DNA of 64,000 nt. It comes from Escherichia phage vB_vPM_PD06. The translations under genes were made by a program, and so were the position numbers. A model generated the notes under the pieces. That model saw only the letters and a list, made by a program, of their open reading frames with translations. It searched no databases and was not told the origin of the DNA. The stretch lies in the sequence record NC_052653.1; one strand, given 5' to 3'. How positions within the stretch are numbered: position 1 is the stretch's first letter; every line of letters begins with the position of its first letter. Shown piece after piece: positions 1-64,000 of this stretch.

Positions 1-465
1 GAACTTAACCGTTATCCTAATGACAAATTCTCTGATGCACTTGCATTAATGGGTATCAGTATTACTGAACACGGCTATGCTGCAAAAGAAGTTAAACTTC
101 TGAAAGTTAACGGTGTAGATCGTACAGCAGATGTTTCGTCAGATACCGATATTGACGGTATGACAGCACAAGGTTTGTTTAGCGGTAATCGTTATGTTGT
201 AGCTGTAGATCATAAGTCAGGAGAAGAGCATCTTCCTGAAATGGAAGGGATTGTTACCGTAGAAGATAAAGATGAAGAAGGTGACTACTACTGGGGTGTA
301 GACCGTATCTTGCTAACGTATGATGAAAAACACATTCGTACAATGGGTGGTGACGGTTATCACTTTATGTTCACCGATGATAAAGGTAACAACATTGAAG
401 TTGTTATTAAAAACAAAGAACGTAAAAACTACACAGAGTATGTGTTTGGTGGTCGTTCTTACTAA
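1..465 (+). CDS. hypothetical protein, 5' end cut by window edge
   Basis: The frame of the 49..465 ORF stays open back to base 1 (ELNRYPNDKFSDALAL-MGIS...), so the start lies upstream. A hairpin plus T-run follows. Confidence 0.7.
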   Translation, partial: ELNRYPNDKFSDALALMGISITEHGYAAKEVKLLKVNGVDRTADVSSDTDIDGMTAQGLFSGNRYVVAVDHKSGEEHLPEMEGIVTVEDKDEEGDYYWGVDRILLTYDEKHIRTMGGDGYHFMFTDDKGNNIEVVIKNKERKNYTEYVFGGRSY

Positions 466-474
466 GTGATAAAA

Positions 475-497
475 GGAGGCGAAAGCCTCCTTTATTT
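475..497 (+). terminator. rho-independent terminator (GAAA tetraloop)
   Basis: ggaggc-gaaa-gcctcc followed by tttattt, directly after the stop at 465. Confidence 0.7.
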
Positions 498-499
498 AT

Positions 500-703
500 A
501 TGGAGGGTATTATGGATCATTATTTTGTTTTTAAAGATAAAGTTGATACAGCAGGTGGTCACGTTGCTAAAAATGATCGTGACATTAAAGAAGTATTAGG
601 AGATCTGATTAACATTTTAGAACAAAAAGAGTTGCTTTTAGATAAGGATATTGCTAGACTTCTTGGTGTGGGGACAAGTGATATACAAAGATTACCATTC
701 TAA
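500..703 (+). CDS. hypothetical protein (67 aa; alternative start at 512)
   Basis: ORF track. GGAGGG lies just upstream of the ATG at 512, so 512 may be the real start. Confidence 0.6.
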   Translation: MEGIMDHYFVFKDKVDTAGGHVAKNDRDIKEVLGDLINILEQKELLLDKDIARLLGVGTSDIQRLPF

Positions 704-714
704 AGGGGAAGAAA

Positions 715-870
715 ATGCTTACAGATGATGAATATAAAGCTATCCAGGAAAAACTAACGGAGCTTGAAACTCTTGCTGCAAATCTTAAAGATCAATCACA
801 TGCTGGAAAGTTACTACGTCAAGAGATTAATAAAATTAAGCAGATGATATTCTTTTGGACGGAGGATTAA
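715..870 (+). CDS. small hypothetical protein (51 aa, helical/coiled-coil-like)
   Basis: Hand-translated ORF below the track cutoff: MLTDDEYKAIQEKLTELETLAANLKDQSHAGKLLRQEINKIKQMIFFWTED. aaagggga lies upstream, and it fills the gap between neighbouring genes. Confidence 0.45.
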   Translation: MLTDDEYKAIQEKLTELETLAANLKDQSHAGKLLRQEINKIKQMIFFWTED

Positions 871-872
871 AA

Positions 873-1529
873 ATGACTGTTAAGCATATTTCTTTTGATG
901 TATGGAATACTCTTATTACTGCTAATCCTTTGTATGCAGAAGAACGCAACAAGGTTATTGCCGAGTATACCTCTTGTTCTGAGGCAGAAGCAGCTACCGT
1001 ATATAAAGAGGTAAAAACTCTCCTGGATTTAAAAGCAGAAAAAGGCGTTTGTGGAACGTCTAGGAATGCTTGGGAAACACTTTCTACTCGTTTGAACATT
1101 GATCTTGATAAGGTGGATGGATTAAAAAGAGACTGTTTAGCAATGTTTATAAAACATCCTCCAATATTGAACCCTGAGCTTTGCAAGAAGTTGGAAGAGC
1201 TAAGTTCAACCTATTCTTTGAGTATTAAGAGCAATACTAATTTTGTACCAGGTAGTTTCTTAGCTGTATATTCTGGCTTAACAAAATTACCATTTGACTT
1301 TATGCATTTTTCTGATGAGTTTTGCTTGTGTAAACCAGATCCTAGGTTTTTTAAACTCTCTTTTGATGAAATGGTAACGTTTGATCTCGCACCAGAGGAG
1401 ATTTTACACGTTGGAGATAGTTTGATCTATGATGGAAAAGCTGTTGACATAGGGATGAAGTTCTGTCATATTATTAATCCAGAAGATTTGTTGGCTAAAC
1501 TTAAAAAAGAGGAACTTATTAATGCGTAA
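873..1529 (+). CDS. HAD-superfamily hydrolase (phosphatase/dehalogenase-like)
   Basis: Motif I FDVWNTL, a CKPDP lysine motif and motif IV GDSLIYDG. GGAGG lies 7 nt before the ATG at 873; the track start at 855 lacks an RBS. The 3' end overlaps the next gene (ATGCGTAA). Confidence 0.8.
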   Translation: MTVKHISFDVWNTLITANPLYAEERNKVIAEYTSCSEAEAATVYKEVKTLLDLKAEKGVCGTSRNAWETLSTRLNIDLDKVDGLKRDCLAMFIKHPPILNPELCKKLEELSSTYSLSIKSNTNFVPGSFLAVYSGLTKLPFDFMHFSDEFCLCKPDPRFFKLSFDEMVTFDLAPEEILHVGDSLIYDGKAVDIGMKFCHIINPEDLLAKLKKEELINA

Positions 1530-2379
1530 TCAAATTCAACATTTTGCTAATACTTTTACTAACCTGAAGGAAGCAAAATTTAACATTGCAGATTATTCCA
1601 AACTAAAGTTTGGTAGTAACCAGGCAGCAAAAAGAATGGGACGCATTCTGGCTGAAAGTTTCTTTTCTAAATATGAAGAACGACTAGTAAATGAAAGTTT
1701 TGTTGTTATTCCATCTCCATACAACTATGTGAAAAATGCAGCTACAGTGTTATCTGAACATTTTGTAGATCACCTCAACTACCTAATCTCTATCAAAGGA
1801 GGTAAAGCAGTAGAGTGGGATATCGTTCATCGTAAAGTGAGTTATATCAATGATTATGGATTTCTTAGCAAAGAAGATCGTAAGGCTTTGATCGATGGTG
1901 ACACTTTCTCTATCAATCGTGATTTCTGGGGTAATAAAACTCTGATTTTCATTGATGATGTTAATATTACAGGAACACACGAAGAAAAACTTATTGAAAT
2001 TTTAGACAAAGAAGGTGTTGAAAACGATACGTTTTTCCTGTACTTTGCAAAGTATGAAGGTACAGAAGCCAACACCGAAGCTGCGCTTAACTTCAACTAT
2101 ATCAATAACTTGGCAGCTTTTATTAAAATGATTAAGCAAGAAACTGATGCTAAATGTTTGGTTCGTCCTATTAAGTATCTAATGAGTCAAAGCGAAGTTG
2201 ATTTTAAAATTGCACTTTCACAACTTCCTTTGTATTATGTAGAACAACTGTTCTTTGGTTGCCTTGCAGAAGGTTACAATAATATTGAAAAATACAAAGA
2301 GAACTTTGATTTCCTGCGTCAATTTTTTGAAAGCAACATTATCAACAAATCTAATGTTAAAGGGGATTATTATGTCTAA
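1522..2379 (+). CDS. type I phosphoribosyltransferase (Ter-associated PRTase-like)
   Basis: PRPP-binding loop LIFIDDVNITGTHEEK. The start overlaps the HAD stop and the stop overlaps the next start. Confidence 0.8.
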   Translation: MRNQIQHFANTFTNLKEAKFNIADYSKLKFGSNQAAKRMGRILAESFFSKYEERLVNESFVVIPSPYNYVKNAATVLSEHFVDHLNYLISIKGGKAVEWDIVHRKVSYINDYGFLSKEDRKALIDGDTFSINRDFWGNKTLIFIDDVNITGTHEEKLIEILDKEGVENDTFFLYFAKYEGTEANTEAALNFNYINNLAAFIKMIKQETDAKCLVRPIKYLMSQSEVDFKIALSQLPLYYVEQLFFGCLAEGYNNIEKYKENFDFLRQFFESNIINKSNVKGDYYV

Positions 2380-3088
2380 TAAAGTGACGACTTTCGGAGA
2401 TCCTATCACCAATATTACAGAAAAAGATTTTGGGCGTGTAGCAACAGATAAAGATGGTGTCTTAAGAATTCGTGTACAAGGCATTACAGCACAGGATGAA
2501 TATGCTGTGTATGTTTCAGGTCTTAATTATATTGATGATCGCATTACACAAAACTTTGCACTGATCGGTGGTGTAGAGAAAATGTACTGGGAAGATGAAA
2601 TTGTAACAAGTTATCCAGCAGGTATCATTGAGGTACACGGTGATCTTTTAGCAGCAGCCGAGAGAGGCGATATAGACGCTATAGCACACTGCTGTAACTG
2701 TTTTTGCACTATGGGTAGTGGTATTGCACCAAAAATTAAAAGCAAGTGGCCTGGTGCGTTTAAAGCAGATTGTGCCACTAAGCGTGGTGATTATAAAAAA
2801 TTAGGTACGTTTACTAAGTATACAGAAAACAATTTGACAATTTATAATTTATATGGACAATATGGTTATAGTCGTCGTGAGGAAGGTAAGCGTGACCTGA
2901 ATTATGAAGCTATCTACAATGCGTTAGATAGTATGGGAGACGATGTTGTATCTTCAGGCGGTAAAATTGTAGGTTTACCAATGCTTGGTTGTGGTTTGGC
3001 TGGAGGTTCTTGGAATATTGTAAAACTTATGATCGAAGAAACTCTAGTGAACAAAGGTTTAAATGTAATTGTTTACAAACTGAAATAA
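2372..3088 (+). CDS. macrodomain protein (ADP-ribose binding/hydrolase family) with ~85 aa N-terminal extension
   Basis: Macro motifs AHCCNCFCTMGSGIAPKIKSKWP and GLPMLGCGLAGGSW. The ATG at 2372 overlaps the PRTase stop (ATGTCTAA). The track start at 2255 lies inside the PRTase gene. Confidence 0.8.
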   Translation: MSNKVTTFGDPITNITEKDFGRVATDKDGVLRIRVQGITAQDEYAVYVSGLNYIDDRITQNFALIGGVEKMYWEDEIVTSYPAGIIEVHGDLLAAAERGDIDAIAHCCNCFCTMGSGIAPKIKSKWPGAFKADCATKRGDYKKLGTFTKYTENNLTIYNLYGQYGYSRREEGKRDLNYEAIYNALDSMGDDVVSSGGKIVGLPMLGCGLAGGSWNIVKLMIEETLVNKGLNVIVYKLK

Positions 3089-3097
3089 GGAGAAAGT

Positions 3098-3304
3098 ATG
3101 GCAGGTGTTTTAGCAGTATTAGGTTGTTTTATTGTTGTATTCTTGATTGTGTTAATCCCTAGTTGGCTACTGCTTTTAGCATACAACTATATGATTGACA
3201 TTATCGGTTTAGACTGGCATCATGTTCCTGTAACGTTTTGGAGTGTAGTCTGTGTGACGTTCATTCTTGCGGTACTTCGTGGTATCTTTCAATCTAACAA
3301 ATAA
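3098..3304 (+). CDS. small membrane protein (2 predicted TM helices)
   Basis: Hydrophobic sequence MAGVLAVLGCFIVVFLIVLIPSWLLLLAY...VVCVTFILAVL. An AGGAGA RBS is present. Confidence 0.65.
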   Translation: MAGVLAVLGCFIVVFLIVLIPSWLLLLAYNYMIDIIGLDWHHVPVTFWSVVCVTFILAVLRGIFQSNK

Positions 3305-3318
3305 GAGAGGATCTTTAT

Positions 3319-3567
3319 ATGCGTAAAGTAAATGTTGAAGTGCTTGAAAAATTTAAAAACACTCGTGATTGTACTATTGGTAAGGTTTATGAGGCTATTC
3401 TCCTTGAAGATGGAGATATTGTTCCTGCCCCGTATCACGCCTTTAATGGTCAGGTTAGCAAAGTGGAAGGTGGTCTTGCTGTTTGCTTTATTGATGATGT
3501 AGGTGATGCTGTAGCTTTCCCTATCATTAACAAAGAAGATAAACTTAAAATTACAGAACTGAACTAG
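3319..3567 (+). CDS. hypothetical protein (82 aa)
   Basis: ORF track; GAGAGG RBS upstream. Confidence 0.65.
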   Translation: MRKVNVEVLEKFKNTRDCTIGKVYEAILLEDGDIVPAPYHAFNGQVSKVEGGLAVCFIDDVGDAVAFPIINKEDKLKITELN

Positions 3568-3595
3568 TTGACTTTCTTTAAAAACAGTTTATAGT
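3568..3595 (+). promoter_or_regulatory. sigma70-like promoter TTGACT-16-TATAGT
   Basis: TTGACT at 3568..3573 and TATAGT at 3590..3595, immediately after the preceding stop codon and upstream of terC. Confidence 0.5.
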
Positions 3596-3607
3596 ATACG
3601 ACATATA

Positions 3608-3626
3608 GCGGAGGATTGTCCTCCGC
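3608..3626 (+). promoter_or_regulatory. 5' leader hairpin upstream of terC
   Basis: gcggagg-attgt-cctccgc (7 bp stem) between the putative promoter and the AGAGGAG RBS. Confidence 0.45.
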
Positions 3627-3644
3627 ATTAAAGAGGAGAAAAGA

Positions 3645-4622
3645 ATGCAACTGGGTTTCCCAATTATTGATGTGGTTGTTTTAGTGGGTATTTTAGTCTT
3701 GTCGATTTGTATTGATTTCTTCGGACACAGAGAAAACAAAGAAATCTCATTTAAATCTGCAATTGGCTGGTCAATTTTCTGGATTGGGGTATCATTAGCC
3801 TACTATGGTTTTGTATACTTCCAACACGGTGCTGATTTCGCGAGCTTGTTCTTGAGTGGGTATGTGTTGGAGAAATCTCTTTCTGTAGATAACTTAGTAG
3901 TATTTGTGGCAGTATTCGCAAGTTTTGGTATTAAAAGCACACACTTGCAACACAAGATTCTACTTTGGGGTATTGCAGGTGCGATTGTCTTCCGAGGTGT
4001 GTTTGTAGCAGTAGGCACTTACTTGTTGAGTTTGGGCTGGTATGTTAATATCTTCTTCGGTGCTGTCATCCTTTTCTGTGCAGCTAAAATGGTATTCGCT
4101 GGAGATAATGACGCAGAAGTTGATTACTCTAAACACTGGGCTACTCGCATTGTTCGTAAGCTGTTCCCTGTATCTGATCAGATGGATGGTGAGAAGTTCT
4201 TCACAATCAAAAATGGTGTTCGTGTAGCAACTCCTGCATTGGTTTGTGTGTTTGTAATGGAAATGGTTGACGTAATCTTTGCAGTAGACTCTGTTCCAGC
4301 AGTAATTGCAGTGACACAAGAACCTCTGCTTGTATTTTCTTCAATGCTGTGTGCAATTTTAGGTCTACGTGCTCTGTTCTTTGTCCTTAGTGTTGCACTG
4401 AAATATTTGGTTCATCTGGAGAAAGCAGTTATCGTAGTCCTGGTATTTGTGGGTGTAAAACTGATGTATCACCCGTTTGCAGAAACTCTGCACGCAAAAG
4501 TGAGTTTCCTGCCAGCACACATTGATCCGACGATCAGTATGTATATTGTGTTAGGTACTCTGGGGCTGGGTGTTATTGCAAGTTTAATCTTCCCTGAAAA
4601 AGAAGACCAGGCTGTTGCTTAA
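3645..4622 (+). CDS. terC: TerC-family integral membrane protein
   Basis: A 325 aa polytopic membrane protein with TerC/Alx-like blocks (EKSLSVDNLVVF, MEMVDVIFAVDSVPAV). Confidence 0.8.
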   Translation: MQLGFPIIDVVVLVGILVLSICIDFFGHRENKEISFKSAIGWSIFWIGVSLAYYGFVYFQHGADFASLFLSGYVLEKSLSVDNLVVFVAVFASFGIKSTHLQHKILLWGIAGAIVFRGVFVAVGTYLLSLGWYVNIFFGAVILFCAAKMVFAGDNDAEVDYSKHWATRIVRKLFPVSDQMDGEKFFTIKNGVRVATPALVCVFVMEMVDVIFAVDSVPAVIAVTQEPLLVFSSMLCAILGLRALFFVLSVALKYLVHLEKAVIVVLVFVGVKLMYHPFAETLHAKVSFLPAHIDPTISMYIVLGTLGLGVIASLIFPEKEDQAVA

Positions 4623-4628
4623 TTCATT

Positions 4629-4650
4629 AAGCCCCTTCGGGGGCTTTGTT
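4629..4650 (+). terminator. rho-independent terminator (TTCG tetraloop)
   Basis: aagcccc-ttcg-ggggctt followed by tgtt. Confidence 0.65.
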
Positions 4651-4661
4651 GAGGTGATCTG

Positions 4662-4868
4662 ATGGTGGTTTTACGTGTTCTTTGGATTCTGTTTGAAAAT
4701 ATTTGTTTTGCTTTAGGGTTATTTTGTTTGATTTTTATCTTGACAACATACATTGATAACCATACAATTACTATCAACAGGAACGGAGAACAGATGTATT
4801 GTTTCTCTAGGGATTTTAAAAATTGTGTCGAGACTTTAAATGAGAGGGTTACAAATGAAAAACATTAA
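4662..4868 (+). CDS. small membrane protein (68 aa)
   Basis: GAGGTGA RBS. Hydrophobic N-terminal half (VVLRVLWILFENICFALGLFCLIFILTTY). Confidence 0.55.
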   Translation: MVVLRVLWILFENICFALGLFCLIFILTTYIDNHTITINRNGEQMYCFSRDFKNCVETLNERVTNEKH

Positions 4869-5445
4869 ATCTTTTATTGTTGCAGTTGTTTTAGGTAGTG
4901 CATTGCTGGTAGGTTGTGATGATTCTGAAAATGTACAAAACCAACGTTACCAACAAACACCAAATCAGATGGTAGATGAACAATATGTAAATCAACCTGC
5001 ACCTCAAGTTGTTCAAGCAGCACCTGCACAACCTTCAACAGTTGTTGTGCAAGGAGGCGGTAGTGGTTCTTCTGGTGTAGGTGAATTTGCTACAGGTATG
5101 CTTCTTGGTCATATGTTGAGTGGTAATAGTGGCGGTGGTGGTTATAGAGATGGCGGTAGCAATACAACAATTATTAATAACAACGCTGCTCCTACAACTA
5201 ACAGTAAATCATATACAACACAAAAGCATAGTTTTTATGATAAACAAGGGAATACATATACAACAACTAAACAAAACACAATTAAGCAGCAAAGTGTACA
5301 AACGTATTCACGCCCATCAACAACAAAAGTGAATAGTGATTACTCTGCTCGTAAGTCTTACTCAAGCCCTATTAGCTCTTATAGTAAGTCTTCGAAAAGT
5401 TATTCTTCGTCGAAACGTAGTTTTAGTAGCTCACGTCGTCGTTAA
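4855..5445 (+). CDS. lipoprotein, Q/N/S/T-rich low-complexity body
   Basis: MKNIKSFIVAVVLGSALLVGC has a signal peptide and an LVGC lipobox. GAGAGGG lies before the ATG at 4855; the track start at 4840 is less likely. Confidence 0.7.
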   Translation: MKNIKSFIVAVVLGSALLVGCDDSENVQNQRYQQTPNQMVDEQYVNQPAPQVVQAAPAQPSTVVVQGGGSGSSGVGEFATGMLLGHMLSGNSGGGGYRDGGSNTTIINNNAAPTTNSKSYTTQKHSFYDKQGNTYTTTKQNTIKQQSVQTYSRPSTTKVNSDYSARKSYSSPISSYSKSSKSYSSSKRSFSSSRRR

Positions 5446-5480
5446 TAATTTAATACAGATTAAATAAGAAGGAGAAACAG

Positions 5481-6332
5481 ATGAAACTAGAAGTTGGTAA
5501 AGTGTATCGCCTGGAAGGTTGGATCTTTAATCAAGAAATTCTTGAGAAGAATAAAGATGGTTTTGAGTTTGTTGGTACTACCAAAGAAAGTATGCACGAT
5601 GACGAATACTGTAAATTCGTTGGTAAAAATACAGGTCAAGAACAATTTTGCTTTAAAAGCGCAATCGGTGATTATGCTTCTGTAATGCCAACGCCAGAAA
5701 AAACTTCGAAACAATATACTGTCTTTGGTGTAAAACTTGAAGAGCTTGTAGAACACCCACGTTTTGAAGAGTTTAAGGTTGCTGCAATGTGCAAGCATTC
5801 TGAAATTAAGATACATAATTTGTTTGATTTAGAAGATCGGTTTGATATCTTTATGTATGATCGCAGGGGAAAGCATTTTGATGCAACGACTTCAAAATTT
5901 GCTGCAACAGAGGATATTAAAATCCTTGATGTTGATACCTTTCTTGAGAGTGTATCGTTTGTATTCATTCCTAAATACAAAAAACGTAGTGATCATAAAC
6001 GTGTGAAAGGAACTCCTCGTAAAAAACGTACTGTAAACAAAGCAACTTTGCACTTCACTTCTGGTGATAAATATACTCTCAAAGGGTTTGAAAGTGTTTT
6101 GTATGATGCGGGAACGGGTAATATCAAGTTTATCATTAAGGCAACCTACAAAGGTACGGTATTGCACGAAGAGGCTGTTACACTACCTGTATTCGATATC
6201 TCTCGTGTTGAGGTACGGGGTGTTAAAGAGTCCTTCGATCTGGATTTCTTAACCACTAATGCTACTGGTTATGTTAACCTGGAAGCAGATGGAGCATTTA
6301 TTACTACAAATTATTTAGATATGTTTGTTTAA
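5481..6332 (+). CDS. hypothetical protein (283 aa)
   Basis: ORF track; AAGGAGA RBS. No motif recognised. Confidence 0.7.
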   Translation: MKLEVGKVYRLEGWIFNQEILEKNKDGFEFVGTTKESMHDDEYCKFVGKNTGQEQFCFKSAIGDYASVMPTPEKTSKQYTVFGVKLEELVEHPRFEEFKVAAMCKHSEIKIHNLFDLEDRFDIFMYDRRGKHFDATTSKFAATEDIKILDVDTFLESVSFVFIPKYKKRSDHKRVKGTPRKKRTVNKATLHFTSGDKYTLKGFESVLYDAGTGNIKFIIKATYKGTVLHEEAVTLPVFDISRVEVRGVKESFDLDFLTTNATGYVNLEADGAFITTNYLDMFV

Positions 6333-6400
6333 TACTTAATTTGTGTTATGATGGTGGTACAGAGGTATCACCATCTACTAAAGAATATGGAGGAAATTGA

Positions 6401-7504
6401 ATGTCCAGTCCTTTTATCAGTGCCGTAAAAAGCAAACCGTCTGAAACGAGTGTATTCACGGCAACAACAGAAAAAAGTAAGTCTTTGTTTGCTCCAAGTG
6501 CTATGGATGCAAGCCCTGTATATGCCCCTGCTGTTGCACGACCTGTACAAATGCTGCCTCCAATGTCTCGTGAAGAGATTGAACAGGTTGGTGCTGATGC
6601 AGGACTTACTCTTCGTAACCTTAATGCGGAAGTGCTTAAACACCAGCGTTCATCTCAGGGAGATGAAATGAGTGAGCGTTTAACCGCACTTATTAAGCAA
6701 GCAAAGCAACTTGATCCTAATTCTATTAAACAATCTAAAGGTTTAGGTAAGCTAGTTAAGAAAGTATTAGGTATGAAAGAAGATTTGTTTGGAGAATTTG
6801 ACACCATCAATAATCGTATTGAAGGTTTGGTAAAGACACTCCAAACAGACTTGAAAAAAGAAGAAGATTCTTTACGATATCTGCAACGTTTAGAAGAGGC
6901 TATTGCAAAATATGCTCTTAGCTTAAACAGGGATATAGAGCTTCTAACAGCTACTTATGAAAAAGAAGAAGTTCACCTTAATACACTACCTGAAAATGAA
7001 GTAGAAGAGCGTCAACGTACTCGTGATACTATGGATCTGCTTGAAATTCGTATTGCAGACCTGAAAGCCTTGCGTTTACTGTGTGTTCAGATGGGGCCAC
7101 GTGTACAAAGTATGCAGAAAGTATCTGCAAGTTTGATGCGATCAGCCCGTAATATTGTGAATAATGTTATTCCTGCTTACTCTGCAAACTTTTCTATGTA
7201 TATTGAAAGTCTACGCCAGAAGAAAGCAGCCGATACACAGAACAATGTACTGAATGAATTTAATGCTGCTATTGCAATGGGTAGTGATCTGGCTGCACAA
7301 AACCAAATTGAAGCTACACAACTTGCTAATCGTCAAGTATTGGATATTGAGACATTACGTCGCGATCAAGAAAACTTAGTTAAAATGTTGGAAGAAACTA
7401 ATCGGATCAACACTGAAGCCCGTGCTGCTCGTATTGATTACATTCAAGAAGTGCAATCTCTTGAAGATGGTATGATTCAAACTGTTAAACGTGGTCTACT
7501 TTAA
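6401..7504 (+). CDS. telA: TelA/KlaA-like toxic-anion-resistance family protein
   Basis: A 367 aa helical protein with TelA-like stretches (LGKLVKKVLGMKEDLFGEFDTINNRIEGL..., LQRLEEAIAKYALSL). GGAGGA RBS. Confidence 0.7.
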   Translation: MSSPFISAVKSKPSETSVFTATTEKSKSLFAPSAMDASPVYAPAVARPVQMLPPMSREEIEQVGADAGLTLRNLNAEVLKHQRSSQGDEMSERLTALIKQAKQLDPNSIKQSKGLGKLVKKVLGMKEDLFGEFDTINNRIEGLVKTLQTDLKKEEDSLRYLQRLEEAIAKYALSLNRDIELLTATYEKEEVHLNTLPENEVEERQRTRDTMDLLEIRIADLKALRLLCVQMGPRVQSMQKVSASLMRSARNIVNNVIPAYSANFSMYIESLRQKKAADTQNNVLNEFNAAIAMGSDLAAQNQIEATQLANRQVLDIETLRRDQENLVKMLEETNRINTEARAARIDYIQEVQSLEDGMIQTVKRGLL

Positions 7505-7517
7505 GGAGAAATATATT

Positions 7518-7724
7518 ATGAATATTAAAATTTACAAACTGTCTGGTTCTATGATCGCTGTCCAGTACGACAATGAAGATCGTTATGTTCTCCTCCAGGA
7601 TGCTTGGTTAGATGATCCTAATGTATTTACTGTCCTGCGAGAACTACGTTCTGTCTATACCTATTCTTCTAAAGATGGTTTTGATAGTTCAACGATGGAT
7701 TTGGTAAAAGAGGAGAATGTGTAA
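7518..7724 (+). CDS. hypothetical protein (68 aa)
   Basis: The ATG at 7518 is preceded by AAGGAGA. The track start at 7491 overlaps telA. Confidence 0.6.
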   Translation: MNIKIYKLSGSMIAVQYDNEDRYVLLQDAWLDDPNVFTVLRELRSVYTYSSKDGFDSSTMDLVKEENV

Positions 7725-7927
7725 TGAATAAAGATATTCACTTAACTCGTGAAGAATTACAAACCATTATGGAAGATGCTTTCATTGATGGTTGGAAACA
7801 ATGTCAAGAGTCAAATTGGTATGATGCCGAAAACTTTTTGTATTATCATATGACTGCACCTGTAGACGAGCCAACACATTCTGAAACAACTTTGGCCTTA
7901 ATTGATCTTAAGGCTGGTGTATTTTAG
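7724..7927 (+). CDS. hypothetical protein (67 aa)
   Basis: The start overlaps the upstream stop (TAATG). Confidence 0.6.
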   Translation: MNKDIHLTREELQTIMEDAFIDGWKQCQESNWYDAENFLYYHMTAPVDEPTHSETTLALIDLKAGVF

Positions 7928-8019
7928 TTGTAACTATCTCTTTAAACGAGTTACAAAAGATCACCAGAGAGGCTTTCTATTTAGGCTGGAGGGCAGGTAA
8001 AGGAGAAGACAGTGCTTAA
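7912..8019 (+). pseudogene. start-less fragment paralogous to the N-terminus of the 7724..7927 product
   Basis: An open frame without ATG/GTG/TTG encodes ...ISLNELQKITREAFYLGWRAGKGEDSA. Compare LTREELQTIMEDAFIDGWKQ at the start of the upstream gene. Confidence 0.3.
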
Positions 8020-8281
8020 ATTTAATATCAAAGACGATAAATCAGATGAACCTAAATGTTTTGGAGAACTTGACGCAGGTGATACATTCGTATATTATGT
8101 TGCGTATCAAGATTCTGGTTTAGATACGTTCAGAAACTTAGTGTTTATTAAAGTTAATACAAACCAAGCAATGTGTCTGAACGGTTCACAAAGAGGTCAA
8201 CTTAGCTGTATTTCATATGATACAGAAATGGTAGAAGTGGATTTAGAAGTTACTAACATTACACTCAGAAAGGAGAAATAA
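8012..8281 (+). CDS. hypothetical protein (89 aa), GTG start
   Basis: AAGGAGAAG RBS 5 nt before the GTG. Confidence 0.6.
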   Translation: MLKFNIKDDKSDEPKCFGELDAGDTFVYYVAYQDSGLDTFRNLVFIKVNTNQAMCLNGSQRGQLSCISYDTEMVEVDLEVTNITLRKEK

Positions 8282-8282
8282 T

Positions 8283-9077
8283 ATGTCCAATAAAATCAGT
8301 CTTAAAAAACGTCAAGAAACTCTTACTGTATCTCTGCGTAAGAAAAAGATTAACGATGTTGTTCTTCGTGTCGGTAGCGCCTTAGATATTTCGGGTAGTA
8401 TGTGTGAGCTGTATCGTGATGGCACTGTTAGTGATTTTGTAGGTAAACTGCTGCCGTTTGGTATGAAGTTTGATGACAATGCACAGATTGACATGTGGGC
8501 TTTCAATAGTTCTTCTTTTGAACTGCCTCCTGCAACGGCTGATGTGTATGATGATTATGTCGGCTCTTGCATGTCTAATGTTTGCATCAACGGTGGTACT
8601 GCTTATGCTCCAGTAATGCAAGAGATCTATGATACATACTTCGGTAGTGTACCTATGAAAAATATTACACGCGAAGTCGTTGAGTATGAAGAAGTCCCGG
8701 CTAAGGGTTTCCTTGCTAAACTAACTGGTAAAAAAGAACTTGTAGAAGTAACACGTACTATTGTAGAACAGGTTGTAGATACTGATGCACAAGTTGATCG
8801 TACTCCTGCAATGATTTTCTTCCAAACTGACGGGGAAAACATGGATACTTCAGCAGTACGTAGCTTACTGAACAAACACCGCAATACGCCTGTTTACTGG
8901 TTTATGGTTGGTGTAGGTAATGCAAACTTTAAATTCCTGAAAGACTTGGCAAAAGAGTACGATAATGTTGATTTTATCGGTATTGCAGATTTGTCCTTGT
9001 CTGATGAAGAACTTTACGATAAACTGTTATCCGAAGAGTTTGGTGAGTGGGTTAAAAAATTCGGAGCAAAAGCGTAA
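8283..9077 (+). CDS. von Willebrand factor A domain protein, TerF/TerY-type
   Basis: MIDAS motif DISGSM. The N-terminus ISLKKRQETLTVSL resembles TerD-family N-termini. A later FFQTDGEN block is present. Confidence 0.75.
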   Translation: MSNKISLKKRQETLTVSLRKKKINDVVLRVGSALDISGSMCELYRDGTVSDFVGKLLPFGMKFDDNAQIDMWAFNSSSFELPPATADVYDDYVGSCMSNVCINGGTAYAPVMQEIYDTYFGSVPMKNITREVVEYEEVPAKGFLAKLTGKKELVEVTRTIVEQVVDTDAQVDRTPAMIFFQTDGENMDTSAVRSLLNKHRNTPVYWFMVGVGNANFKFLKDLAKEYDNVDFIGIADLSLSDEELYDKLLSEEFGEWVKKFGAKA

Positions 9078-9084
9078 AAAACGC

Positions 9085-9112
9085 TTGACTTTGTAGAAAA
9101 GATTAGTAAAAT
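9085..9112 (+). promoter_or_regulatory. sigma70-like promoter TTGACT-16-TAAAAT
   Basis: TTGACT at 9085..9090 and TAAAAT at 9107..9112, in the 72 nt gap before terD. Confidence 0.55.
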
Positions 9113-9149
9113 AGACAACGTAAATTAACAACAAAGGAGATAATAAATT

Positions 9150-9746
9150 ATGACTCAGAAAATTTCCCTGAAAAAAGGTTCTAGCGAAAAAGTTTCTCTG
9201 AAAAAGATCGCACCAGCACTGAAACGCATTCGTCTGGAATTCTCTTGGAAATCTAACGAAAAACTGGATCTGGATGTTAGTGCTCTGATTTGCCGACACA
9301 ATGCATCTGGTCTGCCGGAACTGTTGTCTCCTCGTCACCTGGTGTGCTACGCGCAGAAATTTGATCCTGAACGTTCTACTTTTGCAGGTGAAGATGTTCG
9401 TGATGGTGTAGGACAGATGGAGCAGATTGATGTTACACTGGATAATATCTCTGCTGAAGCACAGGAAATTGCATTCGTAATTACTATTGATGACGAAACG
9501 GGTAAGAAACGCCTTGGTCACGCTACCGAAGGTTTCCTTAAAATCTTCGATGATGAACGTAATGTTGAACTGCTGGACTTTGACTTCTTGGCTCCAGAAC
9601 TTGCAGGTAACACCATTTGCCACGTTGCCTCCCTGGTGCGAGAAGATAGCGAATGGAAACTGAAAGCGTATGGTGTAGGTAAAGCTGGGCTTGACATTTA
9701 CGATGTAGTTAAAGCGTTTGGCGCTGGCGACGATTGGTTCGAGTAA
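9150..9746 (+). CDS. terD: TerD-family protein
   Basis: ISLKKGSSEKVSLKK..., LDLDVSALI, GEDVRDGVG..EQIDVTL and AFVITIDD match the TerD pattern. Codons are CTG-rich and host-like, unlike the neighbours. Confidence 0.85.
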   Translation: MTQKISLKKGSSEKVSLKKIAPALKRIRLEFSWKSNEKLDLDVSALICRHNASGLPELLSPRHLVCYAQKFDPERSTFAGEDVRDGVGQMEQIDVTLDNISAEAQEIAFVITIDDETGKKRLGHATEGFLKIFDDERNVELLDFDFLAPELAGNTICHVASLVREDSEWKLKAYGVGKAGLDIYDVVKAFGAGDDWFE

Positions 9747-9767
9747 TACGTCAAGTAATAAATCATA

Positions 9768-9790
9768 GCGCCCTTCGGGGCGCATATTTT
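9768..9790 (+). terminator. rho-independent terminator (TTCG tetraloop)
   Basis: gcgccc-ttcg-gggcgc followed by atatttta. Confidence 0.7.
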
Positions 9791-9810
9791 AAATAAAAGA
9801 GGAGAAAACA

Positions 9811-10413
9811 ATGGGTATTACTTTAGAAGGTCAAAAACTTATTCGTAGCGGCAATTTTCTTGTAGATATTGACAACAATGAAGATTATGCTTTAGAAGTT
9901 AGTGATGTGCTGTTTGATGCTTTGCAGTCTGGTTTCAATTTTGAAGTTTATGAAGTAATCCGTGGAACTAAACTCAGAGAAACCCTTGGATCATCTAGTG
10001 ATGTTTATCCGGCAATCTGGCAATATTTCGGGTTGATGGAGGGTAAGACATATCTTACTGATAGTTATTCTGAAGATGTTGTTTATCTTGATATGGAAGA
10101 GTTTCGTCGTCTGTTCAAAAGTGAAGAAAATGAAGAAGAGGGTGAACTTTTTGAAGGAATTACTCTCGAAGGTAATGTTGAAATTGTGTACAAAGCAGGA
10201 AAAACATTCCACCTACGCGAAAACGGTAAAGCAAAAGTTGATTTTGTAAACAAGACAGTGACAACTGAACATAATTATCTTAAAGATGGTCAACCAGCTT
10301 TTGAGCGTGTAAAAATTAAATTTAAAGTGTTGTCTGCACTAGTTACGGATCAAGAACGTATTGATTTTGTAGAAGATGGTGTAGTAACTCATACAAAGGT
10401 TTACAATATCTAA
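9811..10413 (+). CDS. hypothetical protein (200 aa)
   Basis: ORF track; AGAGGAGAA RBS. Confidence 0.7.
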   Translation: MGITLEGQKLIRSGNFLVDIDNNEDYALEVSDVLFDALQSGFNFEVYEVIRGTKLRETLGSSSDVYPAIWQYFGLMEGKTYLTDSYSEDVVYLDMEEFRRLFKSEENEEEGELFEGITLEGNVEIVYKAGKTFHLRENGKAKVDFVNKTVTTEHNYLKDGQPAFERVKIKFKVLSALVTDQERIDFVEDGVVTHTKVYNI

Positions 10414-10423
10414 CAGAGTGTAA

Positions 10424-10442
10424 GAGGGGGATAATCCCCCTC
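10424..10442 (+). terminator. GC hairpin, possible terminator (no clear T-run)
   Basis: gaggggg-ataa-tccccctc right after the stop codon. Confidence 0.4.
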
Positions 10443-10445
10443 CAC

Positions 10446-10474
10446 TTGCAAAATAGCCTCTTCTGTGTTACAAT
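10446..10474 (+). promoter_or_regulatory. extended -10 promoter TTGCAA-17-TGtTACAAT
   Basis: TTGCAA at 10446..10451 and TACAAT at 10469..10474, preceded by tgt. Confidence 0.55.
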
Positions 10475-10505
10475 AAAAGTTCGTTTAACAAAATAGGAGG
10501 CAAGT

Positions 10506-11015
10506 TTGTCAATAAAAACCTTTGTCGCAATTGCGTTACTATCCTTAACTGCTTTTACATTTACACCTGTTGTGGCGCAAGCCGAAGCTGCAAACGTAAA
10601 AACTGCTAAAGTAGTTCACAAGTGTACAAAGCGTGATAGTAAAGAAAATCTATTAGCTTGTGCAATCTATGCAGAAAGTCGTAATCAAGGAAAGCGCGGT
10701 ATGTCTGCTGTTGGTAATGTAGTATTGAATAGGGCTAGAGATTCATATTTCCCTGATACTATAAAAGAAGTTTTGTTTCAGAAAGGACAATTCTCTTACA
10801 CGAAGACATTCAACGTTATGGAACACGATAAGTGGAAGGAAGCTAAGGCTATAGCAGAACGTCTACTTTATCTCGATAACCATTTTCCAGAACTACGAAT
10901 TGCATTAGATATTACAAAAGGAGCATTATACTTTAAAAAATCTACAATAAGAGCACACTGGGAAAAAGATATGGTTCTAGTGTACCGCTACAAAGAACAT
11001 CAATTCTATCGCTAA
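10506..11015 (+). CDS. secreted SleB/CwlJ-type cell wall hydrolase (candidate endolysin), TTG start
   Basis: Signal peptide MSIKTFVAIALLSLTAFTFTPVVAQAEA. Hydrolase_2-like core CAIYAESRNQGKRGMSAVGNVVLNRA...KGQFSY. AGGAGG RBS. Confidence 0.75.
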   Translation: MSIKTFVAIALLSLTAFTFTPVVAQAEAANVKTAKVVHKCTKRDSKENLLACAIYAESRNQGKRGMSAVGNVVLNRARDSYFPDTIKEVLFQKGQFSYTKTFNVMEHDKWKEAKAIAERLLYLDNHFPELRIALDITKGALYFKKSTIRAHWEKDMVLVYRYKEHQFYR

Positions 11016-11025
11016 GGAGATATAG

Positions 11026-11304
11026 ATGAAAGATGGCGTTATCGTTGCAAGTTATCTTGTTATTGGTCTTACAGAAGAGGATGTACATTACATTAGGAAA
11101 CATTTAGAACAGTTTGCAATGATGTTCATCGAAGACGAAGACAATGTGGATGTTTATTCAATTGAAATGATCAATGATAACGTCTATCCTTGTATAGCTT
11201 TACGAGTCGATGAAGATGTTTGGGAACGTTTTTCACGTAGTCACGATAATGTTGAATGTTCTATGGTTATGTCACAAAACAACATACTGGGAGTGTTACA
11301 CTGA
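11026..11304 (+). CDS. hypothetical protein (92 aa)
   Basis: ORF track; AAGGAGA RBS. Confidence 0.6.
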   Translation: MKDGVIVASYLVIGLTEEDVHYIRKHLEQFAMMFIEDEDNVDVYSIEMINDNVYPCIALRVDEDVWERFSRSHDNVECSMVMSQNNILGVLH

Positions 11305-11534
11305 TGGCTGATGTTATTGAAGTTAACTTTAAAACAAAAAAGAAAGTTGATAAGTATACAATCTTAAAAAATATTTGCGTTGTGTGCTTCAATTCTGTAA
11401 TATATGACTCACGTAAGGGCGAAGATGAAAATGAACCTTACATCCAGATTTCTAAAGGTAAAGGGCAGTGTATCTGCAAAAACTGTGCTGTAGCAATTAA
11501 GGAGGTTGTAGATGAAAACCATTGGGATCAATGA
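11304..11534 (+). CDS. small zinc-ribbon-like protein
   Basis: The ATG at 11304 overlaps the upstream TGA. Cys pairs CVVC ... CICKNC. Confidence 0.55.
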   Translation: MADVIEVNFKTKKKVDKYTILKNICVVCFNSVIYDSRKGEDENEPYIQISKGKGQCICKNCAVAIKEVVDENHWDQ

Positions 11535-11706
11535 TACTGGTGAAGTTGTAAAATCTTGGGATGATCTTAGTGGTATCCCTACAGATAAACTGATTAAACT
11601 GCGTGATGTTTGTCGTGATCATCTTAATGAAACATATAAAGAGTATATGGAAGCACGAGATCACAGTTTAGCTATCCAAATGGAACTCGCAAAACGTAAT
11701 CAATAG
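11512..11706 (+). CDS. hypothetical protein (64 aa)
   Basis: AAGGAGG RBS 6 nt before the ATG. Confidence 0.6.
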   Translation: MKTIGINDTGEVVKSWDDLSGIPTDKLIKLRDVCRDHLNETYKEYMEARDHSLAIQMELAKRNQ

Positions 11707-11763
11707 GTAAAACCATTTGGACTTTTTAGTCTAAAAATGCTAAAGTAATAATACGGAGGGAGT

Positions 11764-12327
11764 ATGATATTTCACATAACTCCCTATCTTTCTGGAGATA
11801 TTGGAAAAGGTATCAATGACACAATAAGTGTCTTACCAGAAGATAGTTGGATTTGCCTAAGAGACATTGATACAATGTTTCTTCTTCCAGAACAACCTGC
11901 TTGGTTGGAATCAATAGTCCGTTCAAATCCTGATTTTGATGTTCTTGGTGCATCTTGTAATAGATTGGGATCAACATATCAATTATTTAATAATGAAAGA
12001 AGTGAAGATCCAAATATATTACACCACATTGAGATTGCAAAAAGAGCACATCTAGAATGGGGAAACTCAATAGAGGAAGTACCTACAGATGCTATCTTAG
12101 CAGGATTCTTTCTTCTCTTTCGTAAGAGTCTGTGGAATGAAATCCCTTTTGAGGAAAGATCAATACAGTTTGATATAATTTTCTCTAAAGCATTACACGC
12201 TAACAATAAAAGGCTAGGTTTACTACGTGGGTTATATTTATTTCACACATACCGTTTAGGTAATGATGATCCTAGAAAAGCTGTTTCACACCTTTTACAT
12301 TGTCAAGACATGAATAAAATTATTTAA
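11764..12327 (+). CDS. putative GT-A-type glycosyltransferase
   Basis: Small Rossmann-like N-terminus with a RDIDT (DxD-like) motif. GGAGGGAG RBS. The function call is tentative. Confidence 0.5.
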   Translation: MIFHITPYLSGDIGKGINDTISVLPEDSWICLRDIDTMFLLPEQPAWLESIVRSNPDFDVLGASCNRLGSTYQLFNNERSEDPNILHHIEIAKRAHLEWGNSIEEVPTDAILAGFFLLFRKSLWNEIPFEERSIQFDIIFSKALHANNKRLGLLRGLYLFHTYRLGNDDPRKAVSHLLHCQDMNKII

Positions 12328-12336
12328 GGAGTTATT

Positions 12337-13023
12337 TTGGAAAATACAAAAATTGGTGTTGGTGTTATTACTGTAGGTAAGCGTCCTCTTAAAGATTATC
12401 TTGTGACTGATCCTAATGCTACTTTTGTTGTGCAGTATGATCGGGAACGAAAAGGTGTTGCATATGCCCGTAATGAACTGATGAAAAAGTTTTATGATGA
12501 AGGGTATGATTACTGGTTTATTTTTGATGATGATTGCTATCCGGTTGTGCCAGGTTGGGAAACATATTTTGTAAAACAGGCTAAGGAAAATGGTTGGGAT
12601 TTCTTTGGTATGCCTGAATATTTTAAAGATAAAGTAAAAGGTATTGAGGGTGAAGTGGTTATTTGGGAACTAGGTATGTGTCAGTTTGGTATGTATTCCC
12701 GTGCAGTTATTGAGAAAGCTGGCTATTTCCGCTCATACACCCACGGTTATGGATATGAAGATGCAGAGTGGATTCAGCGCGTTCCACTGGCAGGTTTGAA
12801 CCGAGGTATTCAGGGCGTACCATGTCCTATTCGAATTATGGCGTTTATCCATCCTGACGATGTGTTTGGAGATAATCCTTTACCTTTTGCGAATCTGTCA
12901 AAAGAAGAGAAAGAACAGGGGATTGGTGTAAACTGGGAACAATATAAACAATCACTGGAGGATCTTCGCAATGGTAAAACTTTTATCTCTTATGAGGAGG
13001 CTCAAAAATATGGTAAGTGCTAA
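12337..13023 (+). CDS. putative family-2-like glycosyltransferase, TTG start
   Basis: IGVGVITVGKRP..., GVAYARNELMKKF and FIFDDDCYP (DxD). AAGGAG RBS. Confidence 0.6.
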   Translation: MENTKIGVGVITVGKRPLKDYLVTDPNATFVVQYDRERKGVAYARNELMKKFYDEGYDYWFIFDDDCYPVVPGWETYFVKQAKENGWDFFGMPEYFKDKVKGIEGEVVIWELGMCQFGMYSRAVIEKAGYFRSYTHGYGYEDAEWIQRVPLAGLNRGIQGVPCPIRIMAFIHPDDVFGDNPLPFANLSKEEKEQGIGVNWEQYKQSLEDLRNGKTFISYEEAQKYGKC

Positions 13024-13984
13024 TACTCCTGTACTTAAGTGTGATAATAAGTTAGGCAGTGGTTGTGATTACCATCGTATTGTAATGCCGTTTGCGGGAA
13101 ATACGTTCAAACCTAAGAAAGACGTTTTAGTTTTTAATAGAGTGTACTCTCGTGGATCAGACGAGGTTAAACGCCTGAAGGCACAAGGTGTTAAGATTAT
13201 TGTTGACTTAGATGACTTTTATTCACTTAATCCTGAACATTATATGGCTGGCGTATTTACTAATCACTCAAAGACTATTGTAGAGATGGTTAAGTTAGCA
13301 GATGTTGTTACAGTAACAACAGAATACCTGGCTTACAAAATTCGTCATTTAAACCGTAATGTTGTCGTTATTAGAAACGCACTACCTTACGACGAAGGTC
13401 AATTTACTTTGACAAAAGACCGTTATTCTGACACGCCTATTATTTGGGCTGGAGGAGCAAGCCATGAACCTGATTTATCTCTTGTAGCTAATACATTTGA
13501 TGATACACTATTGACAATTGCAGGGTATGAAGTGTATCCTTCTGCACCTGTTGGAAATAATAGTCAGTATCTAACTACTGCGGAGTGGGTTAAAATAAAA
13601 CGTAAAATTCCAAATGCACAGTATAAACCAGCTATTAAAAATTTAGGTGAGTATATGTCTGTGTATGACGGTCACAGTATTGCAATTGCTCCTCTGGTAG
13701 ATAATGACTTCAACAACTGTAAAAGCAATTTGAAGATTTTGGAAGCAGGTGCAAAGGGTCTTCCTATTATCTGTTCTCCTGTGCTGCCGTACTTCAATCC
13801 GGTAGATGCAAAGGCTGTTATTTATGCAGACTCTAAAGCATCTTGGCATTATGAAGTTGTCAAGCTAATGAGGAACCCTAGATACACAGAAGATCGTGGT
13901 ATGATGCTTGCAGAACACGTTCGTCTTAATTATAATCTTGCAGATGCCAATGAACTGCGTCGTCAAGTTATTGAAAGTCTTTAA
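13010..13984 (+). CDS. GT-B (group 1-like) glycosyltransferase, paralog A
   Basis: C-terminal NCKSNLKILEAGAKGLPIICS motif. GAGGAGG lies 9 nt before the ATG at 13010. Clear paralog of the next gene. Confidence 0.65.
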   Translation: MVSANTPVLKCDNKLGSGCDYHRIVMPFAGNTFKPKKDVLVFNRVYSRGSDEVKRLKAQGVKIIVDLDDFYSLNPEHYMAGVFTNHSKTIVEMVKLADVVTVTTEYLAYKIRHLNRNVVVIRNALPYDEGQFTLTKDRYSDTPIIWAGGASHEPDLSLVANTFDDTLLTIAGYEVYPSAPVGNNSQYLTTAEWVKIKRKIPNAQYKPAIKNLGEYMSVYDGHSIAIAPLVDNDFNNCKSNLKILEAGAKGLPIICSPVLPYFNPVDAKAVIYADSKASWHYEVVKLMRNPRYTEDRGMMLAEHVRLNYNLADANELRRQVIESL

Positions 13985-13995
13985 CAAGGAGCCAT

Positions 13996-14940
13996 ATGCC
14001 TAATATTATTCTTGACACACGTGGACATGAGAGGTATAGTGTATGTGATTTTCATAGAATCATTTTGCCATATAAACGCAAACTGACCATTAATCCTAAG
14101 CATAATATTTTTGTGTTCAATGGAGTACCAACTCGTGGAAAGCCAGGTTTCCTGGCTCTTAAACAACTTGGGTTTAAATTGGTAATGGATCTGGATGATT
14201 CTTTAATTATTCCTGAAGGGCATATGCTTGAAGGATTATTTGAAAATCAAATCCGAGATGACCTAAAATGGTTCCTTGAAAGAAGCGATCTTGTAACTAC
14301 AACAACTCCAGCATTAAAGGTTGAATTAAGCCAATACAATGATAATGTACATATTGTGCCTAACGGACTACCTTTTGATGAAGGACAGTTTGTTCTTACG
14401 AAAGATCGTTATTCTAAAAGTCCACTGGTTTGGGCGGGAAGTGAAACACATAAACATGATTTAGCAATTCTCCCTGCTTTTGGTAAAGAGTTAACTTTAT
14501 GTGGATTTCGTAGAGATCACGAAGAGTTAAGTAGTGCTCAATGGTTGCAAATTAAAGAAGAGATTCAACCAGATTGTGTTTATGAAGGTATTCGTCCTTA
14601 TGAGTGTTATATGGAAGCATACGATGGTCATCAAATCTCCATAGCTCCATTAGTAAATAATCATTTTAATAATGCCAAAAGTAATTTAAAAATTCTTGAA
14701 GCTGGTGCTAAAGGTTTGCCACTCGTTTGTTCACCAAGAGAGAACTATTATACTGAAGAGTTTAAAGATCTAATCTTCTTTGCTGATTCAGTTAAAGAGT
14801 GGAAAGATATTGTAGAATACTTAATCGAATCTCCTGATGTTTGTATTGAGAAAGGATTGGCTCTTGCTAAGTATGTAAGAGATAACTACAATATTGATGA
14901 TTTAAATGAAACCCGCAGACTGCTTATCGAGGATTTATAA
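13996..14940 (+). CDS. GT-B (group 1-like) glycosyltransferase, paralog B
   Basis: Colinear similarity to 13010..13984 (DFHRIILPY / DYHRIVMPF; LTKDRYS; SIAPLVNNHFNNAKSNLKILEAGAKGLP). Confidence 0.65.
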   Translation: MPNIILDTRGHERYSVCDFHRIILPYKRKLTINPKHNIFVFNGVPTRGKPGFLALKQLGFKLVMDLDDSLIIPEGHMLEGLFENQIRDDLKWFLERSDLVTTTTPALKVELSQYNDNVHIVPNGLPFDEGQFVLTKDRYSKSPLVWAGSETHKHDLAILPAFGKELTLCGFRRDHEELSSAQWLQIKEEIQPDCVYEGIRPYECYMEAYDGHQISIAPLVNNHFNNAKSNLKILEAGAKGLPLVCSPRENYYTEEFKDLIFFADSVKEWKDIVEYLIESPDVCIEKGLALAKYVRDNYNIDDLNETRRLLIEDL

Positions 14941-15209
14941 TGAACACTTTTGATTTTGAGTATAAACAAGATAATAAAGAACCTATTATTGTTGAAGTAG
15001 ATTACTATTATGAAGAACCTAATCCTTTCTCACGAGAAAGTGATTGGGATTATTATGGTGGCCTTATTGTTGATGGTATTAGGTTCTATTCTGGTACAAA
15101 AGAACTTTTTGATATAGATATTTCCCCATCGGAAATTGTTTACCAATTTAAGAAACATATGGAAGATTTGGAAATGCAATATATTATGGAGACAAACGAA
15201 TCATTTTAG
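14940..15209 (+). CDS. hypothetical protein (89 aa)
   Basis: The start overlaps the upstream stop (TAATG). Confidence 0.6.
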   Translation: MNTFDFEYKQDNKEPIIVEVDYYYEEPNPFSRESDWDYYGGLIVDGIRFYSGTKELFDIDISPSEIVYQFKKHMEDLEMQYIMETNESF

Positions 15210-15221
15210 TAGGAGAATCAT

Positions 15222-16994
15222 GTGTCTTATGTTGTAAATAAATATGGGTATAACATTGACCTAAGTCAAGAAGGACATACTGGGTGTCCTCGTTGTATGA
15301 AAGGAGGGCGTGATCGATCACAAAACAATTTGATGGTATACGGCTTAGATGCCGATGAAGACCATCGAGGCGCACATTGTTTTTCTTGTGGCTTTACTAT
15401 CCCTGATCAAAAATGGTTAAATGCACACGGCGAAGAAATTGAAGAGGAGGATATCTTGGGTAGTGAGTTTAATCCAGAAGTACATGATAAACTAAAAGCC
15501 AGCACTGGAACTAATCCAAAAGGTTATCGCGGTATTCGTGAAGATATCTCTAAACCTTTCGGTGTACGCTATATGTACGATGAAGCTACTGGCGAAGTAA
15601 TTTCAACACTATACCCTACAACTAAAGATTACAATATTGCTGGGTATAAACAACGTATTGATCCAAAAGATTTTTCGCATCCTATCGGTGAAACAGGAAA
15701 GGATTGTGATCTCTTTGGGGAGTTTAAATATCGTAACCACAGCGGTACTATTCTAATCGTTGGTGGTGAACACGATATGCTGGCTGCAACACAGATGCTA
15801 AAAGATTATAACAAGGGCGGTAAATATCCTGTTCCTGCTGTAGTATCTGGTACTTGTGGCGAAACATCTCTGCATAAGCAGCTTCAACATCGTTATAAAT
15901 TCTTAGATCAATTTAAAAAGATTGTTCTGTGTATGGATAATGATGAAGCTGGACGTGCAGCAGTTGAGAAATGTGTTAAAATCTTACCACGTAATAAAGT
16001 TTACGTGATGGAACTAACAGATGTTAAAGATCCTAACCAGGCACTAGTAGAAGGAAAAATTGATCACTTTCTTGATCGCTTTTTCAAAGCTAAACTGTAC
16101 ACACCTGCTGGTGTTTATGCTTCTAACGTACTGTATGAAGCAGCCTTGGAATGTCTGGAAGCTAAAATGATTACTCTTCCTCCATTCATGCGTGTTGCTT
16201 CTAATATGTTAGGTGGAGGCTTGGTAGAAGAAGAAATTACTGTTATACTTGCAAAAACAAGTATTGGTAAGACACTGTTGGTTAACGAGATTACGAAACA
16301 CATTATTCTTGCACACCCAGAACATACTCTTGGTATTTTATCTTTGGAGGCAACGTATAAGAAGTATTCTCGTAACTTACTGTCTTCATTCTTGCACATC
16401 CCTCTTCACCGTAAAACAAAAGAAGAGAAGGAAAAGATTTTAAAAGATAATGAAGAAAAGATTCGTGATTTTTACGAACGAGAAGATGGAACACCACGTT
16501 TCTATGTTTGTGATGATCGTGGAGCTAACGTAGATGTGATTAAAGAGAAGGTTCTGGAAATGATTATTTATTTCGGAGTAACCATTCTTGTTATCGACCC
16601 TTATTCTGATTTGCTTTCTGGTATGGACGTGTCACAACAAGAGGAACTTGCGACGTGGCTCAAACGCATTATGAAAGAGTACGCAATTACCATTGTTGTA
16701 ATTTCACACGTTAAAAAGTCTTCTAACAATAGTAATGAACATATTGTAGAAGATGATGCAATGGGTAGTAGCTTCCTTGCTAAAGGTGCTGGTATCACAA
16801 TTGCGCTGGAGCGTGATAAACAAGCTGAAGATCCTATGGAACGTAACCGCACATATTGCTACATTCTAAAGAACCGTGAGTTCTCAGAGACTGGTGCAGC
16901 AGGTAGTTTCTTCTATGAGATTAAAACAGCTACACTTCACGATTACGATCAATACACAAGTAACCCAGAGAATATTCCTGATGGTTCTTATTAA
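15222..16994 (+). CDS. bifunctional DNA primase/helicase (T7 gp4-like), GTG start
   Basis: Zn finger CPRCMKGG...CFSCG. TOPRIM VGGEHDMLA...CMDNDEAGRAA. DnaB-type Walker A LAKTSIGKT and Walker B-like LVIDPYS. Confidence 0.85.
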   Translation: MSYVVNKYGYNIDLSQEGHTGCPRCMKGGRDRSQNNLMVYGLDADEDHRGAHCFSCGFTIPDQKWLNAHGEEIEEEDILGSEFNPEVHDKLKASTGTNPKGYRGIREDISKPFGVRYMYDEATGEVISTLYPTTKDYNIAGYKQRIDPKDFSHPIGETGKDCDLFGEFKYRNHSGTILIVGGEHDMLAATQMLKDYNKGGKYPVPAVVSGTCGETSLHKQLQHRYKFLDQFKKIVLCMDNDEAGRAAVEKCVKILPRNKVYVMELTDVKDPNQALVEGKIDHFLDRFFKAKLYTPAGVYASNVLYEAALECLEAKMITLPPFMRVASNMLGGGLVEEEITVILAKTSIGKTLLVNEITKHIILAHPEHTLGILSLEATYKKYSRNLLSSFLHIPLHRKTKEEKEKILKDNEEKIRDFYEREDGTPRFYVCDDRGANVDVIKEKVLEMIIYFGVTILVIDPYSDLLSGMDVSQQEELATWLKRIMKEYAITIVVISHVKKSSNNSNEHIVEDDAMGSSFLAKGAGITIALERDKQAEDPMERNRTYCYILKNREFSETGAAGSFFYEIKTATLHDYDQYTSNPENIPDGSY

Positions 16995-17004
16995 GGAGAG
17001 AAAT

Positions 17005-17400
17005 ATGAAAGACAACGAAAATATCCTCTATGGGGTATCCCCTTCTGCGTTAGGGTATGATTATACGAAAACTGTTGCTAAGTTTAAATTTCAAGATGGA
17101 TCGGAGTTAGAACCATATGGTTATGCTTATGGTGAACATTTGTGGTTTGAGGATGGTTGCCTATACCTTCTCATTCAAACTACCAGTGGTTTTGTGGGAG
17201 AGCTTGTAGATCGTATGCTGAAAAATGTTAGTGATAAAGTTGTTCTTGATATCGCTAGTAAGGATGAAAACATTAATAACATTGTTTCCACTTTTAGTGG
17301 CTTAACAGGGACAGTTAAAATTGACCGTGTAGGCTTGAGAAATACCAATGGTGTCCCTAATTGCCTTATTAAAGTACAATTAAGTGCTGACAATAAATAA
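17005..17400 (+). CDS. hypothetical protein (131 aa)
   Basis: The ATG at 17005 follows AAGGAGAGA. The track start at 16876 lies inside the helicase gene. Confidence 0.6.
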   Translation: MKDNENILYGVSPSALGYDYTKTVAKFKFQDGSELEPYGYAYGEHLWFEDGCLYLLIQTTSGFVGELVDRMLKNVSDKVVLDIASKDENINNIVSTFSGLTGTVKIDRVGLRNTNGVPNCLIKVQLSADNK

Positions 17401-17405
17401 CAAGA

Positions 17406-17425
17406 AGGGGCGAAAGCCCCTTTAC
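17406..17425 (+). terminator. rho-independent terminator (GAAA tetraloop)
   Basis: aggggc-gaaa-gcccct followed by tta. The same hairpin core recurs at 28568..28585. Confidence 0.6.
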
Positions 17426-17490
17426 AAAACAATTAATTTATGGTACAGTATTAACAAATTAAGACTTTAGAAATATTTTAAGGAGGGAGA

Positions 17491-20400
17491 ATGGGAGCTT
17501 TTACTTTCGACATTGAAAGTAACAACTTGCTTAATGACGAAAGTGTAGATTACTTGGCAAGTCCATATCGTTTAAAAGATAGTTTTGCAATGCACTGTAT
17601 TGTGTGCGAAAGTCATGATACTGGAGAGATTATTGCTTTCCATGATGGTGATAAATATCTTTTCGATGGTCGTCCGTATATTGAGACTGACGGAAAGTAT
17701 GAATACCGACTGGAGGAATATGAGCATTTAGAATATACCCATTTCCCTCTTAAAGATTTTCCTGATTTTGTAAATGGAACAGGTAAATTTAAAGGTAATT
17801 CAAACTATAAAATTACCAAAGTAGTTGGACACAACATCATTAACTTCGACTTACTGGCAATTAAATTATTTTTTAAACTCAACTACAGTATTAAGTACAA
17901 TACTTGGGGTAATAGTAACATTGAAATTTGTGATACTATGATCTTAAGTAAGACACTAAACCCTGATCGCTTCGGTGGTCATAGTCTGGCAGAGTTATCT
18001 AAGAAAGCTGGAGGGGATGTTAAAATTGATTTTAGAAAAAACATTCCTGAAACTGAAAGATTTAGAACATTTGCAGCAGATATGCTGTATTACTGTATTT
18101 ACGATAACAAAGCTAACACCGCAGTGTTCCGTTATTTGATGGAAGAGTGGGGTGATTATAACAAGTGGTCTGAACCATTTAACTTAGAACAACGTGTAGC
18201 TGATATTATTACACGTCAAGAGCACCGTGGCTTTGCTTTCAATATGAAACAAGCAGAAGATAATATTCGTGATCTGGATGCTCGAATGGAAGCATGTCGT
18301 TTAGAGGCAGAACCTGTGCTACCTCCTAAACCTGCTACTAAAGGTTATTTGAAATCATTCATTCCACCTAAACTACAGTTTAAAAAGAATGGTGAGCCTT
18401 CAAGTAACATGATAAAGTTTGCAGAGAAACATTCTGGTGAACTTGTACAAAAAGAAGATGGTTGGTGGTTATTTGCATTAGGTAAAGAGTTTAAACTACC
18501 TATTCCAGCAGAAGAACCTATTTGTGATCCTACAGTACCTGCTACTTTAGACGACACTACACATATTAAAAATTGGTTAGTTGGTTTAGGTTGGAGTCCA
18601 TCTGAATATAAAGATAAAGATATCACTCTTAAATCTGGCACTAAGATTAAGAAAGATGAAGCACAAATGGAGAAAGCTATTCGTGACTATGTTGATCAAA
18701 CATTAGCATCTAACTTCTGCCAGGATAGATGTGATCATCTGGAGTGCACACCAGAAACTTTGGAATGGAAACTAAGAGATCGTATTGCTAAAGCTAAAGG
18801 TCGTGGTGTTAAAGTGCTTACTAACCCTTCCTTTACAAAAGGGCAAGAGAAGGATATTTGTCCTAACTTGGAAGCACTGGGTGAAAAGTTCCCTTATGCT
18901 ACGCAGATTGTGCAGTATCTTACGTATAAACATCGTAGAAACTCTATTCTAGGTGGTGGTGCTGATTGGGAAGAGGATGAAGAGGATTACGATAAAGGTT
19001 ATCTGGCGGCAGTAAGAGCTGATGGTCGTATACCAACTCCTGCTGCAACGTGTGATGCAGCTACGTCTCGTATGAAACATAGGTTAGTAGCAAATATCCC
19101 ACGTGTAACATCTCTGTACGGATATGAAATGCGTAACTTATTTGGTGTAGAAGTTCCAAAATACTTCCAAATTGGTTATGACTTTGATTCTCTTGAGGCA
19201 AAAATAGAATCACACTACTGTGTACCTATGGATGCACAAGCACTAACCCGTAAAGGTTGGGTTGGTTATCACGATCTACAAGAAGGGGATGAAATCTTAG
19301 GATATAACCCAGAAACAGGACTTAAAGAATGGACTAAAGTAAAAGGTAAGGTCTTCTATAAAAATAGTAAGACGTTTGAGATTAAAGGAAAATCCCATAC
19401 TTATCGTGCAACAGCAGATCACCGTTGGTATGTTAATACTCGTAGTACAGGGAATACTTATGTGCCTAAAGTCAGAACAACTGCCGAGCTTTGCACAGGA
19501 GATAACATTATTTGTAATGCTCCATTTAACATGGAACAAGATCAAGTAAATAGTTTAACTTCTGTTCAACAAGGTAAATGGGATGTTCCGTGGGTAGAAC
19601 GTGTAGTTAATATGTCTCATGCCGAGCGTGTGGCTTTCTTGGAAGGTTTTTTGATTGCGGATGGTTACTGGCACAAACATAAACAAAAACCTGTTTGGCG
19701 CTGGGCGCAGAACCCAGGAGAACTTTTTGAAGCAGCCTTAACTGCCTCATACCTGGTTCATGGGGGTAATATTTCTGTAGCCTTCAATACGAAAGACCAG
19801 AAAGTAAAAGTGGCAACGTTGGCTAACCGCTCTCACATCCCTGTTCAAAGTCTGACTATTGAAGAATGGGGTGTAGAAGATGTTTGGTGTCCACAAACAG
19901 AACTCGGTACATGGGTTATGCGTCAGAAAGACTGCATCACGATTACAGGGAATTGTTGGCGGTACGAGCAGGAACCACACGAATATTGTAATGCTCTATT
20001 GTTGGAAAAACCTAATGATGTTCATACAATGATGGCTCGACGTATTTCTGACACTATTGGTCGTAAGTTTGAACGAAGCCCTGCTAAATCTGTTAAGTAT
20101 GGTATTACTTATGGTGCTCAAGCTGCAAAAGTAGCAAAAACTATAGGTAGTGATATGTATACAGGACAGCTTGTATACGATGCTTTCTGGGAAGCTGCAA
20201 AACCTCTTGCGCTTCTTAAAGAACGTCTGCATGACTTTTGGGTTAAAACAGGTAAGAAATACATTCTTGGTATTGATGGTAGGAAAGTACCTACACGATC
20301 TGCACACGCAATACTTAACTCTCTGTTCCAGAGTGGTGGTGTTATTTGTGCAAAAAGAGCAATGGTTATCTACGATGATCTTATCGAAGAAGAAGGATTA

Positions 20401-20805
20401 GCTGTTGACTTTTTTGTTGATGACTGGAAAAATAAGTCATTCGTTCAACAAATGATTGCATATCACGATGAAGCACAGCTTGAAGTAACTCGTGATCTGG
20501 TGCATTTTAAATGGTTCTCTAAAGAATCTTTAGGTTGGACTCAAGTTGATGATCCAGAAGAACAAAAGAAAATTGATAAAGAATGTTTGGATAAAGTTAA
20601 TGCCTGGAAAGAAGAGGAAGAGAAACGTACTGGCAAGATTTGGGCTAACGTACATGAATCTCCGAAAGGTGGTTGGTTTACAGCCTACAGTCGTGCTGGA
20701 GAATTAGCATCTATCGCTGTTAATAAAGCTGGTGAGTATTACAATCTTAATGTACCTCTAACTGCTGGTTACGATGTTGGTAGTTCATGGTCAACTTGTC
20801 ACTGA
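17491..20805 (+). CDS. family A DNA polymerase with 3'-5' exonuclease domain, interrupted by an intein
   Basis: Exo motifs FDIESNN, HNIINFD and YCIYD. Pol motif A GYDFDSLEAKI, motif B RSPAKSVKYGITYG and motif C AYHDEAQ. A 245 aa insertion follows motif A. Confidence 0.9.
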   Translation: MGAFTFDIESNNLLNDESVDYLASPYRLKDSFAMHCIVCESHDTGEIIAFHDGDKYLFDGRPYIETDGKYEYRLEEYEHLEYTHFPLKDFPDFVNGTGKFKGNSNYKITKVVGHNIINFDLLAIKLFFKLNYSIKYNTWGNSNIEICDTMILSKTLNPDRFGGHSLAELSKKAGGDVKIDFRKNIPETERFRTFAADMLYYCIYDNKANTAVFRYLMEEWGDYNKWSEPFNLEQRVADIITRQEHRGFAFNMKQAEDNIRDLDARMEACRLEAEPVLPPKPATKGYLKSFIPPKLQFKKNGEPSSNMIKFAEKHSGELVQKEDGWWLFALGKEFKLPIPAEEPICDPTVPATLDDTTHIKNWLVGLGWSPSEYKDKDITLKSGTKIKKDEAQMEKAIRDYVDQTLASNFCQDRCDHLECTPETLEWKLRDRIAKAKGRGVKVLTNPSFTKGQEKDICPNLEALGEKFPYATQIVQYLTYKHRRNSILGGGADWEEDEEDYDKGYLAAVRADGRIPTPAATCDAATSRMKHRLVANIPRVTSLYGYEMRNLFGVEVPKYFQIGYDFDSLEAKIESHYCVPMDAQALTRKGWVGYHDLQEGDEILGYNPETGLKEWTKVKGKVFYKNSKTFEIKGKSHTYRATADHRWYVNTRSTGNTYVPKVRTTAELCTGDNIICNAPFNMEQDQVNSLTSVQQGKWDVPWVERVVNMSHAERVAFLEGFLIADGYWHKHKQKPVWRWAQNPGELFEAALTASYLVHGGNISVAFNTKDQKVKVATLANRSHIPVQSLTIEEWGVEDVWCPQTELGTWVMRQKDCITITGNCWRYEQEPHEYCNALLLEKPNDVHTMMARRISDTIGRKFERSPAKSVKYGITYGAQAAKVAKTIGSDMYTGQLVYDAFWEAAKPLALLKERLHDFWVKTGKKYILGIDGRKVPTRSAHAILNSLFQSGGVICAKRAMVIYDDLIEEEGLAVDFFVDDWKNKSFVQQMIAYHDEAQLEVTRDLVHFKWFSKESLGWTQVDDPEEQKKIDKECLDKVNAWKEEEEKRTGKIWANVHESPKGGWFTAYSRAGELASIAVNKAGEYYNLNVPLTAGYDVGSSWSTCH
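19219..19953 (+). mobile_element. intein (245 aa) with a LAGLIDADG-like segment, inserted just downstream of polymerase motif A
   Basis: Begins CVPMDAQALTRKGW. Block B-like RATADHRW. Contains VAFLEGFLIADGYW. Ends CITITGN followed by +1 Cys (CWRYEQ). The flanking ESHY/CWRY aligns with the continuous T7-type pol sequence after motif A. Confidence 0.8.
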
Positions 20806-20832
20806 CATCTCTTTGATTTTAAAGGAGTTTTT

Positions 20833-21429
20833 ATGCTTACCGTGTATGGTGAAGGTATTAATGATTTGGAAGGCGAGAGTACACTACCTGGTAGTAAGAA
20901 ACTAACGCCGCATTATATGAAATGGATGGCTATGTTGGGGAGGTGTTACTCCCCTTGTCAACAAGAACGTGATCCTTGTTATAAGGGGGTGACGGTTTGT
21001 GAAGAATGGAAGTTGTTCTCCAATTTCTATTCCTGGTTGCAAACTTGGGATAACTGGGAAAACTTAGAACTTGATAAAGATATTATAGGAGGGAGAGTTT
21101 ACTCTCCCGATACCTGTCTTTTAGTAACAGGAGATCTTAATAAGTTCTTAGCTTATAGAGTAAGTAAAAGATCTCATGGGACTATGGTAGGCTGTAGTTA
21201 CGAGAAAGATCGTAAAAAGTATAAAGCCAACATAAAAGTAGGCAGTCGCATGAAAACGCTGGGACGTTTTAATACTGAAATTGAAGCGCATCTTTGCTGG
21301 TTGAAAGCTAAGGCAGAGCAGCTTACAAAATTCTTTGAAACTGAAGATGAAAGAGTTGTTCCACATCTTAAAGCACTATGTAATGAAATGCTTGAGCATG
21401 TAGAACAACATAAAGAGTGGACACGATAG
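20833..21429 (+). CDS. AP2-domain DNA-binding protein, free-standing homing-endonuclease-like
   Basis: N-terminal W..M..RC......YKGVTVCEEW..F..F motif and C-terminal AP2-like GCSYEKDRKKYKANIKVGSRMKTLGRFNTEIEA. Sits directly after the polymerase gene. Confidence 0.55.
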   Translation: MLTVYGEGINDLEGESTLPGSKKLTPHYMKWMAMLGRCYSPCQQERDPCYKGVTVCEEWKLFSNFYSWLQTWDNWENLELDKDIIGGRVYSPDTCLLVTGDLNKFLAYRVSKRSHGTMVGCSYEKDRKKYKANIKVGSRMKTLGRFNTEIEAHLCWLKAKAEQLTKFFETEDERVVPHLKALCNEMLEHVEQHKEWTR

Positions 21430-21437
21430 GAGAAAAT

Positions 21438-22031
21438 ATGAATATTGAAGATCAAAAAGTACGAGCTTTAGAAGTATTACGTATGTGCCAACTGGTAGAT
21501 CCGTTTGCAATTGTAGCTGGCGGCGCTGTACGCGACTGGCGATTAGAAACACCTGCGCAAGATATTGACATTTACTTGCGTATGCCTAACCACAATACAA
21601 CCGTACTGGTAGAGAAATTTTTGATGTTGGGTGTTGGTGCACGTAATGTTAAACAACTTACTAAGCAAACAGAACACACTTATGCCGAACTACCACATTT
21701 GAAATGGGTATTTGAAGCATACTATAAAGATCTTAAGTTTAACTTTATGATCATGGAAGAAGGTGTACGCAGTGAAATCGTATGGAACTTTGACGTAGCT
21801 ATTTGCCTGTGTTACTGGGATGGTCTAAATTATGTATATCATCCAGATTTTGAATTTGCATTGAAAACTAATATTTGCACTATTAATCACCGATACACAG
21901 GTAAAGAAGCACACGTCCGTAAAATGGCAGAACGTTTCCCTATGTTCCGCTTTGTAAAAGACGTTTTCATTCCCAAAGAACCAGAAGTACGTACACTGGA
22001 TTCGTTTAACAACGAAGAATTTAAGATTTAA
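21438..22031 (+). CDS. minimal Pol-beta-type nucleotidyltransferase of the tRNA CCA-adding / poly(A) polymerase family (head domain only)
   Basis: Signature AGGAVRDWRLETPAQDIDIY (GGxVRD...DxD). Only 197 aa. AGGAGAAAA RBS before the ATG at 21438. Confidence 0.65.
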   Translation: MNIEDQKVRALEVLRMCQLVDPFAIVAGGAVRDWRLETPAQDIDIYLRMPNHNTTVLVEKFLMLGVGARNVKQLTKQTEHTYAELPHLKWVFEAYYKDLKFNFMIMEEGVRSEIVWNFDVAICLCYWDGLNYVYHPDFEFALKTNICTINHRYTGKEAHVRKMAERFPMFRFVKDVFIPKEPEVRTLDSFNNEEFKI

Positions 22032-22034
22032 GTG

Positions 22035-22064
22035 TTGACAAACCTTACAATTATGTGTTATTAT
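22035..22064 (+). promoter_or_regulatory. extended -10 promoter TTGACA-18-TGtTATTAT
   Basis: TTGACA at 22035..22040 and TATTAT at 22059..22064, preceded by tgt. Confidence 0.6.
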
Positions 22065-22074
22065 GAGGACTTGA

Positions 22075-22473
22075 ATGACAGACAATCGTTCTAAAATCTT
22101 AGTCGAGACGTTCTACAGTAGAGAAACTAATCGTCTTGAACTAACTAAAAAAGATGTTGAACCTCAAGATAATACCTTTTTTATTCAAATACTATGTCTC
22201 TTTGGTGGATACAACCGTTTAACAGTGCGGGTAGAAGACAAAGAGATATCTGAAACCACTATCACAAAACGTGAACTAATGCTACTACAGGACACAATAC
22301 GAGATGTTTTGGACAATCCTGGAAAAGCAAAAGTAATTAACCTTGGTGGAGAAAAGATACAAATTCTCCATTTTGAAAGTGGTGAAATAGGATTTGGTAT
22401 TGGTCTTGGTAAATACCTGTTGGAAGAAACTGACGCTACTCTTTTACGAGAGTTTTGTGTTAAAGTAATGTAA
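22075..22473 (+). CDS. hypothetical protein (132 aa)
   Basis: ORF track. First gene after the promoter; weak GAGGA RBS. Confidence 0.6.
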   Translation: MTDNRSKILVETFYSRETNRLELTKKDVEPQDNTFFIQILCLFGGYNRLTVRVEDKEISETTITKRELMLLQDTIRDVLDNPGKAKVINLGGEKIQILHFESGEIGFGIGLGKYLLEETDATLLREFCVKVM

Positions 22474-22489
22474 TTATAGAGGAGAATTT

Positions 22490-23437
22490 ATGCCAGTAAT
22501 TAATTCTGAAATCGACCGTCGTACTAAAAAAGAAGCATTCTGGGCTGAAGGTATTGTCGAATATGTCAAACTAGATAAGTTTGATGAAATGAAAGTCTCT
22601 TATATTAAGGTTGCAGGTCAACCAGATAAGAAAATTGAATCAACTCACAAAGCATCTCTGCTTATTAAAGAGAAAGGTGCTGGTGCTGATGATAAAGGTG
22701 TTTGGGTTAGCCTAGGTGAAGTTAAACTGCACCCAGAACATGAAAACCTGCAAGTTAAAGATGGTGATAAGTGGGTTACTATCGAAAAAGGTGTAGAATT
22801 AACTATGGATGTTAAACCTTCCGAATGGAATGGCAAAACATACTACAATTCCTCTAAAGGTAAAATCACTATTCTTTCAACAGAAGGTGTTCAGCAAGCA
22901 CAATCCTCTTCAAAAGGTGGAAATAAGCCATCTAATAATGACGGTAGCAAGCCTAACTACAAAAAACGTGATACCGTAGGGATTGAAACAGGACACGCTG
23001 TAAACGGCGCTCTGGAGCTTCTACGTGCTGGTGTGAAAGGTGATGCTTTCGACTTGGCTGGTGTGGTACAATCTGCAACTGTTACTCTGAAAGCTGAAAT
23101 TGCTAAAGATCGTGGCGTTGATGTGACTGATTATGATCTTGGTGCTTCAGTTGGACACGCAATTCTTAACGCTTGTCGTGATCATACAGGTAAAACTGTA
23201 ACGGCAGAAGAGATTATTGAAGCTGCTCGTGAAGTTCTTGCTTTGTCTGATAAAGTAGCTGCTGCTATCCGTGGAATGTCTACTCCAGTACAAGAAGTTA
23301 AGAAAGAAACTAAAAAAGTAGAGAAGAAAGAGCCAGCACCGAAAGAACCAGAACCTGTTGTTCAAGATTTCGATGATGATATCCCATTTGCTCCTATTGG
23401 TTTGCAATATGGTCGAAACTTCCTGCACTGTTTCTAA
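22490..23437 (+). CDS. putative single-stranded DNA-binding protein with an SSB-tip motif
   Basis: The N-terminal region is OB-fold-like by composition. DFDDDIPF lies near the C-terminus (nt 23366..23389), identical to the bacterial SSB C-terminal tip as I recall it, followed by 15 more residues. Confidence 0.55.
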   Translation: MPVINSEIDRRTKKEAFWAEGIVEYVKLDKFDEMKVSYIKVAGQPDKKIESTHKASLLIKEKGAGADDKGVWVSLGEVKLHPEHENLQVKDGDKWVTIEKGVELTMDVKPSEWNGKTYYNSSKGKITILSTEGVQQAQSSSKGGNKPSNNDGSKPNYKKRDTVGIETGHAVNGALELLRAGVKGDAFDLAGVVQSATVTLKAEIAKDRGVDVTDYDLGASVGHAILNACRDHTGKTVTAEEIIEAAREVLALSDKVAAAIRGMSTPVQEVKKETKKVEKKEPAPKEPEPVVQDFDDDIPFAPIGLQYGRNFLHCF

Positions 23438-23459
23438 TAGTTAAATATTGTGTGAATAT

Positions 23460-23485
23460 AAGGAGCCTAACGGCTCCTTTTCTTT
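23460..23485 (+). terminator. rho-independent terminator
   Basis: aaggagcc-taac-ggctcctt followed by ttcttt. Confidence 0.7.
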
Positions 23486-23497
23486 GAAGGAGATATA

Positions 23498-24229
23498 ATG
23501 AGCGAATTTGTAAACAACACTGCATTAAACTACCTGCAAACCCTCGAAAGCAATAGTGTAGATTTGATTCTTACTGACCCACCATATGCTATTTCTCGTG
23601 ACACAAATTTTCAATCTGGAGAGCCTACTGGAAAAGATACGGATAGATTCCGTGTATCTTACAACTTTGGTGACTGGGACGTTGTAGATATTCCTTACTT
23701 TAAAGAAGTATTCAAAGAAGCCTATAGGGTGCTTAGAAAAGGTGGTACTTGCATAGTTTGGTATGATATCTGGAAGATCCAGGAGCTACGTGAAATCCTT
23801 GAACCGCTTGGTTTTCGTATGTTCCGTACTATTGAATGGATTAAAACAAACCCTGTACCCATCAACAGTGGTGTTAACTACCTTAGTAACGCTAAAGAGA
23901 TGGCTATTGTTTGTGTTAAAGGTTCGAAGCCAACCTTCAATGCTTCCTACCATAAGGGTGTGTTTGAGTATCCTATCTATCAAGGAGCAGATCGTTTTCA
24001 TCCGACACAAAAACACTTGACTTTGTTTTGTGACCTTATTAATATACATACCAACGAAGGAGATGTAGTCTTAGACTTCTTCTCTGGAAGTGCAACAACA
24101 CAAGTTGCGGCACTTTTAACAGGTAGAGAATACTTAGGCTGTGAAGCCGATGTAAATATTTTTAAGCAAGCGGAGGAACGACTAAATGAGTACACTGAAC
24201 AGCAAAATCACCCTGAAAGCACTGATTAA
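23498..24229 (+). CDS. DNA methyltransferase (beta-class N6-adenine/N4-cytosine type)
   Basis: DLILTDPPYAI (motif IV) is N-terminal and VLDFFSGSATT (motif I) is C-terminal. Target site unknown. Confidence 0.85.
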   Translation: MSEFVNNTALNYLQTLESNSVDLILTDPPYAISRDTNFQSGEPTGKDTDRFRVSYNFGDWDVVDIPYFKEVFKEAYRVLRKGGTCIVWYDIWKIQELREILEPLGFRMFRTIEWIKTNPVPINSGVNYLSNAKEMAIVCVKGSKPTFNASYHKGVFEYPIYQGADRFHPTQKHLTLFCDLINIHTNEGDVVLDFFSGSATTQVAALLTGREYLGCEADVNIFKQAEERLNEYTEQQNHPESTD

Positions 24230-24617
24230 CAACGGTATGAATTTGGACTCTGGTCTGTCTCCAAAGATTTCTATGGCACGACTGGAACAAGTTACTGGTC
24301 TTCGTCAAGTAAGTAATGGCGGTAAGATTATTCGTGATGACGCTGTACCTTTTAATAAATTTCAGATTGAACGTCACTACGATCCTGTAACTGCAAGTCT
24401 TACTGGTGTAACTTTCTCAGGTTATCGTACTGCTGGATACCAACGTAAGGTTGTAGCTGAACGTATTAAGAGTCGCAAACAGAAAATTGCAACATTGAAG
24501 AAACTGGTAGAGAAAGATGTTTCAGAACTTCTTAACTTGTATGAAACTCTTGAAACAAAAGGTGAAAATCATAAACTCTTCTCTAAAGAAGATGTGAGCG
24601 TAATTTTCACTGATTAA
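24186..24617 (+). CDS. hypothetical protein (143 aa)
   Basis: GGAGGA lies 7 nt before the ATG at 24186. Overlaps the methylase 3' end by 44 nt. Confidence 0.6.
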   Translation: MSTLNSKITLKALINNGMNLDSGLSPKISMARLEQVTGLRQVSNGGKIIRDDAVPFNKFQIERHYDPVTASLTGVTFSGYRTAGYQRKVVAERIKSRKQKIATLKKLVEKDVSELLNLYETLETKGENHKLFSKEDVSVIFTD

Positions 24618-24625
24618 GATAAAAG

Positions 24626-24654
24626 AAAAGGAGCCAATAGGCTCCTTTTTGTTT
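24626..24654. terminator. bidirectional terminator between the convergent arms
   Basis: aaaaggagcc-aata-ggctcctttt with an A-run and a T-run on either side. + and - strand genes converge here. Confidence 0.75.
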
Positions 24655-26539
24655 ATGTAACATTGACTGTAAATCTGACAAGAGGTGATAACACGTCATT
24701 ATCAGCATCATAATGTGCAACATCAAACACTGCTGTACCTGCTGCAAACCCGTATTGTTCAACCTGATCTGCATAAGTAAATGTGTAAGTGTTAGTATCA
24801 AGAGTTTGTTCTGTAAGAATTGCTGCTGTGAGGACGTTTACATTTCGGAAGTAATGTTTGGTATATCCTGCTGGTTCCCAAGAAATAATTGCATCTTGGT
24901 TAGCTTGTCTTACAGCGGCTCCTCCTGTTGGAACAGCCATATCAACCCAAACAGGTGACGTTGATGTTAGGTCTGTACCGTCTGCTGCTGATTTAGCAAG
25001 TTTTGTAGCTGCTGTCTGGTATATAGAAGAAATATAATGGATACGACCATCAATACCTTCTTCATAAACATAACCACTGTAGCGTTCAGCACCATCCACC
25101 CAAGAACCAATGATAACATCGTCACGTGCTGTAGAGATGGTTCTTTGTACATTTCTGTATTTCTGCCAATCCACACCATTAACTTCTACACCATATAGAT
25201 AAGAACGTCCTAGGATCTGCCAAACAATTTTTGCTTGAGAAGCAGGAACTATTGTACGCATCTTATCAAAGATAGCTATCGTAGCATCATGGTAACGTGT
25301 AGTGTTACTGTATCTACCTGCAACAGTCGAAGATGCTGATACAGCATCATTTTCACCTTGTCCCCAAATAATTGCTTTAACCTTACTTGCATAAGGTGTG
25401 ACTTTAGTGATAAAGTTAGTTAAGCATGGCCCGTCTGCTGTGTTATCCAGATCATACCAGTAGTTGTCTGGTGTACCTGTTCCGGCTTTATCATCTGCAT
25501 ATTTATCTGCTGCTGACGATCCAGAAGCTGCATTTAACGGAAGAACTTCAGCATTTGCTAAACCACGTTGCGTAGCATATGCATTACGGGTTGTTGTGCT
25601 ACTCATTGCTGCTTTATTTGCACCAGATAATTCTGTAAAGTGTGCATTTACGTTATCTTGTCCAGCAAAGACAATAACTTCTTTAATGAATGAATCATCT
25701 GTAGCTATTGAGTTATTAAAGATAACGGCTGCTGCTTTGGTGCTCTTAACGCTAATTTTAAGGTATGTTGGAGCAAACCCATAAAGAGGAATAGAGTCAG
25801 AGATATCAAAGTAGGCGTAAGTATTCGTGGTTGTTGTAGTCCACTGGACACTGTTATTACTTAAATCTAATACTTCTACAGTATAAGTATCACCATCTAG
25901 CGGATCAGCTACATCCCAAGCAACACGAATGTCTCCATAGCTGTTTGCCACGGCTGTTACATTAGAAATAACAGGAACAGCATTAACACCTAAATAAGAA
26001 CTATCAGAGGCCACCACTGTTCCTTGATAAGTTGCAGTGCAACCTATACGGCAACTGCCATCTTTAAGAGCAGTTATTAATCCTGTAGGACTTACAGTAG
26101 CTACTTCTGGATCTGTTGTGGTGTACGTAATTACCATATCTGGAAGGTCTTTAGCACCTTCTGGACTGATTGTAGCAACCAATTGTTGAGTAGTTCCTGC
26201 ATCCATAGCAGACAGACTTTCAGTGTACACACTTAATTCTGAAGCATAGCCACCAGATTGATCAGTTAAGACAGCACCTAAATTATTTTTAGCTGTCATT
26301 ATTGCATCAAAACCGCCTTCAGCAACAAACTCCATCATACCGTTATTATCTATAACCATTTTGGTATTATCTGAAGATGAAAAAGCTATATCAAATAACG
26401 CACCATCTTCTGGTGAAACTGTGTATGTCAGTTGCTTTTTACTACCAACTATTGCAATACCAATAGAGGAAGTGGTTATAGATGTAGCTGTTACTACTGA
26501 AGCTGATGTTGTTGACATAAATAAAGGAATAGGATACAT
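24653..26539 (-). CDS. tail-associated protein with Ig-like (Big_2), FN3-like and SASA/sialate-O-acetylesterase-like domains
   Basis: Big_2-like VATISPEGAKD...ATVSPTGLITALKDGSCRI. Esterase-like blocks VIVFAGQDNVN and IIWGQGENDA. AAGGAG RBS. Confidence 0.7.
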   Translation of the reverse strand: MYPIPLFMSTTSASVVTATSITTSSIGIAIVGSKKQLTYTVSPEDGALFDIAFSSSDNTKMVIDNNGMMEFVAEGGFDAIMTAKNNLGAVLTDQSGGYASELSVYTESLSAMDAGTTQQLVATISPEGAKDLPDMVITYTTTDPEVATVSPTGLITALKDGSCRIGCTATYQGTVVASDSSYLGVNAVPVISNVTAVANSYGDIRVAWDVADPLDGDTYTVEVLDLSNNSVQWTTTTTNTYAYFDISDSIPLYGFAPTYLKISVKSTKAAAVIFNNSIATDDSFIKEVIVFAGQDNVNAHFTELSGANKAAMSSTTTRNAYATQRGLANAEVLPLNAASGSSAADKYADDKAGTGTPDNYWYDLDNTADGPCLTNFITKVTPYASKVKAIIWGQGENDAVSASSTVAGRYSNTTRYHDATIAIFDKMRTIVPASQAKIVWQILGRSYLYGVEVNGVDWQKYRNVQRTISTARDDVIIGSWVDGAERYSGYVYEEGIDGRIHYISSIYQTAATKLAKSAADGTDLTSTSPVWVDMAVPTGGAAVRQANQDAIISWEPAGYTKHYFRNVNVLTAAILTEQTLDTNTYTFTYADQVEQYGFAAGTAVFDVAHYDADNDVLSPLVRFTVNVT

Positions 26540-26550
26540 TTAATCTCCTT

Positions 26551-26575
26551 AAATAATAAGCCCCCGAAGGGGCTT
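26551..26575 (-). terminator. rho-independent terminator (TTCG loop on - strand)
   Basis: The - strand reads agcccc-ttcg-ggggct followed by tattattt. Confidence 0.55.
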
Positions 26576-26578
26576 TGA

Positions 26579-28549
26579 TTATGTGCGTTTAGCAACAATA
26601 GCATCCACGTAATCGCCAACACCACAATATGTTAGTTGTAGTATTGTTACTCCGTTAGGATCTGTATTAATATCACTGGAACCAATTACTTTGTAAGATG
26701 GATCTAAAGTAACAGTACGACCTCCAGTGGCATCTTGGATAAGATAAACTATTGCAGAGAATGGTTTAGGTTTTGTACTATCTTCGACACCAGGCCATGC
26801 TTTTATAGTAGCGTTACCAGTAAGATTCAACACATTCATGTTATGTGTTCCTGGAGGTGTCCAGTCCCCTGTAACAGAATTGTTGGTATATGCTGTAACC
26901 TCTATAAAATTAGTTGTTACTTTTGTTGGAACTATATCTTGACCATCTACAGAATTAGTGAGTTCTTCCCATGCCCCATCTTTACGAGCATAAGTCTTAC
27001 CATCACTAGGTGCATCTGTGATACTAGGTAGTGTACCTTGAGAAGTCCAGACAGTTGCAGATGTTTTTAAGAACACCTCGCCAGTGGAGATATTAAAGGC
27101 ATAATCACCTTGTTTACCATCACTAGAGATTGGATCTGTTGTTTTAACAATCCAAGTTGCACCGTCTGTACCGTTAGTACCAGCGTCACCTTTCTCACCT
27201 TTTTCACCCTTATCACCTTTCAAACTACCCATATCTACATATTCAGCAGTTTGAGTTTGTTCATTATAGGTGTAAATGTAAAGATGACCTGTATCTTCCG
27301 TCAGATAAGCATCACCGTAATTGGCTGTAGGAGGAAGCGCACTTGCAGACGCAACGTGTCCTTTTGCAGTGATTGGAGTACCAGCTAAACGACCAACATT
27401 TGTCCACTCTGTGGCTCCTTGCAACCAGACCCAAAGTTCATTATTGATCAGATAACCATCACCCTCTTCTCCAGTTTGTGGTAGTTCAGAAGTGTTAGTC
27501 AGAATGTCAATAATGGTCAACCCTGCACCAGTTGGCCCCGTCAAGCCTTGTATACCCTGTGCACCTTGATCACCCTTGTCTCCCTTATCACCTTTTTCTC
27601 CTTTCAGAGAGGCAATATATTCGTCAATAGTACCAACGTTACCAGCATTTAACCAGACTTGATAAGCTGAATCACCAGTGTTACCCTTATCACCTTTGTC
27701 GCCTTTATCTCCTTTTGGCCCCACTATAGCACCCATATTGATCCATTCTACACCGTTTGACACGTATAGATATGTACCAACACTCCATGCTTGAGATGTG
27801 TTTCCATGAGATGCAGAAGGAAGATCTGAAACGGAATTAGCTGCGCCTTGGTAATCAAAACCATTAGCATTATTACCTGGCACACCTTGTGGCCCCTCTG
27901 GGCCAGGCTCCCCTTTATCACCTTTAATTGAAGCAAGATAATCTAGTTCTGTACCTTCATTTCCTGCTGCAAGCCATACTTCATAAGCAGATTTACCTTC
28001 TGGCCCCTGTGAGTTTACTTTTCTCCAAGCAGTACCATCCCAAGCATACATATTCTCGCCTACAATCCATGCATCCCCTGCATTGTTTCCACTTGTAGGT
28101 AATTGGTTGGTATTAGATAGTGTCCCTAATAGCTTTAATGGAGCACCTGGATCACCTTTTAAAGAAGCCAACCACTGTGTCTCAGTACCTTGGAAACCAT
28201 TGTCTACGGCAATCTGGTAAGCTGATTTACCAGCTTCTGGGATGGATTCTCTAAGATCTTCAATTTCAGCTTCAATAGCATCTAATTCTGATTCTATTTG
28301 AGCAATGTCATCTGCATTACCCACATTTTTCCAAGCTGTATCTGAAATCCCTCCAGTAGATGTAGGAGTAGAGTTAGCAGGTACAACTTTAGGTAGAGAA
28401 CCTTTCCACTGATAGTAGTTACCGTCAGCTTCAAAGAGCAATGCTTCACGAGCATCTCTTAAGGTAAAACCACTTGCAAAACTTCTACGCTTTCTATAGC
28501 GAGACTCTACCATGTCTGCAATGGCACTATTTGGACGTGTTAAAATCAC
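26579..28549 (-). CDS. collagen-like repeat tail fibre, GTG start
   Basis: G-X-Y tracts (GDKGEPGPEGPQGVPG, GPKGDKGDKGDKGNTGD, GEKGDKGDKGDQGAQGIQGLTGPTGAG, GDKGEKGEKGDAGTNGTDG) alternate with SAYQ...ASLKG modules. Confidence 0.85.
   Translation of the reverse strand: MILTRPNSAIADMVESRYRKRRSFASGFTLRDAREALLFEADGNYYQWKGSLPKVVPANSTPTSTGGISDTAWKNVGNADDIAQIESELDAIEAEIEDLRESIPEAGKSAYQIAVDNGFQGTETQWLASLKGDPGAPLKLLGTLSNTNQLPTSGNNAGDAWIVGENMYAWDGTAWRKVNSQGPEGKSAYEVWLAAGNEGTELDYLASIKGDKGEPGPEGPQGVPGNNANGFDYQGAANSVSDLPSASHGNTSQAWSVGTYLYVSNGVEWINMGAIVGPKGDKGDKGDKGNTGDSAYQVWLNAGNVGTIDEYIASLKGEKGDKGDKGDQGAQGIQGLTGPTGAGLTIIDILTNTSELPQTGEEGDGYLINNELWVWLQGATEWTNVGRLAGTPITAKGHVASASALPPTANYGDAYLTEDTGHLYIYTYNEQTQTAEYVDMGSLKGDKGEKGEKGDAGTNGTDGATWIVKTTDPISSDGKQGDYAFNISTGEVFLKTSATVWTSQGTLPSITDAPSDGKTYARKDGAWEELTNSVDGQDIVPTKVTTNFIEVTAYTNNSVTGDWTPPGTHNMNVLNLTGNATIKAWPGVEDSTKPKPFSAIVYLIQDATGGRTVTLDPSYKVIGSSDINTDPNGVTILQLTYCGVGDYVDAIVAKRT
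27140..28228 (-). repeat. internal coding repeats of the fibre gene (about four units)
   Basis: A repeated unit of collagen tract, then (K/D)SAY(Q/E)(I/V)...Y(L/I)ASLKG, then LP..G..W.V....Y.W.G..W..VG, seen four times (the last partial). Confidence 0.7.
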
Positions 28550-28565
28550 TTTACTACTCCTTTTA

Positions 28566-28588
28566 TAAAGGGGCGAAAGCCCCTTTTA
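28566..28588 (-). terminator. GC hairpin/terminator after the tailspike gene
   Basis: aaaggggc-gaaa-gccccttt with AT-rich runs on both sides. Confidence 0.45.
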
Positions 28589-28589
28589 A

Positions 28590-31004
28590 TTAAGCATTAT
28601 TGACAGTAACAAAAGTAACAGGGTTCAGAGCTTTAATTTGTGTATTCTCTGCTGTAGGTGTTACAATTGGATCTGCAATATCTATTGTGTACAAACTATT
28701 TGTCACATATGTAGCACGTGCTATAGTTGTCACAAGATCGCCGCCATTTGCACCTGCACCTGGAATAACAATCTTAGTACCTGCTGCTTTAGCGTAGCCA
28801 TTACTAGCCCAGTTTAAAGCATTAGACTGTAGATAGGTTTGACCTGTAACAGTTGCTTTTATTTTCTCATTATCACTAAAGAAAGCACCACCTGCTGTAA
28901 CAACGTGTTTTTTACCGCTTGCACAATGAATAACTGTTCCAGTAGGGAAGTCACGCCCACCTGGGAATTCATCATAATCTGTAAAATATTGTTCAGAAAT
29001 AGTGGTTAAGACTGGCCCACGATGACCTGTACCATCAACAGCAGTTGGAACACCAAAGTTATTTCCAACCTGATCGCAACGATCCGTGTAGATTTTAGCA
29101 AAAGAAACTGTTGTTTCATCTCCGCTAAGTGCTGTACATCCTACCCACTTCATATAAGTGAATTGGCTGCGAGTATAGAAACCGCCACCACTTCCTTCTC
29201 CGCTCCCGTGTTGACCAATAAAGTCAATACTACGGCAACGAATATTATTAAAAGTAGAGCTAGATGGTAGCCCACGCCATTTAAAATCATTACAATTGAT
29301 GTTACTAACAATTGTAGAGTTTTCCCAGGCGTCTGATCCAGCCGTTGCAATCTCAATCGAAGATTCTGGAATATCCAAATTCTTAATTGTAAAGTTAATT
29401 GGTGGCCCCGCATATCTTCCACCGTTAACACCCCAGTCAATAAAGACCATGCGTGTTGAAACAGACGGATCATTAAGCAGATAACCAGTTAAACCATCAA
29501 CTTCAAAGTCTTGGCATCCGTATAATGCAACACCACAAGTAGTTAAACCTGTACCTGTTGAAACTGCTGTGTTAGGATAAACTTCGTTATCACGTATTGT
29601 GAAGTTTTTACCCATTTCAACGTGTAGACATTGACGGCAATTGTAAACTCTATTTCCAACGATACTGAAGTTACGTACATATTGTGAATCAGGAGCATCA
29701 ACACCATATGGGCCACTACCTGCTACACCAATACCAATACCCCAGTTTGCACCTTGTCCAGAAGCATCTACGTTAGCAATGTGGTTATTCTCGATGATCA
29801 AACCTTCAGTGTAGTGTCTTTGAACTACGTTAAGTTCAATAGCATCACCTTTAATATCGTGAATATAGTTGTTAGAGTAACGCCCATAGGTCATTACTTC
29901 TCCAGTACCTTGTTGCAGGATCGCATATTTACAACCATACATTTCGTTGTAACTGAAGTCCAACGTACCTTCACTTGTCATTGCTTGCATTAAAAATGCT
30001 GCTGTAGATGTTGCGTTGGAGAAGATATTACGATAGAATCGGCAATCACCACCTAACATCTTAACATAACATTTTTCAAAGCGAACGTTTTCAATCCAAC
30101 AGGACACAGTAGAAATCATTGTTCCACCGTTACCAGTGAATGTACCACCATACCAACGAATACCAGACATAGCAATTGAGCTTGTGAATCTATAATTCTT
30201 ATCTGCACGTACTTGAATGTTATTCGTGTTAGCGAAAGTAATGGTTTTTAGAATTGCTTGAGTATCATCGGTAACTCCATCACCAATTGCACCAAACTGC
30301 TCAGGCGTTACAAAGTATTGAGCTTGTAACAGGTTGCCTCCAGATGGAAGACCAACCATTGCTGCACCAGTGGTAGATGACAAAAGGTTTTTCTCTACGT
30401 AAGAAGTAGAGGCTGTTGTTTTACCAATAAAAGCAAACAATTTGTTAGGTAGACCAGTAGACGGATCTAAACCTAATGGTTCTGCCAGAATAATTTTACT
30501 ATCTTTGATAGTAAATGCTTCACCTTGAATCTGAATTACACCGTTAATGGTGACAATAGCATTATCAAAGATATAAGGAGGACTGATTTCTGTTTCATAT
30601 CCTGTAGCACCTTTAAAATACCAAGGATACACATCTGAAGCTAACTGTTCAGTTTTAAGAGCGTACAGAGTCCAGTTACTGTCCCCTACAGGTGTGCCCC
30701 GCATAGGTACAGGGTTCGCAGTAGTGGCAGATGGGGCATAATAGTACCCACTCAAGATACCGTTTTCAAAATAACGTAACTGGTTAAATACAGTTTCAGT
30801 TGATCCTGCTGACCAAGCAACAGGACTCTTAAAGAAGAAGTTATCAACAAGTGCTTTACGCAGTGTAGGTATTAAACCTGTTTCGGTTTCTACAGTTGCT
30901 GTAGCATCCCCATTAATAACATCATGCATCTGGTTAGACGAGAATATAACCAGATCAACACCTTGTTCTAGTGTCGTAGCAGGATATGTTGGAAAATTCG
31001 CCAT
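28590..31004 (-). CDS. tailspike with pectate-lyase-3 / right-handed beta-helix depolymerase domain
   Basis: VTPEQFGAIGDGVTDDTQAI is the hallmark Pectate_lyase_3 N-cap. Long Gly/Asn-rich beta-helix-like body (804 aa). Confidence 0.8.
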   Translation of the reverse strand: MANFPTYPATTLEQGVDLVIFSSNQMHDVINGDATATVETETGLIPTLRKALVDNFFFKSPVAWSAGSTETVFNQLRYFENGILSGYYYAPSATTANPVPMRGTPVGDSNWTLYALKTEQLASDVYPWYFKGATGYETEISPPYIFDNAIVTINGVIQIQGEAFTIKDSKIILAEPLGLDPSTGLPNKLFAFIGKTTASTSYVEKNLLSSTTGAAMVGLPSGGNLLQAQYFVTPEQFGAIGDGVTDDTQAILKTITFANTNNIQVRADKNYRFTSSIAMSGIRWYGGTFTGNGGTMISTVSCWIENVRFEKCYVKMLGGDCRFYRNIFSNATSTAAFLMQAMTSEGTLDFSYNEMYGCKYAILQQGTGEVMTYGRYSNNYIHDIKGDAIELNVVQRHYTEGLIIENNHIANVDASGQGANWGIGIGVAGSGPYGVDAPDSQYVRNFSIVGNRVYNCRQCLHVEMGKNFTIRDNEVYPNTAVSTGTGLTTCGVALYGCQDFEVDGLTGYLLNDPSVSTRMVFIDWGVNGGRYAGPPINFTIKNLDIPESSIEIATAGSDAWENSTIVSNINCNDFKWRGLPSSSTFNNIRCRSIDFIGQHGSGEGSGGGFYTRSQFTYMKWVGCTALSGDETTVSFAKIYTDRCDQVGNNFGVPTAVDGTGHRGPVLTTISEQYFTDYDEFPGGRDFPTGTVIHCASGKKHVVTAGGAFFSDNEKIKATVTGQTYLQSNALNWASNGYAKAAGTKIVIPGAGANGGDLVTTIARATYVTNSLYTIDIADPIVTPTAENTQIKALNPVTFVTVNNA

Positions 31005-31345
31005 TAATTTTTGTCCTTACTTTGTGTGCGCTTTGTAATCTCCTCTAGCATTAATTGAACAGGAGCATTTTTTAAATCCATTATTTTTTCAATCTTCTGT
31101 TCTAAGGCAGTATTATTTGCCATTAATGTAGAGTTGATCTGGTTAAGCATTTGAGCAAGTTCTGCTTTGGTAGCATAAGTGGATTCAACAAACACCAACT
31201 TCTTTTCTAGTTCACGGTATTTCTCTTCCATTTTGTCCAAATCACTTGCCATATCATCTATCTTCTGTTTGAAGACCACCCAGATTACACCAATAAGAGG
31301 GATAATCGCCTCTTTAGCGATATCCCATACTTCTGTTAGCTCCAT
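31004..31345 (-). CDS. membrane-anchored coiled-coil protein (113 aa)
   Basis: One N-terminal TM (AIIPLIGVIWVVF) followed by a heptad-rich helix. ATGA-type coupling to the downstream gene. Confidence 0.6.
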   Translation of the reverse strand: MELTEVWDIAKEAIIPLIGVIWVVFKQKIDDMASDLDKMEEKYRELEKKLVFVESTYATKAELAQMLNQINSTLMANNTALEQKIEKIMDLKNAPVQLMLEEITKRTQSKDKN

Positions 31346-31354
31346 ACATTACCC

Positions 31355-31906
31355 CTATTTCTTAGGTCTTGTAGGCCAAGTTATATTAGGTGCATCTTCA
31401 ACGTTAATTTGAATCAGTGTTGCACGATATAGTTTAACTTTTCCTAACCAATCTTTTTGTTCTTGAGATAAACCTTGTAATTCCTCTAAATCTTGAATCG
31501 CAGACACTTGATTCGTAGCCCAAGTTAACTCCTTTTCTAACTTAAGAGTAGCATCTTCAATAGCAAGACTATTGTGAGGAACAAATTTACCTTCAACATA
31601 TTGCCAAGAGCCAATATTACTTTCATCTTCTATTTTATCTGGTGCATTATATGTAACTAAAATAGATTGTCCGGCAGGGAAATAGGTAGTAACATCTTTA
31701 GTAGCACCACGTACAATATTATTATCATCTAAGGTAATGAAATAAGCGTCGGGATATTCAGCCATCAAAGTTTTTTGAAGTTGATACCAATCATTACCAT
31801 CCTTGTCTTGCAAAAAACCACCGCCAACAGAAAGATAAAGAATGTTCTCCTCTGTTAATTCCGGTTCGTACAATTCAAAACCTGTAAAAATAACATCTTT
31901 TTTCAT
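31355..31906 (-). CDS. tail fibre assembly chaperone (Tfa-like)
   Basis: C-terminal pattern KDWLGKVKLYRATLIQINVEDAPNITWPTRP is typical of the tail-fibre-assembly family. Follows a fibre gene. Confidence 0.7.
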   Translation of the reverse strand: MKKDVIFTGFELYEPELTEENILYLSVGGGFLQDKDGNDWYQLQKTLMAEYPDAYFITLDDNNIVRGATKDVTTYFPAGQSILVTYNAPDKIEDESNIGSWQYVEGKFVPHNSLAIEDATLKLEKELTWATNQVSAIQDLEELQGLSQEQKDWLGKVKLYRATLIQINVEDAPNITWPTRPKK

Positions 31907-31915
31907 AGACTCTCC

Positions 31916-32899
31916 TTATGAAACGTTGGTTACTGTTATCCAGCTACCATTAATATAATATTGTAGCGGGGCTGACCAATACCAAGCACCACGAAGTTCT
32001 TTCTTATCACCAAAGCCCCAACCTGTGATCACGTGACCAGCATAGAAACGAGACTCGGACACACCAGCTTGGATACGTGCTCCTAGACGGATAGAAGACA
32101 CAACAGAAGAAACTCTATTGTTAATGTTATTAATTTGGCCTTGCAAGTTGCTATTAACGTTGTTAATATTATTTTGCAGTGTACTTTGCAATGAGTTTAG
32201 TCTTGAGTTAAGATAATCTAATCTTACAAGAGCATTACCATTGCCAGTATCTTGACCAGAATTAGAACGAGGATTGTCTATTAAAACATAACCTGCATCA
32301 TACAAACGGACTCCACAAGATGTTCCTCCAGTAGATGGATTTATTCTATAAATATAGAGTTGACCACCTGCACCTGGTTCAGAAGACATATTGCCTACTG
32401 TTTGTCCATTATAGTTTCTAAAAAATAATGTTGCAGGATCTGTAGCACCTGTACCACAAGTGTAAATATCACCTGCATAGATAGCACCACCATTATCACG
32501 CTTAACAAGGACATTCCCTACAACTTGGCTTGATGTTGCGTCTGTAATGTTAGCTGATAAGTGATTGTGACTGTTATCTACGACTTGAATAGATAATGTT
32601 ACAGCAGCATTACCATTCCATGTAACTTCACCTGTAGCATCACCTGCCATTGTAATTTTAGTACCGACTATAGGAAGATATGTCGTAGGCAATGTTGGGA
32701 AGAATTCATCTTGCATATAGCGAATCCAAGACCCAATATTGTTTAAGATCCAGTTCATTTCTTCACAAGTCATAATCTGACCAAAGTCCATACCGACATT
32801 ACGGATGGTTTCTTTTGGTCTAATCTTGTTTGTGTTTCCCGTTCCTGGGAGGGTTACTGTTTGTGTCGCCCAGTCAGGGTAGTATTGTGGCTTTGCCAT
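31916..32899 (-). CDS. tail fibre protein
   Basis: 327 aa, Gly/Asn-rich, with an Asn-rich heptad stretch (NNINNVNSNLQGQINNINNRV). Sits between the baseplate genes and the Tfa gene. Confidence 0.7.
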   Translation of the reverse strand: MAKPQYYPDWATQTVTLPGTGNTNKIRPKETIRNVGMDFGQIMTCEEMNWILNNIGSWIRYMQDEFFPTLPTTYLPIVGTKITMAGDATGEVTWNGNAAVTLSIQVVDNSHNHLSANITDATSSQVVGNVLVKRDNGGAIYAGDIYTCGTGATDPATLFFRNYNGQTVGNMSSEPGAGGQLYIYRINPSTGGTSCGVRLYDAGYVLIDNPRSNSGQDTGNGNALVRLDYLNSRLNSLQSTLQNNINNVNSNLQGQINNINNRVSSVVSSIRLGARIQAGVSESRFYAGHVITGWGFGDKKELRGAWYWSAPLQYYINGSWITVTNVS

Positions 32900-32912
32900 T
32901 AAGGGTAACTCC

Positions 32913-33542
32913 TTATTCTATTTGAGCTATCAGCATAGTCATTCGCCCTGTATCATCTCCTTCAGCCTCTGTGTAAAGAGAACCTAAACCACCTATACCA
33001 TGAGGTGGATTTGTGGCATAATAGGAAGTGAAACCAAAGGCTGAACCCGCTTTCGCACCTAAGCGATAACTACTTAGGATCGGGAAAACGTTAAGTAACT
33101 GTGCTACTGCCTGATCGGATTGTAGACACAAATTATAAAAGAATACGTCGAATGTTTTATTTAATCCAACGTATGTATTAATCGTTTCTTTTTCTGTTCC
33201 TGTAAAACGAGCGAACATATCAATGATATCATCTCGCGTACCAGAAGACGCAACACGATAAGCCCTGATTTTTAATATTGTACGATACTCTTCATCTGTA
33301 GCACCATTTCTTTCCATCCCCATTTCTTCACCAATAAGATCTAAATACTTACCAGTTGCAGTAGAGATTAAGCGGTGTTTGGCAAGATAGATCATTGCCT
33401 GATCTATCTTTTGTTTTTCGCTAGAAATGATATAGAGTAGTTTGACAATGTTCGGAGAAGATTTAAAATCTTCAATCAGTAGGTCTTTAACATCTTCATT
33501 GATACTATCCCACGTTGTCACATGGTCAACACTCACTGCCAT
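32913..33542 (-). CDS. baseplate wedge protein (gpI/DUF2612-like)
   Basis: Lies directly downstream of the J-like gene. The N-terminal pattern resembles DUF2612-type baseplate proteins. Assignment is tentative. Confidence 0.55.
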   Translation of the reverse strand: MAVSVDHVTTWDSINEDVKDLLIEDFKSSPNIVKLLYIISSEKQKIDQAMIYLAKHRLISTATGKYLDLIGEEMGMERNGATDEEYRTILKIRAYRVASSGTRDDIIDMFARFTGTEKETINTYVGLNKTFDVFFYNLCLQSDQAVAQLLNVFPILSSYRLGAKAGSAFGFTSYYATNPPHGIGGLGSLYTEAEGDDTGRMTMLIAQIE

Positions 33543-33544
33543 TT

Positions 33545-35032
33545 TTAGACTCCGTACTCGTAGGAAATATTATCAAGGTCAAAGGATGGTACAACATTGT
33601 ACGCTGGAGTAATATCTCCCTCATTATATTTACTGTCATCCTCAGTATTAAGTTTAACATAAACACGGAGAGAAGTCAAGCGTCCGAACGCAAGTGCAGA
33701 ATAAATTACACCTTTTATCTGATCGTTAGTTACTGTTGACCCTAATTCAAAATAAGCCTGTAAGTTTGCAAGAGCAGAAACAATATTTTCCCTTTCTGTT
33801 GTACTTAACACACTACCATTGCCAGTTTGATACACCAGTTTAAGCGAGTATTCCGCATTATCCCCAGGAGAAAAACGAATTACTTCTTGACCACCATCTT
33901 CTGTTATGATAGTAATTGCTGTTGTACCATAGGTTAAGGTGTTAATAGGCTTAGTATTATAAATAACCTGTGCAACTTCTTCTGCTGTACCACCATACAC
34001 AATAGTCTGGAATGTCATAGCTGGAGCATGTTCCTGATCATGTAGTGTAGGGTTATCATAAATCTTAACCTTTGTCACACCATCTGTCAGTAGTAGAGCT
34101 TTAACAATAGCAGCACGAGTAGCAGCATTAGCTTCATCCATATTATCATTGAAACGAGAGCGGAATTCTGCATCTGTTTCAACATCCGTACCTGGAGAGA
34201 ATGGATAGAAGTTACCTGTATCTAAAAAGCCTGTAAACGTTGAAGAAATACCTGTAATACTTTCTGTACCTACTGGATTATAACCAACGTCTGAACACGT
34301 AACTGGAATTTCACTCCATTTTGTACCAATTGCAATAGATGCGTAAAATTTCACTGGTGTTACTAGACCTATTGGGTTAACATTATCTTCTGGATTATAA
34401 CCCATATAAACATTACTAGCATCATTCCATACTAAAGCACGATCTGTTGTTGATACGTTAGCTTTAATGAAATTCGTGAGATCTAAAATAAAGTTTGTAT
34501 TGCTAGGACTTAATGTTTTACTGTTAAGACCACCATCAATAGCACTTTGAATGTAGAAAGTAATAGAAGTTTCACCAGAAGCTGTTGCGTTTGCTTTAGA
34601 AATGGTGTATGCTCCAATCTTAGCATTCAACATTGTTGGTGCACTGACATAATATGTCAAATCGTTATCGGCATTAAAATAAACATCTGTGCTTAGCTCA
34701 TAAGTCCAAGCTGCCTTATTGTTAGATTTAACATAAGCATGACCACTACCAGCAGAAGCAGCTTTACGATAAAAACCTCTTTTAGAGAAGATTTCATCAA
34801 GGTAAATACCTTCTGCACCATCTAAGGTTTGGGTATTGTAAACACCTTGCATACCTTCCCAAAGGGTGTAATCTGTGTATGCAATAATACGGAACAGTTG
34901 ACCAAAGACAGTATCTTCAGATGTAGCTGTATCTGCACCGAAAGTGTTTTTCAATGCTGTCATATAATTATTTAAAATATCATCAAACGTTGGAATTACA
35001 AAACCAGCATCTGTTAAACCATAATCTGCCAT
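33545..35032 (-). CDS. baseplate J-like (T4 gp6-like) wedge protein
   Basis: 495 aa, positioned upstream of the gpI-like and fibre genes. Baseplate_J-like composition. AAGGAGG RBS. Confidence 0.65.
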   Translation of the reverse strand: MADYGLTDAGFVIPTFDDILNNYMTALKNTFGADTATSEDTVFGQLFRIIAYTDYTLWEGMQGVYNTQTLDGAEGIYLDEIFSKRGFYRKAASAGSGHAYVKSNNKAAWTYELSTDVYFNADNDLTYYVSAPTMLNAKIGAYTISKANATASGETSITFYIQSAIDGGLNSKTLSPSNTNFILDLTNFIKANVSTTDRALVWNDASNVYMGYNPEDNVNPIGLVTPVKFYASIAIGTKWSEIPVTCSDVGYNPVGTESITGISSTFTGFLDTGNFYPFSPGTDVETDAEFRSRFNDNMDEANAATRAAIVKALLLTDGVTKVKIYDNPTLHDQEHAPAMTFQTIVYGGTAEEVAQVIYNTKPINTLTYGTTAITIITEDGGQEVIRFSPGDNAEYSLKLVYQTGNGSVLSTTERENIVSALANLQAYFELGSTVTNDQIKGVIYSALAFGRLTSLRVYVKLNTEDDSKYNEGDITPAYNVVPSFDLDNISYEYGV

Positions 35033-35277
35033 TAATTATCCTCCTTATCAGGGGCAGGTGATCTGCCCCAACGTAAATCTATTAAATTCTTCATTAGTCT
35101 GGATGGTGTGATCATAAAAACAAAAGCCCAGCCCATCCATTCAGGAATTTCTTTATCAATTCCCAAATAAATAAACATACTGGACATAACAATCATACCA
35201 ATAGCATTCCAAACTTTAGTAGAACTGACTTTATTATCAGGATATGTACAAAACATACCTATTAAAAATTTTCTCAT
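35032..35277 (-). CDS. small membrane protein (81 aa, 2 hydrophobic segments, charged C-terminus)
   Basis: VWNAIGMIVMSSMFIYLGI and WMGWAFVFMITP, with a C-terminal RWGRSPAPDKEDN. The start overlaps the upstream stop (ATGA). Confidence 0.6.
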   Translation of the reverse strand: MRKFLIGMFCTYPDNKVSSTKVWNAIGMIVMSSMFIYLGIDKEIPEWMGWAFVFMITPSRLMKNLIDLRWGRSPAPDKEDN

Positions 35278-35582
35278 GGTGCGTTCTCATTACTTTTTAA
35301 ATCACGATATACAGCTAATTCCCCAAGGTCTACAGAACCCGCTGAATGCACAAGTACAGCAGCACTAAGACTAATGGCAGTAGTACCTGGGGCAATATCA
35401 GCAGGTAGGGAATACGCCCTTTGCGTCTCCTTATCATAGATAACCTTATACCCACCCAAATCCACACCAACTGAGAAGTAAACAACCTCAGATTGTTTAA
35501 CTCCAAAGTGACGGGCTACTGCTTGTTTATTGGTTAAGATTCCGGTTGAACCTTTACCACCTTGGGAGAACATTTCGTTCAT
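35274..35582 (-). CDS. hypothetical protein (102 aa)
   Basis: AAGAGG RBS. MNEMFSQGGKGSTGILTNKQAVARHFGV... looks familiar from the N-termini of tail proteins, but I cannot place it. Confidence 0.6.
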   Translation of the reverse strand: MNEMFSQGGKGSTGILTNKQAVARHFGVKQSEVVYFSVGVDLGGYKVIYDKETQRAYSLPADIAPGTTAISLSAAVLVHSAGSVDLGELAVYRDLKSNENAP

Positions 35583-35829
35583 AACAACCTCTTTGTTTTT
35601 CTAAGTAAGCCCCTCTTTGGAGGGGCTTGCAGTGGTAGTGACAACACTTTGAGTTAGTACGATAGTAACTAAAGACAAGATTAACCCTGCTACGATATGT
35701 TTTCATCATTTTATCACATGGCGATGACATGCGCTTGCAGGACATAGTTTGTATGGGTTGTGCGGAATGCCATTTTTGGCCTCTTGTCATCAATAAGTAA
35801 GTATTCATTTCCCCCGCCGAAGCGGGGTT

Positions 35830-37947
35830 TTATATTAAACCATACACTACATTGTGTATTGTTAAACTGCCAATCGAGTTCCCAACATTAAAATTCACCT
35901 CAGCCTTGTATGCTCCTTGAGGGACTGAATCCACTAAAGCATAAAAATTGAATGTGTCGCCTACTGGGATGTTATACCCTATGGAATCCGCAACAGCATT
36001 TCCTTGCTGGTCCAGGAATCTAATTGACGCCAGGGTTGTTGTTAGATTTTTAGCCCAAAAACCAAGCTGAAAATAACGACCAGGCTCACAATCAATGATT
36101 GTTTGGGTGAAATTAGCTGCTGCCTCAGCTGATGGTACAGATAAAACAAAAGAAGTTGAAAACATTAAATCATTAGGAACATCGTTTGCTGTAGTAGCAG
36201 TGACAACTCCTGTTCCAGTTTGCGATAGTGTCCAGTTAGATGTGTTTAAAAACTGTCCTGAGCCATTACTGATGCTATTAATATAAGGGCTTACAATGCT
36301 CCCTAAATTCCAGTTACTTGTGATAAATCCTGCCCGTGGATAGCACCCTCTGGACATTACTTTTTTGCTCGCGCCACCTATCAACTGTCTTGTGGGAAAT
36401 CCAGTAGCAATCGTTGTATTCCCATAGAGGGATAACGAGCAATTATTTAGGCTAACAACCCCATCGCCGTTGCTAACAATAGGTACACTGGTATACCCGT
36501 CTGGGAGTAGTATCGTCGAATTACTGACGGTTAATCGTGAACTGCCCTCCACAGTAAACCCAACGAAACTCTGACCAGGTTGGTACTCAATGTTACCGTT
36601 TGTGAAAACCACTGTTGCGTTATCGGATAGCGCAACAGCAGGGTCAAAATATCCTGATTTTTTACCTGCTGGCAGAGAGCAGCCATCGAATATAAATTGA
36701 CCATTAACAAATGTGAAAGGTCCACCGTTGTCAACCATCCAACAATGATTAAATCTTATAACTTCACCGGAATTTGCTGGTGAATTGAAAATAACAGAAT
36801 TTGTAAAACTTCTGGACAACGCACATTTATCAAAAAGAATACGATATGCATTATCAAGAAACTCAATCCCGGCAGTTGAGATAAACCCACTATTAGAGAT
36901 TCTTAACTCTGATACTTCACCACTGGTAGAACCACCGATAGCCAATTTCCTGGAACCTTTCCCGACGAATGACACACCACTAATCAAAGAAGTTGCGTTA
37001 ATTGCATCTCTGTTAGTGTAATCAGCGCCTGTATTAATGATGGTTAGGTAGTAGTCACCGGTTACAGATGAAGATTCTGTTAAAGTACATTTATTTTTTC
37101 CAATAAGTGCGCCTTTTGCTATGTCGAAAATAATTGGTGTTGTTATCTCTCCTGAAACAGGGACTACACAGTCAAACCCGGCAGCGTTTATTGTGTTGAT
37201 GAATACCGCCAAATCTTCGGTTCCAGTATAACCAGCATCATACACATCCACGGAACCATTGAAGAATTTTCTTTTCCATACCACACCGTTTCCGGGGAAG
37301 GTAACAATATTGTCTATAGCTGTATCCGCGCTAACAGCTACCATAATACCACCACCAAAGTTAAAACCGCTCACATACGAATCAAGTATTATGGAATCAC
37401 CAATTGATCCTGATATTGATGATAACTCAGAAACTGATGATGCAGTTCCTATATAAGACAAGCCATTTGTTTTATTTAAATCACCCCTCAGGGTGGCATC
37501 ACCAACACTAGCCCACGCACTAGGACCAACACCACCGGTTGATGTAGGGGTTGAGTCAGCGGGAACAGCTTTAGGGAAAGCACCACCCCATGTATAGCAC
37601 TGTCCACCTGCAATATACCAAACAGCATCAGTATTATTATTTAATGTAGCACCATCCTCAAAGCTACCATCAACAAGTGTTAACCCCGCTTCAGCAAGAC
37701 TACGACGCCACTGTTCACGATCATTAAGAAGATTGTTATTCAACTCTTCCTGAACAGTATTACCATTTGAGGATTGTATTAAATCTGCTCCATCTGTATC
37801 TTTCAACTGGGTGGCTAAAACCACCCCAGTGTCAGTAAGAAAATTAGAAACTGTGCTTTTAACGGTCTTATCAGGTTGGTCTAAAACTAGGTAATCAGAA
37901 CCATTAACTTTTGATGTTTCCGGTAAATTAGTAATTGTAGTTGACAT
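35830..37947 (-). CDS. tailspike / depolymerase (beta-helix-like), GC-richer than its neighbours
   Basis: The N-terminal anchor MSTTITNLPETSKVNGSDYLVLDQ is shared with the 43000..43473 product. The module YTWGGAFPKAVPADSTPTSTGGVGPSAW is shared with the collagen fibre. Long Gly/Ser/Asn-rich body. Confidence 0.75.
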   Translation of the reverse strand: MSTTITNLPETSKVNGSDYLVLDQPDKTVKSTVSNFLTDTGVVLATQLKDTDGADLIQSSNGNTVQEELNNNLLNDREQWRRSLAEAGLTLVDGSFEDGATLNNNTDAVWYIAGGQCYTWGGAFPKAVPADSTPTSTGGVGPSAWASVGDATLRGDLNKTNGLSYIGTASSVSELSSISGSIGDSIILDSYVSGFNFGGGIMVAVSADTAIDNIVTFPGNGVVWKRKFFNGSVDVYDAGYTGTEDLAVFINTINAAGFDCVVPVSGEITTPIIFDIAKGALIGKNKCTLTESSSVTGDYYLTIINTGADYTNRDAINATSLISGVSFVGKGSRKLAIGGSTSGEVSELRISNSGFISTAGIEFLDNAYRILFDKCALSRSFTNSVIFNSPANSGEVIRFNHCWMVDNGGPFTFVNGQFIFDGCSLPAGKKSGYFDPAVALSDNATVVFTNGNIEYQPGQSFVGFTVEGSSRLTVSNSTILLPDGYTSVPIVSNGDGVVSLNNCSLSLYGNTTIATGFPTRQLIGGASKKVMSRGCYPRAGFITSNWNLGSIVSPYINSISNGSGQFLNTSNWTLSQTGTGVVTATTANDVPNDLMFSTSFVLSVPSAEAAANFTQTIIDCEPGRYFQLGFWAKNLTTTLASIRFLDQQGNAVADSIGYNIPVGDTFNFYALVDSVPQGAYKAEVNFNVGNSIGSLTIHNVVYGLI

Positions 37948-37955
37948 TTTTACTC

Positions 37956-40115
37956 CTATATATAAAATTTTTGTGTTGTTACTAAATCTTCTCCAGATTT
38001 AGTGGCTAATGTAATTCCACTTATAGTGGCAATCTCAACATTTACCTGTTTAAGAGTGATATCTTGCAAGTAGCAATTCAAAGGCACATTACCCATATAA
38101 AACACTTGGGATTTTGAATTAAGAACAGTTATTGAATCATGCATTATTTGTGGGTAAGCCCATATGTATTGATATAAACCAACAAACTTCTGATCATTCA
38201 ATACAATATTACCTATAATCATTTTCCACAAATATGTTCTGTAGTCTGATTCAGGATCAAAGCCATATAATGGTGCTAGAGTTGCGTCTGGAACAAACCC
38301 TGCAAGATAATGTATCTTATCATAACTAAAACCTAGTTGCTCATTAGGTATTTTGATAGCGTCGAAAGATCTTTCCATCTGACCTTCCAACAACCAGTCA
38401 TAACATTCTGAACAATAAAAGTCAAAGTTTTCTGGGATATAATAATCTTTAGGGAAGTTAACAAACTCCATCATACCGTTACCTAAAATGGATGGCACAA
38501 ATGGTAATAATGTAACTTTAGCTCCAGGATAGGCTAATTTAGTATCTGTTGCAAATTTAGCAACACGCAGTCCTAATGTTTTAGATAGGAATGCATAATA
38601 TTCATCATATGGTGTACCAGTTTTATAATTCTTAACTGTACCAACATCTTGTGCATATAATCCAGTTTCATTATTAAATGCAACTTTGGTTGCATAATCA
38701 TAAATACACGGGAGATTGGTAGCTGTGTTATACCACCACCACGGTTCACCAACCTGAATAATAACAGGAAGATCATTGGCAGCGGATATAGAAGCTATCT
38801 TATTTATTACACCTTGTAAATAATTCATCCCTTCATCAATTGAAGGAGATAAAACATAACTTGGTGGCTCATAACCTGTAGCAGCCAGATCATCATTCCA
38901 AGTATGTTGTACCCATTCTACAGGACACACTGTACTCATAAGTTCAAAACTTAAGGAGTTCATTACTGTGTAGCCCATAGCTTTTGCATTAGCGTGGAAA
39001 TTATCAAACCAGGCTTCTGTTGCTGGGTTTAAATATTCTGTTCTATTCAAAGCCCATTTATTAGATCCAGCATCCCAACTAAATTGATAATAGTGTGACA
39101 TACCATTATAATGGTTAATCATATCTCTATAACCTAATCTATAGGTGTTAGAAATAACTCGCTCTGGGGTTAGGTTATACATATCATCATAAGATGTACA
39201 CATTCTTATGGTGTGTGCTGGAACATTTAAATTACCCATATTCATCATACTATAACCCGTATCAGGTTCCAGTATGGTAAACTTAAAGGAAAGATCCTCA
39301 TTGTCTACAGGAATAATATCTTCAATTTCTTGATACCTTGTGGAGATCAAGGAGAAGAACATATTATCTATCTGTGTAGTGTCAACAACAATATCATTTT
39401 CTGGCCCAGATTTTAAATTTGAGAAATCTAATTTTATTGTTGCTGTTTTACCATCCTCTGAAACTTCTTCTGCATAAAAGTTTAGAGATACATAATGAAC
39501 TGTTTCATCCTTCAGTGTCACTGTTAAGGATGGCAATAATTTTTCTTCTTTTAATCCAGGAACACCTTGACTAAGTTCCATTTTAAACCAAAGTTTCTCT
39601 TTACTTAAGTCAGAATGTTCTTGGTAGCCTAATCCTTTGTGATCATATTTATCGTAAGTTGACCAAATAATCCCAGCAAGACCAGCCACTGTCCTATTAA
39701 CCATTCTTGCTGTGAAAGAATCACCATTAGAGATAATAGAACAACTTTCTGTTGCTTGAGAATCTATTGTCCAAAACTTAGGATCAAACATTCTAGACTT
39801 CACAACAGGCCAAGTTAGCGGGGTTGTATTCGATTGATTAGTCGTAATAACACAACGAATTTCTTCATTGATCATCATGTTATTTTGACTTATGCTAGTA
39901 ATCTCAAGAGTAAAATAAAGATCTAAAGAGTTTGCCGGACGTTCATATACATCAACCACCACAGTAGCAGAATCTGCATCAGAAGGGAACGTTACTGTTC
40001 CCTGTTTAGCTACATAATCTCTACCAGCGACCGCCGTTCCATCGACGGTCTTATAGCTGAATGAACTGGCATTTACTCTCGTATTTCGAGTTACAGTAAA
40101 AATAGCCTGTTTCAT
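37956..40115 (-). CDS. tail-associated protein with N-terminal Calx-beta-like domain and a large uncharacterised C-terminal domain
   Basis: FSYKTVDGTAVAGRDYVAKQGTVTFPSDADSATVVVDV matches the Calx-beta pattern. 719 aa, located in the RBP block. Confidence 0.6.
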   Translation of the reverse strand: MKQAIFTVTRNTRVNASSFSYKTVDGTAVAGRDYVAKQGTVTFPSDADSATVVVDVYERPANSLDLYFTLEITSISQNNMMINEEIRCVITTNQSNTTPLTWPVVKSRMFDPKFWTIDSQATESCSIISNGDSFTARMVNRTVAGLAGIIWSTYDKYDHKGLGYQEHSDLSKEKLWFKMELSQGVPGLKEEKLLPSLTVTLKDETVHYVSLNFYAEEVSEDGKTATIKLDFSNLKSGPENDIVVDTTQIDNMFFSLISTRYQEIEDIIPVDNEDLSFKFTILEPDTGYSMMNMGNLNVPAHTIRMCTSYDDMYNLTPERVISNTYRLGYRDMINHYNGMSHYYQFSWDAGSNKWALNRTEYLNPATEAWFDNFHANAKAMGYTVMNSLSFELMSTVCPVEWVQHTWNDDLAATGYEPPSYVLSPSIDEGMNYLQGVINKIASISAANDLPVIIQVGEPWWWYNTATNLPCIYDYATKVAFNNETGLYAQDVGTVKNYKTGTPYDEYYAFLSKTLGLRVAKFATDTKLAYPGAKVTLLPFVPSILGNGMMEFVNFPKDYYIPENFDFYCSECYDWLLEGQMERSFDAIKIPNEQLGFSYDKIHYLAGFVPDATLAPLYGFDPESDYRTYLWKMIIGNIVLNDQKFVGLYQYIWAYPQIMHDSITVLNSKSQVFYMGNVPLNCYLQDITLKQVNVEIATISGITLATKSGEDLVTTQKFYI

Positions 40116-40123
40116 TATTTTCC

Positions 40124-43000
40124 TTATTTGGTTACATCAACACTAATATCATTCATAGTTAGAACAGTTAGTGTTGGTATGTTACTATTATCCAAAATTG
40201 GTAAAGCGTTTTGAGGGTTTAGTTTACGATACAAGGCATATAAACCAAAACCACGTAATAGTTCTCCAGCATGGAAACCAAAGAACATTCCGTTATCTGA
40301 ATCTGGGCGTGGTGCAACACTCCAGGAACCATTCATCGGATGGTTAGGGGAAAGCACAATATAGTTTTGCTGAATCAGATCAAAACATCTGTCTGCTACA
40401 ATACCAATGTTTGGAATTTGTGAATCATAACCTGCCAAGCCCATGATTGAACAACCCGCCATAAACAGTGCAGACATATGACTAGTAAAGTCATCTATAG
40501 GTGCAAGAACTGTACCATCTGGATTAAAGATAGTTGGTGTTCTTCCATCATTATTGTCTTGGAACCATTTAAGGTAGTTGATCCAATTTTTACAAACAGT
40601 TACTAGTTTTTCAGGAGGTGTTTCTCCTCTTTGTACAAGTTCGTATACAGCATGACAAGCACAGTAGAATGCACGAGCTTCATAACCATCCCACGCTTTT
40701 TCATTCCAGTGTTTCATTGTAAACGTATTAGGTTCACCGTATTTTCTTGCATCCCAACGATCCCACACATATGCTTGTGCCATAGGCCCAGGCATCACAG
40801 GATCAAACGTGTTATAAAACCACATTTGAGCATCATACAAGAAATCAATACTGTTGTTTAAACGTGTCCAATCAATATCCCTACCTGCGAAACAGTATAA
40901 GGAAGGATACTGGTATCCTGGGTATGGAATACCACGCCATCCATCGTATAATGCAGTGTTTGGGTCACTGATATTAGAGAATGGAATTATTCCTGGTGTG
41001 TAATTAAGACTATTTAACTTATAGTCAATAATAGTACAATCACCTAACTTAGCAGTATGAGGATTTGAAGCCTGTACAGTAATACGGAAGTACATGGTAT
41101 AATCATCACCAGAAGATGACGAATATCTTTCAGGTACATCGTTAATACAATAGAAATCTATTGTTCCTGTTAAACCATTGACAGGAGCCGTATCAAGAAC
41201 TAAATTTACCTGATCTACAGCAGTAAGATTTATTGCTGAAGGTTTAGGATCTGTTTCTGGATGATTAGGCTGGTAAGCACTTAACTTAAAAGCAGAGGCT
41301 GATAAAGTCTTCGTACTCCATGCCCCTTGCGTTTTAGGCAGCATAGCCCACCATCTCCAACCTTGAGCATCCGTGATAGTCATGTTAAAGTCATCTTCAT
41401 ATGTTCTATATGTAATAGACTTAACATTAGCTTTTGATGTAGGAGTTAACCAAAAACCAACAGTGATACCACCATCCGTATCCATTGATGCAGTAACAAT
41501 CTGGTCATTATTAGTTCCAGCAATACCTGTTACATACTTATATTGTACCACAGTATTGTCACCCCAGTCAACAATAATTCGCGGATCTGCGATAATATAT
41601 GTTCCACCACTAGGAGGGGTACTTCTCATAAAGCTGGATAGTGGAATATCCATGCTTGTCATATTAGCTGTACCTAGTGGTAAGCCACAACGGTAAGTTA
41701 CTGTGTTATTTTCATCTTTGGTCTTACTTAATTCCAACTCTGGACGGAAAAGAATACCATGTCCTGCGTCATCTACACCTTGAAACTGAACTCGTAATTT
41801 AGAGTTCTGATCAACTTTAAACCAAATGGATTGCTGTTCTAATGTTGTTTGAGCAGCAACATCTTGTCTAATAACAATATAACCTAAAGTATCTCTTGAA
41901 TATTTAGGTATTGCTGTAGATGGATACGAATAATCGTAAGAGATGCCATCTGTAAACGGAATAGTTGCATATGTAGACTTACGGAAGAATTTATCAAACA
42001 TATCAATGTTTGAGTAATCTTGACACACTAACAGTGAAGATTGCCAGCATAGCCAATATTTTCTTTCTCCTGTAATTTGGTACATCAGGTAATTAGCATC
42101 ACACCACCAAGTTTCGGCATCTGACGCATTATCCTGAAAGCCAATTTCTACCGGAACGTTAACTGGTCTGTTATGCCACATAGTGTTACGCTCCATTAAA
42201 TAACCACCGTGTTCAACAGGGTTACAAGTCGCATAGTTAAATTTATATGTACCGTTTACAGAAGTATTTTTTAGTTGAACTGTTCCGTATTGAGATGTTG
42301 GAAAACCTTCTTCTAAGATATTTCCATCCCAATCAACTTTACGTCCTAGACGATCAATGATCCAATCAACATCCCATTGATCTCCATTCTTAGACCAATC
42401 TGTTGTACCATCTGCATTAACAGCATATACTGTAGCGTTTACAGAGTTCCATCCTAGATTACCATTAAAAGCAAACCATGCTTTATCAAGGTATTCTCCC
42501 CAATGTGGAGCACCATGAGGAATAACTGTTCTACCGTTAGTCCACGTCATTAAGCTACCCTTAAAACCTCCGTGTGTAGGGTAGCCATCATCTGTAAGAG
42601 GATAGTGTGCAAGACGTGGTTCTTTACCGTTAATAATCCAGTTAGGGCGATATTTTGCTGGCGGATCTGGGATAGGTTGACCACCAAAGAAGTAATCTAT
42701 ATAGGCTTGCCAATATTTTTTAGCAGAGTCTAAATACTTTGTATCGCCGGAAGCCAGGTATGCATAAGCGCAACCAAGAATAAGCACGGATTGACCTTCT
42801 GTTGTAGCATCCCCGTTTGGTTGCCCTTCTTGAGCAGTCCAGTTTATAAAGTGTCTGTTATTAGCTAGAACGTTTTGTGGGTTTAATACATAGTGTTGCA
42901 CTGTAGGATCTACAGTTAAACCTGTATTACGATCTAAGAACTGAATATGTCCATCGATCAGTTGAAAAACATTGTCAATTCTGTGCTTAATTCTTGACAT
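40124..43000 (-). CDS. large tail-associated putative polysaccharide-degrading protein (958 aa)
   Basis: The N-terminal region (GQSVLILGCAYAYLASGDTKYLDSAKKYWQAYIDYF) resembles alpha/alpha-toroid glycoside hydrolase or lyase folds. Tentative. Confidence 0.55.
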   Translation of the reverse strand: MSRIKHRIDNVFQLIDGHIQFLDRNTGLTVDPTVQHYVLNPQNVLANNRHFINWTAQEGQPNGDATTEGQSVLILGCAYAYLASGDTKYLDSAKKYWQAYIDYFFGGQPIPDPPAKYRPNWIINGKEPRLAHYPLTDDGYPTHGGFKGSLMTWTNGRTVIPHGAPHWGEYLDKAWFAFNGNLGWNSVNATVYAVNADGTTDWSKNGDQWDVDWIIDRLGRKVDWDGNILEEGFPTSQYGTVQLKNTSVNGTYKFNYATCNPVEHGGYLMERNTMWHNRPVNVPVEIGFQDNASDAETWWCDANYLMYQITGERKYWLCWQSSLLVCQDYSNIDMFDKFFRKSTYATIPFTDGISYDYSYPSTAIPKYSRDTLGYIVIRQDVAAQTTLEQQSIWFKVDQNSKLRVQFQGVDDAGHGILFRPELELSKTKDENNTVTYRCGLPLGTANMTSMDIPLSSFMRSTPPSGGTYIIADPRIIVDWGDNTVVQYKYVTGIAGTNNDQIVTASMDTDGGITVGFWLTPTSKANVKSITYRTYEDDFNMTITDAQGWRWWAMLPKTQGAWSTKTLSASAFKLSAYQPNHPETDPKPSAINLTAVDQVNLVLDTAPVNGLTGTIDFYCINDVPERYSSSSGDDYTMYFRITVQASNPHTAKLGDCTIIDYKLNSLNYTPGIIPFSNISDPNTALYDGWRGIPYPGYQYPSLYCFAGRDIDWTRLNNSIDFLYDAQMWFYNTFDPVMPGPMAQAYVWDRWDARKYGEPNTFTMKHWNEKAWDGYEARAFYCACHAVYELVQRGETPPEKLVTVCKNWINYLKWFQDNNDGRTPTIFNPDGTVLAPIDDFTSHMSALFMAGCSIMGLAGYDSQIPNIGIVADRCFDLIQQNYIVLSPNHPMNGSWSVAPRPDSDNGMFFGFHAGELLRGFGLYALYRKLNPQNALPILDNSNIPTLTVLTMNDISVDVTK

Positions 43001-43473
43001 TAAATCACTCCTGCCATCACTAAACTACCTATCCAGGTAGCTCCATTATCATAACTAACAAATTCAAAAATATCTGTAGCTCCCTGTTTATAACTCAAAA
43101 CAGGAGCTCGACCAAAACTCCATTTAACAGATTGAGGCCACGTTACTTTATTTGCTCCACTTCCTTGACGTAGGGATAGAGTAAAGTTTTGAACAATGTT
43201 AGTTGTAACTGGAACATTACTAAATGAAATACTGCAAGTTGGACTAGATAAAGTGGCAGAGAAATACTCTGCCGTGCTAATATCTAAAGCTAGGGTATTT
43301 GTAACAGTACCCCTTGCAGAAAGACGATTTCGTGTAACACCAGCACCAGCAAGAAGAACACGTAATGATGTTTTCTTAGTGATGCCTGATTGATCTGTTA
43401 CAAAATAATCTGTGTCTGAAACAGATGTTGTTACAGGTAGATCAGACACCTTGATTGTAGTTAAATCAGCCAT
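43000..43473 (-). CDS. small tail fibre/adaptor protein (157 aa)
   Basis: The N-terminus MADLTTIKVSDLPVTTSVSDTDYFVTDQSG parallels the tailspike N-terminus at 37947. Confidence 0.6.
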   Translation of the reverse strand: MADLTTIKVSDLPVTTSVSDTDYFVTDQSGITKKTSLRVLLAGAGVTRNRLSARGTVTNTLALDISTAEYFSATLSSPTCSISFSNVPVTTNIVQNFTLSLRQGSGANKVTWPQSVKWSFGRAPVLSYKQGATDIFEFVSYDNGATWIGSLVMAGVI

Positions 43474-44101
43474 TATTATTTGTAGCTCCCATTGTTGCTG
43501 TTATAGCATAGTTGTAATTGGTTGCAAGACCTTTATTGGCTTCGTTAACAAGGTATTTTTCAAGCAATGCCTCGTTAGACCACTCATTCCACCAAGTAGA
43601 ATAAGTATCTTTAGGAAGACCAACAATGTTAATAAAGCGATAGAGTCTATTTGCAGATTCAACAATTTCAAATGCTTCACAAGTGATTGCTGCATTATCA
43701 TCACCAGCCTCTGGATAGATATATTCTTCAGACGGCTGTGTACTGAATAGAGCACTAACAACTTGTTCACCAACTGTAACAGTAACGTTCATTGAGTAAT
43801 ACCTATCATCTCTATCATAAGAGGATGTGTAGGAATTAATATTATCTATATAAACATTACTTGCGATAGTTGATAAGAAAATGCGATCAACAATCTCTTT
43901 CTTCTTGGCAACACCAATAATCTCTTGCAGATATGGAACCCCAAAATTAGAGTTGAGGAACCATTCTCCACGGAAAGTTCTAAGTGTTATTCCAAGCGTC
44001 TGTGCTGCAATTTCACTTTTAGTTGTGGTTAGTGTTAAATCACCATCCACCATTACTAAATCGTTAGAACCATCAAGTTTTAAATCAAATGGTATTCCCA
44101 T
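43466..44101 (-). CDS. baseplate protein (gpW/gp25-like region plus extension)
   Basis: Lies after the central spike gene. N-terminal pattern LRTFRGEWFLNSNFGVPYLQEI. Tentative. Confidence 0.55.
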   Translation of the reverse strand: MGIPFDLKLDGSNDLVMVDGDLTLTTTKSEIAAQTLGITLRTFRGEWFLNSNFGVPYLQEIIGVAKKKEIVDRIFLSTIASNVYIDNINSYTSSYDRDDRYYSMNVTVTVGEQVVSALFSTQPSEEYIYPEAGDDNAAITCEAFEIVESANRLYRFINIVGLPKDTYSTWWNEWSNEALLEKYLVNEANKGLATNYNYAITATMGATNNNG

Positions 44102-44104
44102 CTG

Positions 44105-44842
44105 TTAACCTCCATTTGGTTTGTCGGAAGTAACAGTGCTACCACCAGTTTCAACACCGCGTACAGGGTGTGTATGTGTGTGTAAACCAATGCCGCCACT
44201 ATCTTTCATACGACCGTCAGGTGTGATTGTTAAACCGTTTAAATTTACAGTGCCACCTTTATATGTCATAGTCCCACCTTGCAGTGTAAGTTTTCCTCCT
44301 CCTGCATCAGTAAGAACGATACTGTCTGGTGTCATATCTATTTTCATACCTTGTGTGTTGTACACAGATATATTACCGTTAGGATCAAACGAAGCGTAAG
44401 TTTGCTTATTATTTGAGATAACAACTTTTTCAGAATCTACTTCTTCTGAAGAATCTGTAGCTGTTGCTATCTTAGGAATAAAACAGGCTGGATACAAACC
44501 ACAAGGTTGAATTAATGTTCCGCTGCTGGCTGTATCCCCGTCTGTCTGGAAAGCATTCGACGGATCTCTTTCTGAAAAGACAACAACACCAATATCTCCT
44601 GCTTTAATTGGAAATGAAATTCTACCTGTACCACCACCATTTACCATAAAAGGAACATCGTGGAATGTTGGGTAATCTATTTCATCTTCAGTAGATCTGG
44701 TATTTTTTACGATAGATTCTAAAGTTACTGTCTTAGATCCATAATCTACACCAATTACCCTTACAGGTAAAGATGTATGTACTTCCGCAACTTGCTCGTT
44801 GATTAATCCACGGATTGCTGTTACAAAATTTAAAGCATCCAT
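44105..44842 (-). CDS. baseplate central spike (gpV/gp5-like)
   Basis: OB-like N-terminus (LPVRVIGVDYGSKTVTLE), beta-helical repeats and an apex GLHTHTHPV His motif. Confidence 0.7.
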   Translation of the reverse strand: MDALNFVTAIRGLINEQVAEVHTSLPVRVIGVDYGSKTVTLESIVKNTRSTEDEIDYPTFHDVPFMVNGGGTGRISFPIKAGDIGVVVFSERDPSNAFQTDGDTASSGTLIQPCGLYPACFIPKIATATDSSEEVDSEKVVISNNKQTYASFDPNGNISVYNTQGMKIDMTPDSIVLTDAGGGKLTLQGGTMTYKGGTVNLNGLTITPDGRMKDSGGIGLHTHTHPVRGVETGGSTVTSDKPNGG

Positions 44843-44844
44843 TT

Positions 44845-45855
44845 CTAGCCCTTCTTAATAATTGCAGATACAGATACAGACTCTACTTCAGTTGTCCAGT
44901 CTTTACCTTCCCTATCTCCTGTATGAACAACAGATACTACCTTAAAACCACCATCGTAGTTATGGCTCTTGAGCCAAACAGTTTTTTCTGGTAGGATAGC
45001 ACCGTTCATTTCACATCTGAACTTAACACCATCTGTAGGCTTTTTAGCTTTCTTAGAAGATTTAGTTACTTTTTGTGTCGGTTTAATATCGTTGTGGAAA
45101 GGTTCTGGACTACCAATTAAACCTGTTTCTGCACTAATATATGCGCATCTTGCACTAGACATTTGTGATCTTGGTGTTACGTAAACAGATCCGTCTTGTA
45201 TTGACACATTATGATCAATACCTTTACAGATACTTTCTAAGTAATGTGATGTGTTCCCACACATAGCTGTTGCAGATGATAAAGTTTTCTCTGTGTCTAC
45301 GTGAATATTACCTTCTGTAGTACCTAAATCTTTAACTAAATCTTTAACAACCTTACTTACTTTTGTACCTTTCGGATAACTTCTGCTTGTCCTTGCTTCG
45401 GAGATGTTAATACCACCATCCAGACAATGTAACACTGTACGTCTGTCTGTATTGTTAAAGGTATCACTCACCCATTGCACCGTTCCCTTAAAGATCATAA
45501 TTAACTCTTGACCTTCATAACCTACCGCTAAAGCAACAGCCAAGTTGTTACGAATACCTTTGTTAATATAATTAACAGTATCATCACTTAGGTTATAAAT
45601 AGTTATCTCGGCTTGATTAGGATCTTTGTTATTATCTTTTCTTATTGTGAAAGATATTTGGTGCTCCGTAATAACATACAAGTTAGGGGTTGATTTTTTA
45701 GCATCCCCTAGTTTAGTATCTAAGTCTACTGTAGATTTGAAAGAGGAATTTTTTGTCCTTTTTTCTTTAGTATTAGTAGCTGTACCTATTAACAGTTTGT
45801 ATGCTCTGTTTAGATTTGGTGCAGGAGCTTTTGTGTAATTTCTTTCTTCTGCCAT
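44845..45855 (-). CDS. baseplate hub protein (gpD/gp27-like)
   Basis: Call rests on size (336 aa) and position between the TMP-proximal genes and the spike gene. Confidence 0.55.
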   Translation of the reverse strand: MAEERNYTKAPAPNLNRAYKLLIGTATNTKEKRTKNSSFKSTVDLDTKLGDAKKSTPNLYVITEHQISFTIRKDNNKDPNQAEITIYNLSDDTVNYINKGIRNNLAVALAVGYEGQELIMIFKGTVQWVSDTFNNTDRRTVLHCLDGGINISEARTSRSYPKGTKVSKVVKDLVKDLGTTEGNIHVDTEKTLSSATAMCGNTSHYLESICKGIDHNVSIQDGSVYVTPRSQMSSARCAYISAETGLIGSPEPFHNDIKPTQKVTKSSKKAKKPTDGVKFRCEMNGAILPEKTVWLKSHNYDGGFKVVSVVHTGDREGKDWTTEVESVSVSAIIKKG

Positions 45856-45870
45856 TTAAAACTCCTTTTA

Positions 45871-46290
45871 TCATGCTTGATATGGAAGAGCGTCGATATA
45901 AACCAAAGCAAATCTTTTATCTACACCTGTGTCATAGTAATTAGGTCTACCGTTTATTTTAACAGTATCTACCAAATAGAGTTGACCATCCGGTACAGAT
46001 TCTATATACTTATATGGTTCTAGAAGATCTAAACCATTGGTTACTTTAAAAGTTACACTAGGATTGTCTCCTGATAATCCTAATTGCATTTGCCAGGATT
46101 GATCTCTTGTATTCCATCTCAAACGTATATCATAATCTACTCCATCGAGAGTTACCGTATATGTTTGGTCTGGGTACTGTTCTGTAGGTAAGTACCAAGA
46201 ATAATAACCTAAATTTCGATCAATAAATACTGCATTGTAGCCACTATTAGATGTGCTTCTACTGATCTTTGAATAAGATGAAATAGCCAA
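45871..46290 (-). CDS. tail/baseplate protein (139 aa)
   Basis: ORF track; AAGGAG RBS. Function inferred from position only. Confidence 0.6.
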   Translation of the reverse strand: MAISSYSKISRSTSNSGYNAVFIDRNLGYYSWYLPTEQYPDQTYTVTLDGVDYDIRLRWNTRDQSWQMQLGLSGDNPSVTFKVTNGLDLLEPYKYIESVPDGQLYLVDTVKINGRPNYYDTGVDKRFALVYIDALPYQA

Positions 46291-46301
46291 AAATTTTCTC
46301 C

Positions 46302-47012
46302 TTATTTTTTACCATCTGCACTGTGATCACTAAGATGTTCTGTACCAGTTGCTTTCCCTGTTCTTGCATCCAAATCAGCATCTGGACTAGTACCTTTCTT
46401 GTTTTTAACACCTGTATTCTTATTTGGTTTTGTCTTAAGTGCAATAGCATTTGTTTCCCCGTAGGAAACTAATCTTACTTGTTCAAATTCCAAGTCAAAT
46501 TGCATTGCATATTCTGTTTGATATTCATATGATATGCCTTTCAAAATAACATTCTCATACACCTTATGTTCTGTTATTAAAATGATAGGCTGTCTTTCAT
46601 CAAATATTTTATCTAAGTAAGTAATTGCTTGACTGATACGAGTACCGTTAACACCAGCACTATATAGCATATCTCGCATCAATCTCACAGGTGTCTCTGT
46701 AATCATTCCTGATAAAGAGAAAGTATTATTTTTAACTTGAACGTGATCAGATACGTTAGCTCCATTTTCTACAGGATAACTAGTTACATCTGCTTGACGT
46801 TTTACACCGATATTTGGAACAGCATCAAAAACTATAGCTTGGTAGTTTTGAATATATTGATCACTTGCACTATTGTAAACGCTTGCTAAAATACAAAAAC
46901 CATTCTCCCCTTTCACAGTAGAGGCAGAGTTATTTGTGTTTTTTGTAGAGTTTATATCTTGTTCCGCTTTATAAACCGCTTGAACGTGTTGTTCTGGAGT
47001 GTTTGCTGCCAT
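46302..47012 (-). CDS. tail protein downstream of the tape measure (236 aa)
   Basis: ORF track. First gene after the promoter at 47060..47089. Confidence 0.6.
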   Translation of the reverse strand: MAANTPEQHVQAVYKAEQDINSTKNTNNSASTVKGENGFCILASVYNSASDQYIQNYQAIVFDAVPNIGVKRQADVTSYPVENGANVSDHVQVKNNTFSLSGMITETPVRLMRDMLYSAGVNGTRISQAITYLDKIFDERQPIILITEHKVYENVILKGISYEYQTEYAMQFDLEFEQVRLVSYGETNAIALKTKPNKNTGVKNKKGTSPDADLDARTGKATGTEHLSDHSADGKK

Positions 47013-47030
47013 ATAATTTTACCTCTTAAT

Positions 47031-47057
47031 GTGATAAGAAACATTCTCCCTTATCAC
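47031..47057 (-). promoter_or_regulatory. inverted repeat GTGATAAG-N11-CTTATCAC at the transcription start region
   Basis: Perfect 8 bp arms at 47031..47038 and 47050..47057. A third direct GTGATAA copy overlaps the -10 element. Confidence 0.45.
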
Positions 47058-47059
47058 TC

Positions 47060-47089
47060 ATTTTATCACGAAAAACAACTCTTTGTCAA
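47060..47089 (-). promoter_or_regulatory. extended -10 promoter TTGACA-18-TGaTAAAAT
   Basis: On the - strand, TTGACA at 47089..47084 and TAAAAT at 47065..47060, preceded by tga. Confidence 0.6.
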
Positions 47090-47092
47090 GAC

Positions 47093-47120
47093 AAATAAAA
47101 AGCCCCGCCGAAGCGAGGCT
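47093..47120 (-). terminator. rho-independent terminator after the tape measure gene
   Basis: The - strand reads agcctcgc-ttcg-gcggggct (one mismatch) followed by ttttatttg. Confidence 0.65.
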
Positions 47121-47127
47121 TTATGCA

Positions 47128-49107
47128 TTAACCACCAGTAGAAGATTGTCCACTGCTTAACTGAAGAGTTAAACCTTGTGAGAAGTTACTAAAACTGGTA
47201 TTCATTGTCGCATCTAGATAATTACTAAAACCATAGCCATCTGGAATAACATTAATCTGGAATGCGTTGTCTGGGATAACAACCGTATTCTCTACACTTA
47301 ATGGTACTGGAACACCTTGGCGTGGTGTTAGCATAGATGCTGTTAAATCAGGTCTATTGTAACCGATACTAGAAGCACTTGGGTTTAAGGCACTAGTTAA
47401 GAAACTACTATCAAAGTCACCTAAAGGTTGATTTTCAGGTTTATGTTGATCTCTTCCAATAGGCCAATAAGCCCAAGGATTACCACCAACCTGTGCATCG
47501 TACCCATACTGCGTACCATTATAATAATCTCTTACAGCTTCTTTAGAATTGTTTTTTGGCCCAACCTTATTTGAAAAATCAAGGAAATATTTCGCAATTT
47601 TTGCAAGGCTACTTACAATACTACCAGACATTTCACCAAGACCACGAGCAGCTTCTTGGAAAGTTTTCATATTCTCTGCAAAATCTGGTGCAGATTTTAA
47701 ACCATCCATGAATCCTATAAGTAAGTTATTGGTAAAACCTTCTCCTGCTGCACTAATTTGTGCTCTTAGCTTAACAAAATCTTGTGCTGCTTTGATGTTT
47801 TCATCGTTAAGAGTTGCTCCTGAATTTTTTAACATATCCAAGACTTTCATGTACTCTTTACCGTTATCCAAAAACATACGTTGGTAGTGCATTAAGTCAT
47901 CACCAAGGTTTTCCATCAAACGACCAATTTGCGCGGAGTTCATTCCTCTTTTTTGACCTTCATTAACAAGTGCTTGAACAAAGTCTAAAGGTCTGTTCTG
48001 GAATTTAGCAACGTCTTCTTTCGACCAACCAAATTGGTTCATGATTTCATTAATACCACTATCTCCACCTTTCCATTTACCTGATTTTTCATCAAATTCG
48101 GAGTGGAGTACAGTATTACCTAAACGTTCACGAACGTCTTTAATATTGTCAATGGCTTTAATAATGCTGGCAGAGTCTACACCGTTCATCTCACCCCAAG
48201 TACGCATTGTTAAAATTGCATTAGGGTTTACCTGTACGTTCTGACCACCTTTACTAACCATATTAATACGTTCTGCCGCAGTTGTGATACTTTCAGCTAT
48301 TTTGCTTATACCTTGATATAAACCAGCACCTAAAAGAGCAGCACCAAACATAGCAGGGTTAAGAGCAATAGCAGCATTACCTACACCAGATAGCTTACGT
48401 TGTCTGTCGCGTTGTCTTGCTTCTTTTTCTCTTCTTTGCTGACGTTCGAAATCCTTTCTTTCTCTTTCTCGGATACGCTGTCTTCTTTTATCTTCTGCTT
48501 CTTGCAGACGGGCAATTCTACGTCTAGCTCTCTCTTCATCAAGAAGTTGTGCATTCTTCTCTTTATGAGATCTGCGTAGTTCTTCTAACTGTCTAGCCAA
48601 AGTATTATTCATTTGTTGGCTAGTGATCACACCTTTACGATAAAGTTCAACAGTTTCTTCTACAATCTTTTTAGATTTTTCTAGAATTCTGCTGTCTGCT
48701 TTTGTAAAAGGCATAGCTTTAAAACTAAAATCGTCTTGCTTCATATTAGCAAGTGCTGCACGTTTAGCGGCGGCTTCTGCGGCTCTTTCTTCTGGTGTTT
48801 TACGTCCTCCAGAAGATCCAGAACCACCTCTACCACTTCCTCCTTTTCCACCACCACTTGAACCTCCGGTTGGTGGGATTGGTGGAGGATTACCGCCGCC
48901 AAGACCTGACATTTGCTGCCTTATTCTTTTAGCATACTCTTCCATACTTTTAAACTGACGACGCATTTTAGTCATATTTAAAGATGGTTCAATAGATTCT
49001 GTAAAAGTTTTAAGGTTTTTAATTGCGTCTTTAGTATTTTTTAAACTGTCTTTATCTACAGTAAACGTTACTGTATTCTTAATCTTGGAAGTGTTAATTT
49101 CTAACAA
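47128..49107 (-). CDS. tail tape measure protein, TTG start
   Basis: 659 aa with a Gly-rich tract, long Arg/Glu/Lys helices and a hydrophobic AIALNPAMFGAALLGAGL segment. Located after the chaperone genes. GGAGGA RBS. Confidence 0.85.
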   Translation of the reverse strand: MLEINTSKIKNTVTFTVDKDSLKNTKDAIKNLKTFTESIEPSLNMTKMRRQFKSMEEYAKRIRQQMSGLGGGNPPPIPPTGGSSGGGKGGSGRGGSGSSGGRKTPEERAAEAAAKRAALANMKQDDFSFKAMPFTKADSRILEKSKKIVEETVELYRKGVITSQQMNNTLARQLEELRRSHKEKNAQLLDEERARRRIARLQEAEDKRRQRIRERERKDFERQQRREKEARQRDRQRKLSGVGNAAIALNPAMFGAALLGAGLYQGISKIAESITTAAERINMVSKGGQNVQVNPNAILTMRTWGEMNGVDSASIIKAIDNIKDVRERLGNTVLHSEFDEKSGKWKGGDSGINEIMNQFGWSKEDVAKFQNRPLDFVQALVNEGQKRGMNSAQIGRLMENLGDDLMHYQRMFLDNGKEYMKVLDMLKNSGATLNDENIKAAQDFVKLRAQISAAGEGFTNNLLIGFMDGLKSAPDFAENMKTFQEAARGLGEMSGSIVSSLAKIAKYFLDFSNKVGPKNNSKEAVRDYYNGTQYGYDAQVGGNPWAYWPIGRDQHKPENQPLGDFDSSFLTSALNPSASSIGYNRPDLTASMLTPRQGVPVPLSVENTVVIPDNAFQINVIPDGYGFSNYLDATMNTSFSNFSQGLTLQLSSGQSSTGG

Positions 49108-49126
49108 GGGTAATCCTCCGTATTAC

Positions 49127-49471
49127 TTATGAATCTGGAATTAATTTTTTCATAGCCGTATCCAGTTCTCTTATTGTTCTCTGTTGACCACGTTTAATAT
49201 CCGCATCTTTAACGTGAAGATCTTGTACATAGTCTTCAAATGTTAAATATTCATAAATTTTAAGTAGATAATCTACACCATAATTATCTAACGAGGACAA
49301 GGTTTCGGAGGTATTCTTAATTACCTTACAAAGAATTACTTCATACCATGTCAAGCTAAGGGTTTGTGAGGCAATTTCAATTGCTGATTTAATTGCCGGA
49401 CTTAACTCTTCGCTAGAGTCTCTATTCCTTGAAATTGGGTCAACAGTTTTCCGAAACCTCGTTTGAAAAAA
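49127..49471 (-). CDS. -1 frameshift extension of the tail assembly chaperone (gpGT-like fusion, about 252 aa total)
   Basis: The -1 frame from the slippery site is open with no stop through to 49127. It merges into the track ORF 49127..49354, whose own TTG start lacks an RBS. Confidence 0.65.
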   Translation of the reverse strand, partial: FFQTRFRKTVDPISRNRDSSEELSPAIKSAIEIASQTLSLTWYEVILCKVIKNTSETLSSLDNYGVDYLLKIYEYLTFEDYVQDLHVKDADIKRGQQRTIRELDTAMKKLIPDS

Positions 49472-49884
49472 GGGGCATAGTTCACCTCAAGAACTTTTGC
49501 AGCTAAGTCAACAACTAATTCTGGGTGAGCAAAAAACAATTCATCAAAATTATCGGAAACACTGTGTCCTGCTTCTGTGTAAACTTCATCTAAAATTTTA
49601 CGTAAGAATGCAGCTAAGTTTTTTTCTTCCAGACCACTGAATAATTGGATCAGTGCCATAGCAATACGAGCTTCTAGATCTTCGTCTGCTGACATAAGAG
49701 CAGTATTATACATTGTCATAGGAACAGCCAGTACACTACCTAGTTCTGGAATCCTTTCAAAAACTTTAGTCGGACTCCACTTGAGAACTCTAAATTTTAC
49801 ACTGCGTCCTTCATCCAGATCAATTTCAACCATTACTTCTGGACGAGCAAATTTTGCAATAGTATTATCTTTTTGTTGTTCCAT
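49402..49884 (-). CDS. tail assembly chaperone (gpG-like)
   Basis: Lies between the tube and tape measure genes. Contains the slippery site near its 3' end. Confidence 0.75.
   Translation of the reverse strand: MEQQKDNTIAKFARPEVMVEIDLDEGRSVKFRVLKWSPTKVFERIPELGSVLAVPMTMYNTALMSADEDLEARIAMALIQLFSGLEEKNLAAFLRKILDEVYTEAGHSVSDNFDELFFAHPELVVDLAAKVLEVNYAPFFKRGFGKLLTQFQGIETLAKS
49465..49471 (-). promoter_or_regulatory. slippery heptamer T_TTT_TTC for programmed -1 frameshifting
   Basis: The zero frame reads cct ttt ttc (P F F). The heptamer has X_XXY_YYZ form, 21 codons before the gpG-like stop. Confidence 0.6.
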
Positions 49885-49895
49885 TATTTCCTCTC

Positions 49896-49924
49896 TTTAA
49901 AAATAAAGGGCATTTCTGCCCTTT
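49896..49924 (-). terminator. rho-independent terminator after the tail tube gene
   Basis: The - strand reads aaagggca-gaaa-tgcccttt followed by attttt. Confidence 0.65.
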
Positions 49925-49927
49925 TTA

Positions 49928-50407
49928 TTACTGAATAGTTAGAGCACTAATAGAGTTAAGTGCGTTAACACCAACACCTACAGTAGAACGAAGTAGGCTT
50001 GCATCTTTAAGACCAATTACCCATTGGTTTTCTTGAATAGTTTCACCAATAGTATCGTCCGGTTGGCTTTGAATCCAACCAATTGTGCTGATATAATATC
50101 CGCGAGGGTCTTCCAGATATACGCTAAATGCTACTTGACGAGTAGAATACATCGTTTGTGCATAAGCAGCAAGGACTTCGTTTGCTGGAGAAGTACGTTG
50201 CAGTGACATTGTTAGCGTACCTAAACGGTTACGACTAAGCGCCAGGGAAACGTCACCATCAGTACCTGAATATGGGTTGATGATATCGTTAGTTTTGTTA
50301 ATAACAATTTTGGTATCTGCGGCGAAACCCCAAGGTTCCCAACCACCCAAAGACAGGATTACTTGAGAAGGATCATAGGCCATTACGCCAGTAAGCATTT
50401 TATCCAA
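49928..50407 (-). CDS. tail tube protein, TTG start
   Basis: 159 aa, immediately after the sheath gene. AAGGAG lies 6 nt before the TTG. Confidence 0.75.
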   Translation of the reverse strand: MDKMLTGVMAYDPSQVILSLGGWEPWGFAADTKIVINKTNDIINPYSGTDGDVSLALSRNRLGTLTMSLQRTSPANEVLAAYAQTMYSTRQVAFSVYLEDPRGYYISTIGWIQSQPDDTIGETIQENQWVIGLKDASLLRSTVGVGVNALNSISALTIQ

Positions 50408-50439
50408 AGTGGATCTCCTTTTATACTACTTTTCATATA

Positions 50440-50457
50440 AGCGGGGTTTCCCCCGCT
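50440..50457 (-). other. GC hairpin between the sheath and tube genes
   Basis: gcgggg-tttc-ccccgc with no T-run. Possibly an mRNA processing or stability element. Confidence 0.35.
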
Positions 50458-50465
50458 GCTTTTAA

Positions 50466-51872
50466 TTATGAAGATACAGTAGAGCTATTGGAATTCTGGC
50501 TATTTGCAGTGCGGTTCGTCAGAACGTTTACCTGCACTTTAACATAGTGGAAGAATCCAGCATATACGTATTCAATAACCATACCATCAACCAAACGTGC
50601 ATTGATTTGAGCATCAGTCATATCTGCACGAGATGGGATATAGATAGTAGGTTTAAGGCTTACCAGAAGTCCTGTTTCCTCTGAAGTTACTACCTCATTG
50701 GCAATAGAACCATTGTTAATACCTACTTGGATTGGGTTTGCAGTAACAGCCTGACGAATCAAAGCAAGACCAGCAGAAGTTGCTCTAACACCACTACCAA
50801 GCATAGATTGCTGTTTAAATAGAGCGAACAGAGATTCTTCTACGCGAGCTTTGAACCACAGAGCGTGTACCACATAGTCAACATAGAAACCACTAACCAT
50901 GAAACCATCACGGTAGAACAGAACACCGTGTTCTTTACGGTAAATATTACCATTCTGTTGAACGATAAAGTTTTCTGCTGTCTGACCAAGTTTTTCAATC
51001 TCGATACCAACAAGGGTTTTACCATGCAGGGTAGTAGTACCTGGTGTTGCAGAGCAGATAGAACCAACTACAGCAGCTTCTGGGAACACTGTATCAGCGT
51101 TAGTCATCCACAATGCCATACAAGTGTTATTGTAGCCCATATCACCTAAGCGTTCTAGAATGTTATCTTCTTGTTTAGTTAGAACACCTGGTTGCGAGGT
51201 AGAGAAGAAATACACTTTATCGTGCTCTTCTACATAACCTGCTAGATCGATAATATCTTGTTCTGCGTGAGAATCAGATAGTAACCAGAACCAACTGTTT
51301 TCATAATCTGCAATTTTAGCAATATCTTCTAAGATATCATTTGCATATTCTACTTTAGTTGTGAATCCTGAACTATCCATAGTAGCGTATTTACCTGCAA
51401 CTGGGGTTACAGTGATAACACTACCATCGTTTGACACAGTGAAGAATTCTTTATACACCATGTCTGCGTTGATCATTTCTGTTAAACCAACAACAATCTC
51501 TTGAGCAGTTGCAGTATCATCGGCAACAAACTTGAAGTCCTTGCTTTTTGAATTTGCTTTAATAGTGATAACGTAAGTTGCACTATCTTCAACTACTGGA
51601 GTTAGAGTTGTTTTAGAAACATCACGCTTACCGACGATAACTTGTTCTGGTGCGAACAGACCGTCAAATAGTAGTTTTGCCATTTTATAAGCTGGATCGG
51701 CAGTGCCAAAACCTGCTTGCAGAAGTGCGTCTGAAGAAGTGAAATAATCTACAAGATTGCCAGTAACGTTATGCCCTGTAAGAATTAGAGGGATATCAAA
51801 CTGTGTTTCACTAATTGAAGTAGCACCGTAGGTAAGGGTTACGGAAACTACCTTATCACGAAAAGTTGCCAT
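50466..51872 (-). CDS. contractile tail sheath protein
   Basis: Call rests on size (468 aa) and position upstream of the tube gene. Confidence 0.8.
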   Translation of the reverse strand: MATFRDKVVSVTLTYGATSISETQFDIPLILTGHNVTGNLVDYFTSSDALLQAGFGTADPAYKMAKLLFDGLFAPEQVIVGKRDVSKTTLTPVVEDSATYVITIKANSKSKDFKFVADDTATAQEIVVGLTEMINADMVYKEFFTVSNDGSVITVTPVAGKYATMDSSGFTTKVEYANDILEDIAKIADYENSWFWLLSDSHAEQDIIDLAGYVEEHDKVYFFSTSQPGVLTKQEDNILERLGDMGYNNTCMALWMTNADTVFPEAAVVGSICSATPGTTTLHGKTLVGIEIEKLGQTAENFIVQQNGNIYRKEHGVLFYRDGFMVSGFYVDYVVHALWFKARVEESLFALFKQQSMLGSGVRATSAGLALIRQAVTANPIQVGINNGSIANEVVTSEETGLLVSLKPTIYIPSRADMTDAQINARLVDGMVIEYVYAGFFHYVKVQVNVLTNRTANSQNSNSSTVSS

Positions 51873-51892
51873 TTATGCTCCTGTTAGAAACT

Positions 51893-52549
51893 TTATTCCA
51901 ATGAATTATCCGTTGGGATATACTTAATTAATGATCCATCATCAGTCGTCGTAAAGTAATAAGTTTTACTTCTGTGAGCAACAATGTAAATCTTATCCAA
52001 AGGAAGATCTATTGGAGTAGGATCATCGTAATCATCTCTGAACGAATGAATGTTCATATTAATTGCTTCAATTTCGGTAGTTACTAAATCCTCAATAACC
52101 ATCGTAGTATTGAATGTAAGAAATATTCTCGCTCTTTGTTCAGTTTTATCTCCATCCAGAACAGTGTTAGCCTGTGCAACATTTGTTGCAGACAAGAAGC
52201 TAATACCTTTGGAATAAAGATACTGGTATTTTAATTCATCTGCACCACGAAGTGCCGCAAGAACATAACTTAAAAGTGTCATTGGTCTTCCTCTAAAAGC
52301 CATAAGTTCTATTTCATACTTATTGTCCATTAGATATGAAAACGCATCTTCACTAAAAGAATATTTTTGTGACCAACCACCTGAATCATCAGATGATACA
52401 ATACGTAATGTCAGATATGGGGTTGTTGGTTTAACAAATGGTTTATCCATAACATAAACCGGAAGCCCCACGAGTCTTTGTAAGAACTTAGCGATATTTA
52501 ATAATATCGTATTTTCATACAATTCAATTTGTTCGTAGATATTAGCCAA
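51893..52549 (-). CDS. tail/neck protein (218 aa), TTG start
   Basis: GGAGGG lies upstream of the TTG at 52549, which overlaps the upstream stop. The track start at 52594 would overlap by 53 nt. Confidence 0.6.
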   Translation of the reverse strand: MANIYEQIELYENTILLNIAKFLQRLVGLPVYVMDKPFVKPTTPYLTLRIVSSDDSGGWSQKYSFSEDAFSYLMDNKYEIELMAFRGRPMTLLSYVLAALRGADELKYQYLYSKGISFLSATNVAQANTVLDGDKTEQRARIFLTFNTTMVIEDLVTTEIEAINMNIHSFRDDYDDPTPIDLPLDKIYIVAHRSKTYYFTTTDDGSLIKYIPTDNSLE

Positions 52550-52958
52550 AATTACCACCCTCCTCAGAATAAGAATAGGTGTTATTCTGGTCATCTAGAA
52601 TAGCAACACAATGTGTGTGTATTAAGAAAGATGTTCTTGTCCAATCTTTCAAAGAATAAATGGAAAACCATTGTCCATCTATTAGTATTTGGTCAGATAA
52701 TTGATCTGATCCTTGCTGAATGCCTCTGATTTCTGTTTTTGTCCAGAAGCTATATTGTGCCTTAGATCTGTATCCTTCTGGCAGTGCTTGAAGTGTTCTA
52801 CCTGATATTGGTTGCAAACTTGCAGCCTCTATTGTAAAGTCTTCGTATGCTACTGTATTACCCATATTGGAAATTGGCGAATCAGGATCTTGAACATAGG
52901 TTCTTTTACGACCCTGATACGTTGTAAGATCAAGGAGAGTAAATTGGTCTAATAGCAT
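52542..52958 (-). CDS. head-tail joining/tail completion protein (138 aa)
   Basis: ORF track; function inferred from position only. Confidence 0.6.
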   Translation of the reverse strand: MLLDQFTLLDLTTYQGRKRTYVQDPDSPISNMGNTVAYEDFTIEAASLQPISGRTLQALPEGYRSKAQYSFWTKTEIRGIQQGSDQLSDQILIDGQWFSIYSLKDWTRTSFLIHTHCVAILDDQNNTYSYSEEGGNFG

Positions 52959-53002
52959 TGTATCTCCTTTTTAGTATACATCAAAAACAGACTTATTGCA
53001 AG

Positions 53003-53491
53003 TTATTTTTTAGAACGACCCTTCTTGATTTCTGATTCAATACTGTTAATTAAGTGTCCAGTATCAATAAGAATATGAGAAGAGTAGTTACCTTTATCTC
53101 TACGGATTTTGATAGTCACAGGAGATAGTGGTCTATAACGTTGCAGAGCAATCGCTTTAGCAATAGATTCTCGTGAAACTTTTGCAATAGGTTCAAAGGC
53201 AGCTAAACCCCTTCCACGAAGTAAATAATCTCTAAACACTTCATCAAAATGTTTAGGTATTTCTTTGCTGGCGTGGACTGCACCATCCGTTAAAAACGGA
53301 CGTGCAGGAGTATTGTTTGTTTCATTACCAAACTGTTGTATGGCAGCAATTGCAGGGATAGTGAGATCTGATTCTGGATGGCGAACAGCAGTAAGAAAAC
53401 CAGCATCTATTTCTATATTATCCAGAGCCAGCATTTTACTAAAATATTCATCTAACGACATATCATCGCCACGTTTGATCTCACATTTCAT
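53003..53491 (-). CDS. HK97 gp10-like head-tail/virion morphogenesis protein
   Basis: QFGNETNNTPARPFLTDG ... IDTGHLINSI resembles the HK97 gp10 family pattern. Confidence 0.6.
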   Translation of the reverse strand: MKCEIKRGDDMSLDEYFSKMLALDNIEIDAGFLTAVRHPESDLTIPAIAAIQQFGNETNNTPARPFLTDGAVHASKEIPKHFDEVFRDYLLRGRGLAAFEPIAKVSRESIAKAIALQRYRPLSPVTIKIRRDKGNYSSHILIDTGHLINSIESEIKKGRSKK

Positions 53492-54039
53492 TATTTATCC
53501 CTTCTGTAGTAACCAATGGGGCCATAGTTTCTGGCATACTTGATATTTCTCGTATGTCGATCTACACTACCAACACCACCTAAACCATTTACTGAATTAG
53601 GATCACTGTTGACACGATCAATTTCACGAGCATCAACACCACCAACTAATACTTTACTCGTTACACCTCTACCAGAAGTACAACCAGGTATCATCATATC
53701 ACCATCAAGATATCCTTTATAGATATTTTCCCAAGGTGAGATGTATTCTGTCTGTCCAGTACCAAAGGTTACTTCAACCTGTACTTCGCCAACTTTCTCT
53801 TTTCTAGAAAGAGCACCACCTGTCTGTGTATTATGATTTAGTACGTCTGTATTCCACAAGTATTCAAGTACAGAGATCAGACTGTTCCACAATACGGCAC
53901 ATTTATTGGCATCATCATTTCCTAGCACATCTATCCACGTTTGAATGATCTGTTCAATCATTGCATCAGGAAGTGTTTCTTGTGAAGGATTAAACACCAA
54001 TATACGGATCATAGGTACAAGGTCACTAGCTACAAGCAT
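53491..54039 (-). CDS. head-tail connector protein (182 aa)
   Basis: ORF track; translationally coupled (ATGA) to the next gene. Confidence 0.6.
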   Translation of the reverse strand: MLVASDLVPMIRILVFNPSQETLPDAMIEQIIQTWIDVLGNDDANKCAVLWNSLISVLEYLWNTDVLNHNTQTGGALSRKEKVGEVQVEVTFGTGQTEYISPWENIYKGYLDGDMMIPGCTSGRGVTSKVLVGGVDAREIDRVNSDPNSVNGLGGVGSVDRHTRNIKYARNYGPIGYYRRDK

Positions 54040-54051
54040 GTAAACCTCCTA

Positions 54052-54420
54052 TTACTTTTTAGTGCGCTGTGCACGTTTCTTTGCTGGTGTGTCTACTGCT
54101 TTAACTTCAATTTTATCTTGCGTTTTTAATTCTACAGGTGCATAATCTTCATAGCTAACGAGATAGTAACCAGGATGTTCTTCACTTCCGAAAGGATGAA
54201 CCTGAATTCCTGTCTCTTCACGTAGACGAACTAAGAAGTGAATAAAGTTACCGCCAAGGGCTACTCTACCATCTGTAGTATAGAATGACATAGGTGGAGC
54301 AACACTAAGTGTCTTACCTGCATCTAATGCAGGAGATAGTGAAGCAAAATCCATAATCATTTCATGGTAGCTAAAATATGTTTTCAGTACAGCGTTACCC
54401 ATAATCGTGTTTCCTCTCAT
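54052..54420 (-). CDS. hypothetical head-associated protein (start possibly at 54402)
   Basis: GAGAGGA precedes the second ATG at 54402. Confidence 0.6.
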   Translation of the reverse strand: MRGNTIMGNAVLKTYFSYHEMIMDFASLSPALDAGKTLSVAPPMSFYTTDGRVALGGNFIHFLVRLREETGIQVHPFGSEEHPGYYLVSYEDYAPVELKTQDKIEVKAVDTPAKKRAQRTKK

Positions 54421-54437
54421 TGTTAGTGGGACACATA

Positions 54438-54468
54438 ATAAAAAAGCCCACCCGCAAGGGGCAGGCTT
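54438..54468 (-). terminator. rho-independent terminator after the major capsid gene
   Basis: The - strand reads agcctgcccc-ttgc-gggtgggct followed by tttttatt. Confidence 0.7.
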
Positions 54469-54487
54469 TTTAGAATCCCGTTAAGGA

Positions 54488-62963: not shown

Positions 62964-63060
62964 TGGCAGCAAGGTGAGGAATCGAACCCCTTGATCTATG
63001 GTTTGGAGCCATATTGAGTACCATACTCTTTTAAATCTACCCAGCTATGAGTTCCTTGAG
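62964..63060 (-). pseudogene. tRNA-Trp(CCA)-like gene with a disrupted 5' acceptor/D region
   Basis: Anticodon arm TATGG-CTCCAAA-CCATA, T arm AGGGG-TTCGATT-CCTCA and a 3' end CCTTGCT-G-CCA are canonical. The expected 5' acceptor strand is absent in register; CAAGG lies 21 nt further upstream. Confidence 0.4.
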
Positions 63061-63104
63061 GTGTCAATGTAATTTAATCATTACACCAGAAGGGAGGTAT
63101 TTAG

Positions 63105-63183
63105 TGGAGGCGGGAATCGGATTTGAACCGATGATCTCCAGCATATGAAACTGGCGAGGACGACCAGACTCCTCTATCCCGCG
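63105..63183 (-). tRNA. tRNA-Met (anticodon CAT), initiator-like features, CCA encoded
   Basis: Hand fold CGCGGGA-TA-GAGG...CCTC-G-CCAGT-TTCATAT-GCTGG-AGATC-ATCGG-TTCAAAT-CCGAT-TCCCGCC-T-CCA. C1 and C72 are unpaired. A11:T24 is present. Confidence 0.75.
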
Positions 63184-63198
63184 CAATCTGTAATAATT

Positions 63199-63283
63199 TG
63201 GTAGCTAAGGTGAGACTCGAACTCACAATCCCTTGGGGCAATACGTTCTAAGCGTATCGTGTATACCATTCCACCACTTAGCC
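63199..63283 (-). tRNA. tRNA-Leu (anticodon TAG), type II with long variable arm, CCA encoded
   Basis: Acceptor GGCTAAG/CTTAGCT, anticodon arm ATACG-CTTAGAA-CGTAT, variable stem CCC-CAA-GGG, T arm GTGAG-TTCGAGT-CTCAC. Confidence 0.8.
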
Positions 63284-63292
63284 ATAATAAGT

Positions 63293-63356
63293 ACACCACT
63301 GTAAGAAGCCTCAATGTGCTATTGACAGTTAACCAAGTCTACTCCTTGGATGGTGT
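63293..63356 (-). ncRNA. 64 nt tRNA-like structured RNA (not a canonical tRNA)
   Basis: A 7 bp closing stem ACACCAT/GTGGTGT encloses hairpins CCAAG-GAGTAGA-CTTGG and TCAAT-AGCAC-ATTGA. No T arm or CCA. Packed 4-9 nt from the flanking tRNAs. Confidence 0.35.
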
Positions 63357-63360
63357 TATT

Positions 63361-63435
63361 TGGTGCAGAGAGATGGTAACGATCCATCCTTTCTACCTTT
63401 TCAGGGTAGCACTAATCCGTCTCAGCTATCTCTGC
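63361..63435 (-). tRNA. tRNA-Phe (anticodon GAA), CCA encoded
   Basis: Acceptor GCAGAGA/TCTCTGC, anticodon arm CTACC-CTGAAAA-GGTAG, T arm GATGG-ATCGTTA-CCATC (atypical T loop). Confidence 0.75.
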
Positions 63436-63440
63436 AAATT

Positions 63441-63516
63441 TGGTCAGTGCGGCAGGACTCGAACCTGCGACCTGAAGCGTCCAAGGCTCCCACGCTACCA
63501 ACTGCGCTACGCACTG
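63441..63516 (-). tRNA. tRNA-Pro (anticodon TGG), CCA encoded
   Basis: Acceptor CAGTGCG/CGCACTG (C1:G72), D arm GCGC-AGTTGGTA-GCGT, anticodon arm GGAGC-CTTGGAC-GCTTC, T arm GCAGG-TTCGAGT-CCTGC. Confidence 0.85.
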
Positions 63517-63523
63517 TAAATCT

Positions 63524-63598
63524 TGGCTGGAGATCTAGGAATCGAACCTAGTCATCACGACTTCAAAGGCCGTTGCCTTCCCACTAGGCTAATCTCCA
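63524..63598 (-). tRNA. tRNA-Gln (anticodon TTG), CCA encoded
   Basis: Acceptor TGGAGAT/ATCTCCA, D arm GCCT-AGTGGGA-AGGC, anticodon arm ACGGC-CTTTGAA-GTCGT, T arm CTAGG-TTCGATT-CCTAG. Confidence 0.85.
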
Positions 63599-63852
63599 AT
63601 AAATTACTTCAGTGTTACCACAAAGTGACGAACTGCTTTTCGTGCAGCAGAAGCCAGAGGCTTAGCATACTTAAGTTCATCTTTTTCCATTATAAATTCT
63701 CTTTTAAATGAAAATGCAGGACTTATTGGCATTGCCTGCGCAAGCCCTCAAGGGGAACATAGGTTTTTGGATATTTAACGACCAGGATAACCATAAACCC
63801 GTCATCATTCACATTCAAGAGGTACACCATAAAACTGCCGGGGTCTTAAAAC

Positions 63853-63874
63853 TATAATGATTCGCAAATCATTA
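63853..63874 (+). promoter_or_regulatory. consensus TATAAT overlapped by a perfect 8 bp palindrome (candidate operator)
   Basis: TATAAT at 63853..63858. TAATGATT-cgca-AATCATTA at 63855..63874. No good -35 element was seen. Confidence 0.35.
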
Positions 63875-63982
63875 ATCAGACAGTTCGATGGCTCCTCGAT
63901 TTTAGCTCACACTAAGGCAGTGAATCTCCAATAAACTAAAAAATCACTTAAAAAGAACCGCTAGAGTTTGAAGGAGAAAACC

Positions 63983-64000
63983 ATGAGCGAAAAGAGAAAT
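63983..64000 (+). CDS. start of a + strand gene cut by the window edge
   Basis: AAGGAGAAAA lies 5 nt before ATG AGC GAA AAG AGA AAT. Only 6 codons are visible. Confidence 0.4.

What the first reader, a model, noticed from the sequence alone, without database searches (positions are those of the whole stretch)
1..9790. Ter-type stress-response gene set on a virulent-looking phage backbone
Seven genes sit on the + strand within about 10 kb. They are a HAD hydrolase (873..1529), a PRTase (1522..2379), a macrodomain protein (2372..3088), TerC (3645..4622), a TelA-like protein (6401..7504), a TerF-type vWA protein with DISGSM MIDAS (8283..9077) and TerD (9150..9746). About ten small or unassignable ORFs lie between them. 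This is the domain repertoire that comparative genomics (Anantharaman, Iyer and Aravind, 2012) linked to bacterial Ter stress-response loci, including a PRTase/HAD arm predicted to make a nucleoside-like metabolite. Here the set lies next to replication genes of a phage with no integrase or repressor in 64 kb. The function of such a module during lytic infection is not established. Possibilities include membrane or ion homeostasis, exclusion of competitors, or neutralising a host abortive-infection response. TerB, ATP-grasp and kinase/phosphatase partners are not visible, and the truncated ORF at 1..465 suggests the block may continue upstream.
Basis: partly seen in the sequence, partly recalled or inferred. 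Interest (0 to 1): 0.75.

Follow-up and report, generated by a model that had tools for sequence, protein, structure and literature searches.

The report
Phage-borne Ter membrane-stress gene block
A lytic phi92-like E. coli phage carries a conserved cluster of bacterial-type "tellurite-resistance" (Ter) genes plus a separate DarG-like enzyme gene; the genes are real but already annotated and discussed in the literature, and their role in infection has not been tested.

Summary
All seven domain calls hold at the stated coordinates: HAD, PRTase_3, Macro, TerC/Alx, TelA, vWA-TerF and TerD.

The window is 99% identical to published phi92-like E. coli myophages (Justusliebigvirus). The block is syntenic across the subfamily. 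TerD, TelA and TerC are as conserved between genera as DNA polymerase and primase.

The interpretation needs three corrections.
1. The macrodomain is probably not a Ter part. It is a DarG/SCO6735-class orphan macrodomain, 31% identical to T4 Tk.4/AdfM (a proven anti-DarTG2 factor), and homologues occur in about 3,000 phage records.
2. The block does not continue upstream. ORF 1..465 is the end of an AAA ATPase, followed by a terminator-like hairpin, and that gene is missing at this position in Phapecoctavirus.
3. The set is modular. TelA, vWA, TerC and TerD form a compact cassette in unrelated phages. The HAD-PRTase_3 pair co-occurs with it, sometimes 86 kb away, and is embedded in Ter operons in Bacteroidota.

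Phage Ter systems, including PRTase/HAD arms, were already described (Iyer et al. 2021 and others), with superinfection exclusion proposed. Function remains untested. Novelty: already known. Interest is low to moderate.

The parts
1..465 (+). C-terminal 138+ codons of a 386-aa AAA ATPase. It is the upstream neighbour and not part of the block.
   Evidence: The full-length gene in KMB37 (L001:11305-12465) matches Pfam AAA at 1.2e-6 and phrog_2376 'ATPase' at 3.7e-104. It has no homologue at this position in ESCO5.
472..493 (+). Terminator-like hairpin that marks the left boundary of the block.
   Evidence: AAAGGAGGC-GAAA-GCCTCCTTT followed by ATTTAT. This is a consensus match only.
500..703 (+). 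Small acidic ORF (67 aa), conserved in Phapecoctavirus, function unknown.
   Evidence: phrog_17780 at 8e-39. It has an ESCO5 homologue at 5.5e-18 in the same position.
715..870 (+). Small ORF (51 aa), specific to Justusliebigvirus.
   Evidence: phrog_24275. No ESCO5 hit.
873..1529 (+). HAD-superfamily hydrolase, first gene of the HAD-PRTase cassette. Motif I reads FDVWNTL, so the Asp+2 position is Trp.
   Evidence: Pfam PF00702 at 1.8e-5. PDB 2om6 at 8e-9 shares the FDVWNTL motif. D9, W11, K154, D182 and D187 are invariant in 5 distant phages.
1522..2379 (+). Type-I phosphoribosyltransferase of the Ter-associated PRTase_3 family. It overlaps the HAD stop by 8 nt.
   Evidence: PF15610 at 1.1e-41. 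The PRPP loop IFIDDVNITGTHE is invariant in 52 homologues. The AF2 model has pLDDT 91.8. Foldseek places it nearest HGPRT, ComF, PyrR and PurF, E 2e-6.
2372..3088 (+). Orphan DarG/SCO6735-class macrodomain protein with an ~85-aa N-terminal extension. It is probably a DNA/protein de-ADP-ribosylase acting in counter-defence.
   Evidence: Pfam Macro at 2.8e-7. PDB matches: 5e3b SCO6735 at 1.8e-15, TARG1 at 2.6e-10, DarG at 6.7e-4. PADLOC DarG at 4.9e-14. NCBIfam antitoxin_DarG at 2e-13, macro part only. T4 Tk.4 at 31% identity, E 6e-18.
3098..3304 (+). 68-aa protein with two hydrophobic segments (small membrane protein), conserved in Phapecoctavirus.
   Evidence: Hydropathy analysis. phrog_16065. 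ESCO5 homologue at 1.1e-23.
3319..3567 (+). 82-aa ORF, function unknown, lineage-specific.
   Evidence: phrog_17459. No ESCO5 hit.
3568..3595 (+). Sigma-70-like site in the gap before terC.
   Evidence: TTGACT-16-TATAGT, 10 of 12. Consensus match only.
3645..4622 (+). TerC/Alx-family integral membrane metal-homeostasis protein.
   Evidence: PF03741 at 1.2e-38. TIGR03718 scores 322.8 bits, above the 246.4 cut-off. Multiple hydrophobic segments. No yybP-ykoY riboswitch upstream.
4662..4868 (+). 68-aa ORF with an N-terminal hydrophobic segment, conserved in Phapecoctavirus.
4840..5445 (+). Predicted lipoprotein. It has an LVGC lipobox followed by Asp-Asp, a basic low-complexity Ser/Gly-rich body and pI 9.9.
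   Evidence: Translation. Hydropathy and pI. phrog_21570. A promoter-like site at 4740-4768 scores 11 of 12.
5481..6332 (+). 283-aa soluble protein of unknown function, restricted to this phage group.
   Evidence: No Pfam hit. Only 2 hits in the indexed search. Only 17 clusters in the exhaustive search of 1.84 billion proteins.
6401..7504 (+). TelA-family protein.
   Evidence: PF05816 at 5.5e-34. phrog_5890. 78.5% identical in ESCO5. The AF2 model is all long helices but low confidence, pLDDT 59.
7518..7927 (+). Two small acidic ORFs (7518..7724 and 7724..7927), function unknown.
   Evidence: phrog_26823 and phrog_14200.
7922..7923 (.). Junction of a 468-bp deletion that removes about 156 codons of a 187-aa gene conserved in relatives.
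   Evidence: Alignment with KMB37 and PaulScherrer. None of the 12 best records shares the deletion.
8012..8281 (+). 89-aa acidic ORF that ends 1 nt before the vWA gene. ESCO5 has two paralogues, one before vWA and one before TerD.
   Evidence: phrog_11278. ESCO5 hits at 2.1e-34 and 1.4e-11.
8283..9077 (+). TerF-type vWA protein with a complete MIDAS motif.
   Evidence: PF10138 at 1.5e-38. DISGS, T and D are visible in the translation. Homologues occur in 213 phage records.
9085..9112 (+). Sigma-70-like site in the gap before terD.
   Evidence: TTGACT-16-TAAAAT. Consensus match only.
9150..9746 (+). TerD-domain protein with a partly degenerate acid-rich loop.
   Evidence: PF02342 at 5.1e-28. 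PDB 2kxt at 8.6e-15. The loop reads GEDVRDGVGQME where both solved TerDs have GDNxTGEGxGDDE.
9768..9783 (+). Terminator-like hairpin that marks the right boundary of the block.
   Evidence: GCGCCC-TTCG-GGGCGC followed by ATATTTT.

Best explanation
Window 500-9790 is the Stephanstirmvirinae version of a phage-borne Ter system, with one unrelated counter-defence gene embedded in it.

Shown:
- A four-part membrane-directed core is present. It comprises a TerC/Alx-type inner-membrane metal transporter, TelA, a MIDAS-bearing TerF-type vWA protein and a TerD-domain protein.
- A two-enzyme arm is present. It comprises a HAD hydrolase and a PRTase_3 whose PRPP-binding loop is intact.
- All lie on the strand of the early/middle replication genes, between two terminator-like hairpins.

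Inferred (arm chemistry):
- The PRTase joins an unidentified base to PRPP, and the HAD enzyme removes the 5'-phosphate. This would give a nucleoside-like small molecule, as in the Anantharaman-Iyer-Aravind model.
- TerD and/or the vWA protein read that molecule or a divalent-cation signal.
- Acting with TelA under the membrane and TerC in it, they reset the infected cell's inner-membrane and cation state.

Inferred (biological role, probability about 0.35-0.4):
- The module most likely protects the infected cell's envelope against insults from outside. These include DNA entry by superinfecting phages and colicins, the phenotypes that the plasmid R478 ter cluster gives.
- It probably acts with the co-located lipoprotein and small membrane proteins.

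The macrodomain gene (2372-3088) is a separate item. It is an orphan DarG/SCO6735-type ADP-ribosyl hydrolase, homologous to T4 AdfM, and most likely removes DarT-type ADP-ribose from phage DNA (probability about 0.6).

Identity of the parts: about 0.95. The overall confidence figure given here reflects the mechanism.
For: Identity of the parts.

One inherited, selected unit:
- The whole block is syntenic in Phapecoctavirus ESCO5.
- Inter-genus identity is TerD 81%, TelA 78.5% and TerC 72%. The baselines are DNA polymerase 83% and primase-helicase 71%.

Core quartet is a recurrent cassette:
- It appears as TelA-vWA-TerC-TerD, in that order, in three unrelated phage families. These are phiPsa374, Brevundimonas Papperlapapp and Rhizobium RHph_TM61.

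HAD-PRTase is tied to the quartet:
- In Bacteroidota the pair sits inside TerD/TelA/TerC operons.
- It lies within 8 kb of vWA-TerF, TerD and TelA on a 143-kb phage contig.
- It is in the same genome but 86 kb away in RHph_TM61.
- Counts by host genus run in parallel.

Enzymes look active:
- The PRPP loop is invariant in 52 homologues.
- The HAD nucleophile Asp, the Lys and the GDxxxD motif are invariant.

Envelope theme:
- The block holds two small TM proteins, a lipoprotein with a lipobox and TerC.
- A secreted SleB-like hydrolase and four glycosyltransferases lie just downstream.

Precedent for the role:
- The R478 ter cluster gives phage inhibition and colicin resistance (Whelan 1995, as cited in PMC8386662).
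- Iyer et al. 2021 proposed the same role for phage Ter systems.
- TerC proteins are metal (Mn) transporters acting at the Sec translocon (PMC10550928).

Macrodomain:
-.
- It keeps the Asn, Gln and Gly residues that mutagenesis showed SCO6735 needs.
Against: - No experiment on any phage Ter gene was found, and no transcriptome for this phage group.
- The product of HAD-PRTase_3 is unknown. The fold search gives only the generic type-I PRTase core, with TM 0.3-0.45.
- The HAD lacks the Asp+2 general acid typical of phosphatases (motif DVWNT). Its nearest named families include haloacid dehalogenases, so the phosphatase step is not assured.
- The TerD acid loop has lost three acidic positions, so Ca2+ binding may differ.
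- About ten unrelated ORFs and several promoter-like sites are interspersed among the Ter genes. In other phages the arm and the quartet are unlinked. A single co-regulated machine is therefore not shown.
- T4-type phages achieve superinfection exclusion with one or two small proteins. A six-gene system conserved as strongly as the replication genes may point to a more central physiological role.
- The macrodomain gene overlaps the PRTase stop. Macro genes also lie within 3-8 kb of Ter or HAD-PRTase genes in phiPsa374 and XaC1, so a functional link to the arm is not excluded.
Confidence: 0.45

Rival explanations
1. Metal-homeostasis auxiliary genes with no role in conflict. TerC exports or delivers Mn2+ or another divalent cation across the inner membrane. 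TerD and the MIDAS vWA protein buffer or sense Ca2+/Mg2+. Together they keep cation levels right for phage enzymes, or for exported phage proteins, during infection.
For: - TerC passes the curated TerC/Alx 'metal homeostasis' cut-off.
- TerC proteins metalate exoenzymes with Mn at the Sec translocon and have minor Mn efflux activity (PMC10550928).
- K. pneumoniae terC affects zinc resistance (title of PMC12054061).
- The block lies next to ribonucleotide reductase genes upstream and a signal-peptide SleB-like hydrolase downstream. The same hydrolase family sits next to TelA on contig L035.
- Some phages carry TerC alone (Cronobacter, Proteus, Pectobacterium and Vibrio phages).
Against: - This does not explain the nucleoside-forming HAD-PRTase arm or TelA.
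- No Mn riboswitch precedes terC.
- The phage TerD acid loop is degenerate.
- SleB-type hydrolases are not known metalloenzymes (my own knowledge, not tested here).
Confidence: 0.2
2. Counter-defence against the host. The module neutralises abortive-infection responses. One route would be stabilising the membrane against pore-forming or depolarising Abi effectors. Another would be the HAD-PRTase-macro trio acting on NAD+/ADP-ribose-derived molecules.
For: - The macrodomain is DarG-like.
- In phiPsa374 a macro homologue, NamPT and a PRPP-synthetase-like gene lie 3-7 kb from the Ter quartet in an accessory region near the genome end.
- A NUDIX gene follows HAD-PRTase in RHph_TM61.
- NUDIX and macro genes lie 6-8 kb downstream in XaC1-like phages.
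Against: - No block protein except the macrodomain matches any PADLOC defence or antitoxin model.
- The specific idea that PRTase_3 feeds NAD+ synthesis failed. The neighbouring 'NMNAT/NUDIX' gene is NUDIX only, and PRTase_3 is a type-I PRTase unrelated to NamPT.
- Bacterial Ter operons holding the same HAD-PRTase pair have no macro gene.
Confidence: 0.15
3. Not one system. The genes are independent accessory genes that happen to sit in the same early-region hotspot. HAD-PRTase would be a nucleotide-salvage pair, TerC a stand-alone transporter, and so on.
For: - In RHph_TM61 the arm and the quartet are 86 kb apart. In CcrColossus the PRTase and the vWA gene are 26 kb apart.
- Rhizobium and Ensifer genomes hold HAD-PRTase without Ter genes within 10 kb.
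- phiPsa374 has the quartet without PRTase_3.
- TelA or TerC occur alone in some phages.
- Here the Ter genes are separated by about ten unrelated ORFs and promoter-like sites.
Against: - The same families recur together in at least four unrelated phage lineages and in Bacteroidota operons. Each family is present in under 0.5% of phage records.
- The quartet keeps its gene order across three phage families.
- Conservation equals that of replication genes.
Confidence: 0.12
4. Host-benefit genes. The block confers tellurite or xenobiotic resistance on the host during pseudolysogeny or a carrier state.
For: Iyer et al. 2021 raise this as an additional possibility. The Ter families are named for tellurite resistance.
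Against: - The phage is virulent, with no integrase or repressor in 64 kb.
- TerB, TerA/Z/E and the other components of terZABCDEF are missing.
- The authors of the phiPsa374 paper judge tellurite resistance unlikely for the incomplete phage set.
Confidence: 0.05

Closest known systems
Phage-encoded Ter clusters already described: Acinetobacter phage ME3 and Caulobacter jumbo phages (Iyer et al. 2021, PMC7824862), Klebsiella phiKp34 (PMC8386662), Pseudomonas phiPsa374 (PMC9796965), and phi92 gp172/173/178 (PMC4690881)
   Same: They hold the same families (TerC, TerD, TerF-type vWA, TelA), in some cases with PRTase plus HAD. They occur in virulent phages, and function is unknown. The window is 97.7-99.1% identical to the listed published phi92-like genomes that carry the same genes.
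   Different: Here the quartet is not compact. TerC is separated from TelA-vWA-TerD, and about ten lineage-specific ORFs are interspersed. The HAD-PRTase arm is physically linked to the quartet, which is not so in Rhizobium or Caulobacter phages. A DarG-like macrodomain gene is wedged between the arm and terC.
Bacterial Ter stress-response systems: terZABCDEF of IncHI2 plasmid R478 and E. coli O157, and compact Bacteroidota operons such as Mucilaginibacter L024
   Same: They hold TerD, TerC, TelA and the HAD-PRTase_3 pair. The Mucilaginibacter operon TerD-TerD-HAD-PRTase_3-TerD-TerD-TelA-x-TerC has nearly the same composition. R478 ter confers phage inhibition and colicin resistance (cited).
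   Different: The phage has a single TerD, against 4 in L024 and several in terZABCDEF. It has no TerB, no TerA/Z/E paralogues and no ATP-grasp or further PRTases. Its vWA is a stand-alone TerF C-terminal domain. The TerD acid loop is partly degenerate.
T4 Tk.4 / AdfM and the DarG-SCO6735-TARG1 (ALC1-like) macrodomain class
   Same: The window's macrodomain is 31% identical to T4 Tk.4 (E 6e-18). Its best solved relatives are SCO6735, BT1257, TARG1 and DarG. It keeps the Asn, Gln and Gly residues needed by SCO6735. Like AdfM, it is an orphan macrodomain without the DarT-binding C-terminal half of DarG.
   Different: It has an ~85-aa N-terminal extension that is absent from T4 Tk.4 and from the Phapecoctavirus orthologue. 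Its gene is translationally overlapped with a PRTase gene. Its activity against DarT is untested.
CobT/CobC-type logic (a PRTase makes a riboside 5'-phosphate and a phosphatase releases the riboside). This is an analogy for how the arm may work, drawn from general biochemical knowledge.
   Same: A PRPP-type phosphoribosyl transfer is followed by dephosphorylation, and the two enzymes are encoded by adjacent, overlapping genes.
   Different: There is no sequence relationship. The base substrate is unknown. The HAD enzyme lacks the usual Asp+2 acid/base residue.
TerY-P anti-phage defence system (vWA TerY plus PP2C phosphatase plus Ser/Thr kinase). Its existence is recalled from the defence-system literature.
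   Same: It is a Ter-associated vWA protein used in phage-bacterium conflict.
   Different: No PADLOC model of that system matches the window's vWA, and no kinase or PP2C phosphatase is present.

Membership tests
Ter stress-response system (core hub) | TerD-domain protein | tested here: met
   PF02342 at 5.1e-28. PDB 2kxt at 8.6e-15 and 3ibz at 3.3e-13.
Ter stress-response system (core hub) | TerC-family integral membrane protein | tested here: met
   PF03741 at 1.2e-38. TIGR03718 scores 322.8 bits, above the 246.4 cut-off. Multiple hydrophobic segments.
Ter stress-response system (core hub) | TelA-family protein | tested here: met
   PF05816 at 5.5e-34, covering 13-330 of the 332 profile positions.
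Ter stress-response system (core hub) | TerF/TerY-type vWA protein with MIDAS | tested here: met
   PF10138 at 1.5e-38. D35-x-S37-x-S39, T (NGGTAY) and D (QTDGEN) were read in the translation.
Ter stress-response system (core hub) | TerB-domain protein | tested here: not met
   No TerB hit among the 19 annotated + strand ORFs of 500-10413 that were scanned with Pfam. The seven domain proteins and three unassigned ORFs were scanned at E<=0.01 and six small ORFs at E<=1. ORF 4662..4868 was checked with PHROGs only.
Ter stress-response system (core hub) | Acid-rich Ca2+-binding loop of TerD (GDNxTGEGxGDDE in the solved TerDs). That these residues bind Ca2+ is recalled from the TerD structure paper and was not re-read here. 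| tested here: inconclusive
   The loop reads GEDVRDGVGQME. Three acidic positions are replaced by V, Q and M, while the upstream DLD is kept.
Ter stress-response system (metabolite arm) | PRTase_3-family phosphoribosyltransferase with an intact PRPP loop, paired with a HAD hydrolase | tested here: met
   PF15610 at 1.1e-41. The DDVxITG loop is invariant. The HAD gene lies directly upstream in 26 of 27 related loci.
Ter stress-response system (metabolite arm) | ATP-grasp, additional PRTases and TIM-barrel partners of the full biosynthetic cluster | tested here: not met
   None of these domains was found in the scanned ORFs of the block.
Ter stress-response system (metabolite arm) | Conserved neighbourhood link between the arm and TerD/TelA/TerC in distant genomes | tested here: met
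   Bacteroidota loci L023-L029. Phage contig L035. Genome-level co-occurrence in RHph_TM61.
Ter stress-response system | Phenotype: resistance to tellurite, colicins or phages | not testable with these tools
   This needs expression or deletion experiments.
DarG-like / AdfM-like anti-DarT macrodomain | Macrodomain of the ALC1/TARG1/DarG class | tested here: met
   PDB matches: SCO6735 at 1.8e-15, BT1257 at 3.4e-15, TARG1 at 2.6e-10, DarG at 6.7e-4. PADLOC DarG at 4.9e-14.
DarG-like / AdfM-like anti-DarT macrodomain | Catalytic residues | tested here: met
   The SCO6735-type set is present: Asn (AHCCNCF), Gln (NLYGQYG) and Gly (LGCGLAGG). The Lys of DarG/TARG1 is replaced by Gln, as in SCO6735 and T4 Tk.4.
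DarG-like / AdfM-like anti-DarT macrodomain | C-terminal DarT-binding domain of the bona fide DarG antitoxin | tested here: not met
   Only positions 4-144 of 329 (PADLOC) and 3-147 of 338 (NCBIfam, 50 bits against a 250 cut-off) are matched. It is therefore an orphan macrodomain, not a DarG.
DarG-like / AdfM-like anti-DarT macrodomain | Homology to the experimentally validated phage factor T4 Tk.4 (AdfM) | tested here: met
   BLASTP gives 31% identity over 139 aa, E 6e-18. The AdfM function is described in bioRxiv 10.1101/2025.11.20.689424.
DarG-like / AdfM-like anti-DarT macrodomain | Removes DarT-made ADP-ribose from DNA and rescues plating on DarTG hosts | not testable with these tools
   This needs biochemistry and plaque assays.
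Phage NAD+ reconstitution pathways (NARP1/2/3) | NamPT/Namat plus Adps, NamPT plus NMNAT, or PnuC plus NadR | tested here: not met
   PRTase_3 has a type-I PRTase fold nearest HGPRT and ComF. No NMNAT, NamPT, PnuC or NadR domain was found in the block. NARP3 is PnuC plus NadR. The Rhizobium-phage neighbour is NUDIX only.
TerY-P defence system | vWA (TerY) plus PP2C phosphatase plus Ser/Thr kinase triad | tested here: not met
   No PADLOC hit for the vWA, and no kinase or phosphatase genes are present.

The most novel reading that the evidence does not exclude
The HAD-PRTase_3 cassette makes a dedicated nucleoside-like signal inside the infected cell. That signal switches on a TelA-vWA-TerC-TerD membrane machine. 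This would be a phage-run small-molecule signalling pathway controlling envelope state, for exclusion of competitors or resistance to membrane-targeting abortive infection. The adjacent DarG-like macrodomain might be tied to the same nucleotide chemistry. If shown, it would give the first mechanistic assignment for Ter systems, whose function in bacteria has been unresolved for about three decades, using a minimal version in a tractable E. coli phage.
Probability: 0.2. Interest if true: 0.7.

Novelty: already known. Interest (0 to 1): 0.3.

Why it matters
Ter genes are widespread in bacteria, plasmids and large virulent phages, yet what they do mechanistically is still unknown.

This block is a pared-down Ter system of six parts. 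It is conserved as strongly as the replication genes in a group of easily grown E. coli phages (phi92 and BASEL Bas60-62). That makes it a convenient place to find the PRTase/HAD product and to test the superinfection-exclusion and membrane-protection ideas.

The practical value of this re-analysis is threefold:
- It separates the DarG-like macrodomain, a likely anti-DarT factor with a simple test, from the Ter genes.
- It defines the block's boundaries.
- It shows which parts travel together across phages and bacteria.

It is not a new discovery. The genes are annotated in public records, and the idea has been in the literature since 2012-2021.

Tried and rejected
1. NAD+-synthesis idea. I asked whether PRTase_3 supplies NMN to a neighbouring NadM in Rhizobium phage RHph_TM61. 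The 'NMNAT/NUDIX' gene is NUDIX only. No NamPT exists in the genome. PRTase_3 is a type-I fold unrelated to NamPT. NARP3 is PnuC plus NadR and is unrelated. Rejected.

2. Upstream continuation of the block. The upstream gene is an AAA ATPase, followed by a terminator-like hairpin, and it is missing at this position in ESCO5. Rejected.

3. TelA fold. The AF2 model has pLDDT 59 and is all long helices. It is too poor to fold-search, so I did not. There is no PDB sequence relative for TelA, the vWA protein or PRTase_3.

4. PRTase substrate. Foldseek gives only the generic PRTase core (HGPRT, ComF, PyrR, PurF at TM 0.3-0.45), so no substrate can be assigned.

5. Mn2+ riboswitch before terC. Rfam finds nothing in 1-12000.

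6. Shared regulatory repeats. None were found beyond similar ribosome-binding sites.

7. Hidden Ter parts among the unassigned ORFs.
- Pfam at E<=1 and PHROGs give only 'unknown function' families.
- The 283-aa ORF has 17 related clusters in 1.84 billion proteins.
- The 321-aa unknown in the Mucilaginibacter Ter operon matches no phage ORF.
- The small ORF before the vWA gene is unrelated to phiPsa374 gp14.

8. DUF2828/DUF7788 protein next to HAD-PRTase in XaC1-like phages. I recalled it as vWA-like. BLASTP against the window's vWA shows nothing, so this stays unverified.

9. Deletion junction.

10. Anantharaman et al. 2012 (PMC4104200) is not in the library. Its content is cited only through later papers.

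Full report
**What the window is.** The first 10 kb match 90 phage records. The 25 best-matching records are 97.7-99.1% identical over the whole query. The best are Enterobacteria phage ECGD1, vB-Eco-KMB37 and PHB05, all phi92-like myophages of genus Justusliebigvirus, subfamily Stephanstirmvirinae. In the annotated relative, the rest of the 64 kb holds a SleB-like hydrolase, four glycosyltransferases, primase-helicase and DNA polymerase. Then, on the other strand, come tail, head and terminase genes and tRNAs. No integrase or repressor is annotated. The 'virulent-looking backbone' description is correct.

**Checking the observation.**
- HAD: PF00702, 1.8e-5. This is just under Pfam's gathering score, but PDB 2om6 matches at 8e-9 and NCBIfam HAD-IA families also hit.
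- PRTase_3: 1.1e-41.
- Macro: 2.8e-7.
- TerC: 1.2e-38, and above the curated cut-off of the TerC/Alx family.
- TelA: 5.5e-34.
- vWA-TerF-like: 1.5e-38, with a complete DxSxS...T...D MIDAS.
- TerD: 5.1e-28, and 8.6e-15 to the solved K. pneumoniae TerD.

None of the other ORFs scanned in the block shows TerB, ATP-grasp, kinase or PP2C domains. Each Ter family is present in only 145-243 of 50,697 phage records, so this clustering is not chance.

**Boundaries.**
- ORF 1..465 is the C-terminal end of a 386-aa AAA ATPase (phrog_2376). In relatives, anaerobic ribonucleotide reductase genes precede it.
- A strong hairpin plus T-run follows the ATPase gene at 472-493. A second lies just after terD at 9768-9783.
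- In Phapecoctavirus ESCO5 the ATPase is missing at this position, yet the block from the small ORF at 500 through terD is syntenic.
- The 200-aa ORF after the second hairpin (9811..10413) has no ESCO5 counterpart.
- The block is therefore about 500-9790, and it does not continue upstream.
- Sigma-70-like sites fall in the gaps before terC, before the lipoprotein gene and before terD. Promoter-like matches overall are no more frequent than in shuffled sequence, so these are leads only.

**Conservation.** I compared the window with ESCO5, which belongs to a different genus.
- Ter and arm proteins: TerD 81%, TelA 78.5%, TerC 72%, vWA 67%, PRTase 64%, HAD 48% identical.
- Baselines: DNA polymerase 83% and primase-helicase 71%.

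The Ter proteins have therefore been inherited and kept under selection like core genes. The small 2-TM protein (3098..3304), the TM ORF at 4662, the lipoprotein at 4840 and the ORFs at 500, 7724 and 8012 are also shared. The ORFs at 715, 3319 and 7518 are not.

**Modularity.** The core four genes form a compact cassette in the same order, TelA-vWA-TerC-TerD, in three unrelated phage families.
- Pseudomonas phiPsa374.
- Brevundimonas Papperlapapp.
- Rhizobium RHph_TM61. Its TerC position is held by a DUF475/TerC-like protein.

The HAD-then-PRTase_3 pair is a second unit.
- The two genes are adjacent or overlapping in 26 of 27 related loci. The pair is adjacent again on further metagenomic contigs.
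- It is split once, by a zinc-finger ORF that looks like a selfish insertion.
- In Bacteroidota the pair lies inside Ter operons. Mucilaginibacter reads TerD-TerD-HAD-PRTase_3-TerD-TerD-TelA-(321 aa)-TerC-PgpA.
- In RHph_TM61 it is 86 kb from the quartet but in the same genome.
- In Rhizobium and Ensifer genomes it stands alone within 10 kb.
- phiPsa374 has the quartet without it.
- Counts by host genus for PRTase and vWA run in parallel: Rhizobium 11 and 10, Brevundimonas 7 and 7.

I read this as two modules that are functionally tied but physically separable.

**The enzymes.**
- The PRTase keeps the type-I PRPP loop (IFIDDVNITGTHE). D145, D146, I149, T150, G151, H153 and E154 are invariant in 52 homologues of 44-81% identity.
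- A confident model (pLDDT 91.8) has the PRTase core plus a family-specific C-terminal helical domain. Its nearest solved folds are 6-oxopurine PRTases, ComF, PyrR and PurF, all at TM 0.3-0.45. The substrate cannot be named.
- The HAD keeps the nucleophile Asp, the Lys and the GDxxxD motif. The Asp+2 position is an invariant Trp (FDVWNTL), exactly as in P. horikoshii PH0253 (2om6). Among named families it scores with haloacid dehalogenase type II and YjjG nucleotidase, none above cut-off.
- The 'phosphatase' step of the proposed nucleoside pathway is therefore an inference, and a slightly shaky one.

**The macrodomain is a different story.**
- Its best solved relatives are SCO6735, BT1257, human TARG1 and DarG.
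- It matches the PADLOC and NCBIfam DarG antitoxin models only over their macrodomain part.
- It is 31% identical (E 6e-18) to T4 Tk.4.
- SCO6735 removes DarT-made ADP-ribose from thymidine in DNA and needs Asn27, Gln85 and Gly128 (PMC9411070). The window's protein has all three.
- T4 Tk.4 was recently shown by transposon profiling and a clean knockout to be the anti-DarTG2 factor AdfM (bioRxiv 10.1101/2025.11.20.689424). Other phages carry DarG-like or NADAR antitoxin mimics.
- Homologues occur in 2,978 phage records of many families, against 154 with the PRTase. Bacterial Ter operons with the same HAD-PRTase pair have none.
- The most likely reading is an orphan antitoxin-type DNA de-ADP-ribosylase, not a Ter part.

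Two things keep a link open. The macro gene overlaps the PRTase stop codon. Macro genes also lie 8 kb from HAD-PRTase in XaC1, and 2.6 kb from the quartet in phiPsa374, next to NamPT and a PRPP-synthetase-like gene. I could not decide whether that is a functional tie or just shared residence in accessory islands.

**How the block most likely works.**

Shown:
- The parts listed above are present.
- The catalytic and metal-binding motifs are intact, except for a TerD acid loop that has lost three acidic positions.
- There is an envelope theme: TerC, two small TM proteins, and a lipoprotein with an LVGC lipobox followed by Asp. In E. coli, Asp at +2 keeps lipoproteins in the inner membrane (established knowledge).
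- The block is co-oriented with the replication genes.

From the literature:
- TerC proteins are LysE-superfamily metal (Mn) transporters that work with the Sec translocon. There is no evidence they move tellurite (PMC10550928).
- The R478 ter cluster gives phage inhibition and colicin resistance (cited).
- Iyer et al. 2021 describe Ter systems in jumbo 'and certain other related smaller tailed phages'. They include PRTase/HAD arms and propose competition with superinfecting phages.

Inferred:
- HAD-PRTase makes a nucleoside-like ligand.
- TerD and vWA sense it or divalent cations.
- TelA and TerC alter the membrane and cation state.
- The net effect protects the infected cell's envelope from superinfecting phages and colicins.

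I put about 0.35-0.4 on that role, 0.2 on plain metal homeostasis, 0.15 on counter-defence against the host's own abortive systems, and about 0.1 on the genes being unrelated neighbours.

**Novelty and score.** The genes are annotated as tellurite-resistance, TerC, vWA, phosphoribosyltransferase, macrodomain and HAD in many GenBank records. phi92 gp172, gp173 and gp178 were flagged as Ter proteins in 2015. The quartet in virulent phages has been discussed repeatedly with 'function unknown'. The PRTase/HAD-containing phage Ter system and its likely role were set out in 2021. No experimental study of a phage Ter gene, and no transcriptome for this phage group, turned up. The finding is real and correctly read in most respects. 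It is already known, and it points to an old open question rather than opening a new one.

Noticed in passing
window 7922/7923 (compare L001:19924-20487): A clean 468-bp (156-codon) deletion removes most of a 187-aa gene (phrog_14928, function unknown). That gene is conserved in Justusliebigvirus and Phapecoctavirus. None of the 12 best-matching public genomes has the deletion, so the gene appears dispensable for this phage.
   Followed up: yes
window 17482-20802: The DNA polymerase reading frame is 1107 aa, against 859 aa in KMB37. The size matches the intein-containing polymerase annotated in PaulScherrer. ESCO5 also has a long form (3333 bp, annotated DNA polymerase I). The window's polymerase probably carries an intein.
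   Followed up: partly
GenBank records MG065639, MG065645, MG065656, MG065689, MG065650, MG065655: Records named 'Campylobacter phage' (A150, A145, C3, A110a) are about 98% identical in DNA to E. coli phi92-like phages. Two others (B15, C2) carry protein matches like those of E. coli phages. The host label looks doubtful, for example through contamination or a mix-up.
   Followed up: no
window 3645-4622 versus Phapecoctavirus terC: TerC of some Phapecoctavirus phages (Mt1B1_P17, REC, phiWec179) is 94-95% identical to the window's TerC. Other members of that genus are 71-72% identical. This suggests recent exchange of terC between the two genera.
   Followed up: no
window 873-1529: The HAD enzyme and all its phage and bacterial orthologues have Trp at the Asp+2 position of motif I (FDVWNTL), shared with the archaeal protein PH0253 (PDB 2om6). 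Typical HAD phosphatases have Asp there, so the chemistry may not be simple phosphate removal.
   Followed up: partly
window 4840-5445: This is a predicted inner-membrane lipoprotein. It has an LVGC lipobox followed by Asp-Asp, a basic Ser/Gly/Gln-rich low-complexity body and pI 9.9. It is preceded by the best sigma-70-like site in the block (4740-4768, 11 of 12). Many phage exclusion proteins are lipoproteins.
   Followed up: partly
window 8012-8281; L003:11350-11691 and 12707-12982: The 89-aa acidic ORF that abuts the vWA gene has two paralogues in ESCO5, one directly before vWA and one directly before terD. It might be a small partner protein of the Ter parts.
   Followed up: partly
window 10506-11015; L035:4940-5431: A SleB-type cell-wall hydrolase with a signal peptide lies just after the block. 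The same family sits next to TelA on an unrelated 143-kb phage contig. It is annotated as the endolysin in ESCO5.
   Followed up: no
L006:9941-11527; L033:8967-10562: In XaC1-like jumbo phages the gene right after HAD-PRTase_3 encodes a 530-aa DUF2828/DUF7788 protein. I recall this family as vWA-containing, which would echo the PRTase-vWA link, but BLASTP against the window's vWA shows nothing.
   Followed up: partly
L038:1-4346 (phiPsa374): NamPT, a PRPP-synthetase-like gene and a macrodomain gene lie 3-7 kb from the Ter quartet, in an accessory region within 15 kb of the genome end of phiPsa374. It looks like a counter-defence island that includes a possible NAD+ reconstitution pair.
   Followed up: no
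window 11764-15200: Four consecutive glycosyltransferase genes sit between the block and the primase gene. The BASEL paper calls this a putative dTDP glycosylation machinery, yet reports these phages as very sensitive to restriction systems. Their target (DNA or surface glycans) is open.
   Followed up: no

Follow-up and report, generated by a model that had tools for sequence, protein, structure and literature searches.

Glycosylated virions are reportedly formed by the mycobacteriophages Che8, Corndog and Myrna. In mycobacteriophages, several soluble phage glycosyltransferases are thought to work in the cytoplasm, where they would add O-linked glycans to proteins of capsid and tail. The spore surface of Bacillus subtilis is glycosylated by a set of proteins that includes SpsA (a GT-A enzyme), CgeB of Pfam Glyco_trans_1_2 and SpsI-L, which are Rml enzymes. 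Phage- or virus-encoded glycosyltransferases are also described for O-antigen glucosylation (GtrA/GtrB/GtrC), for capsid glycosylation in chloroviruses and giant viruses (the rhamnosyltransferase domains of PBCV-1 A064R; Mimivirus R655/R699) and for DNA, namely the T4 alpha/beta-GT and TAGT (PF20691) enzymes (bioRxiv 10.1101/2023.12.21.572611).

The window analysed here is a stretch of 64,000 nucleotides of Escherichia phage vB_vPM_PD06 (NC_052653.1), a Justusliebigvirus (phi92-like, Stephanstirmvirinae). It carries a cassette of four genes, g1 to g4, in the replication arm immediately 5′ of the primase/helicase and DNA polymerase genes. Like the mycobacteriophage type, the cassette comprises several soluble phage-encoded glycosyltransferases; in other phages, distant homologues of g1, g2 and g3/g4 are found among head genes, often beside methyltransferases. 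Unlike that type, the system described here is known from genes alone, has a Gram-negative enterobacterial host, is encoded in the replication arm and belongs to a phage that supplies its own dTDP-rhamnose pathway. With the T4 and TAGT systems the cassette shares consecutive phage GT-A and GT-B genes near replication genes. The resemblance to the Bacillus spore system is an analogy of parts, with homology only at the level of fold or Pfam clan, and concerns a bacterial spore, not a virus. Likeness to the chlorovirus and Mimivirus enzymes is at the fold level only; other GT-A enzymes score higher, and host and virus type differ.

The cassette and its products

The block at 11764-14940, as the preliminary description had it, is real and consists of four closely spaced plus-strand ORFs. 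The motifs cited there are all present in the translations: RDIDT in g1, FDDDCYP in g2, and in g3 and g4 the shared CDYHRIVMP/CDFHRIILP, LTKDRYS and NxKSNLKILEAGAKGLP blocks. These genes already bear the product name glycosyltransferase in GenBank, and literature searches found no paper testing their function. The GT-A folds predicted for both g1 and g2, together with Pfam GT-B domain matches in the g3/g4 family, support the view that all four products are glycosyltransferase-like, two being GT-A and two paralogous GT-B enzymes.

The first gene, g1 (11764-12327, + strand, 187 aa), encodes a minimal GT-A glycosyltransferase. Its predicted fold is a single Rossmann-like alpha/beta/alpha domain that superposes on solved GT-A enzymes, and the DxD motif is D34-I-D36, both aspartates being invariant across 30 homologues down to 32% identity. 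On the predicted structure, g1 is a GT-A fold nucleotide-sugar glycosyltransferase. The GT-A fold of both g1 and g2 was assigned by structure prediction because searches of PDB sequences with the two proteins and their family profiles gave no significant match. The g1 family is phage-specific and has no Pfam model, and a sequence relationship between g1 and g2 was not detectable. A Foldseek search of viral models with g1 returned a homologue, gp39 of Cellulophaga phage phi18:2, and otherwise generic GT-A proteins that offered no functional lead.

The second gene, g2 (12337-13023, + strand, 228 aa), begins with a TTG preceded by an AAGGAG ribosome-binding site. The predicted structure is that of a GT-A fold, with FDDDCYP as the DxD element and a downstream acidic ED motif (YGYED); D64, D65, D66, E141 and D142 are invariant in 18 homologues. 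The best Pfam match of g2 is TAGT, at 23.3 bits over residues 16-75 only, against a gathering threshold of 27.5 bits. Glyco_transf_7C is reached at 13.5 bits (cut-off 23); g2 itself lies below the gathering thresholds of PF00535 and PF02709. Among 100 relatives detected by profile, PF02709 was matched by 45 and PF00535 by 43 (E<=0.001), and TAGT by 12 (best E 2.7e-5). Assignment of g2 as a TAGT or DNA glycosyltransferase was rejected on the sub-threshold score and the mainly GT2/GT7-like character of the relatives. Thus, g2 is a GT2/GT7-like GT-A enzyme rather than a TET-associated DNA glycosyltransferase.

The remaining two genes are paralogs far above chance, as claimed earlier (BLASTP, 41% identity over 311 residues, E=3e-82). 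The mechanical ORF of g3 spans 12971-13984 on the + strand (337 aa). Translation probably begins inside this ORF, at the ATG of position 13010, giving a protein of 324 aa (13010-13984), since a GAGGAGG ribosome-binding site stands in front of 13010, the PHROG profile match starts only at residue 20 and the largest homologue clusters are 322-324 aa long. The match of g3 to PHROG 7162 is strong (E=3e-149). The fourth gene, g4 (13996-14940, + strand), encodes the second GT-B paralog of 314 aa, in which a DLDD motif, H152, D155, K228, S229, K232 and E235 are invariant across 27 homologues. Its C-terminal nucleotide-sugar-binding Rossmann domain is recognised above threshold by Glyco_trans_1_2 (PF13524; 26.8 bits, cut-off 25), and weaker matches are seen to Glyco_transf_4 (N-terminal half, sub-threshold) and Glyco_trans_1_4. 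Taken alone, g3, its 41% paralog, falls below the Pfam thresholds (17.8 and 14.4 bits). Across the family, Glyco_trans_1_4 (PF13692) was matched by 21 of 27 members and PF13524 by 18 of 27; fewer matched Glyco_transf_4 (6/27, sub-threshold) and Glycos_transf_1 (5/27). With Pfam matches to both enzyme halves, that to the N-terminal half being sub-threshold, the family appears to be of the GT4-like GT-B type. Its profile drew weak matches only, to MshA and TreT, among PDB sequences. The invariance of the residues named for g1, g2 and g4 points to functional constraint on these motifs.

Comparison with related phages suggests that g3 is the ancestral copy and g4 a second, more divergent paralog. 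The g3 protein is 66% identical to the sole GT-B of Klebsiella phage KP2025 and 42-44% identical to homologues from Pseudomonas, Trinickia and Burkholderia. Records of the E. coli-infecting Justusliebigvirus and Phapecoctavirus contain g4, which is absent from the Klebsiella phages KP2025 and FKP3; among the records listed, E. coli-type Stephanstirmvirinae have two places for a GT-B and KP2025/FKP3 have one. The latter two also lack g2, their cassette being g1 and the g3 orthologue only, which indicates that cassette length is variable in nature. The earlier idea that four transferases imply an oligosaccharide is reasonable, as is the alternative that they serve several acceptors.

Downstream, a small and very acidic protein (orf89; 14940-15209, + strand, pI 4.1) starts in overlap with the g4 stop codon. 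It gave no match in a Pfam scan and is kept directly after the cassette solely in Stephanstirmvirinae-type loci (10 homologues, all in cassette-bearing loci); it may tentatively be counted as part of the cassette. Scans for sigma-70 promoters and terminators inside the cassette gave nothing above chance, and in the terminator scan only two hairpins that flank it, at 9768-9783 and 17405-17422, are conspicuous. The cassette, primase/helicase and DNA polymerase genes apparently form one transcription unit.

Just upstream of the cassette is a conserved Ter-type cluster that includes phosphoribosyltransferase, HAD and macrodomain genes, an arrangement also seen in the Klebsiella relatives. The phage has, besides, genes for 14 tRNAs and several fragments resembling tRNA synthetases. 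GT4-type enzymes, moreover, include ones active on small molecules, with MshA among the weak profile matches. The cassette could on these grounds act on another intracellular acceptor: a host protein, glycosylated in toxin-like or EarP-like fashion, a nucleoside of RNA or tRNA, or a nucleoside-like metabolite from the Ter/phosphoribosyltransferase/HAD/macrodomain neighbours. We consider this improbable: the Ter cluster is set apart from the cassette by the strong 9768-9783 hairpin and a number of unrelated genes, homologous cassettes elsewhere occur without Ter genes and among head genes, and no homology points specifically to such an acceptor.

The maximal 19-residue Kyte-Doolittle hydropathy is 0.8-1.2 across all four proteins, which therefore appear to be soluble and free of transmembrane segments; three of them (g1, g2, g4) are acidic. 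This solubility bears on the possibility that the phage remodels host envelope glycans, with rhamnose and other sugars being added in the cytoplasm to lipid-linked or core LPS, ECA or NGR intermediates. This would mask the receptors that infected cells and debris display, leading to superinfection exclusion and sparing progeny from dead-end adsorption. Phage-encoded glycosyltransferases do change a glycan in Gtr-type systems; these, however, are membrane proteins of temperate phages that use undecaprenyl-phosphate sugars, whereas the cassette encodes four soluble proteins of a strictly lytic phage. A membrane-embedded GtrA flippase with GtrB/GtrC transferases was not found, nor was any other membrane component (Wzx- or Wzy-like partner). 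The homologous families are, in addition, almost wholly phage- or prophage-encoded and often situated in late head modules, an odd site for host-conversion genes, and in the prophages examined they adjoin packaging and head genes. Envelope remodelling is thus unlikely.

Sugar donor and the case for DNA

The preliminary description saw no sugar-nucleotide synthesis genes in the window. Within the window this stands, as tblastn with Rml proteins found none; for the genome as a whole it is misleading, since near-identical genomes (98-99% over the queried block) carry rmlBACD. In phage EmilieFrey, 98.4% identical to the window over the queried block, a complete rmlB-A-C-D operon for dTDP-L-rhamnose lies ~70 kb from the cassette, at a site outside the window and among nucleotide-metabolism genes. 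RmlC and g1 are each present at Stephanstirmvirinae-level identity in 129 phage records, and each in 103 'Escherichia' records, the link being one of equal record counts and not of a record-by-record match. Klebsiella phage KP2025 has RmlC as well as g1. These data suggest that phage-made dTDP-L-rhamnose could be the sugar donor for at least one cassette enzyme.

Rhamnosyl-DNA has been put forward by earlier authors as the role of the rml genes (PMC7552041), and the position of these genes among those of nucleotide metabolism, like that of the cassette directly 5′ of the primase/helicase and DNA polymerase genes, is in keeping with that idea. So are the TAGT match of g2 and its R...DDD...ED pattern, which is described for phage DNA GT-A enzymes, the presence in the genome of a Dcm-like C5-methyltransferase and a MazG-like NTP pyrophosphatase, and the recurrence of DNA methylases as neighbours of the GT-B family. 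The TAGT score, however, is sub-threshold, and the Dcm-like methyltransferase is ~60 kb away from the cassette, which does not lie in a TAGT-type neighbourhood of TET/JBP dioxygenase and C5-methyltransferase. In the preliminary description no base-hydroxymethylase had been visible and a genome-level search was proposed. Carried out on the near-identical EmilieFrey, this search detected no dCMP/dUMP hydroxymethylase, TET/JBP or 2OG oxygenase among the larger hypothetical proteins (20 scanned, nearly all >=170 aa). The same scan turned up ThyX, a MazG-like protein, a weak NT5C-like match, CapR and an AAA protein. The thymidylate synthase is of the ThyX type (RHR...S...S.R motif), and a T4-like pathway to a hydroxylated base (dCMP/dUMP hydroxymethylase, 5hoC synthase, TET) was not found among the proteins scanned.

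The published phenotypes also differ from those expected of modified DNA. Vequintavirinae and their relatives, phi92-like phages included, are exceptionally sensitive to type II/III restriction-modification in published tests, and Druantia III and ARMADA II, two systems that appear to require unmodified DNA, act against Stephanstirmvirinae. These phenotypes are at odds with bulk hypermodification, so glycosylation of phage DNA would have to be limited to a few sites or to an unconventional acceptor. The acidic character of g1, g2 and g4 also argues against DNA, and even this limited form of DNA glycosylation seems to us a poor prospect.

Neighbourhoods of the homologous families and virion proteins

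In this phage the cassette is in the replication arm and not in or next to the structural module, but the latter position is seen for distant homologues of its enzymes. In IMG/VR, head or connector genes directly adjoin the g1-family gene at 33 of 67 loci, and such flanking spans 11 of 24 clusters (70% identity). Typically the portal gene comes first, followed by genes for head morphogenesis, the protease and the major head protein, then a GT, g2-like and g1-like genes, and lastly head-tail adaptor Ad1, Hc1 and Neck1; at three loci the order is portal, GT-B, g1. In Cellulophaga phage phi18:2, gp39 (a g1-like fusion) is located between portal/minor capsid and protease/major capsid genes, and in Streptomyces phage KimJongPhill the terminase, portal and capsid genes are directly preceded by those for an epimerase, a methyltransferase and a GT-B homologue. 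The homologues that show this synteny are distant (27-45% identity) and may act on a different acceptor. The g1, g2 and GT-B families occur together: a g2-like gene adjoins a GT-B gene at 37 of 80 loci, and g1 adjoins a g2-like gene at >28 loci.

Protein-type neighbours are found in bacteria. In Burkholderia and two Trinickia genomes the GT-B gene follows genes for an invasin/intimin-type protein and a 555-aa protein, and in Pseudomonas prophages a gene for a Big_2 Ig-like protein is followed by g2-like and GT-B genes. A search of the window with the neighbours of the B. dolosa GT-B (invasin, Ig-like proteins), aimed at common acceptor-like proteins, matched only the glycosyltransferase itself. 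In temperate phages the GT-B family is mostly found just 5′ of the terminase gene, in a region that also holds DNA methylases, N6_N4 MTase being a recurrent neighbour.

The preliminary description had left DNA, virion proteins and host surface glycans side by side as acceptors. Of these, virion proteins are now backed by the head-module synteny of three enzyme families, and DNA is the least supported. We tentatively propose that the cassette acts on virion proteins, to which it would attach a glycan containing rhamnose, a reading that is plausible though far from assured. It gains support from the siting of all three enzyme families among the head genes of other phages and the tendency of these families to occur together, from the complete rmlBACD set and distribution counts matching those of g1, from the invasin/intimin-type and Big_2 Ig-like neighbours, and from the products being four soluble proteins, three of them acidic. 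It is weakened by the position of the cassette in the replication arm, outside the structural module, and by the pre-terminase, methylase-containing location of the GT-B family in temperate phages. The searchable literature holds no report of a glycosylated virion protein for any coliphage (the phi92 proteomics paper lay outside that search).

In the scheme that we infer, acceptor, sugar donor, order of action and benefit included, the four soluble cytoplasmic glycosyltransferases would build a short, probably rhamnose-containing glycan on capsid, decoration or fibre proteins while particles are being assembled. dTDP-L-rhamnose from the phage's own rmlBACD would feed at least one of them. The core pair, g1 (GT-A) and g3 (GT-B), may attach and extend the first sugars, and g2 and the extra paralog g4 may add further residues. 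The resulting change of the particle surface could affect stability, protease or immune recognition, or binding to glycans.

Significance for Stephanstirmvirinae and other phages

The cassette genes were already known and annotated as glycosyltransferases; what is new is the rml context and the head-module synteny of the homologous families. A wider claim may be ventured with more reserve: that virions of Stephanstirmvirinae carry cassette-built rhamnose glycans and, at the same time, that the trio of g1-like, g2-like and KSNLKxLEAG GT-B genes marks a widespread and so far unrecognised capsid-glycosylation system in hundreds of phage lineages, typically encoded between the genes for the major head protein and the head-tail adaptor. 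If true, this would be the first case of virion glycosylation in coliphages, and a puzzle in the literature, a full dTDP-rhamnose pathway in phages whose DNA behaves as unmodified, would be accounted for. Stephanstirmvirinae are broad-host-range phages frequently isolated for therapy and biocontrol (phi92, phAPEC8, many E. coli and Klebsiella phages). Glycosylated particles would differ in how they are recognised by the immune system and cleared, in stability and possibly in how they adhere to mucus or bacterial surfaces, as has been reported for mycobacteriophages, and the head-module synteny would flag a large set of uncultured phages as likely to share the trait.

The cassette and its surroundings

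Four open reading frames, g1 to g4, were found between 11764 and 14940 as the preliminary description had placed them, with all of its quoted motifs. They are tightly packed, with gaps of 10–12 nt or overlaps: g1 (11764-12327), g2 (12337-13023), g3 (mechanically called at 12971-13984; its start is most likely 13010, not 12971) and g4 (13996-14940). The tandem GT-B genes g3 and g4 are indeed paralogous (41% identity over 311 residues, E=3e-82), and direct comparison of g1 with g2 revealed no sequence relationship. None of the four products has a hydrophobic segment; those of g1, g2 and g4 are acidic (pI 5.1–5.6) and that of g3 is mildly basic. The region 11500-15300 (3.8 kb) is 98–99% identical to about 50 genomes of Justusliebigvirus (phi92-like, Stephanstirmvirinae), including pEC-M2929-1AR.1, PHB05 and the BASEL phage EmilieFrey (MZ501063). 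The genes are already annotated: several GenBank records label them 'glycosyltransferase', and EmilieFrey has two as 'putative glycosyltransferase' and two as 'putative disaccharide synthase'.

The cassette lies in the replication arm, outside the head module. Primase/helicase and DNA polymerase are among the plus-strand genes, which run to about 24.4 kb; there the GC skew changes sign and tail-fibre genes follow on the opposite strand. Promoter-like and terminator-like matches within the cassette are at chance level, and the closest strong hairpins lie upstream (9768-9783) and downstream (17405-17422). Thus, the cassette is probably co-transcribed with the upstream gene for a secreted SleB-like hydrolase and the downstream primase/helicase. 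The hydrolase (10506-11015, plus strand, 169 aa; Pfam Hydrolase_2, Cell Wall Hydrolase, E=5.8e-20) has an N-terminal signal-like hydrophobic stretch, and its gene, in the early/replication arm, is separate from the annotated endolysin. The start of a plus-strand ORF for a very acidic 89-aa protein (14940-15209, pI 4.1) overlaps the g4 stop codon. This ORF, seen solely directly 3′ of the cassette in Stephanstirmvirinae-type loci, has no family match and could encode an accessory factor or acceptor.

Directly upstream of the cassette is a plus-strand Ter-type cluster (855-9746). It starts with HAD-like, phosphoribosyltransferase and macrodomain proteins (EmilieFrey annotation names), carries TerC (3645-4622), TelA (6401-7504), a vWA-TerF-like protein (8283-9077) and TerD (9150-9746), and ends at the bidirectional hairpin 9768-9783. 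The cluster is kept in Klebsiella relatives and calls to mind the 'Ter-dependent stress response / nucleoside-like metabolite' neighbourhoods reportedly described by Anantharaman, Iyer and Aravind. The DNA polymerase ORF (17491-20805) encodes 1104 aa, against 859 aa in EmilieFrey. Residues 578–821 (19222-19953) form a clean 244-aa insertion between 99% identical flanks; its first residue is Cys, a LAGLIDADG-like 'LIADGYW' block lies within it, and it ends in GN before a Cys. An intein bearing a homing endonuclease is its probable identity.

All four genes are present in both Justusliebigvirus and Phapecoctavirus, with inter-genus amino-acid identity of 66–76%. The Klebsiella relatives FKP3 and KP2025 have, at the same genomic position, only g1 and a single GT-B gene, which is the g3 orthologue (66% identity to g3 versus 39% to g4). 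Thus g1 and g3 constitute the core and g2 and g4 an add-on, which fits a glycan differing in length or branching between lineages. The cassette and RmlC also occur in five GenBank records (MG065639, MG065645, MG065650, MG065656, MG065689) labelled 'Campylobacter phage', with C. jejuni as host. In four of them the sequence is 98% identical to the cassette region of this E. coli phage, and the fifth, B15, has Phapecoctavirus-type versions (about 76% amino-acid identity to g4); probably the host labels are wrong or contaminating coliphage was sequenced.

Enzyme identity, sugar donor and DNA as a possible acceptor

The cassette encodes four glycosyltransferases. For Glyco_trans_1_2, g4 exceeded the Pfam gathering threshold. 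Among 27 members of the GT-B family, matches were obtained to both halves of GT4-type enzymes, with Glyco_transf_4 for the N-terminal half and Glyco_trans_1_4, Glyco_trans_1_2 and Glycos_transf_1 for the C-terminal half. MshA and TreT were weak PDB matches of the family profile, and sequence profiles support a predicted GT-B fold for g3 and g4.

The preliminary description saw no sugar-nucleotide genes. This holds for the window but not for the genome: near-identical EmilieFrey encodes the complete dTDP-L-rhamnose pathway (dTDP-glucose 4,6-dehydratase, glucose-1-phosphate thymidylyltransferase, 3,5-epimerase and reductase; rmlBACD, MZ501063 116028-119289) some 70 kb from the cassette, within the nucleotide-metabolism arm. 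That phi92-like and phAPEC8-like phages possess this pathway was pointed out by Olsen et al. 2020 (PMC7552041), who speculated on rhamnosylated hydroxymethyl nucleotides. In the phage database, at Stephanstirmvirinae-level identity, the record count is 129 for g1 and likewise 129 for RmlC (103 'Escherichia' in each case), and the divergent KP2025 has both. From this matching distribution, dTDP-rhamnose can reasonably be inferred as donor for at least one cassette enzyme. EmilieFrey also carries an NAD salvage pair (PRPP synthetase and nicotinamide phosphoribosyltransferase, 139344-142042), several tRNA-synthetase-like fragments and a sirtuin.

The top Pfam match of g2 is TAGT (TET-associated glycosyltransferase, PF20691), at 23.3 bits against a cut-off of 27.5 and over the nucleotide-binding region only. 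When 1.8 billion representatives were searched in full with HMMER, 1475 g2 relatives emerged; among 100 scanned, 45 matched Glyco_transf_7C, 43 Glycos_transf_2 and just 12 TAGT, each weakly. A TAGT-type identity for g2 was therefore rejected. The thymidylate synthase is ThyX-type (EmilieFrey 124839-125810), and none of 20 larger EmilieFrey hypothetical proteins scanned matched TET/JBP, 2OG oxygenase or dNMP hydroxymethylase. The authors of one published study found nothing to indicate that the 'sugar-related enzymes' modify DNA. Sparse, site-specific DNA glycosylation is improbable; a route to it would be a Dcm-like C5-methyltransferase (EmilieFrey 105966-106955) with an undetected oxidase, and in temperate phages the GT-B family usually occupies a region also home to DNA methylases. 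The earlier interpretation is upheld in part: the four glycosyltransferases stand, the phage provides its own dTDP-rhamnose, and of the three acceptors proposed DNA is the least probable.

Synteny with head genes and the acceptor

Viruses account for the overwhelming majority of members of the g1, g2 and GT-B families. At least 553 IMG/VR matches were obtained for the GT-B family, marked by the KSNLKxLEAG motif; 37 of the 80 loci sampled have a g2-like gene close by, mostly directly adjoining. For the g1 family (184 IMG/VR matches), more than 28 of the 67 loci have an adjoining g2-like gene, and head or connector genes flank in 33 of the 67, a pattern seen in 11 of 24 g1 clusters at 70% identity. 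Genes recur in the order portal, head morphogenesis, protease, major head protein, a 436-aa glycosyltransferase, g2-like, g1-like, Ad1 (head-tail adaptor), Hc1 (head closure) and Neck1; three loci of the g1 set show portal, GT-B, g1. Cellulophaga phi18:2 gp39, with a g1-like C-terminal half (TM 0.87), lies with a Methyltransf_24 gene between portal/minor-capsid and protease/major-capsid genes. In Streptomyces phage KimJongPhill an epimerase, a methyltransferase and a GT-B homologue immediately precede terminase, portal and capsid. Metagenomic contigs carry UDP-galactopyranose mutase, deacetylase, DegT aminotransferase, epimerases and methyltransferases with g1-like genes.

The GT-B gene of temperate phages usually precedes the large terminase by a few genes, with N6_N4 methylase, hexapeptide acetyltransferase and XkdF-type protease as recurrent neighbours. 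Prophages of Pseudomonas silvicola and relatives (L015-L017, L022; about 8600-17800, including DUF2280) show the order Big_2 Ig-like, g2-like, GT-B, metallopeptidase, small and large terminase, portal; the glycosyltransferase pair thus adjoins an Ig-like protein at the packaging-module boundary. A conserved, non-phage, adhesin-like locus in Trinickia symbiotica (L018), Burkholderia dolosa (L019) and Trinickia sp. (L021), at about 4600-12400 in each, encodes an inverse-autotransporter invasin/intimin-type protein of roughly 1100 aa, a 555–571-aa protein and a GT-B (42–44% identity to g3), with a 474–499-aa Ig-like protein on the opposite strand. This locus may represent a system devoted to glycosylating an adhesin.

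Glycosyltransferase genes wedged between major head protein and adaptor are most simply explained by action on the particle, much as described for mycobacteriophages and giant-virus capsids; the homologues compared for synteny are just 27–45% identical, and acceptor specificity can change. Glycosylation of virion proteins is our leading, still tentative, explanation, against which stands the position of the present cassette in the replication arm. Envelope-glycan remodelling appears unlikely, and some other intracellular acceptor is more doubtful still. What is new is that the three families show synteny with head modules and a distribution shared with the rml genes.

Follow-up and report, generated by a model that had tools for sequence, protein, structure and literature searches.

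The polymerase gene of Escherichia phage vB_vPM_PD06 (NC_052653.1), located within the 64,000-nucleotide stretch that we analyzed and refer to as the window, is interrupted by an in-frame insertion and raises the question of what this element is, how it would leave the polymerase, and whether it is still equipped to move. The evidence presented below makes it probable that the insertion is a splicing-competent, horizontally mobile intein in the palm domain of the polymerase, positioned directly after the motif A peptide. An earlier interpretation of the DNA letters (the sequence-only reading) had already proposed an intein at this place; it missed the full Trp-Cys-Thr (WCT) triplet beside Cys1 as well as the annotation existing in GenBank.

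Identification of the Insertion as an Intein

The interrupted gene (Table 1) shares 99.2-99.3% nucleotide identity with phi92 gp159, PD114 and SD2, and Pfam DNA_pol_A matches polymerase residues 839-1002 with an E-value of 1.1e-10, which exceeds the curated cut-off. The source phage is a phi92-like coliphage. Translation of positions 19219-19953 yields exactly 245 amino acids, which start with CVPMDAQALTRKGW, continue via TADH and VAFLEGFLIADGYW, and end in ITGN, upon which the C-extein reads CWRYEQEPHEY...DVH. Intein-less alleles, such as that of VEcB (MT932211) with 99.2% identical exteins, lack exactly these 735 bp: Here, the N- and the C-extein are contiguous and read ESHY/CWRYEQ, the slash marking the junction. 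The same exact absence in Mt1B1_P17 and about 40 further records confirms, together with the translation, the 245-residue insertion that the sequence-only reading had placed in the DNA polymerase. That the insert might instead be conserved in relatives as an integral polymerase domain was rejected on account of these intein-less alleles, as the close relatives miss it precisely. TGT is present at both insert junctions, so that the DNA edges can be placed in two ways 3 nt apart, at 19219-19953 or at 19222-19956; the frame that runs from Cys1 to Asn and is followed by Cys+1 is the chemically correct choice. The slight gap in GC content between intein (41.5%) and exteins (37-39%) is uninformative.

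Table 1. Features of the intein-containing polymerase gene. Positions are those of the window; the slash in a sequence marks a junction, and the numbering of block G follows PMC2807308.
Feature	Position	Strand	Basis and details
Intein-containing family A DNA polymerase precursor gene, 1104 aa + stop	17491..20805	+	ORF; Pfam DNA_pol_A; nucleotide identity
N-extein, 576 aa; C-terminal end is the motif A peptide GYDFDSLEAKIESHY (19174-19218)	17491..19218	+	
Intein, 245 aa, Cys1 ... Asn245, CVPMD...ITGN/C	19219..19953	+	Translation; empty alleles; HINT fold; profile matches
Block A (CVPMDAQALTRKGW)	19219..19260	+	Cys1 codon 19219-19221; Cys1 100% conserved, 124 sequences
Block B (SHTYRATADHRWYV)	19393..19434	+	Thr65 (B:7, 19411-19413), His68 (B:10, 19420-19422), Trp70 (B:12, 19426-19428)
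Single LAGLIDADG-type domain, residues 116-205	19564..19833	+	Weak Pfam LAGLIDADG_3 match; model; conservation; dN/dS
Motif AFLEGFLIADG	19633-19665		Asp148 19660-19662; Gln164 19708-19710
Block F (DVWCPQTELGTWVMRQ)	19879..19926	+	Cys224 (F:4) codon 19888-19890
Block G (CITITGN/C)	19933..19956	+	Thr243 (G:5), Gly244 (G:6), Asn245 (G:7), Cys+1 (19954-19956)
C-extein, 283 aa, N-terminus CWRYEQEPHEY	19954..20802	+	Pfam DNA_pol_A match here
Polymerase motif B RSPAKSVKYGITYG, within C-extein	20074-20115		
Empty insertion site for sister intein, Gly871/Ile872, inside motif B	20103..20104	+	
Empty-allele DNA junction in VEcB, CACTACTGT/TGGCGG			

The in-frame insertion, the precise empty alleles, Cys1, T-x-x-H, Asn followed by Cys+1, and a predicted HINT fold are all features of an intein that we find in the element, whereas the penultimate histidine, which usually occupies G:6, is absent and replaced by Gly244. 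Conservation was assessed in 124 sequences, namely the window's intein and 123 representatives of 50%-identity clusters: C1, T65, H68, C224, T243, and N245 are conserved to 100%, W70 and G244 to 99%, and the +1 residue is S (52%), T (25%), or C (22%), always one of these three in the 123 representatives. Cys1, the TADH of block B, the terminal Asn, and Cys+1, all picked out in the sequence-only reading, are present in the translation and, with the exception of the +1 position (S/T/C), invariant. The same reading had rightly identified the penultimate glycine; its assessment of this residue as unusual does not hold, since 99% of the family carries Gly and replacements are documented in phage inteins (PMC5050341). 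In such inteins Gly, Lys, or Ser is found in place of the penultimate His, and a restored His can impair splicing (PMC5050341). The residue is not strictly needed in general, as functional inteins without a His at G:6 are documented (PMC2807308, PMC7891396, PMC5050341): It is likewise missing in AceL NrdHF (PMC7891396), and the Bethlehem gp51 RDF intein, whose penultimate residue is also Gly, splices better with this native residue than after an engineered change to His (PMC5050341).

Assignment to known inteins required profiles, for single-sequence scans of the insert are all sub-threshold: Pfam returns LAGLIDADG_3 at E 0.084 and no intein model, NCBIfam no match, and the PDB sub-threshold matches only. 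The top matches of the family profile are exclusively solved inteins and HINT domains (AceL NrdHF 5.8e-6, Spl DnaX 6.7e-6, NrdJ-1 2e-5). The family member P0050 passes Pfam Intein_splicing with 38.4 bits at a cut-off of 35.8. Block B can be aligned to that of solved inteins; in the profile alignment Trp70 is paired with Met70 of AceL NrdHF, the documented B:12 position of that intein (PMC7891396). In block F, 'edvwCptT' of the family profile is paired with 'EDTYDIQT' in NrdJ-1, a class 1 intein, from which it follows that Cys224 occupies the position of the canonical F:4 Asp. The AF2 model of the intein has a pTM of 0.78 and a pLDDT of about 85-95 across most of the splicing core. When this predicted model is compared with the PDB by Foldseek, 41 matches at E <= 1e-3 are obtained, every one of them an intein, BIL, or hedgehog HINT domain, with the TliVMA, PI-SceI, PhoVMA, and PI-PfuI inteins as well as class 3 mini-inteins at the top. 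Empty alleles, profile matches, and fold matches thus agree with the earlier placement of an intein directly behind the motif A peptide.

The family to which this intein belongs becomes visible only by an exhaustive profile search, which finds 517 cluster representatives at E <= 1e-30; a word-indexed homolog search gave 9 proteins. Among the best 150 cluster representatives, 123 match end to end with about 240-260 aa. The members recovered stem for the most part from metagenomic proteins and from phage genomes, and their hallmarks are Cys1, T-x-x-H-x-W in block B, V-W-C in block F, and T-I-T-G-N at the C-terminus with S/T/C behind it, Gly replacing the penultimate His. Distant PolA proteins (P0041, P0044, P0060) carry related inteins at the same position behind motif A, and further ones are found at other sites and in other, unrelated host proteins.

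An identical intein sequence is already labelled 'intein' in GenBank, namely in PaulScherrer (MZ501100, as a mat_peptide) and in SD2 (PQ821640); its existence is therefore not new. The copies in the polymerase of PaulScherrer (Bas60; bas60_0044 of the BASEL collection, PMC8594841) and in the 'intein-containing DNA polymerase precursor' of SD2 are both 100% identical at the nucleotide level, occupy the same site of the same gene, and do not differ biologically from the window's intein. The MZ501100 mat_peptide is off by one codon (Val2...Cys+1), owing to the TGT that is repeated at both junctions. In phi92 itself and most other records the gene is labelled only DNA polymerase or hypothetical protein. 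As an annotation, the finding is ordinary: An essential phage polymerase would be made via protein splicing, and public records of identical copies say so.

Splicing Class and Mechanism

After translation, the 245-aa HINT domain would excise itself and ligate ...ESHY to CWRY..., which would produce an 859-aa polymerase corresponding to the one directly encoded by intein-less sibling phages. We infer splicing from the existence of cultured intein-bearing isolates (phi92, PaulScherrer, SD2, cardinal, UAB_1) and from strong purifying selection, the omega of the whole intein being 0.02-0.03.

The intein carries both the customary Cys1 and a signature of the rarer class 3 inteins. The WCT triplet defines this class (PMC2807308), and Trp B:12, Cys F:4, and Thr G:5 (W70, C224, T243) are 99-100% conserved in the family alongside Cys1. 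Two other characteristics of class 3 are absent: Position 1 is not free of a nucleophile, as Cys1 is invariant, and the +1 residue is Cys instead of Ser or Thr. In an operational definition given later, class 3 inteins must lack an N-terminal Cys (PMC7891396), and Ser or Thr is typical at +1, Bvi IcmO being the only class 3 intein known with Cys+1 as of 2016 (PMC5222942). Cys1 consequently excludes the window's intein from class 3 as usually defined. The class 3 inteins Bethlehem DnaB, Dra Snf2, Msm/Mch DnaB1, and AceL NrdHF have the WCT positions and the phage association in common with it, AceL NrdHF is the best PDB sequence-profile match, and the best fold matches include class 3 mini-inteins; class 3 inteins differ in that they lack Cys1 and reside in helicase/ATPase hosts, whereas the window's intein has an invariant Cys1, Cys+1, and a polymerase host. 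Conversely, mycobacteriophage inteins without the penultimate His are described as class 1 without the WCT triplet, which the window's intein possesses. Closest to its combination of residues are three WCT inteins with Ser1 or Cys1 listed in 2010 by Tori et al. (supplemental Table 2; PMC2807308). Compared by description only, these share the hybrid signature of an N-terminal nucleophile and WCT; they are three in number, while Cys1 plus WCT is here the signature of a family with 517 cluster representatives. In 2011, Tori and Perler reportedly found that WCT inteins with Ser1 or Cys1 use the class 3 route.

Our best guess for the mechanism is that Cys1 forms the first thioester and that Cys224 (F:4) acts as its obligatory partner, either as a relay or branch point or as an activator at the position normally held by Asp; the two cysteines seem to be needed because both are invariant. 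Cyclization of Asn245 and an acyl shift at Cys+1 would then complete splicing.

A standard class 1 reaction is a possible, if doubtful, alternative: Cys1 would initiate, and Cys224 would either substitute for the F:4 Asp as a coordinating residue or pair with Cys1 or Cys+1 in a regulatory disulfide. Cys1, Thr B:7, His B:10, Asn, and Cys+1 do suffice for the canonical four-step pathway, position F:4 is known to coordinate in class 1 inteins (PMC2807308), and inteins are known whose catalytic cysteines function as redox switches (PMC6195587). This mechanism, however, leaves the co-occurrence of Trp B:12, Thr G:5, and Cys F:4 in 99-100% of the family unexplained, a covariation that is otherwise specific to class 3 (PMC2807308).

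We consider it unlikely that the intein follows a pure class 3 pathway, in which Cys224 attacks the N-terminal junction and the resulting branch at block F is transferred to Cys+1, so that Cys1 would be dispensable. A dispensable residue should vary, as does position 1 of canonical class 3 inteins, yet Cys1 is found in 124/124 sequences; the later definition demands that an N-terminal Cys be missing (PMC7891396); and a WCT triplet grafted onto a class 1 intein gave no class 3 splicing, from which it follows that WCT alone does not fix the mechanism (PMC7664689). These points have to be weighed against the full triplet with its 99-100% conservation, the 77% of family members whose +1 residue is Ser or Thr, as is typical for class 3 (PMC5222942), and the three precedents of 2010 with WCT and Ser1 or Cys1 (PMC2807308).

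Mobility and a Sister Intein in the Same Gene

The intein is carried by 9/53 Justusliebigvirus-type records and by 32 phage records overall. Between genera, it retains 92.1% nucleotide identity, as opposed to 72-80% for the exteins. The comparison of individual phages points in the same direction: The window phage differs from PaulScherrer at 0/735 positions of the intein and 37/2580 of the exteins, and from cardinal at 35/735 and 32/2580, respectively, while the exteins closest to its own are those of the intein-less VEcB. Judged by this patchy presence and the identity gap between genera, the history of the intein is decoupled from that of its host gene, and the divergence of the host genes predates the intein. 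Around the window's intein there is no convincing co-conversion tract, as only two Phapecoctavirus-type sites are found within 50 nt downstream; because no such tract was detected here, the patchy distribution could also result from ordinary recombination between co-infecting phages. An ORF at 20833-21429 was considered as an AP2-type trans-acting homing nuclease and rejected, as it has no Pfam match and is also present beside an intein-less allele.

A sister intein of 324 aa occupies the same host gene in Phapecoctavirus nieznany, ukendt, and nepoznato and in the Justusliebigvirus 'Campylobacter phage C3'. It belongs to the same family (32% identity; shared CVP.D..., T..H.W, V[WF]C, T[IL]TGN/C), but its site lies 153 nt downstream, inside motif B, whereas the 245-aa intein of the window follows motif A. 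It contains two LAGLIDADG motifs, in nieznany LGWLLSDGYY and FLEAFWMADGH. A sharp, clean co-conversion tract at the sister intein is direct evidence of its recent homing.

The LAGLIDADG-Type Insert Domain

Between blocks B and F, and in this respect like in PI-SceI, the intein harbors an insert domain. It has one LAGLIDADG motif only, in contrast to the two-motif intein endonucleases PI-SceI, PI-PfuI, and TliVMA; the sequence and the alignment with the sister intein bear out the sequence-only reading on this point. Pfam LAGLIDADG_3 matches 15/40 family members, mostly sub-threshold and with a best E of 3e-4. The model of the domain (pLDDT 92, pTM 0.81) has an alpha-beta-beta-alpha-beta-beta topology, and its best fold matches are I-CeuI, PI-SceI, I-DmoI, PI-PfuI, and WhiA: I-CeuI, PI-SceI (rmsd 2.2-3.1 A), I-DmoI, and PI-PfuI match with a probability of ~1 at E 0.02-0.3, and matches to LAGLIDADG enzymes at the domain level altogether have E 0.02-0.9, which lies below significance thresholds. 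The non-nuclease LAGLIDADG derivatives WhiA and bI3 maturase match equally well. With LAGLIDADG enzymes the domain has in common the predicted alpha-beta-beta-alpha-beta-beta core and an acidic residue that closes helix 1. A single motif is also found in I-CeuI and I-CreI, which act as homodimers; the one-motif unit of the window differs from them in residing inside an intein, in its size of about 90 residues, and in its short hairpins. Position 148 is D in 89% and E in 8% of the 124 sequences, and Gly149 and Gln164 are conserved to 98% each; the dN/dS of the domain (0.037-0.053) is as low as that of the splicing core.

The insert has thus, by its conservation and substitution rates, the properties of a compact, selectively maintained domain and not of a decaying remnant. 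The degenerate endonuclease proposed in the sequence-only reading is therefore not borne out, given that D/E148, G149, and Q164 are kept to 97-98%, dN/dS is 0.037-0.053, the architecture recurs, and a half-domain fold is predicted with confidence. DNA recognition or cleavage for homing would be its most likely function. As a one-motif unit, it would form a full active site only by dimerization of two inteins. Dyad symmetry at the empty site reaches at most 7/11 half-site pairs, which is background for the polymerase gene; this absence does not favor a homodimeric nuclease. In the searchable literature, we found no description of a single-motif LAGLIDADG domain in an intein, which is weak negative evidence.

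An intein with a dead endonuclease is, in our view, improbable. It would have retained the leftover half of a two-motif enzyme as a structural linker and would have persisted by vertical descent and ordinary recombination during co-infection. The sister intein of nieznany has two motifs as compared to one, with the alignment showing the first half to be missing, and neither a co-conversion tract nor a palindromic target was detected at the window's intein. Domain loss does occur in the family, as evident from the domain-less mini versions P0006 (163 aa, near-identical to the 245-aa P0002) and P0009 (142 aa). A relic, however, is expected to drift, yet the domain is at the same omega of 0.037-0.053 as the splicing core, its mean column information amounts to 1.78 bits compared to 2.2-2.6 in the core, and 97-98% of representatives that are at most 50% identical to one another retain the presumed catalytic Asp/Glu, Gly, and Gln. 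Furthermore, the one-motif form of about 245 aa predominates among the best 150 representatives, a frequency inflated by the selection of the 123 representatives with a profile that contains the insert domain, and the intein is younger than the divergence of the host genes. A non-intein, be it an integral accessory polymerase domain or a fused mobile ORF that is kept in the mature enzyme, can practically be dismissed: The single sequence has no significant Pfam or NCBIfam intein match, but siblings with 99% identical exteins miss the insert exactly, it splits the polymerase at a point between the peptides of motifs A and B, its predicted fold is that of HINT domains, every splice-junction residue is present, and the same element is found in unrelated host proteins.

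Implications

Beyond the probable mobile intein as such, we put forward a far more speculative proposal, to which we ourselves assign a low probability: The phi92-type polymerase intein would represent an abundant, uncharacterized lineage linking class 1 with class 3, with Cys1 and Cys F:4 both obligatory (for example in a thioester relay from Cys1 via Cys F:4 to the +1 Ser/Thr/Cys) and with a one-motif LAGLIDADG unit that is active only as an intein dimer. If true, the phage origin proposed for class 3 inteins would gain a mechanistic intermediate, and a homodimeric LAGLIDADG endonuclease would for the first time be found within an intein.

The family keeps the N-terminal Cys of class 1 and the complete WCT triplet of class 3 together, and therefore offers an easy coliphage system for studying the origin of class 3 and the question of which cysteine acts first. 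Its one-motif LAGLIDADG domain under strong purifying selection is a possible dimer-dependent intein endonuclease. Protein engineering, too, has a practical interest in small, fast, His-independent inteins from phages that can be cultured. Finally, two related inteins reside 153 nt apart in one gene, where one overwrites the site of the other by co-conversion, and such paired inteins constitute a natural system for competition between selfish elements.

The Insert is an Intein in the Phage DNA Polymerase

The source phage, a phi92-like myovirus, belongs to the genus Justusliebigvirus (subfamily Stephanstirmvirinae). Its open reading frame at 17491-20805 shares 99.2-99.3% identity with the DNA polymerase genes of phi92, vB_vPM_PD114, SD2, and PaulScherrer; Pfam DNA_pol_A matches the C-terminal part of the 1104 aa product above the curated cut-off. 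The 245 residues that a sequence-only reading had proposed as an intein are the exact translation of 19219-19953, and its coordinates and peptides are all correct. The insert is flanked by GYDFDSLEAKIESHY upstream and CWRYEQEPHEY downstream. As TGT stands at both junctions, the DNA edges of the insert are uncertain by one codon; the chemically meaningful intein frame is the one originally read, from Cys1 to the terminal Asn followed by Cys+1.

Comparison with intein-less relatives, which that reading had named as a test, favors an intein over an integral polymerase domain, because the insert is precisely absent from close relatives: Among the 53 records of the phage collection that match the polymerase gene at ≥95% identity, the 735 bp are present in nine, while the others align in two pieces that together span exactly 2580 bp (78% query coverage). 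Aligned as protein and as DNA, the allele of phage VEcB, which has no intein, reads IESHY↓CWRYEQ (↓, insertion point) and is otherwise unchanged. The sister genus Phapecoctavirus repeats the pattern, with the insert in anhysbys and without it in Mt1B1_P17. The intein is present in OZ035773, labelled "Justusliebigvirus VEcB", and absent from MT932211, the VEcB exemplar.

A word-indexed search yielded nine relatives of the intein, seven of which were used to build a family profile. Against solved structures, this profile matches only inteins and HINT domains (AceL NrdHF, 5.8e-6; Spl DnaX, 6.7e-6; NrdJ-1, 2e-5). An AlphaFold model (pTM 0.78; pLDDT mostly 85-95 in the splicing core) predicts a fold whose top matches are exclusively inteins: first TliVMA, PI-SceI, PhoVMA, and PI-PfuI, then the class 3 mini-inteins AceL NrdHF, MchDnaB1, and MsmDnaB1. 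Empty alleles, profile matches, and predicted fold thus bear out the intein reading.

The observation is real and the reading right; public records, however, already annotate the identical element. PaulScherrer (MZ501100, BASEL collection), whose intein is 100% identical in nucleotide sequence, lists an "intein-containing DNA polymerase precursor" with the mat_peptides "DNA polymerase" and "intein"; SD2 (PQ821640) bears the same product name. The PaulScherrer mat_peptide "intein" (gene locus 3232-3966, corresponding to window 19222-19956) is one codon off, running from Val2 to Cys+1, because TGT is repeated at the two junctions. In most sibling records, among them that of phi92, the intein is left unannotated. 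The BASEL paper states on inteins only that they were identified by comparative genomics (PMC8594841). The intein is therefore known to databases, and we found no characterization of it in the searchable literature.

A Large Family Combines Cys1 with the WCT Triplet

Searching 1.84 billion cluster representatives with the family profile returned 7764 proteins at E ≤ 1e-3 and 517 at E ≤ 1e-30. In 123 of the best 150 representatives the whole profile is matched within ~240-260 residues; these, 23-51% identical to the window's intein, were aligned with it for conservation analysis.

Conserved positions of the intein family (n = 124: window intein and 123 representatives) and the empty site of the sister intein
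Feature	Residue	Conservation or frequency	Window position
Position 1	Cys	100%
B:7	Thr65	100%
B:10	His68	100%
B:12	Trp70	99%
F:4	Cys224	100%
G:5	Thr243	100%
G:6	Gly244	99%
G:7	Asn245	100%
+1	Ser / Thr / Cys	52% / 25% / 22%
Empty sister-intein site in the polymerase gene			20103/20104

The penultimate glycine that had seemed unusual is indeed present, and it is a constant of the family rather than a peculiarity of this copy. Phage inteins tend to have Gly, Lys, or Ser in place of the G:6 His, and the Bethlehem RDF intein likewise has a native G:6 Gly, whose replacement by His leads to precursor accumulation (PMC5050341).

Class 3 inteins carry Trp at B:12, Cys at F:4, and Thr at G:5 (the WCT triplet), followed by the usual G:6 His and G:7 Asn (PMC2807308). 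The T-A-D-H-R-W, V-W-C, and I-T-G-N motifs of the window fit the triplet exactly. Alignment places the family's "edvwCptT" opposite "EDTYDIQT" of NrdJ-1, a class 1 intein, so that the family's Cys takes the canonical F:4 Asp position, and "TpdHrW" opposite "SPNHRM" of AceL NrdHF, whose documented B:12 residue is Met70. By definition, class 3 inteins have no N-terminal nucleophile (PMC2807308; PMC7891396). Judged by sequence, the window intein thus carries the class 3 triplet yet fails class 3 membership, since its Cys1 is invariant. Three WCT inteins with Ser1 or Cys1, listed by Tori et al. in 2010, resemble it in combining an N-terminal nucleophile with the triplet (PMC2807308).

The precursor probably splices, given that intein-bearing phages are cultured isolates and that the insert interrupts the polymerase between its motif A and motif B peptides. 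We favor a route in which Cys1 would form the first thioester with Cys224 as obligatory partner: both residues are invariant, so both are presumably needed. A pure class 1 route, which agrees with Cys1, is a less likely alternative; a pure class 3 route, which the exact triplet would suit, is a shade less probable still in view of Cys1. Asn245 would cyclize without a G:6 His, by analogy with other phage inteins.

The One-Motif LAGLIDADG-Type Domain is Maintained

The intein contains, as originally described, one LAGLIDADG-like motif (AFLEGFLIADG); alignment to the two-motif, 324 aa sister intein of phage nieznany reveals that the first half-domain is missing. Among the best family matches this one-motif architecture is the common one, a prevalence overstated by a sample picked with a profile that includes the domain, and mini versions without it exist (P0006, P0008, P0009). 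A model of the domain alone (pLDDT 92, pTM 0.81) predicts an alpha-beta-beta-alpha-beta-beta topology. With this 97-residue query, the best fold matches are I-CeuI, PI-SceI (rmsd 2.2-3.1 Å), I-DmoI, PI-PfuI, and the TliVMA intein, at Foldseek E-values of only 0.02-0.3; the non-nuclease derivatives WhiA and bI3 maturase are also among them. I-CeuI is itself a homodimeric one-motif enzyme. The best PDB profile matches are all LAGLIDADG enzymes, albeit weak (E 0.04-0.9), and Pfam LAGLIDADG_3 matches 15 of 40 family members, so that sequence-level support for the assignment is weak but consistent.

Column information in the insert domain (1.78 bits) comes close to that in the splicing core (2.2 and 2.56). 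Conserved residues comprise Asp/Glu148 (97%) and Gly149 (98%), where helix 1 ends, Gln164 (98%), where strand 2 ends, and the hydrophobic side of each helix; residues on the sheet surface vary. As the most direct test of decay, dN/dS of the insert domain among coliphage copies is 0.037-0.053, based on small synonymous:nonsynonymous counts (13:2, 14:3, 5:1), and the more distant KP13-16 copy agrees (47.5 synonymous versus 15.5 nonsynonymous changes). The same coliphage comparisons give 0.02-0.04 for the N-terminal splicing lobe and zero nonsynonymous changes for the C-terminal lobe, which bespeaks purifying selection throughout. A degenerate endonuclease, as had been proposed, would behave otherwise: From its conservation and low dN/dS we conclude that the domain is functional and not a relic. 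Its putative activity lies most plausibly in DNA recognition or cleavage, and the one-motif unit may serve homing, possibly as a dimer.

Mobility of the Intein and of its Neighbor

Within Justusliebigvirus, the history of the intein is decoupled from that of the polymerase gene. The window's copy differs from that of PaulScherrer at 0/735 intein and 37/2580 extein positions, and from that of cardinal at 35/735 and 32/2580; the exteins closest to its own are those of intein-less VEcB (20 differences). Between genera, the intein is 92.1% identical in nucleotides, compared with 72-80% for the exteins. In intein codons 206-245 (19834-19953), 12 synonymous differences (dS ~0.78) separate the window's copy from those of cardinal and anhysbys; the latter two match each other fully in this stretch and are much closer to the window's copy in the rest of the intein, which suggests that recombination has taken place within it. 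In the distant PolA proteins P0041, P0044, and P0060, related inteins are found at the same post-motif A site (LE.R..HY↓[T/C][W/Y][R/K]Y); others lie at the motif B site and in unrelated proteins, e.g., a small protein split at FDVYP↓SAYA. Weak tblastn matches to the intein occur in eight Pseudomonas syringae phage records. Neither a co-conversion tract around the intein nor dyad symmetry in its empty site was found, so homing through the intein's own nuclease is a putative means of spread; the alternative is that co-infecting phages recombined.

The two-motif sister intein is found in the Phapecoctavirus phages nieznany (gene locus 3001-3972), ukendt, and nepoznato. Its insertion point splits motif B, with KSVKYG before it and (I->C)TYGAQ after it, and lies 153 nt downstream of the site used by the window's intein. 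On a Justusliebigvirus backbone, "Campylobacter phage C3" carries a sister intein 99.8% identical to that of nieznany. Its flanks are nieznany-type over ~190 nt upstream (~60 consecutive informative sites) and ~10 nt downstream, and elsewhere the gene is VEcB-type. Such a sharply bounded, asymmetric co-conversion tract is a classical homing footprint. The tract covers the window intein's site, where the +1 Cys codon becomes Thr and ESHYCWRYEQEPHEY becomes ESHYTWRYDNPDHAY. None of the alleles examined carries both inteins. Five "Campylobacter phage" records (MG065656 and four others, one UNVERIFIED) are 97% identical to the coliphage polymerase gene, so their host labels look doubtful.

In many PAK_P1-like Pseudomonas phages, annotation splits the homologous polymerase gene into two or three parts separated by "endonuclease VII" or "HNH homing endonuclease" genes; polymerases of this family thus seem to be targeted repeatedly by different mobile elements.

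Directly 3′ of the polymerase, the 198 aa ORF at 20833-21429 (+) has no Pfam match at E ≤ 0.1; its C-terminal half resembles an AP2-type DNA-binding motif by eye only. A link to the intein is ruled out, because a same-size ORF adjoins the intein-less VEcB allele. The 204 aa ORF at 21417-22031 (+) weakly matches the PolyA_pol head domain (E 0.0016, below cut-off), which agrees with a "tRNA nucleotidyltransferase / poly(A) polymerase" annotation close by in Phapecoctavirus relatives.

Two metagenomic proteins, P0014 and P0020, each contain two family inteins ~20 residues apart (sites QK[LM][AV]E↓SFQG and HKFD[YH]↓CYPR); multiple invasions of one host gene hence recur in this intein family. What is newly recognized is the large family itself, which combines Cys1 and WCT with a maintained one-motif LAGLIDADG domain, together with co-conversion by a neighboring intein; for intein specialists these are leads, not a surprise.

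Follow-up and report, generated by a model that had tools for sequence, protein, structure and literature searches.

A short nucleotidyltransferase of predicted class II fold encoded near the DNA polymerase gene of a phi92-like phage

The nucleotidyltransferase gene and its locus

The nucleotidyltransferase gene described here occupies positions 21438..22031 (+ strand) of the window, the whole 64,000-nucleotide stretch of DNA that was analysed, which comes from an E. coli myophage of the phi92-like type (Justusliebigvirus, Stephanstirmvirinae). The open reading frame runs from an ATG at 21438 to a TAA at 22029-22031 on the + strand and encodes a protein of 197 amino acids. An AGGAG ribosome-binding site, read from the sequence at 21428..21432 (+ strand), is located 5 nt 5' of the ATG and shares bases with the stop codon of the HNH gene upstream. 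Translation is unlikely to start at the in-frame GTG at 21417, because the alignment of homologues begins at residue 1. The protein is the orthologue of Phi92_gp158, falls in PHROG 1614 and has a precomputed assignment to Pfam family PF26128. It shares 98-99.5% identity with Phi92_gp158 and with the orthologues in ~50 phi92-like (Justusliebigvirus) genomes, where it is annotated either as 'nucleotidyltransferase' or as 'hypothetical protein', and bases 20800-23500 of the window are 97-99% identical to ~50 phi92-like genomes. This degree of identity across so many genomes identifies the reading frame as a conserved gene and not a chance ORF; it is an ordinary, already annotated phi92-like gene. 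The observation behind the original prediction, which was made from the sequence alone, proved right in every detail that could be checked: the GGAVRD...DIDIY signature that it had pointed out is present at residues 28-33 and 42-46, and the protein is, as stated, roughly half as long as a CCA-adding enzyme (197 aa, as compared to 412 aa in E. coli Cca). The protein is not basic, with a pI of 6.1 (family median 6.4).

The gene order at the locus is four glycosyltransferases, a T7-like primase-helicase, a small ORF, a T7-like DNA polymerase, an HNH endonuclease, the nucleotidyltransferase, a 132-aa protein, an SSB-like protein and a Dam-like methylase. The polymerase gene (17491..20805, + strand), located upstream of the nucleotidyltransferase, encodes a T7-type family A enzyme with an intein-like insertion. 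The inserted 245 residues (residues 577-821, encoded at 19219-19953) open with a Cys, end in ...TGN and are followed by a Cys, and they are missing from the polymerase of phage PHB05, which is otherwise 99-100% identical. The insertion looks like an intein, and some related records are named 'intein-containing DNA polymerase precursor'. The gene of an HNH/AP2 homing endonuclease (20833..21429, + strand) is inserted between the polymerase and nucleotidyltransferase genes; in Klebsiella phage 05F01 it is absent, and the two genes abut. Downstream of the nucleotidyltransferase are the genes of the 132-aa protein (phrog_16560; 22075-22473, + strand) and of the 315-aa SSB-like protein (phrog_4477; 22490-23437, + strand). 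Directly 3' of the nucleotidyltransferase stop codon, and ahead of these two genes, is a sigma-70 promoter-like site at 22035-22064 (+ strand) that consists of TTGACA, 18 nt and TATTAT with an upstream TG (11/12 matches). Because this site is positioned immediately past the stop codon and the polymerase and nucleotidyltransferase genes abut in 05F01, the nucleotidyltransferase probably ends the polymerase transcription unit, and judging from the sequence it is probably co-transcribed with the DNA polymerase. We also considered an obligate complex of the nucleotidyltransferase with the 132-aa or the SSB-like protein and rejected it, as these downstream genes co-occur with it in only 5 of 58 groups of family loci (see below) and have their own promoter-like site; synteny of the phrog_16560 and phrog_4477 genes with the nucleotidyltransferase is confined to Stephanstirmvirinae-like phages.

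Several other features of the region were recorded. Strong terminator-like hairpins are found at 23460-23479 (+ strand), past the SSB-like gene, and at 24625-24650 (both strands), where the bidirectional element separates the convergent replication-side genes from the tail-fibre gene (24653-26539, - strand). Four consecutive glycosyltransferase genes are positioned directly upstream of the phi92-like replication module, as seen at 11700-14876 of the PHB05 locus (L091). Despite these four genes, phi92-like phages are reported to be exceptionally sensitive to restriction (PMC8594841).

Six tRNA genes are located at 62883-63598 (- strand), 41 kb from the nucleotidyltransferase gene. All six end in an encoded CCA, in agreement with the original prediction, which had said so of all canonical phage tRNAs in the window. 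Between tRNA-Met and tRNA-Ile is a further tRNA-like element (62967-63027, - strand) that scores 22.9 bits with the Rfam tRNA model, for which the cut-off is 29, and receives no ARAGORN call; it has a good T arm followed by CCA and may be a degenerate or non-canonical tRNA. The tRNA-Met (CAT) gene itself (63105-63183, - strand) has a C1/C72 mismatch atop the acceptor stem that recalls the 1-72 mismatch of bacterial initiator tRNA.

A phage protein family with a predicted class II head

A plain search with the single sequence reached only the phi92-like cluster, and a profile built from phage tblastn matches was needed to go beyond it. This profile of phage homologues matched 894 proteins, and an exhaustive HMMER search with the single protein returned sequences that form at least 460 clusters at 50% identity, with lengths of 180-240 aa and end-to-end matches in nearly all. 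As judged from these sequences, the short nucleotidyltransferases are a stand-alone family and not a fragment of a larger enzyme; the longer family members were scanned for domain fusions, and no informative one was found. The 197-aa protein matches phrog_1614 ('nucleotidyltransferase') over residues 7-193 with an E-value of 1.2e-33, and the PF26128 label is precomputed for a 98%-identical cluster and for many homologues. Members occur in virulent phages that infect enterobacteria, vibrios and numerous marine hosts. A scan of prokaryotes, with one genome for each of 185,579 species and a single narrow peptide pattern that makes absence from cells suggestive rather than proven, yielded 7 loci, all on metagenome-assembled contigs. 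These data suggest that the family is essentially phage-restricted. A literature search for functional studies of PF26128, phi92 gp158 or phage CCA enzymes found none.

To place the protein structurally, we modelled it with AlphaFold2 using a 64-sequence alignment, which gave a model with a pLDDT of 87.9 and a pTM of 0.82 that is confident to approximately residue 175. The 31 best Foldseek matches to this model in the PDB are all structures of class II CCA-adding, A-adding or poly(A) polymerase enzymes, and ~150 residues align with these structures at 2.5-3.2 Å. The structure-match values are 12.2 for E. coli poly(A) polymerase, 11.2 for the Aquifex A-adding enzyme, 10.8 for the Bacillus CCA enzyme and 10.7 for the Thermotoga CCA enzyme, followed by 9.3 for a free-standing 'CCA head domain' from S. 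pneumoniae (2LA3, 191 aa), 7.9 for TENT5B, 6.8 for MenT1, 6.6 for an archaeal class I CCA enzyme and 5.3 for CD-NTases. The comparison with CCA- and A-adding enzymes and with MNT and CD-NTase folds that the original prediction had recommended thus places the protein closest to class II. Features of the Pol-beta superfamily are present in the model, namely an hG[GS] turn, a DxD strand, a third acid on a neighbouring strand and an alpha-beta-alpha-beta-alpha-beta core. Two helices, at residues 136-144 and 158-166 (21843..21935, + strand), match the first part of the class II neck. In class II enzymes the catalytic core is formed by the head and neck, which contain motifs A-E and have a flexible loop in between motif A and motif B, whereas body and tail serve to bind tRNA at its acceptor and T arms (PMC3925840, PMC8563995, PMC2910056). 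The predicted structure comprises a class II head and two helices, the first ones of the neck, and has no tRNA-binding body or tail. The proposal of a class II head lacking body and tail is therefore borne out at the level of the predicted fold. Compared to the class II tRNA nucleotidyltransferases of Bacillus (1MIV) and Aquifex (4WBY) and to E. coli poly(A) polymerase I (3AQL), the phage protein is half as large. The S. pneumoniae stand-alone head-domain protein (NP_344798.1), which is comparable in size, is only 9% identical, belongs to another sequence family and is bacterial rather than phage-encoded.

In a role outside nucleic-acid polymerization, the enzyme would nucleotidylate a protein or small molecule, or would make or consume a signalling nucleotide, in counter-defence or host takeover; we hold this to be a minority prospect, on a par with the replication-linked activity discussed below. 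The structural match to the MenT/AbiEii toxins is far weaker than that to class II enzymes. Those toxins belong to bacterial toxin-antitoxin pairs, and the phage nucleotidyltransferase locus contains no antitoxin-like partner.

We then asked how much of the class II motif set is retained, using plain regular expressions on 250 family members and four class II control sequences. Motif A is conserved: the 197-aa protein contains AGGAVRDW...DIDIY at residues 27-46 (21516..21575, + strand), which aligns with class II motif A, and the pattern GGxVRD followed by DxD is found in 236 of the 250 members and in all four controls. The other motifs behave differently. Class II motif B (DxxRRD) recognizes the ribose, and motif D (EDxxR) serves as the amino-acid template for C and A (PMC3925840, PMC8563995, PMC2910056). 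RRD is found in none of the 250 members as compared to 4/4 controls, and the motif B-equivalent region of the family reads x-F118-[G/D/P]119. ED..R occurs anywhere in the sequence in 15 members, the 197-aa protein not among them, and in 4/4 controls. The motif D-equivalent helix has the consensus K-E-x-[H/Y]-[V/I]-x-K (KEAHVRK in the 197-aa protein), and the two neck helices bear the family-conserved residues H/Y159 and K162 in place of the EDxxR base template. The bacterial poly(A) polymerase signature, [LIV][LIV]G[RK][RK]Fx[LIV]h[HQL][LIV], which is located between motif A and the loop (PMC2910056), is absent from all 250 members, as well as from the four controls, none of which is a true poly(A) polymerase. 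If elements are mapped by the order of secondary structures, the flexible loop would comprise only ~6 residues between hairpin and helix (107-112), as compared to ~20 in the Bacillus and E. coli enzymes, and by the same inferred mapping the conserved basic-x-acidic triplet (BxA motif) is absent from the family alignment. Relative to 1MIV, 4WBY and 3AQL, then, the family lacks RRD and the poly(A) polymerase signature, nearly lacks EDxxR and appears to have neither a full-length loop nor a BxA motif.

Profile methods led to a similar picture. HMMER and hhalign find significant similarity to class II enzymes in just two segments, the N-terminal helix and motif A. With E. coli Cca as the sole target, hhalign aligned 23 columns, all in motif A; against a four-sequence class II alignment made from the PDB matches it reported 92% probability, with an unreliable register downstream of motif A, and for this reason the mapping past motif A rests on the order of strands and helices, a turn glycine and regular expressions. 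The Pfam PolyA_pol model (PF01743) scores 19.3 bits, below its gathering threshold of 23, with profile positions 3-67 of 126 matched, and it gives weak matches in 6 of 64 family members, all under the cut-off. Residues conserved in at least 90% of the 250-member alignment are Q6, A10, A27, G28, G29, A30, R32, W34, D42, D44, Y82, F118 and K162. Taken at the level of sequence, the 197-aa protein is a divergent, minimal variant of the class II lineage, and no member of the CCA-, A- or CC-adding or poly(A) polymerase families. The earlier description of the protein as a 'CCA-adding-enzyme-type' nucleotidyltransferase is thus accurate as to motif A and the class II fold, and fails as to family membership (RRD in 0/250, EDxxR in 15/250, PolyA_pol at 19.3 bits).

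The putative catalytic centre

The residues expected to form the active site are highly conserved. Motif A supplies a glycine turn, R32 and two metal-binding aspartates, D42 and D44. G28, G29, D42 and D44 are present in 248-250 of the 250 members and R32 in 244. The position of the third carboxylate is unusual. In class II enzymes this residue, E79 of the Bacillus enzyme, is located in the sequence EVTTF on the strand that follows a hairpin turn. The corresponding hairpin of the phage protein, mapped by strand order and a conserved turn glycine, comprises residues 88-106 (21699..21755, + strand) and contains E93. By this mapping the equivalent of E79 would be residue 102, which, like E79, is four residues past the turn glycine. 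Position 102 is Q in 200 members, N in 39 and D in 8 (96% Q or N), whereas position 93, its cross-strand partner, is acidic (E/D) in 201/250 (80%). Nine members have an acid at 102, and seven of these nine lack one at 93, an anticorrelation with a Fisher p-value of 2e-4. These seven do not form a single clade, as they are only 22-35% identical to one another. An acid is present at 93, 95 or 102 in 221 of the 250 members. The pattern suggests that a single carboxylate is required, which may occupy one or the other of two cross-strand sites, and that in most members it has shifted to the neighbouring strand, which makes E93 the probable third catalytic carboxylate. In this respect as well the family apparently departs from the 1MIV, 4WBY and 3AQL enzymes.

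Maintained across hundreds of clusters, this conservation speaks for an active enzyme, and we consider it very probable that the 197-aa protein is an active nucleotidyltransferase of class II lineage. A catalytically dead remnant that persists as a binding or structural protein could explain the Q or N at the expected third-carboxylate position, as well as a copy in phage ICP1 of only 137 aa. This explanation is exceedingly improbable given the invariance of G28, G29, D42 and D44, the near-invariance of R32, the acid at 93, 95 or 102 in 221/250 and the at least 460 clusters in which the family persists. An active enzyme would be expected to move an NMP from an NTP to the 3'-OH of a nucleic acid, template-free and by two-metal catalysis; its choice of nucleotide would differ from that of CCA enzymes, and it would be unable to measure the tRNA elbow. 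The sequence evidence contains nothing that points to a surprising mechanism. If active, the family would represent the smallest natural catalytic core of the class II CCA/poly(A) polymerase type, and would constitute a natural experiment on a head and half neck that operate without an amino-acid template, a flexible loop or a tRNA anchor.

Gene context across the family and candidate functions

The genomic context of the family was examined in 80 IMG/VR loci, the annotated phage loci and the window. After ORF calling, neighbouring genes up to 8 genes away were sorted into clusters, and the nucleotidyltransferases fell into 58 groups at 80% identity. A family A DNA polymerase is a neighbour in 26 groups, a second DNA polymerase family in 6, a gp4-like primase-helicase in 25, HNH/AP2 homing endonucleases in 15 and a 5'-3' flap exonuclease (flap endonuclease) in 11, while DNA ligase, dCMP deaminase, ribonucleotide reductase and a gp2.5-like SSB are each found in 3-5. 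A DNA polymerase is thus located within 8 genes in up to 32/58 groups (binomial p ~1e-8, if a randomly chosen gene from a genome with at least 80 genes is expected to have such a neighbour in, roughly, no more than 21% of cases). Across the 58 groups, no RNA ligase, polynucleotide kinase, tRNA or tRNA-modifying gene is a recurrent neighbour. On the basis of these gene neighbourhoods we propose that the nucleotidyltransferase gene belongs, as an accessory, to the module for T7-type replication and nucleotide metabolism in virulent phages.

Similar arrangements have been described for other phage nucleotidyltransferases. In Gordonclarkvirinae, a nucleotidyltransferase is found alongside a dCTP deaminase among the replication genes (PMC11990801). 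Short 'tRNA nucleotidyltransferases' of podophages (Autographiviridae and others), including those of T7-like Pectobacterium phages, are encoded between helicase and DNA polymerase, and are present in 37 of 46 Pectobacterium Autographiviridae as compared to 60 of more than 500 others (PMC7693777). These podophage proteins (165-215 aa) include those of Pectobacterium phages PP47 (gp28), DU_PP_II and PP2, Dickeya phage Ninurta and Caulobacter phages Cd1 and Lullwater, and have the same predicted fold as the 197-aa protein (Foldseek against BFVD, E 1e-7 to 1e-9), but share only 15-21% identity with it. The names of some of them in BFVD, 'Poly A polymerase head domain-containing protein', suggest that they are closer to the Pfam PolyA_pol model. 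By sequence they are a sister family of that of the 197-aa protein, not the same one.

This context is compatible with a replication-linked enzyme that adds (deoxy)nucleotides to the 3' ends of DNA or RNA primers in a terminal-transferase-like manner, either for a T7-type replisome or in DNA-end processing. Consistent with such a role are the recurrent polymerase, primase-helicase and flap endonuclease neighbours, the order primase-helicase, polymerase, (HNH), nucleotidyltransferase and SSB-like gene in the window, the location of the Pectobacterium phage enzymes and the complete lack of RRD, since loss of this ribose motif may have removed discrimination against dNTPs. However, T7 itself replicates without such a gene, we know of no class II enzyme that acts on DNA, and the clustering of phage genes often reflects the timing of expression rather than function. 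The restriction sensitivity of phi92-like phages also speaks against DNA modification (PMC8594841); for the same reason a role in DNA hypermodification, as speculated for Gordonclarkvirinae (PMC11990801), is unlikely here. On balance we hold a replication-linked activity to be a minority prospect. Its most specific form is improbable: a first class II-lineage nucleotidyltransferase that serves the DNA replisome and not tRNA, and that, as a minimal enzyme of head and neck whose third carboxylate has been relocated and which has neither ribose nor base template, extends or caps RNA-primer or DNA 3' ends with (d)NMPs.

The original prediction had instead implied a connection between the gene and the phage's own tRNA operon, which the family data do not uphold. 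Only 7 of 88 family loci have tRNA genes within 10 kb of the nucleotidyltransferase, the neighbours are DNA-replication genes, and the complete 46.9-kb genome of Vibrio phage 402E50-1 (Zobellviridae) contains the nucleotidyltransferase and no tRNA; physical linkage to tRNA genes was rejected on these grounds. The same observations weigh on the possibility that the protein is a canonical CCA- (or A-) adding enzyme for the maturation or upkeep of the tRNAs that the phage encodes. Such a role would fit the presence of motif A, the class II head fold and tRNA genes in this phage, and some records label homologues 'tRNA nucleotidyl transferase / poly(A) polymerase'. Against it, the six tRNAs already encode CCA, the protein lacks motifs B and D as well as body and tail and, by the inferred mapping, the flexible loop, and the NCBIfam CCA equivalog models give the 197-aa protein ~14 bits as compared to cut-offs of 281-290. 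The motif tests largely refute a canonical CCA-adding role, which we judge highly improbable.

Repair or tailing of RNA 3' ends, with tRNA as the leading candidate, is in our assessment the single likeliest function, albeit one favoured only tentatively. The substrate of the enzyme would be an RNA 3' end in the infected cell, most likely that of a tRNA or other small RNA shortened by exonucleases or by nucleases of defence systems or competitors. The protein would then be a simplified repair or tailing enzyme. Maturation of the phage's own tRNAs would not be its task, as CCA is already encoded in them and members of the family do not accompany tRNA genes. The choice of an RNA or tRNA 3' end as the target, itself no firmer than a leading guess, is made because the characterized class II enzymes all act on RNA 3' ends (PMC3925840) and because a part in the repair of tRNA ends has been suggested for phage CCA enzymes (PMC7824862). 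A parallel is provided by RlaP and other phage RNA-repair nucleotidyltransferases, which are proposed to restore lost RNA-end nucleotides in a template-independent manner as a counter-defence (PMC7824862). However, RlaP is from another Pol-beta family and is found together with RNA ligases, whereas no RNA ligase or kinase-phosphatase recurs beside the phage family. Several features count against an RNA-end substrate, namely the absence of the body, the tail and the Asp/Arg base template, the non-basic protein, the replication-gene neighbours and the Q or N at position 102. In addition, the host already owns a complete Cca. A related idea, that the protein is a poly(A)- or oligo-tailing enzyme that marks host RNAs for decay and thereby aids host shut-off and nucleotide recycling, strikes us as decidedly improbable.

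Much about the gene was already known: it is annotated, its family has PHROG and Pfam entries, and repair had been put forward in print as a role of phage CCA enzymes. The failure of the class II motifs beyond motif A, the apparently relocated third carboxylate and the association with T7-type replication genes, all drawn from sequence comparison, appear to be new. As the family is routinely labelled 'tRNA nucleotidyltransferase' or 'nucleotidyltransferase' on sequence alone, knowledge of its substrate would either correct or justify that label, and could expose a simple tRNA- or RNA-end repair counter-defence or an unrecognized accessory activity of T7-type replication.

A truncated copy is ORF223 of Vibrio phage ICP1 (2959-3372 of locus L004), which at 137 aa ends just past the equivalent of W126 and therefore has neither the neck helices nor the conserved K162. 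Some ICP1 isolates have two small ORFs beneath the match, and the copy may be a decaying or split gene. Approximately 1.7 kb downstream of it (5099-6369 of the same locus) are genes that resemble a ribose-phosphate pyrophosphokinase and a nicotinamide phosphoribosyltransferase, a pair that resembles a phage NAD-reconstitution pathway and whose nearness to the nucleotidyltransferase copy is probably a coincidence.
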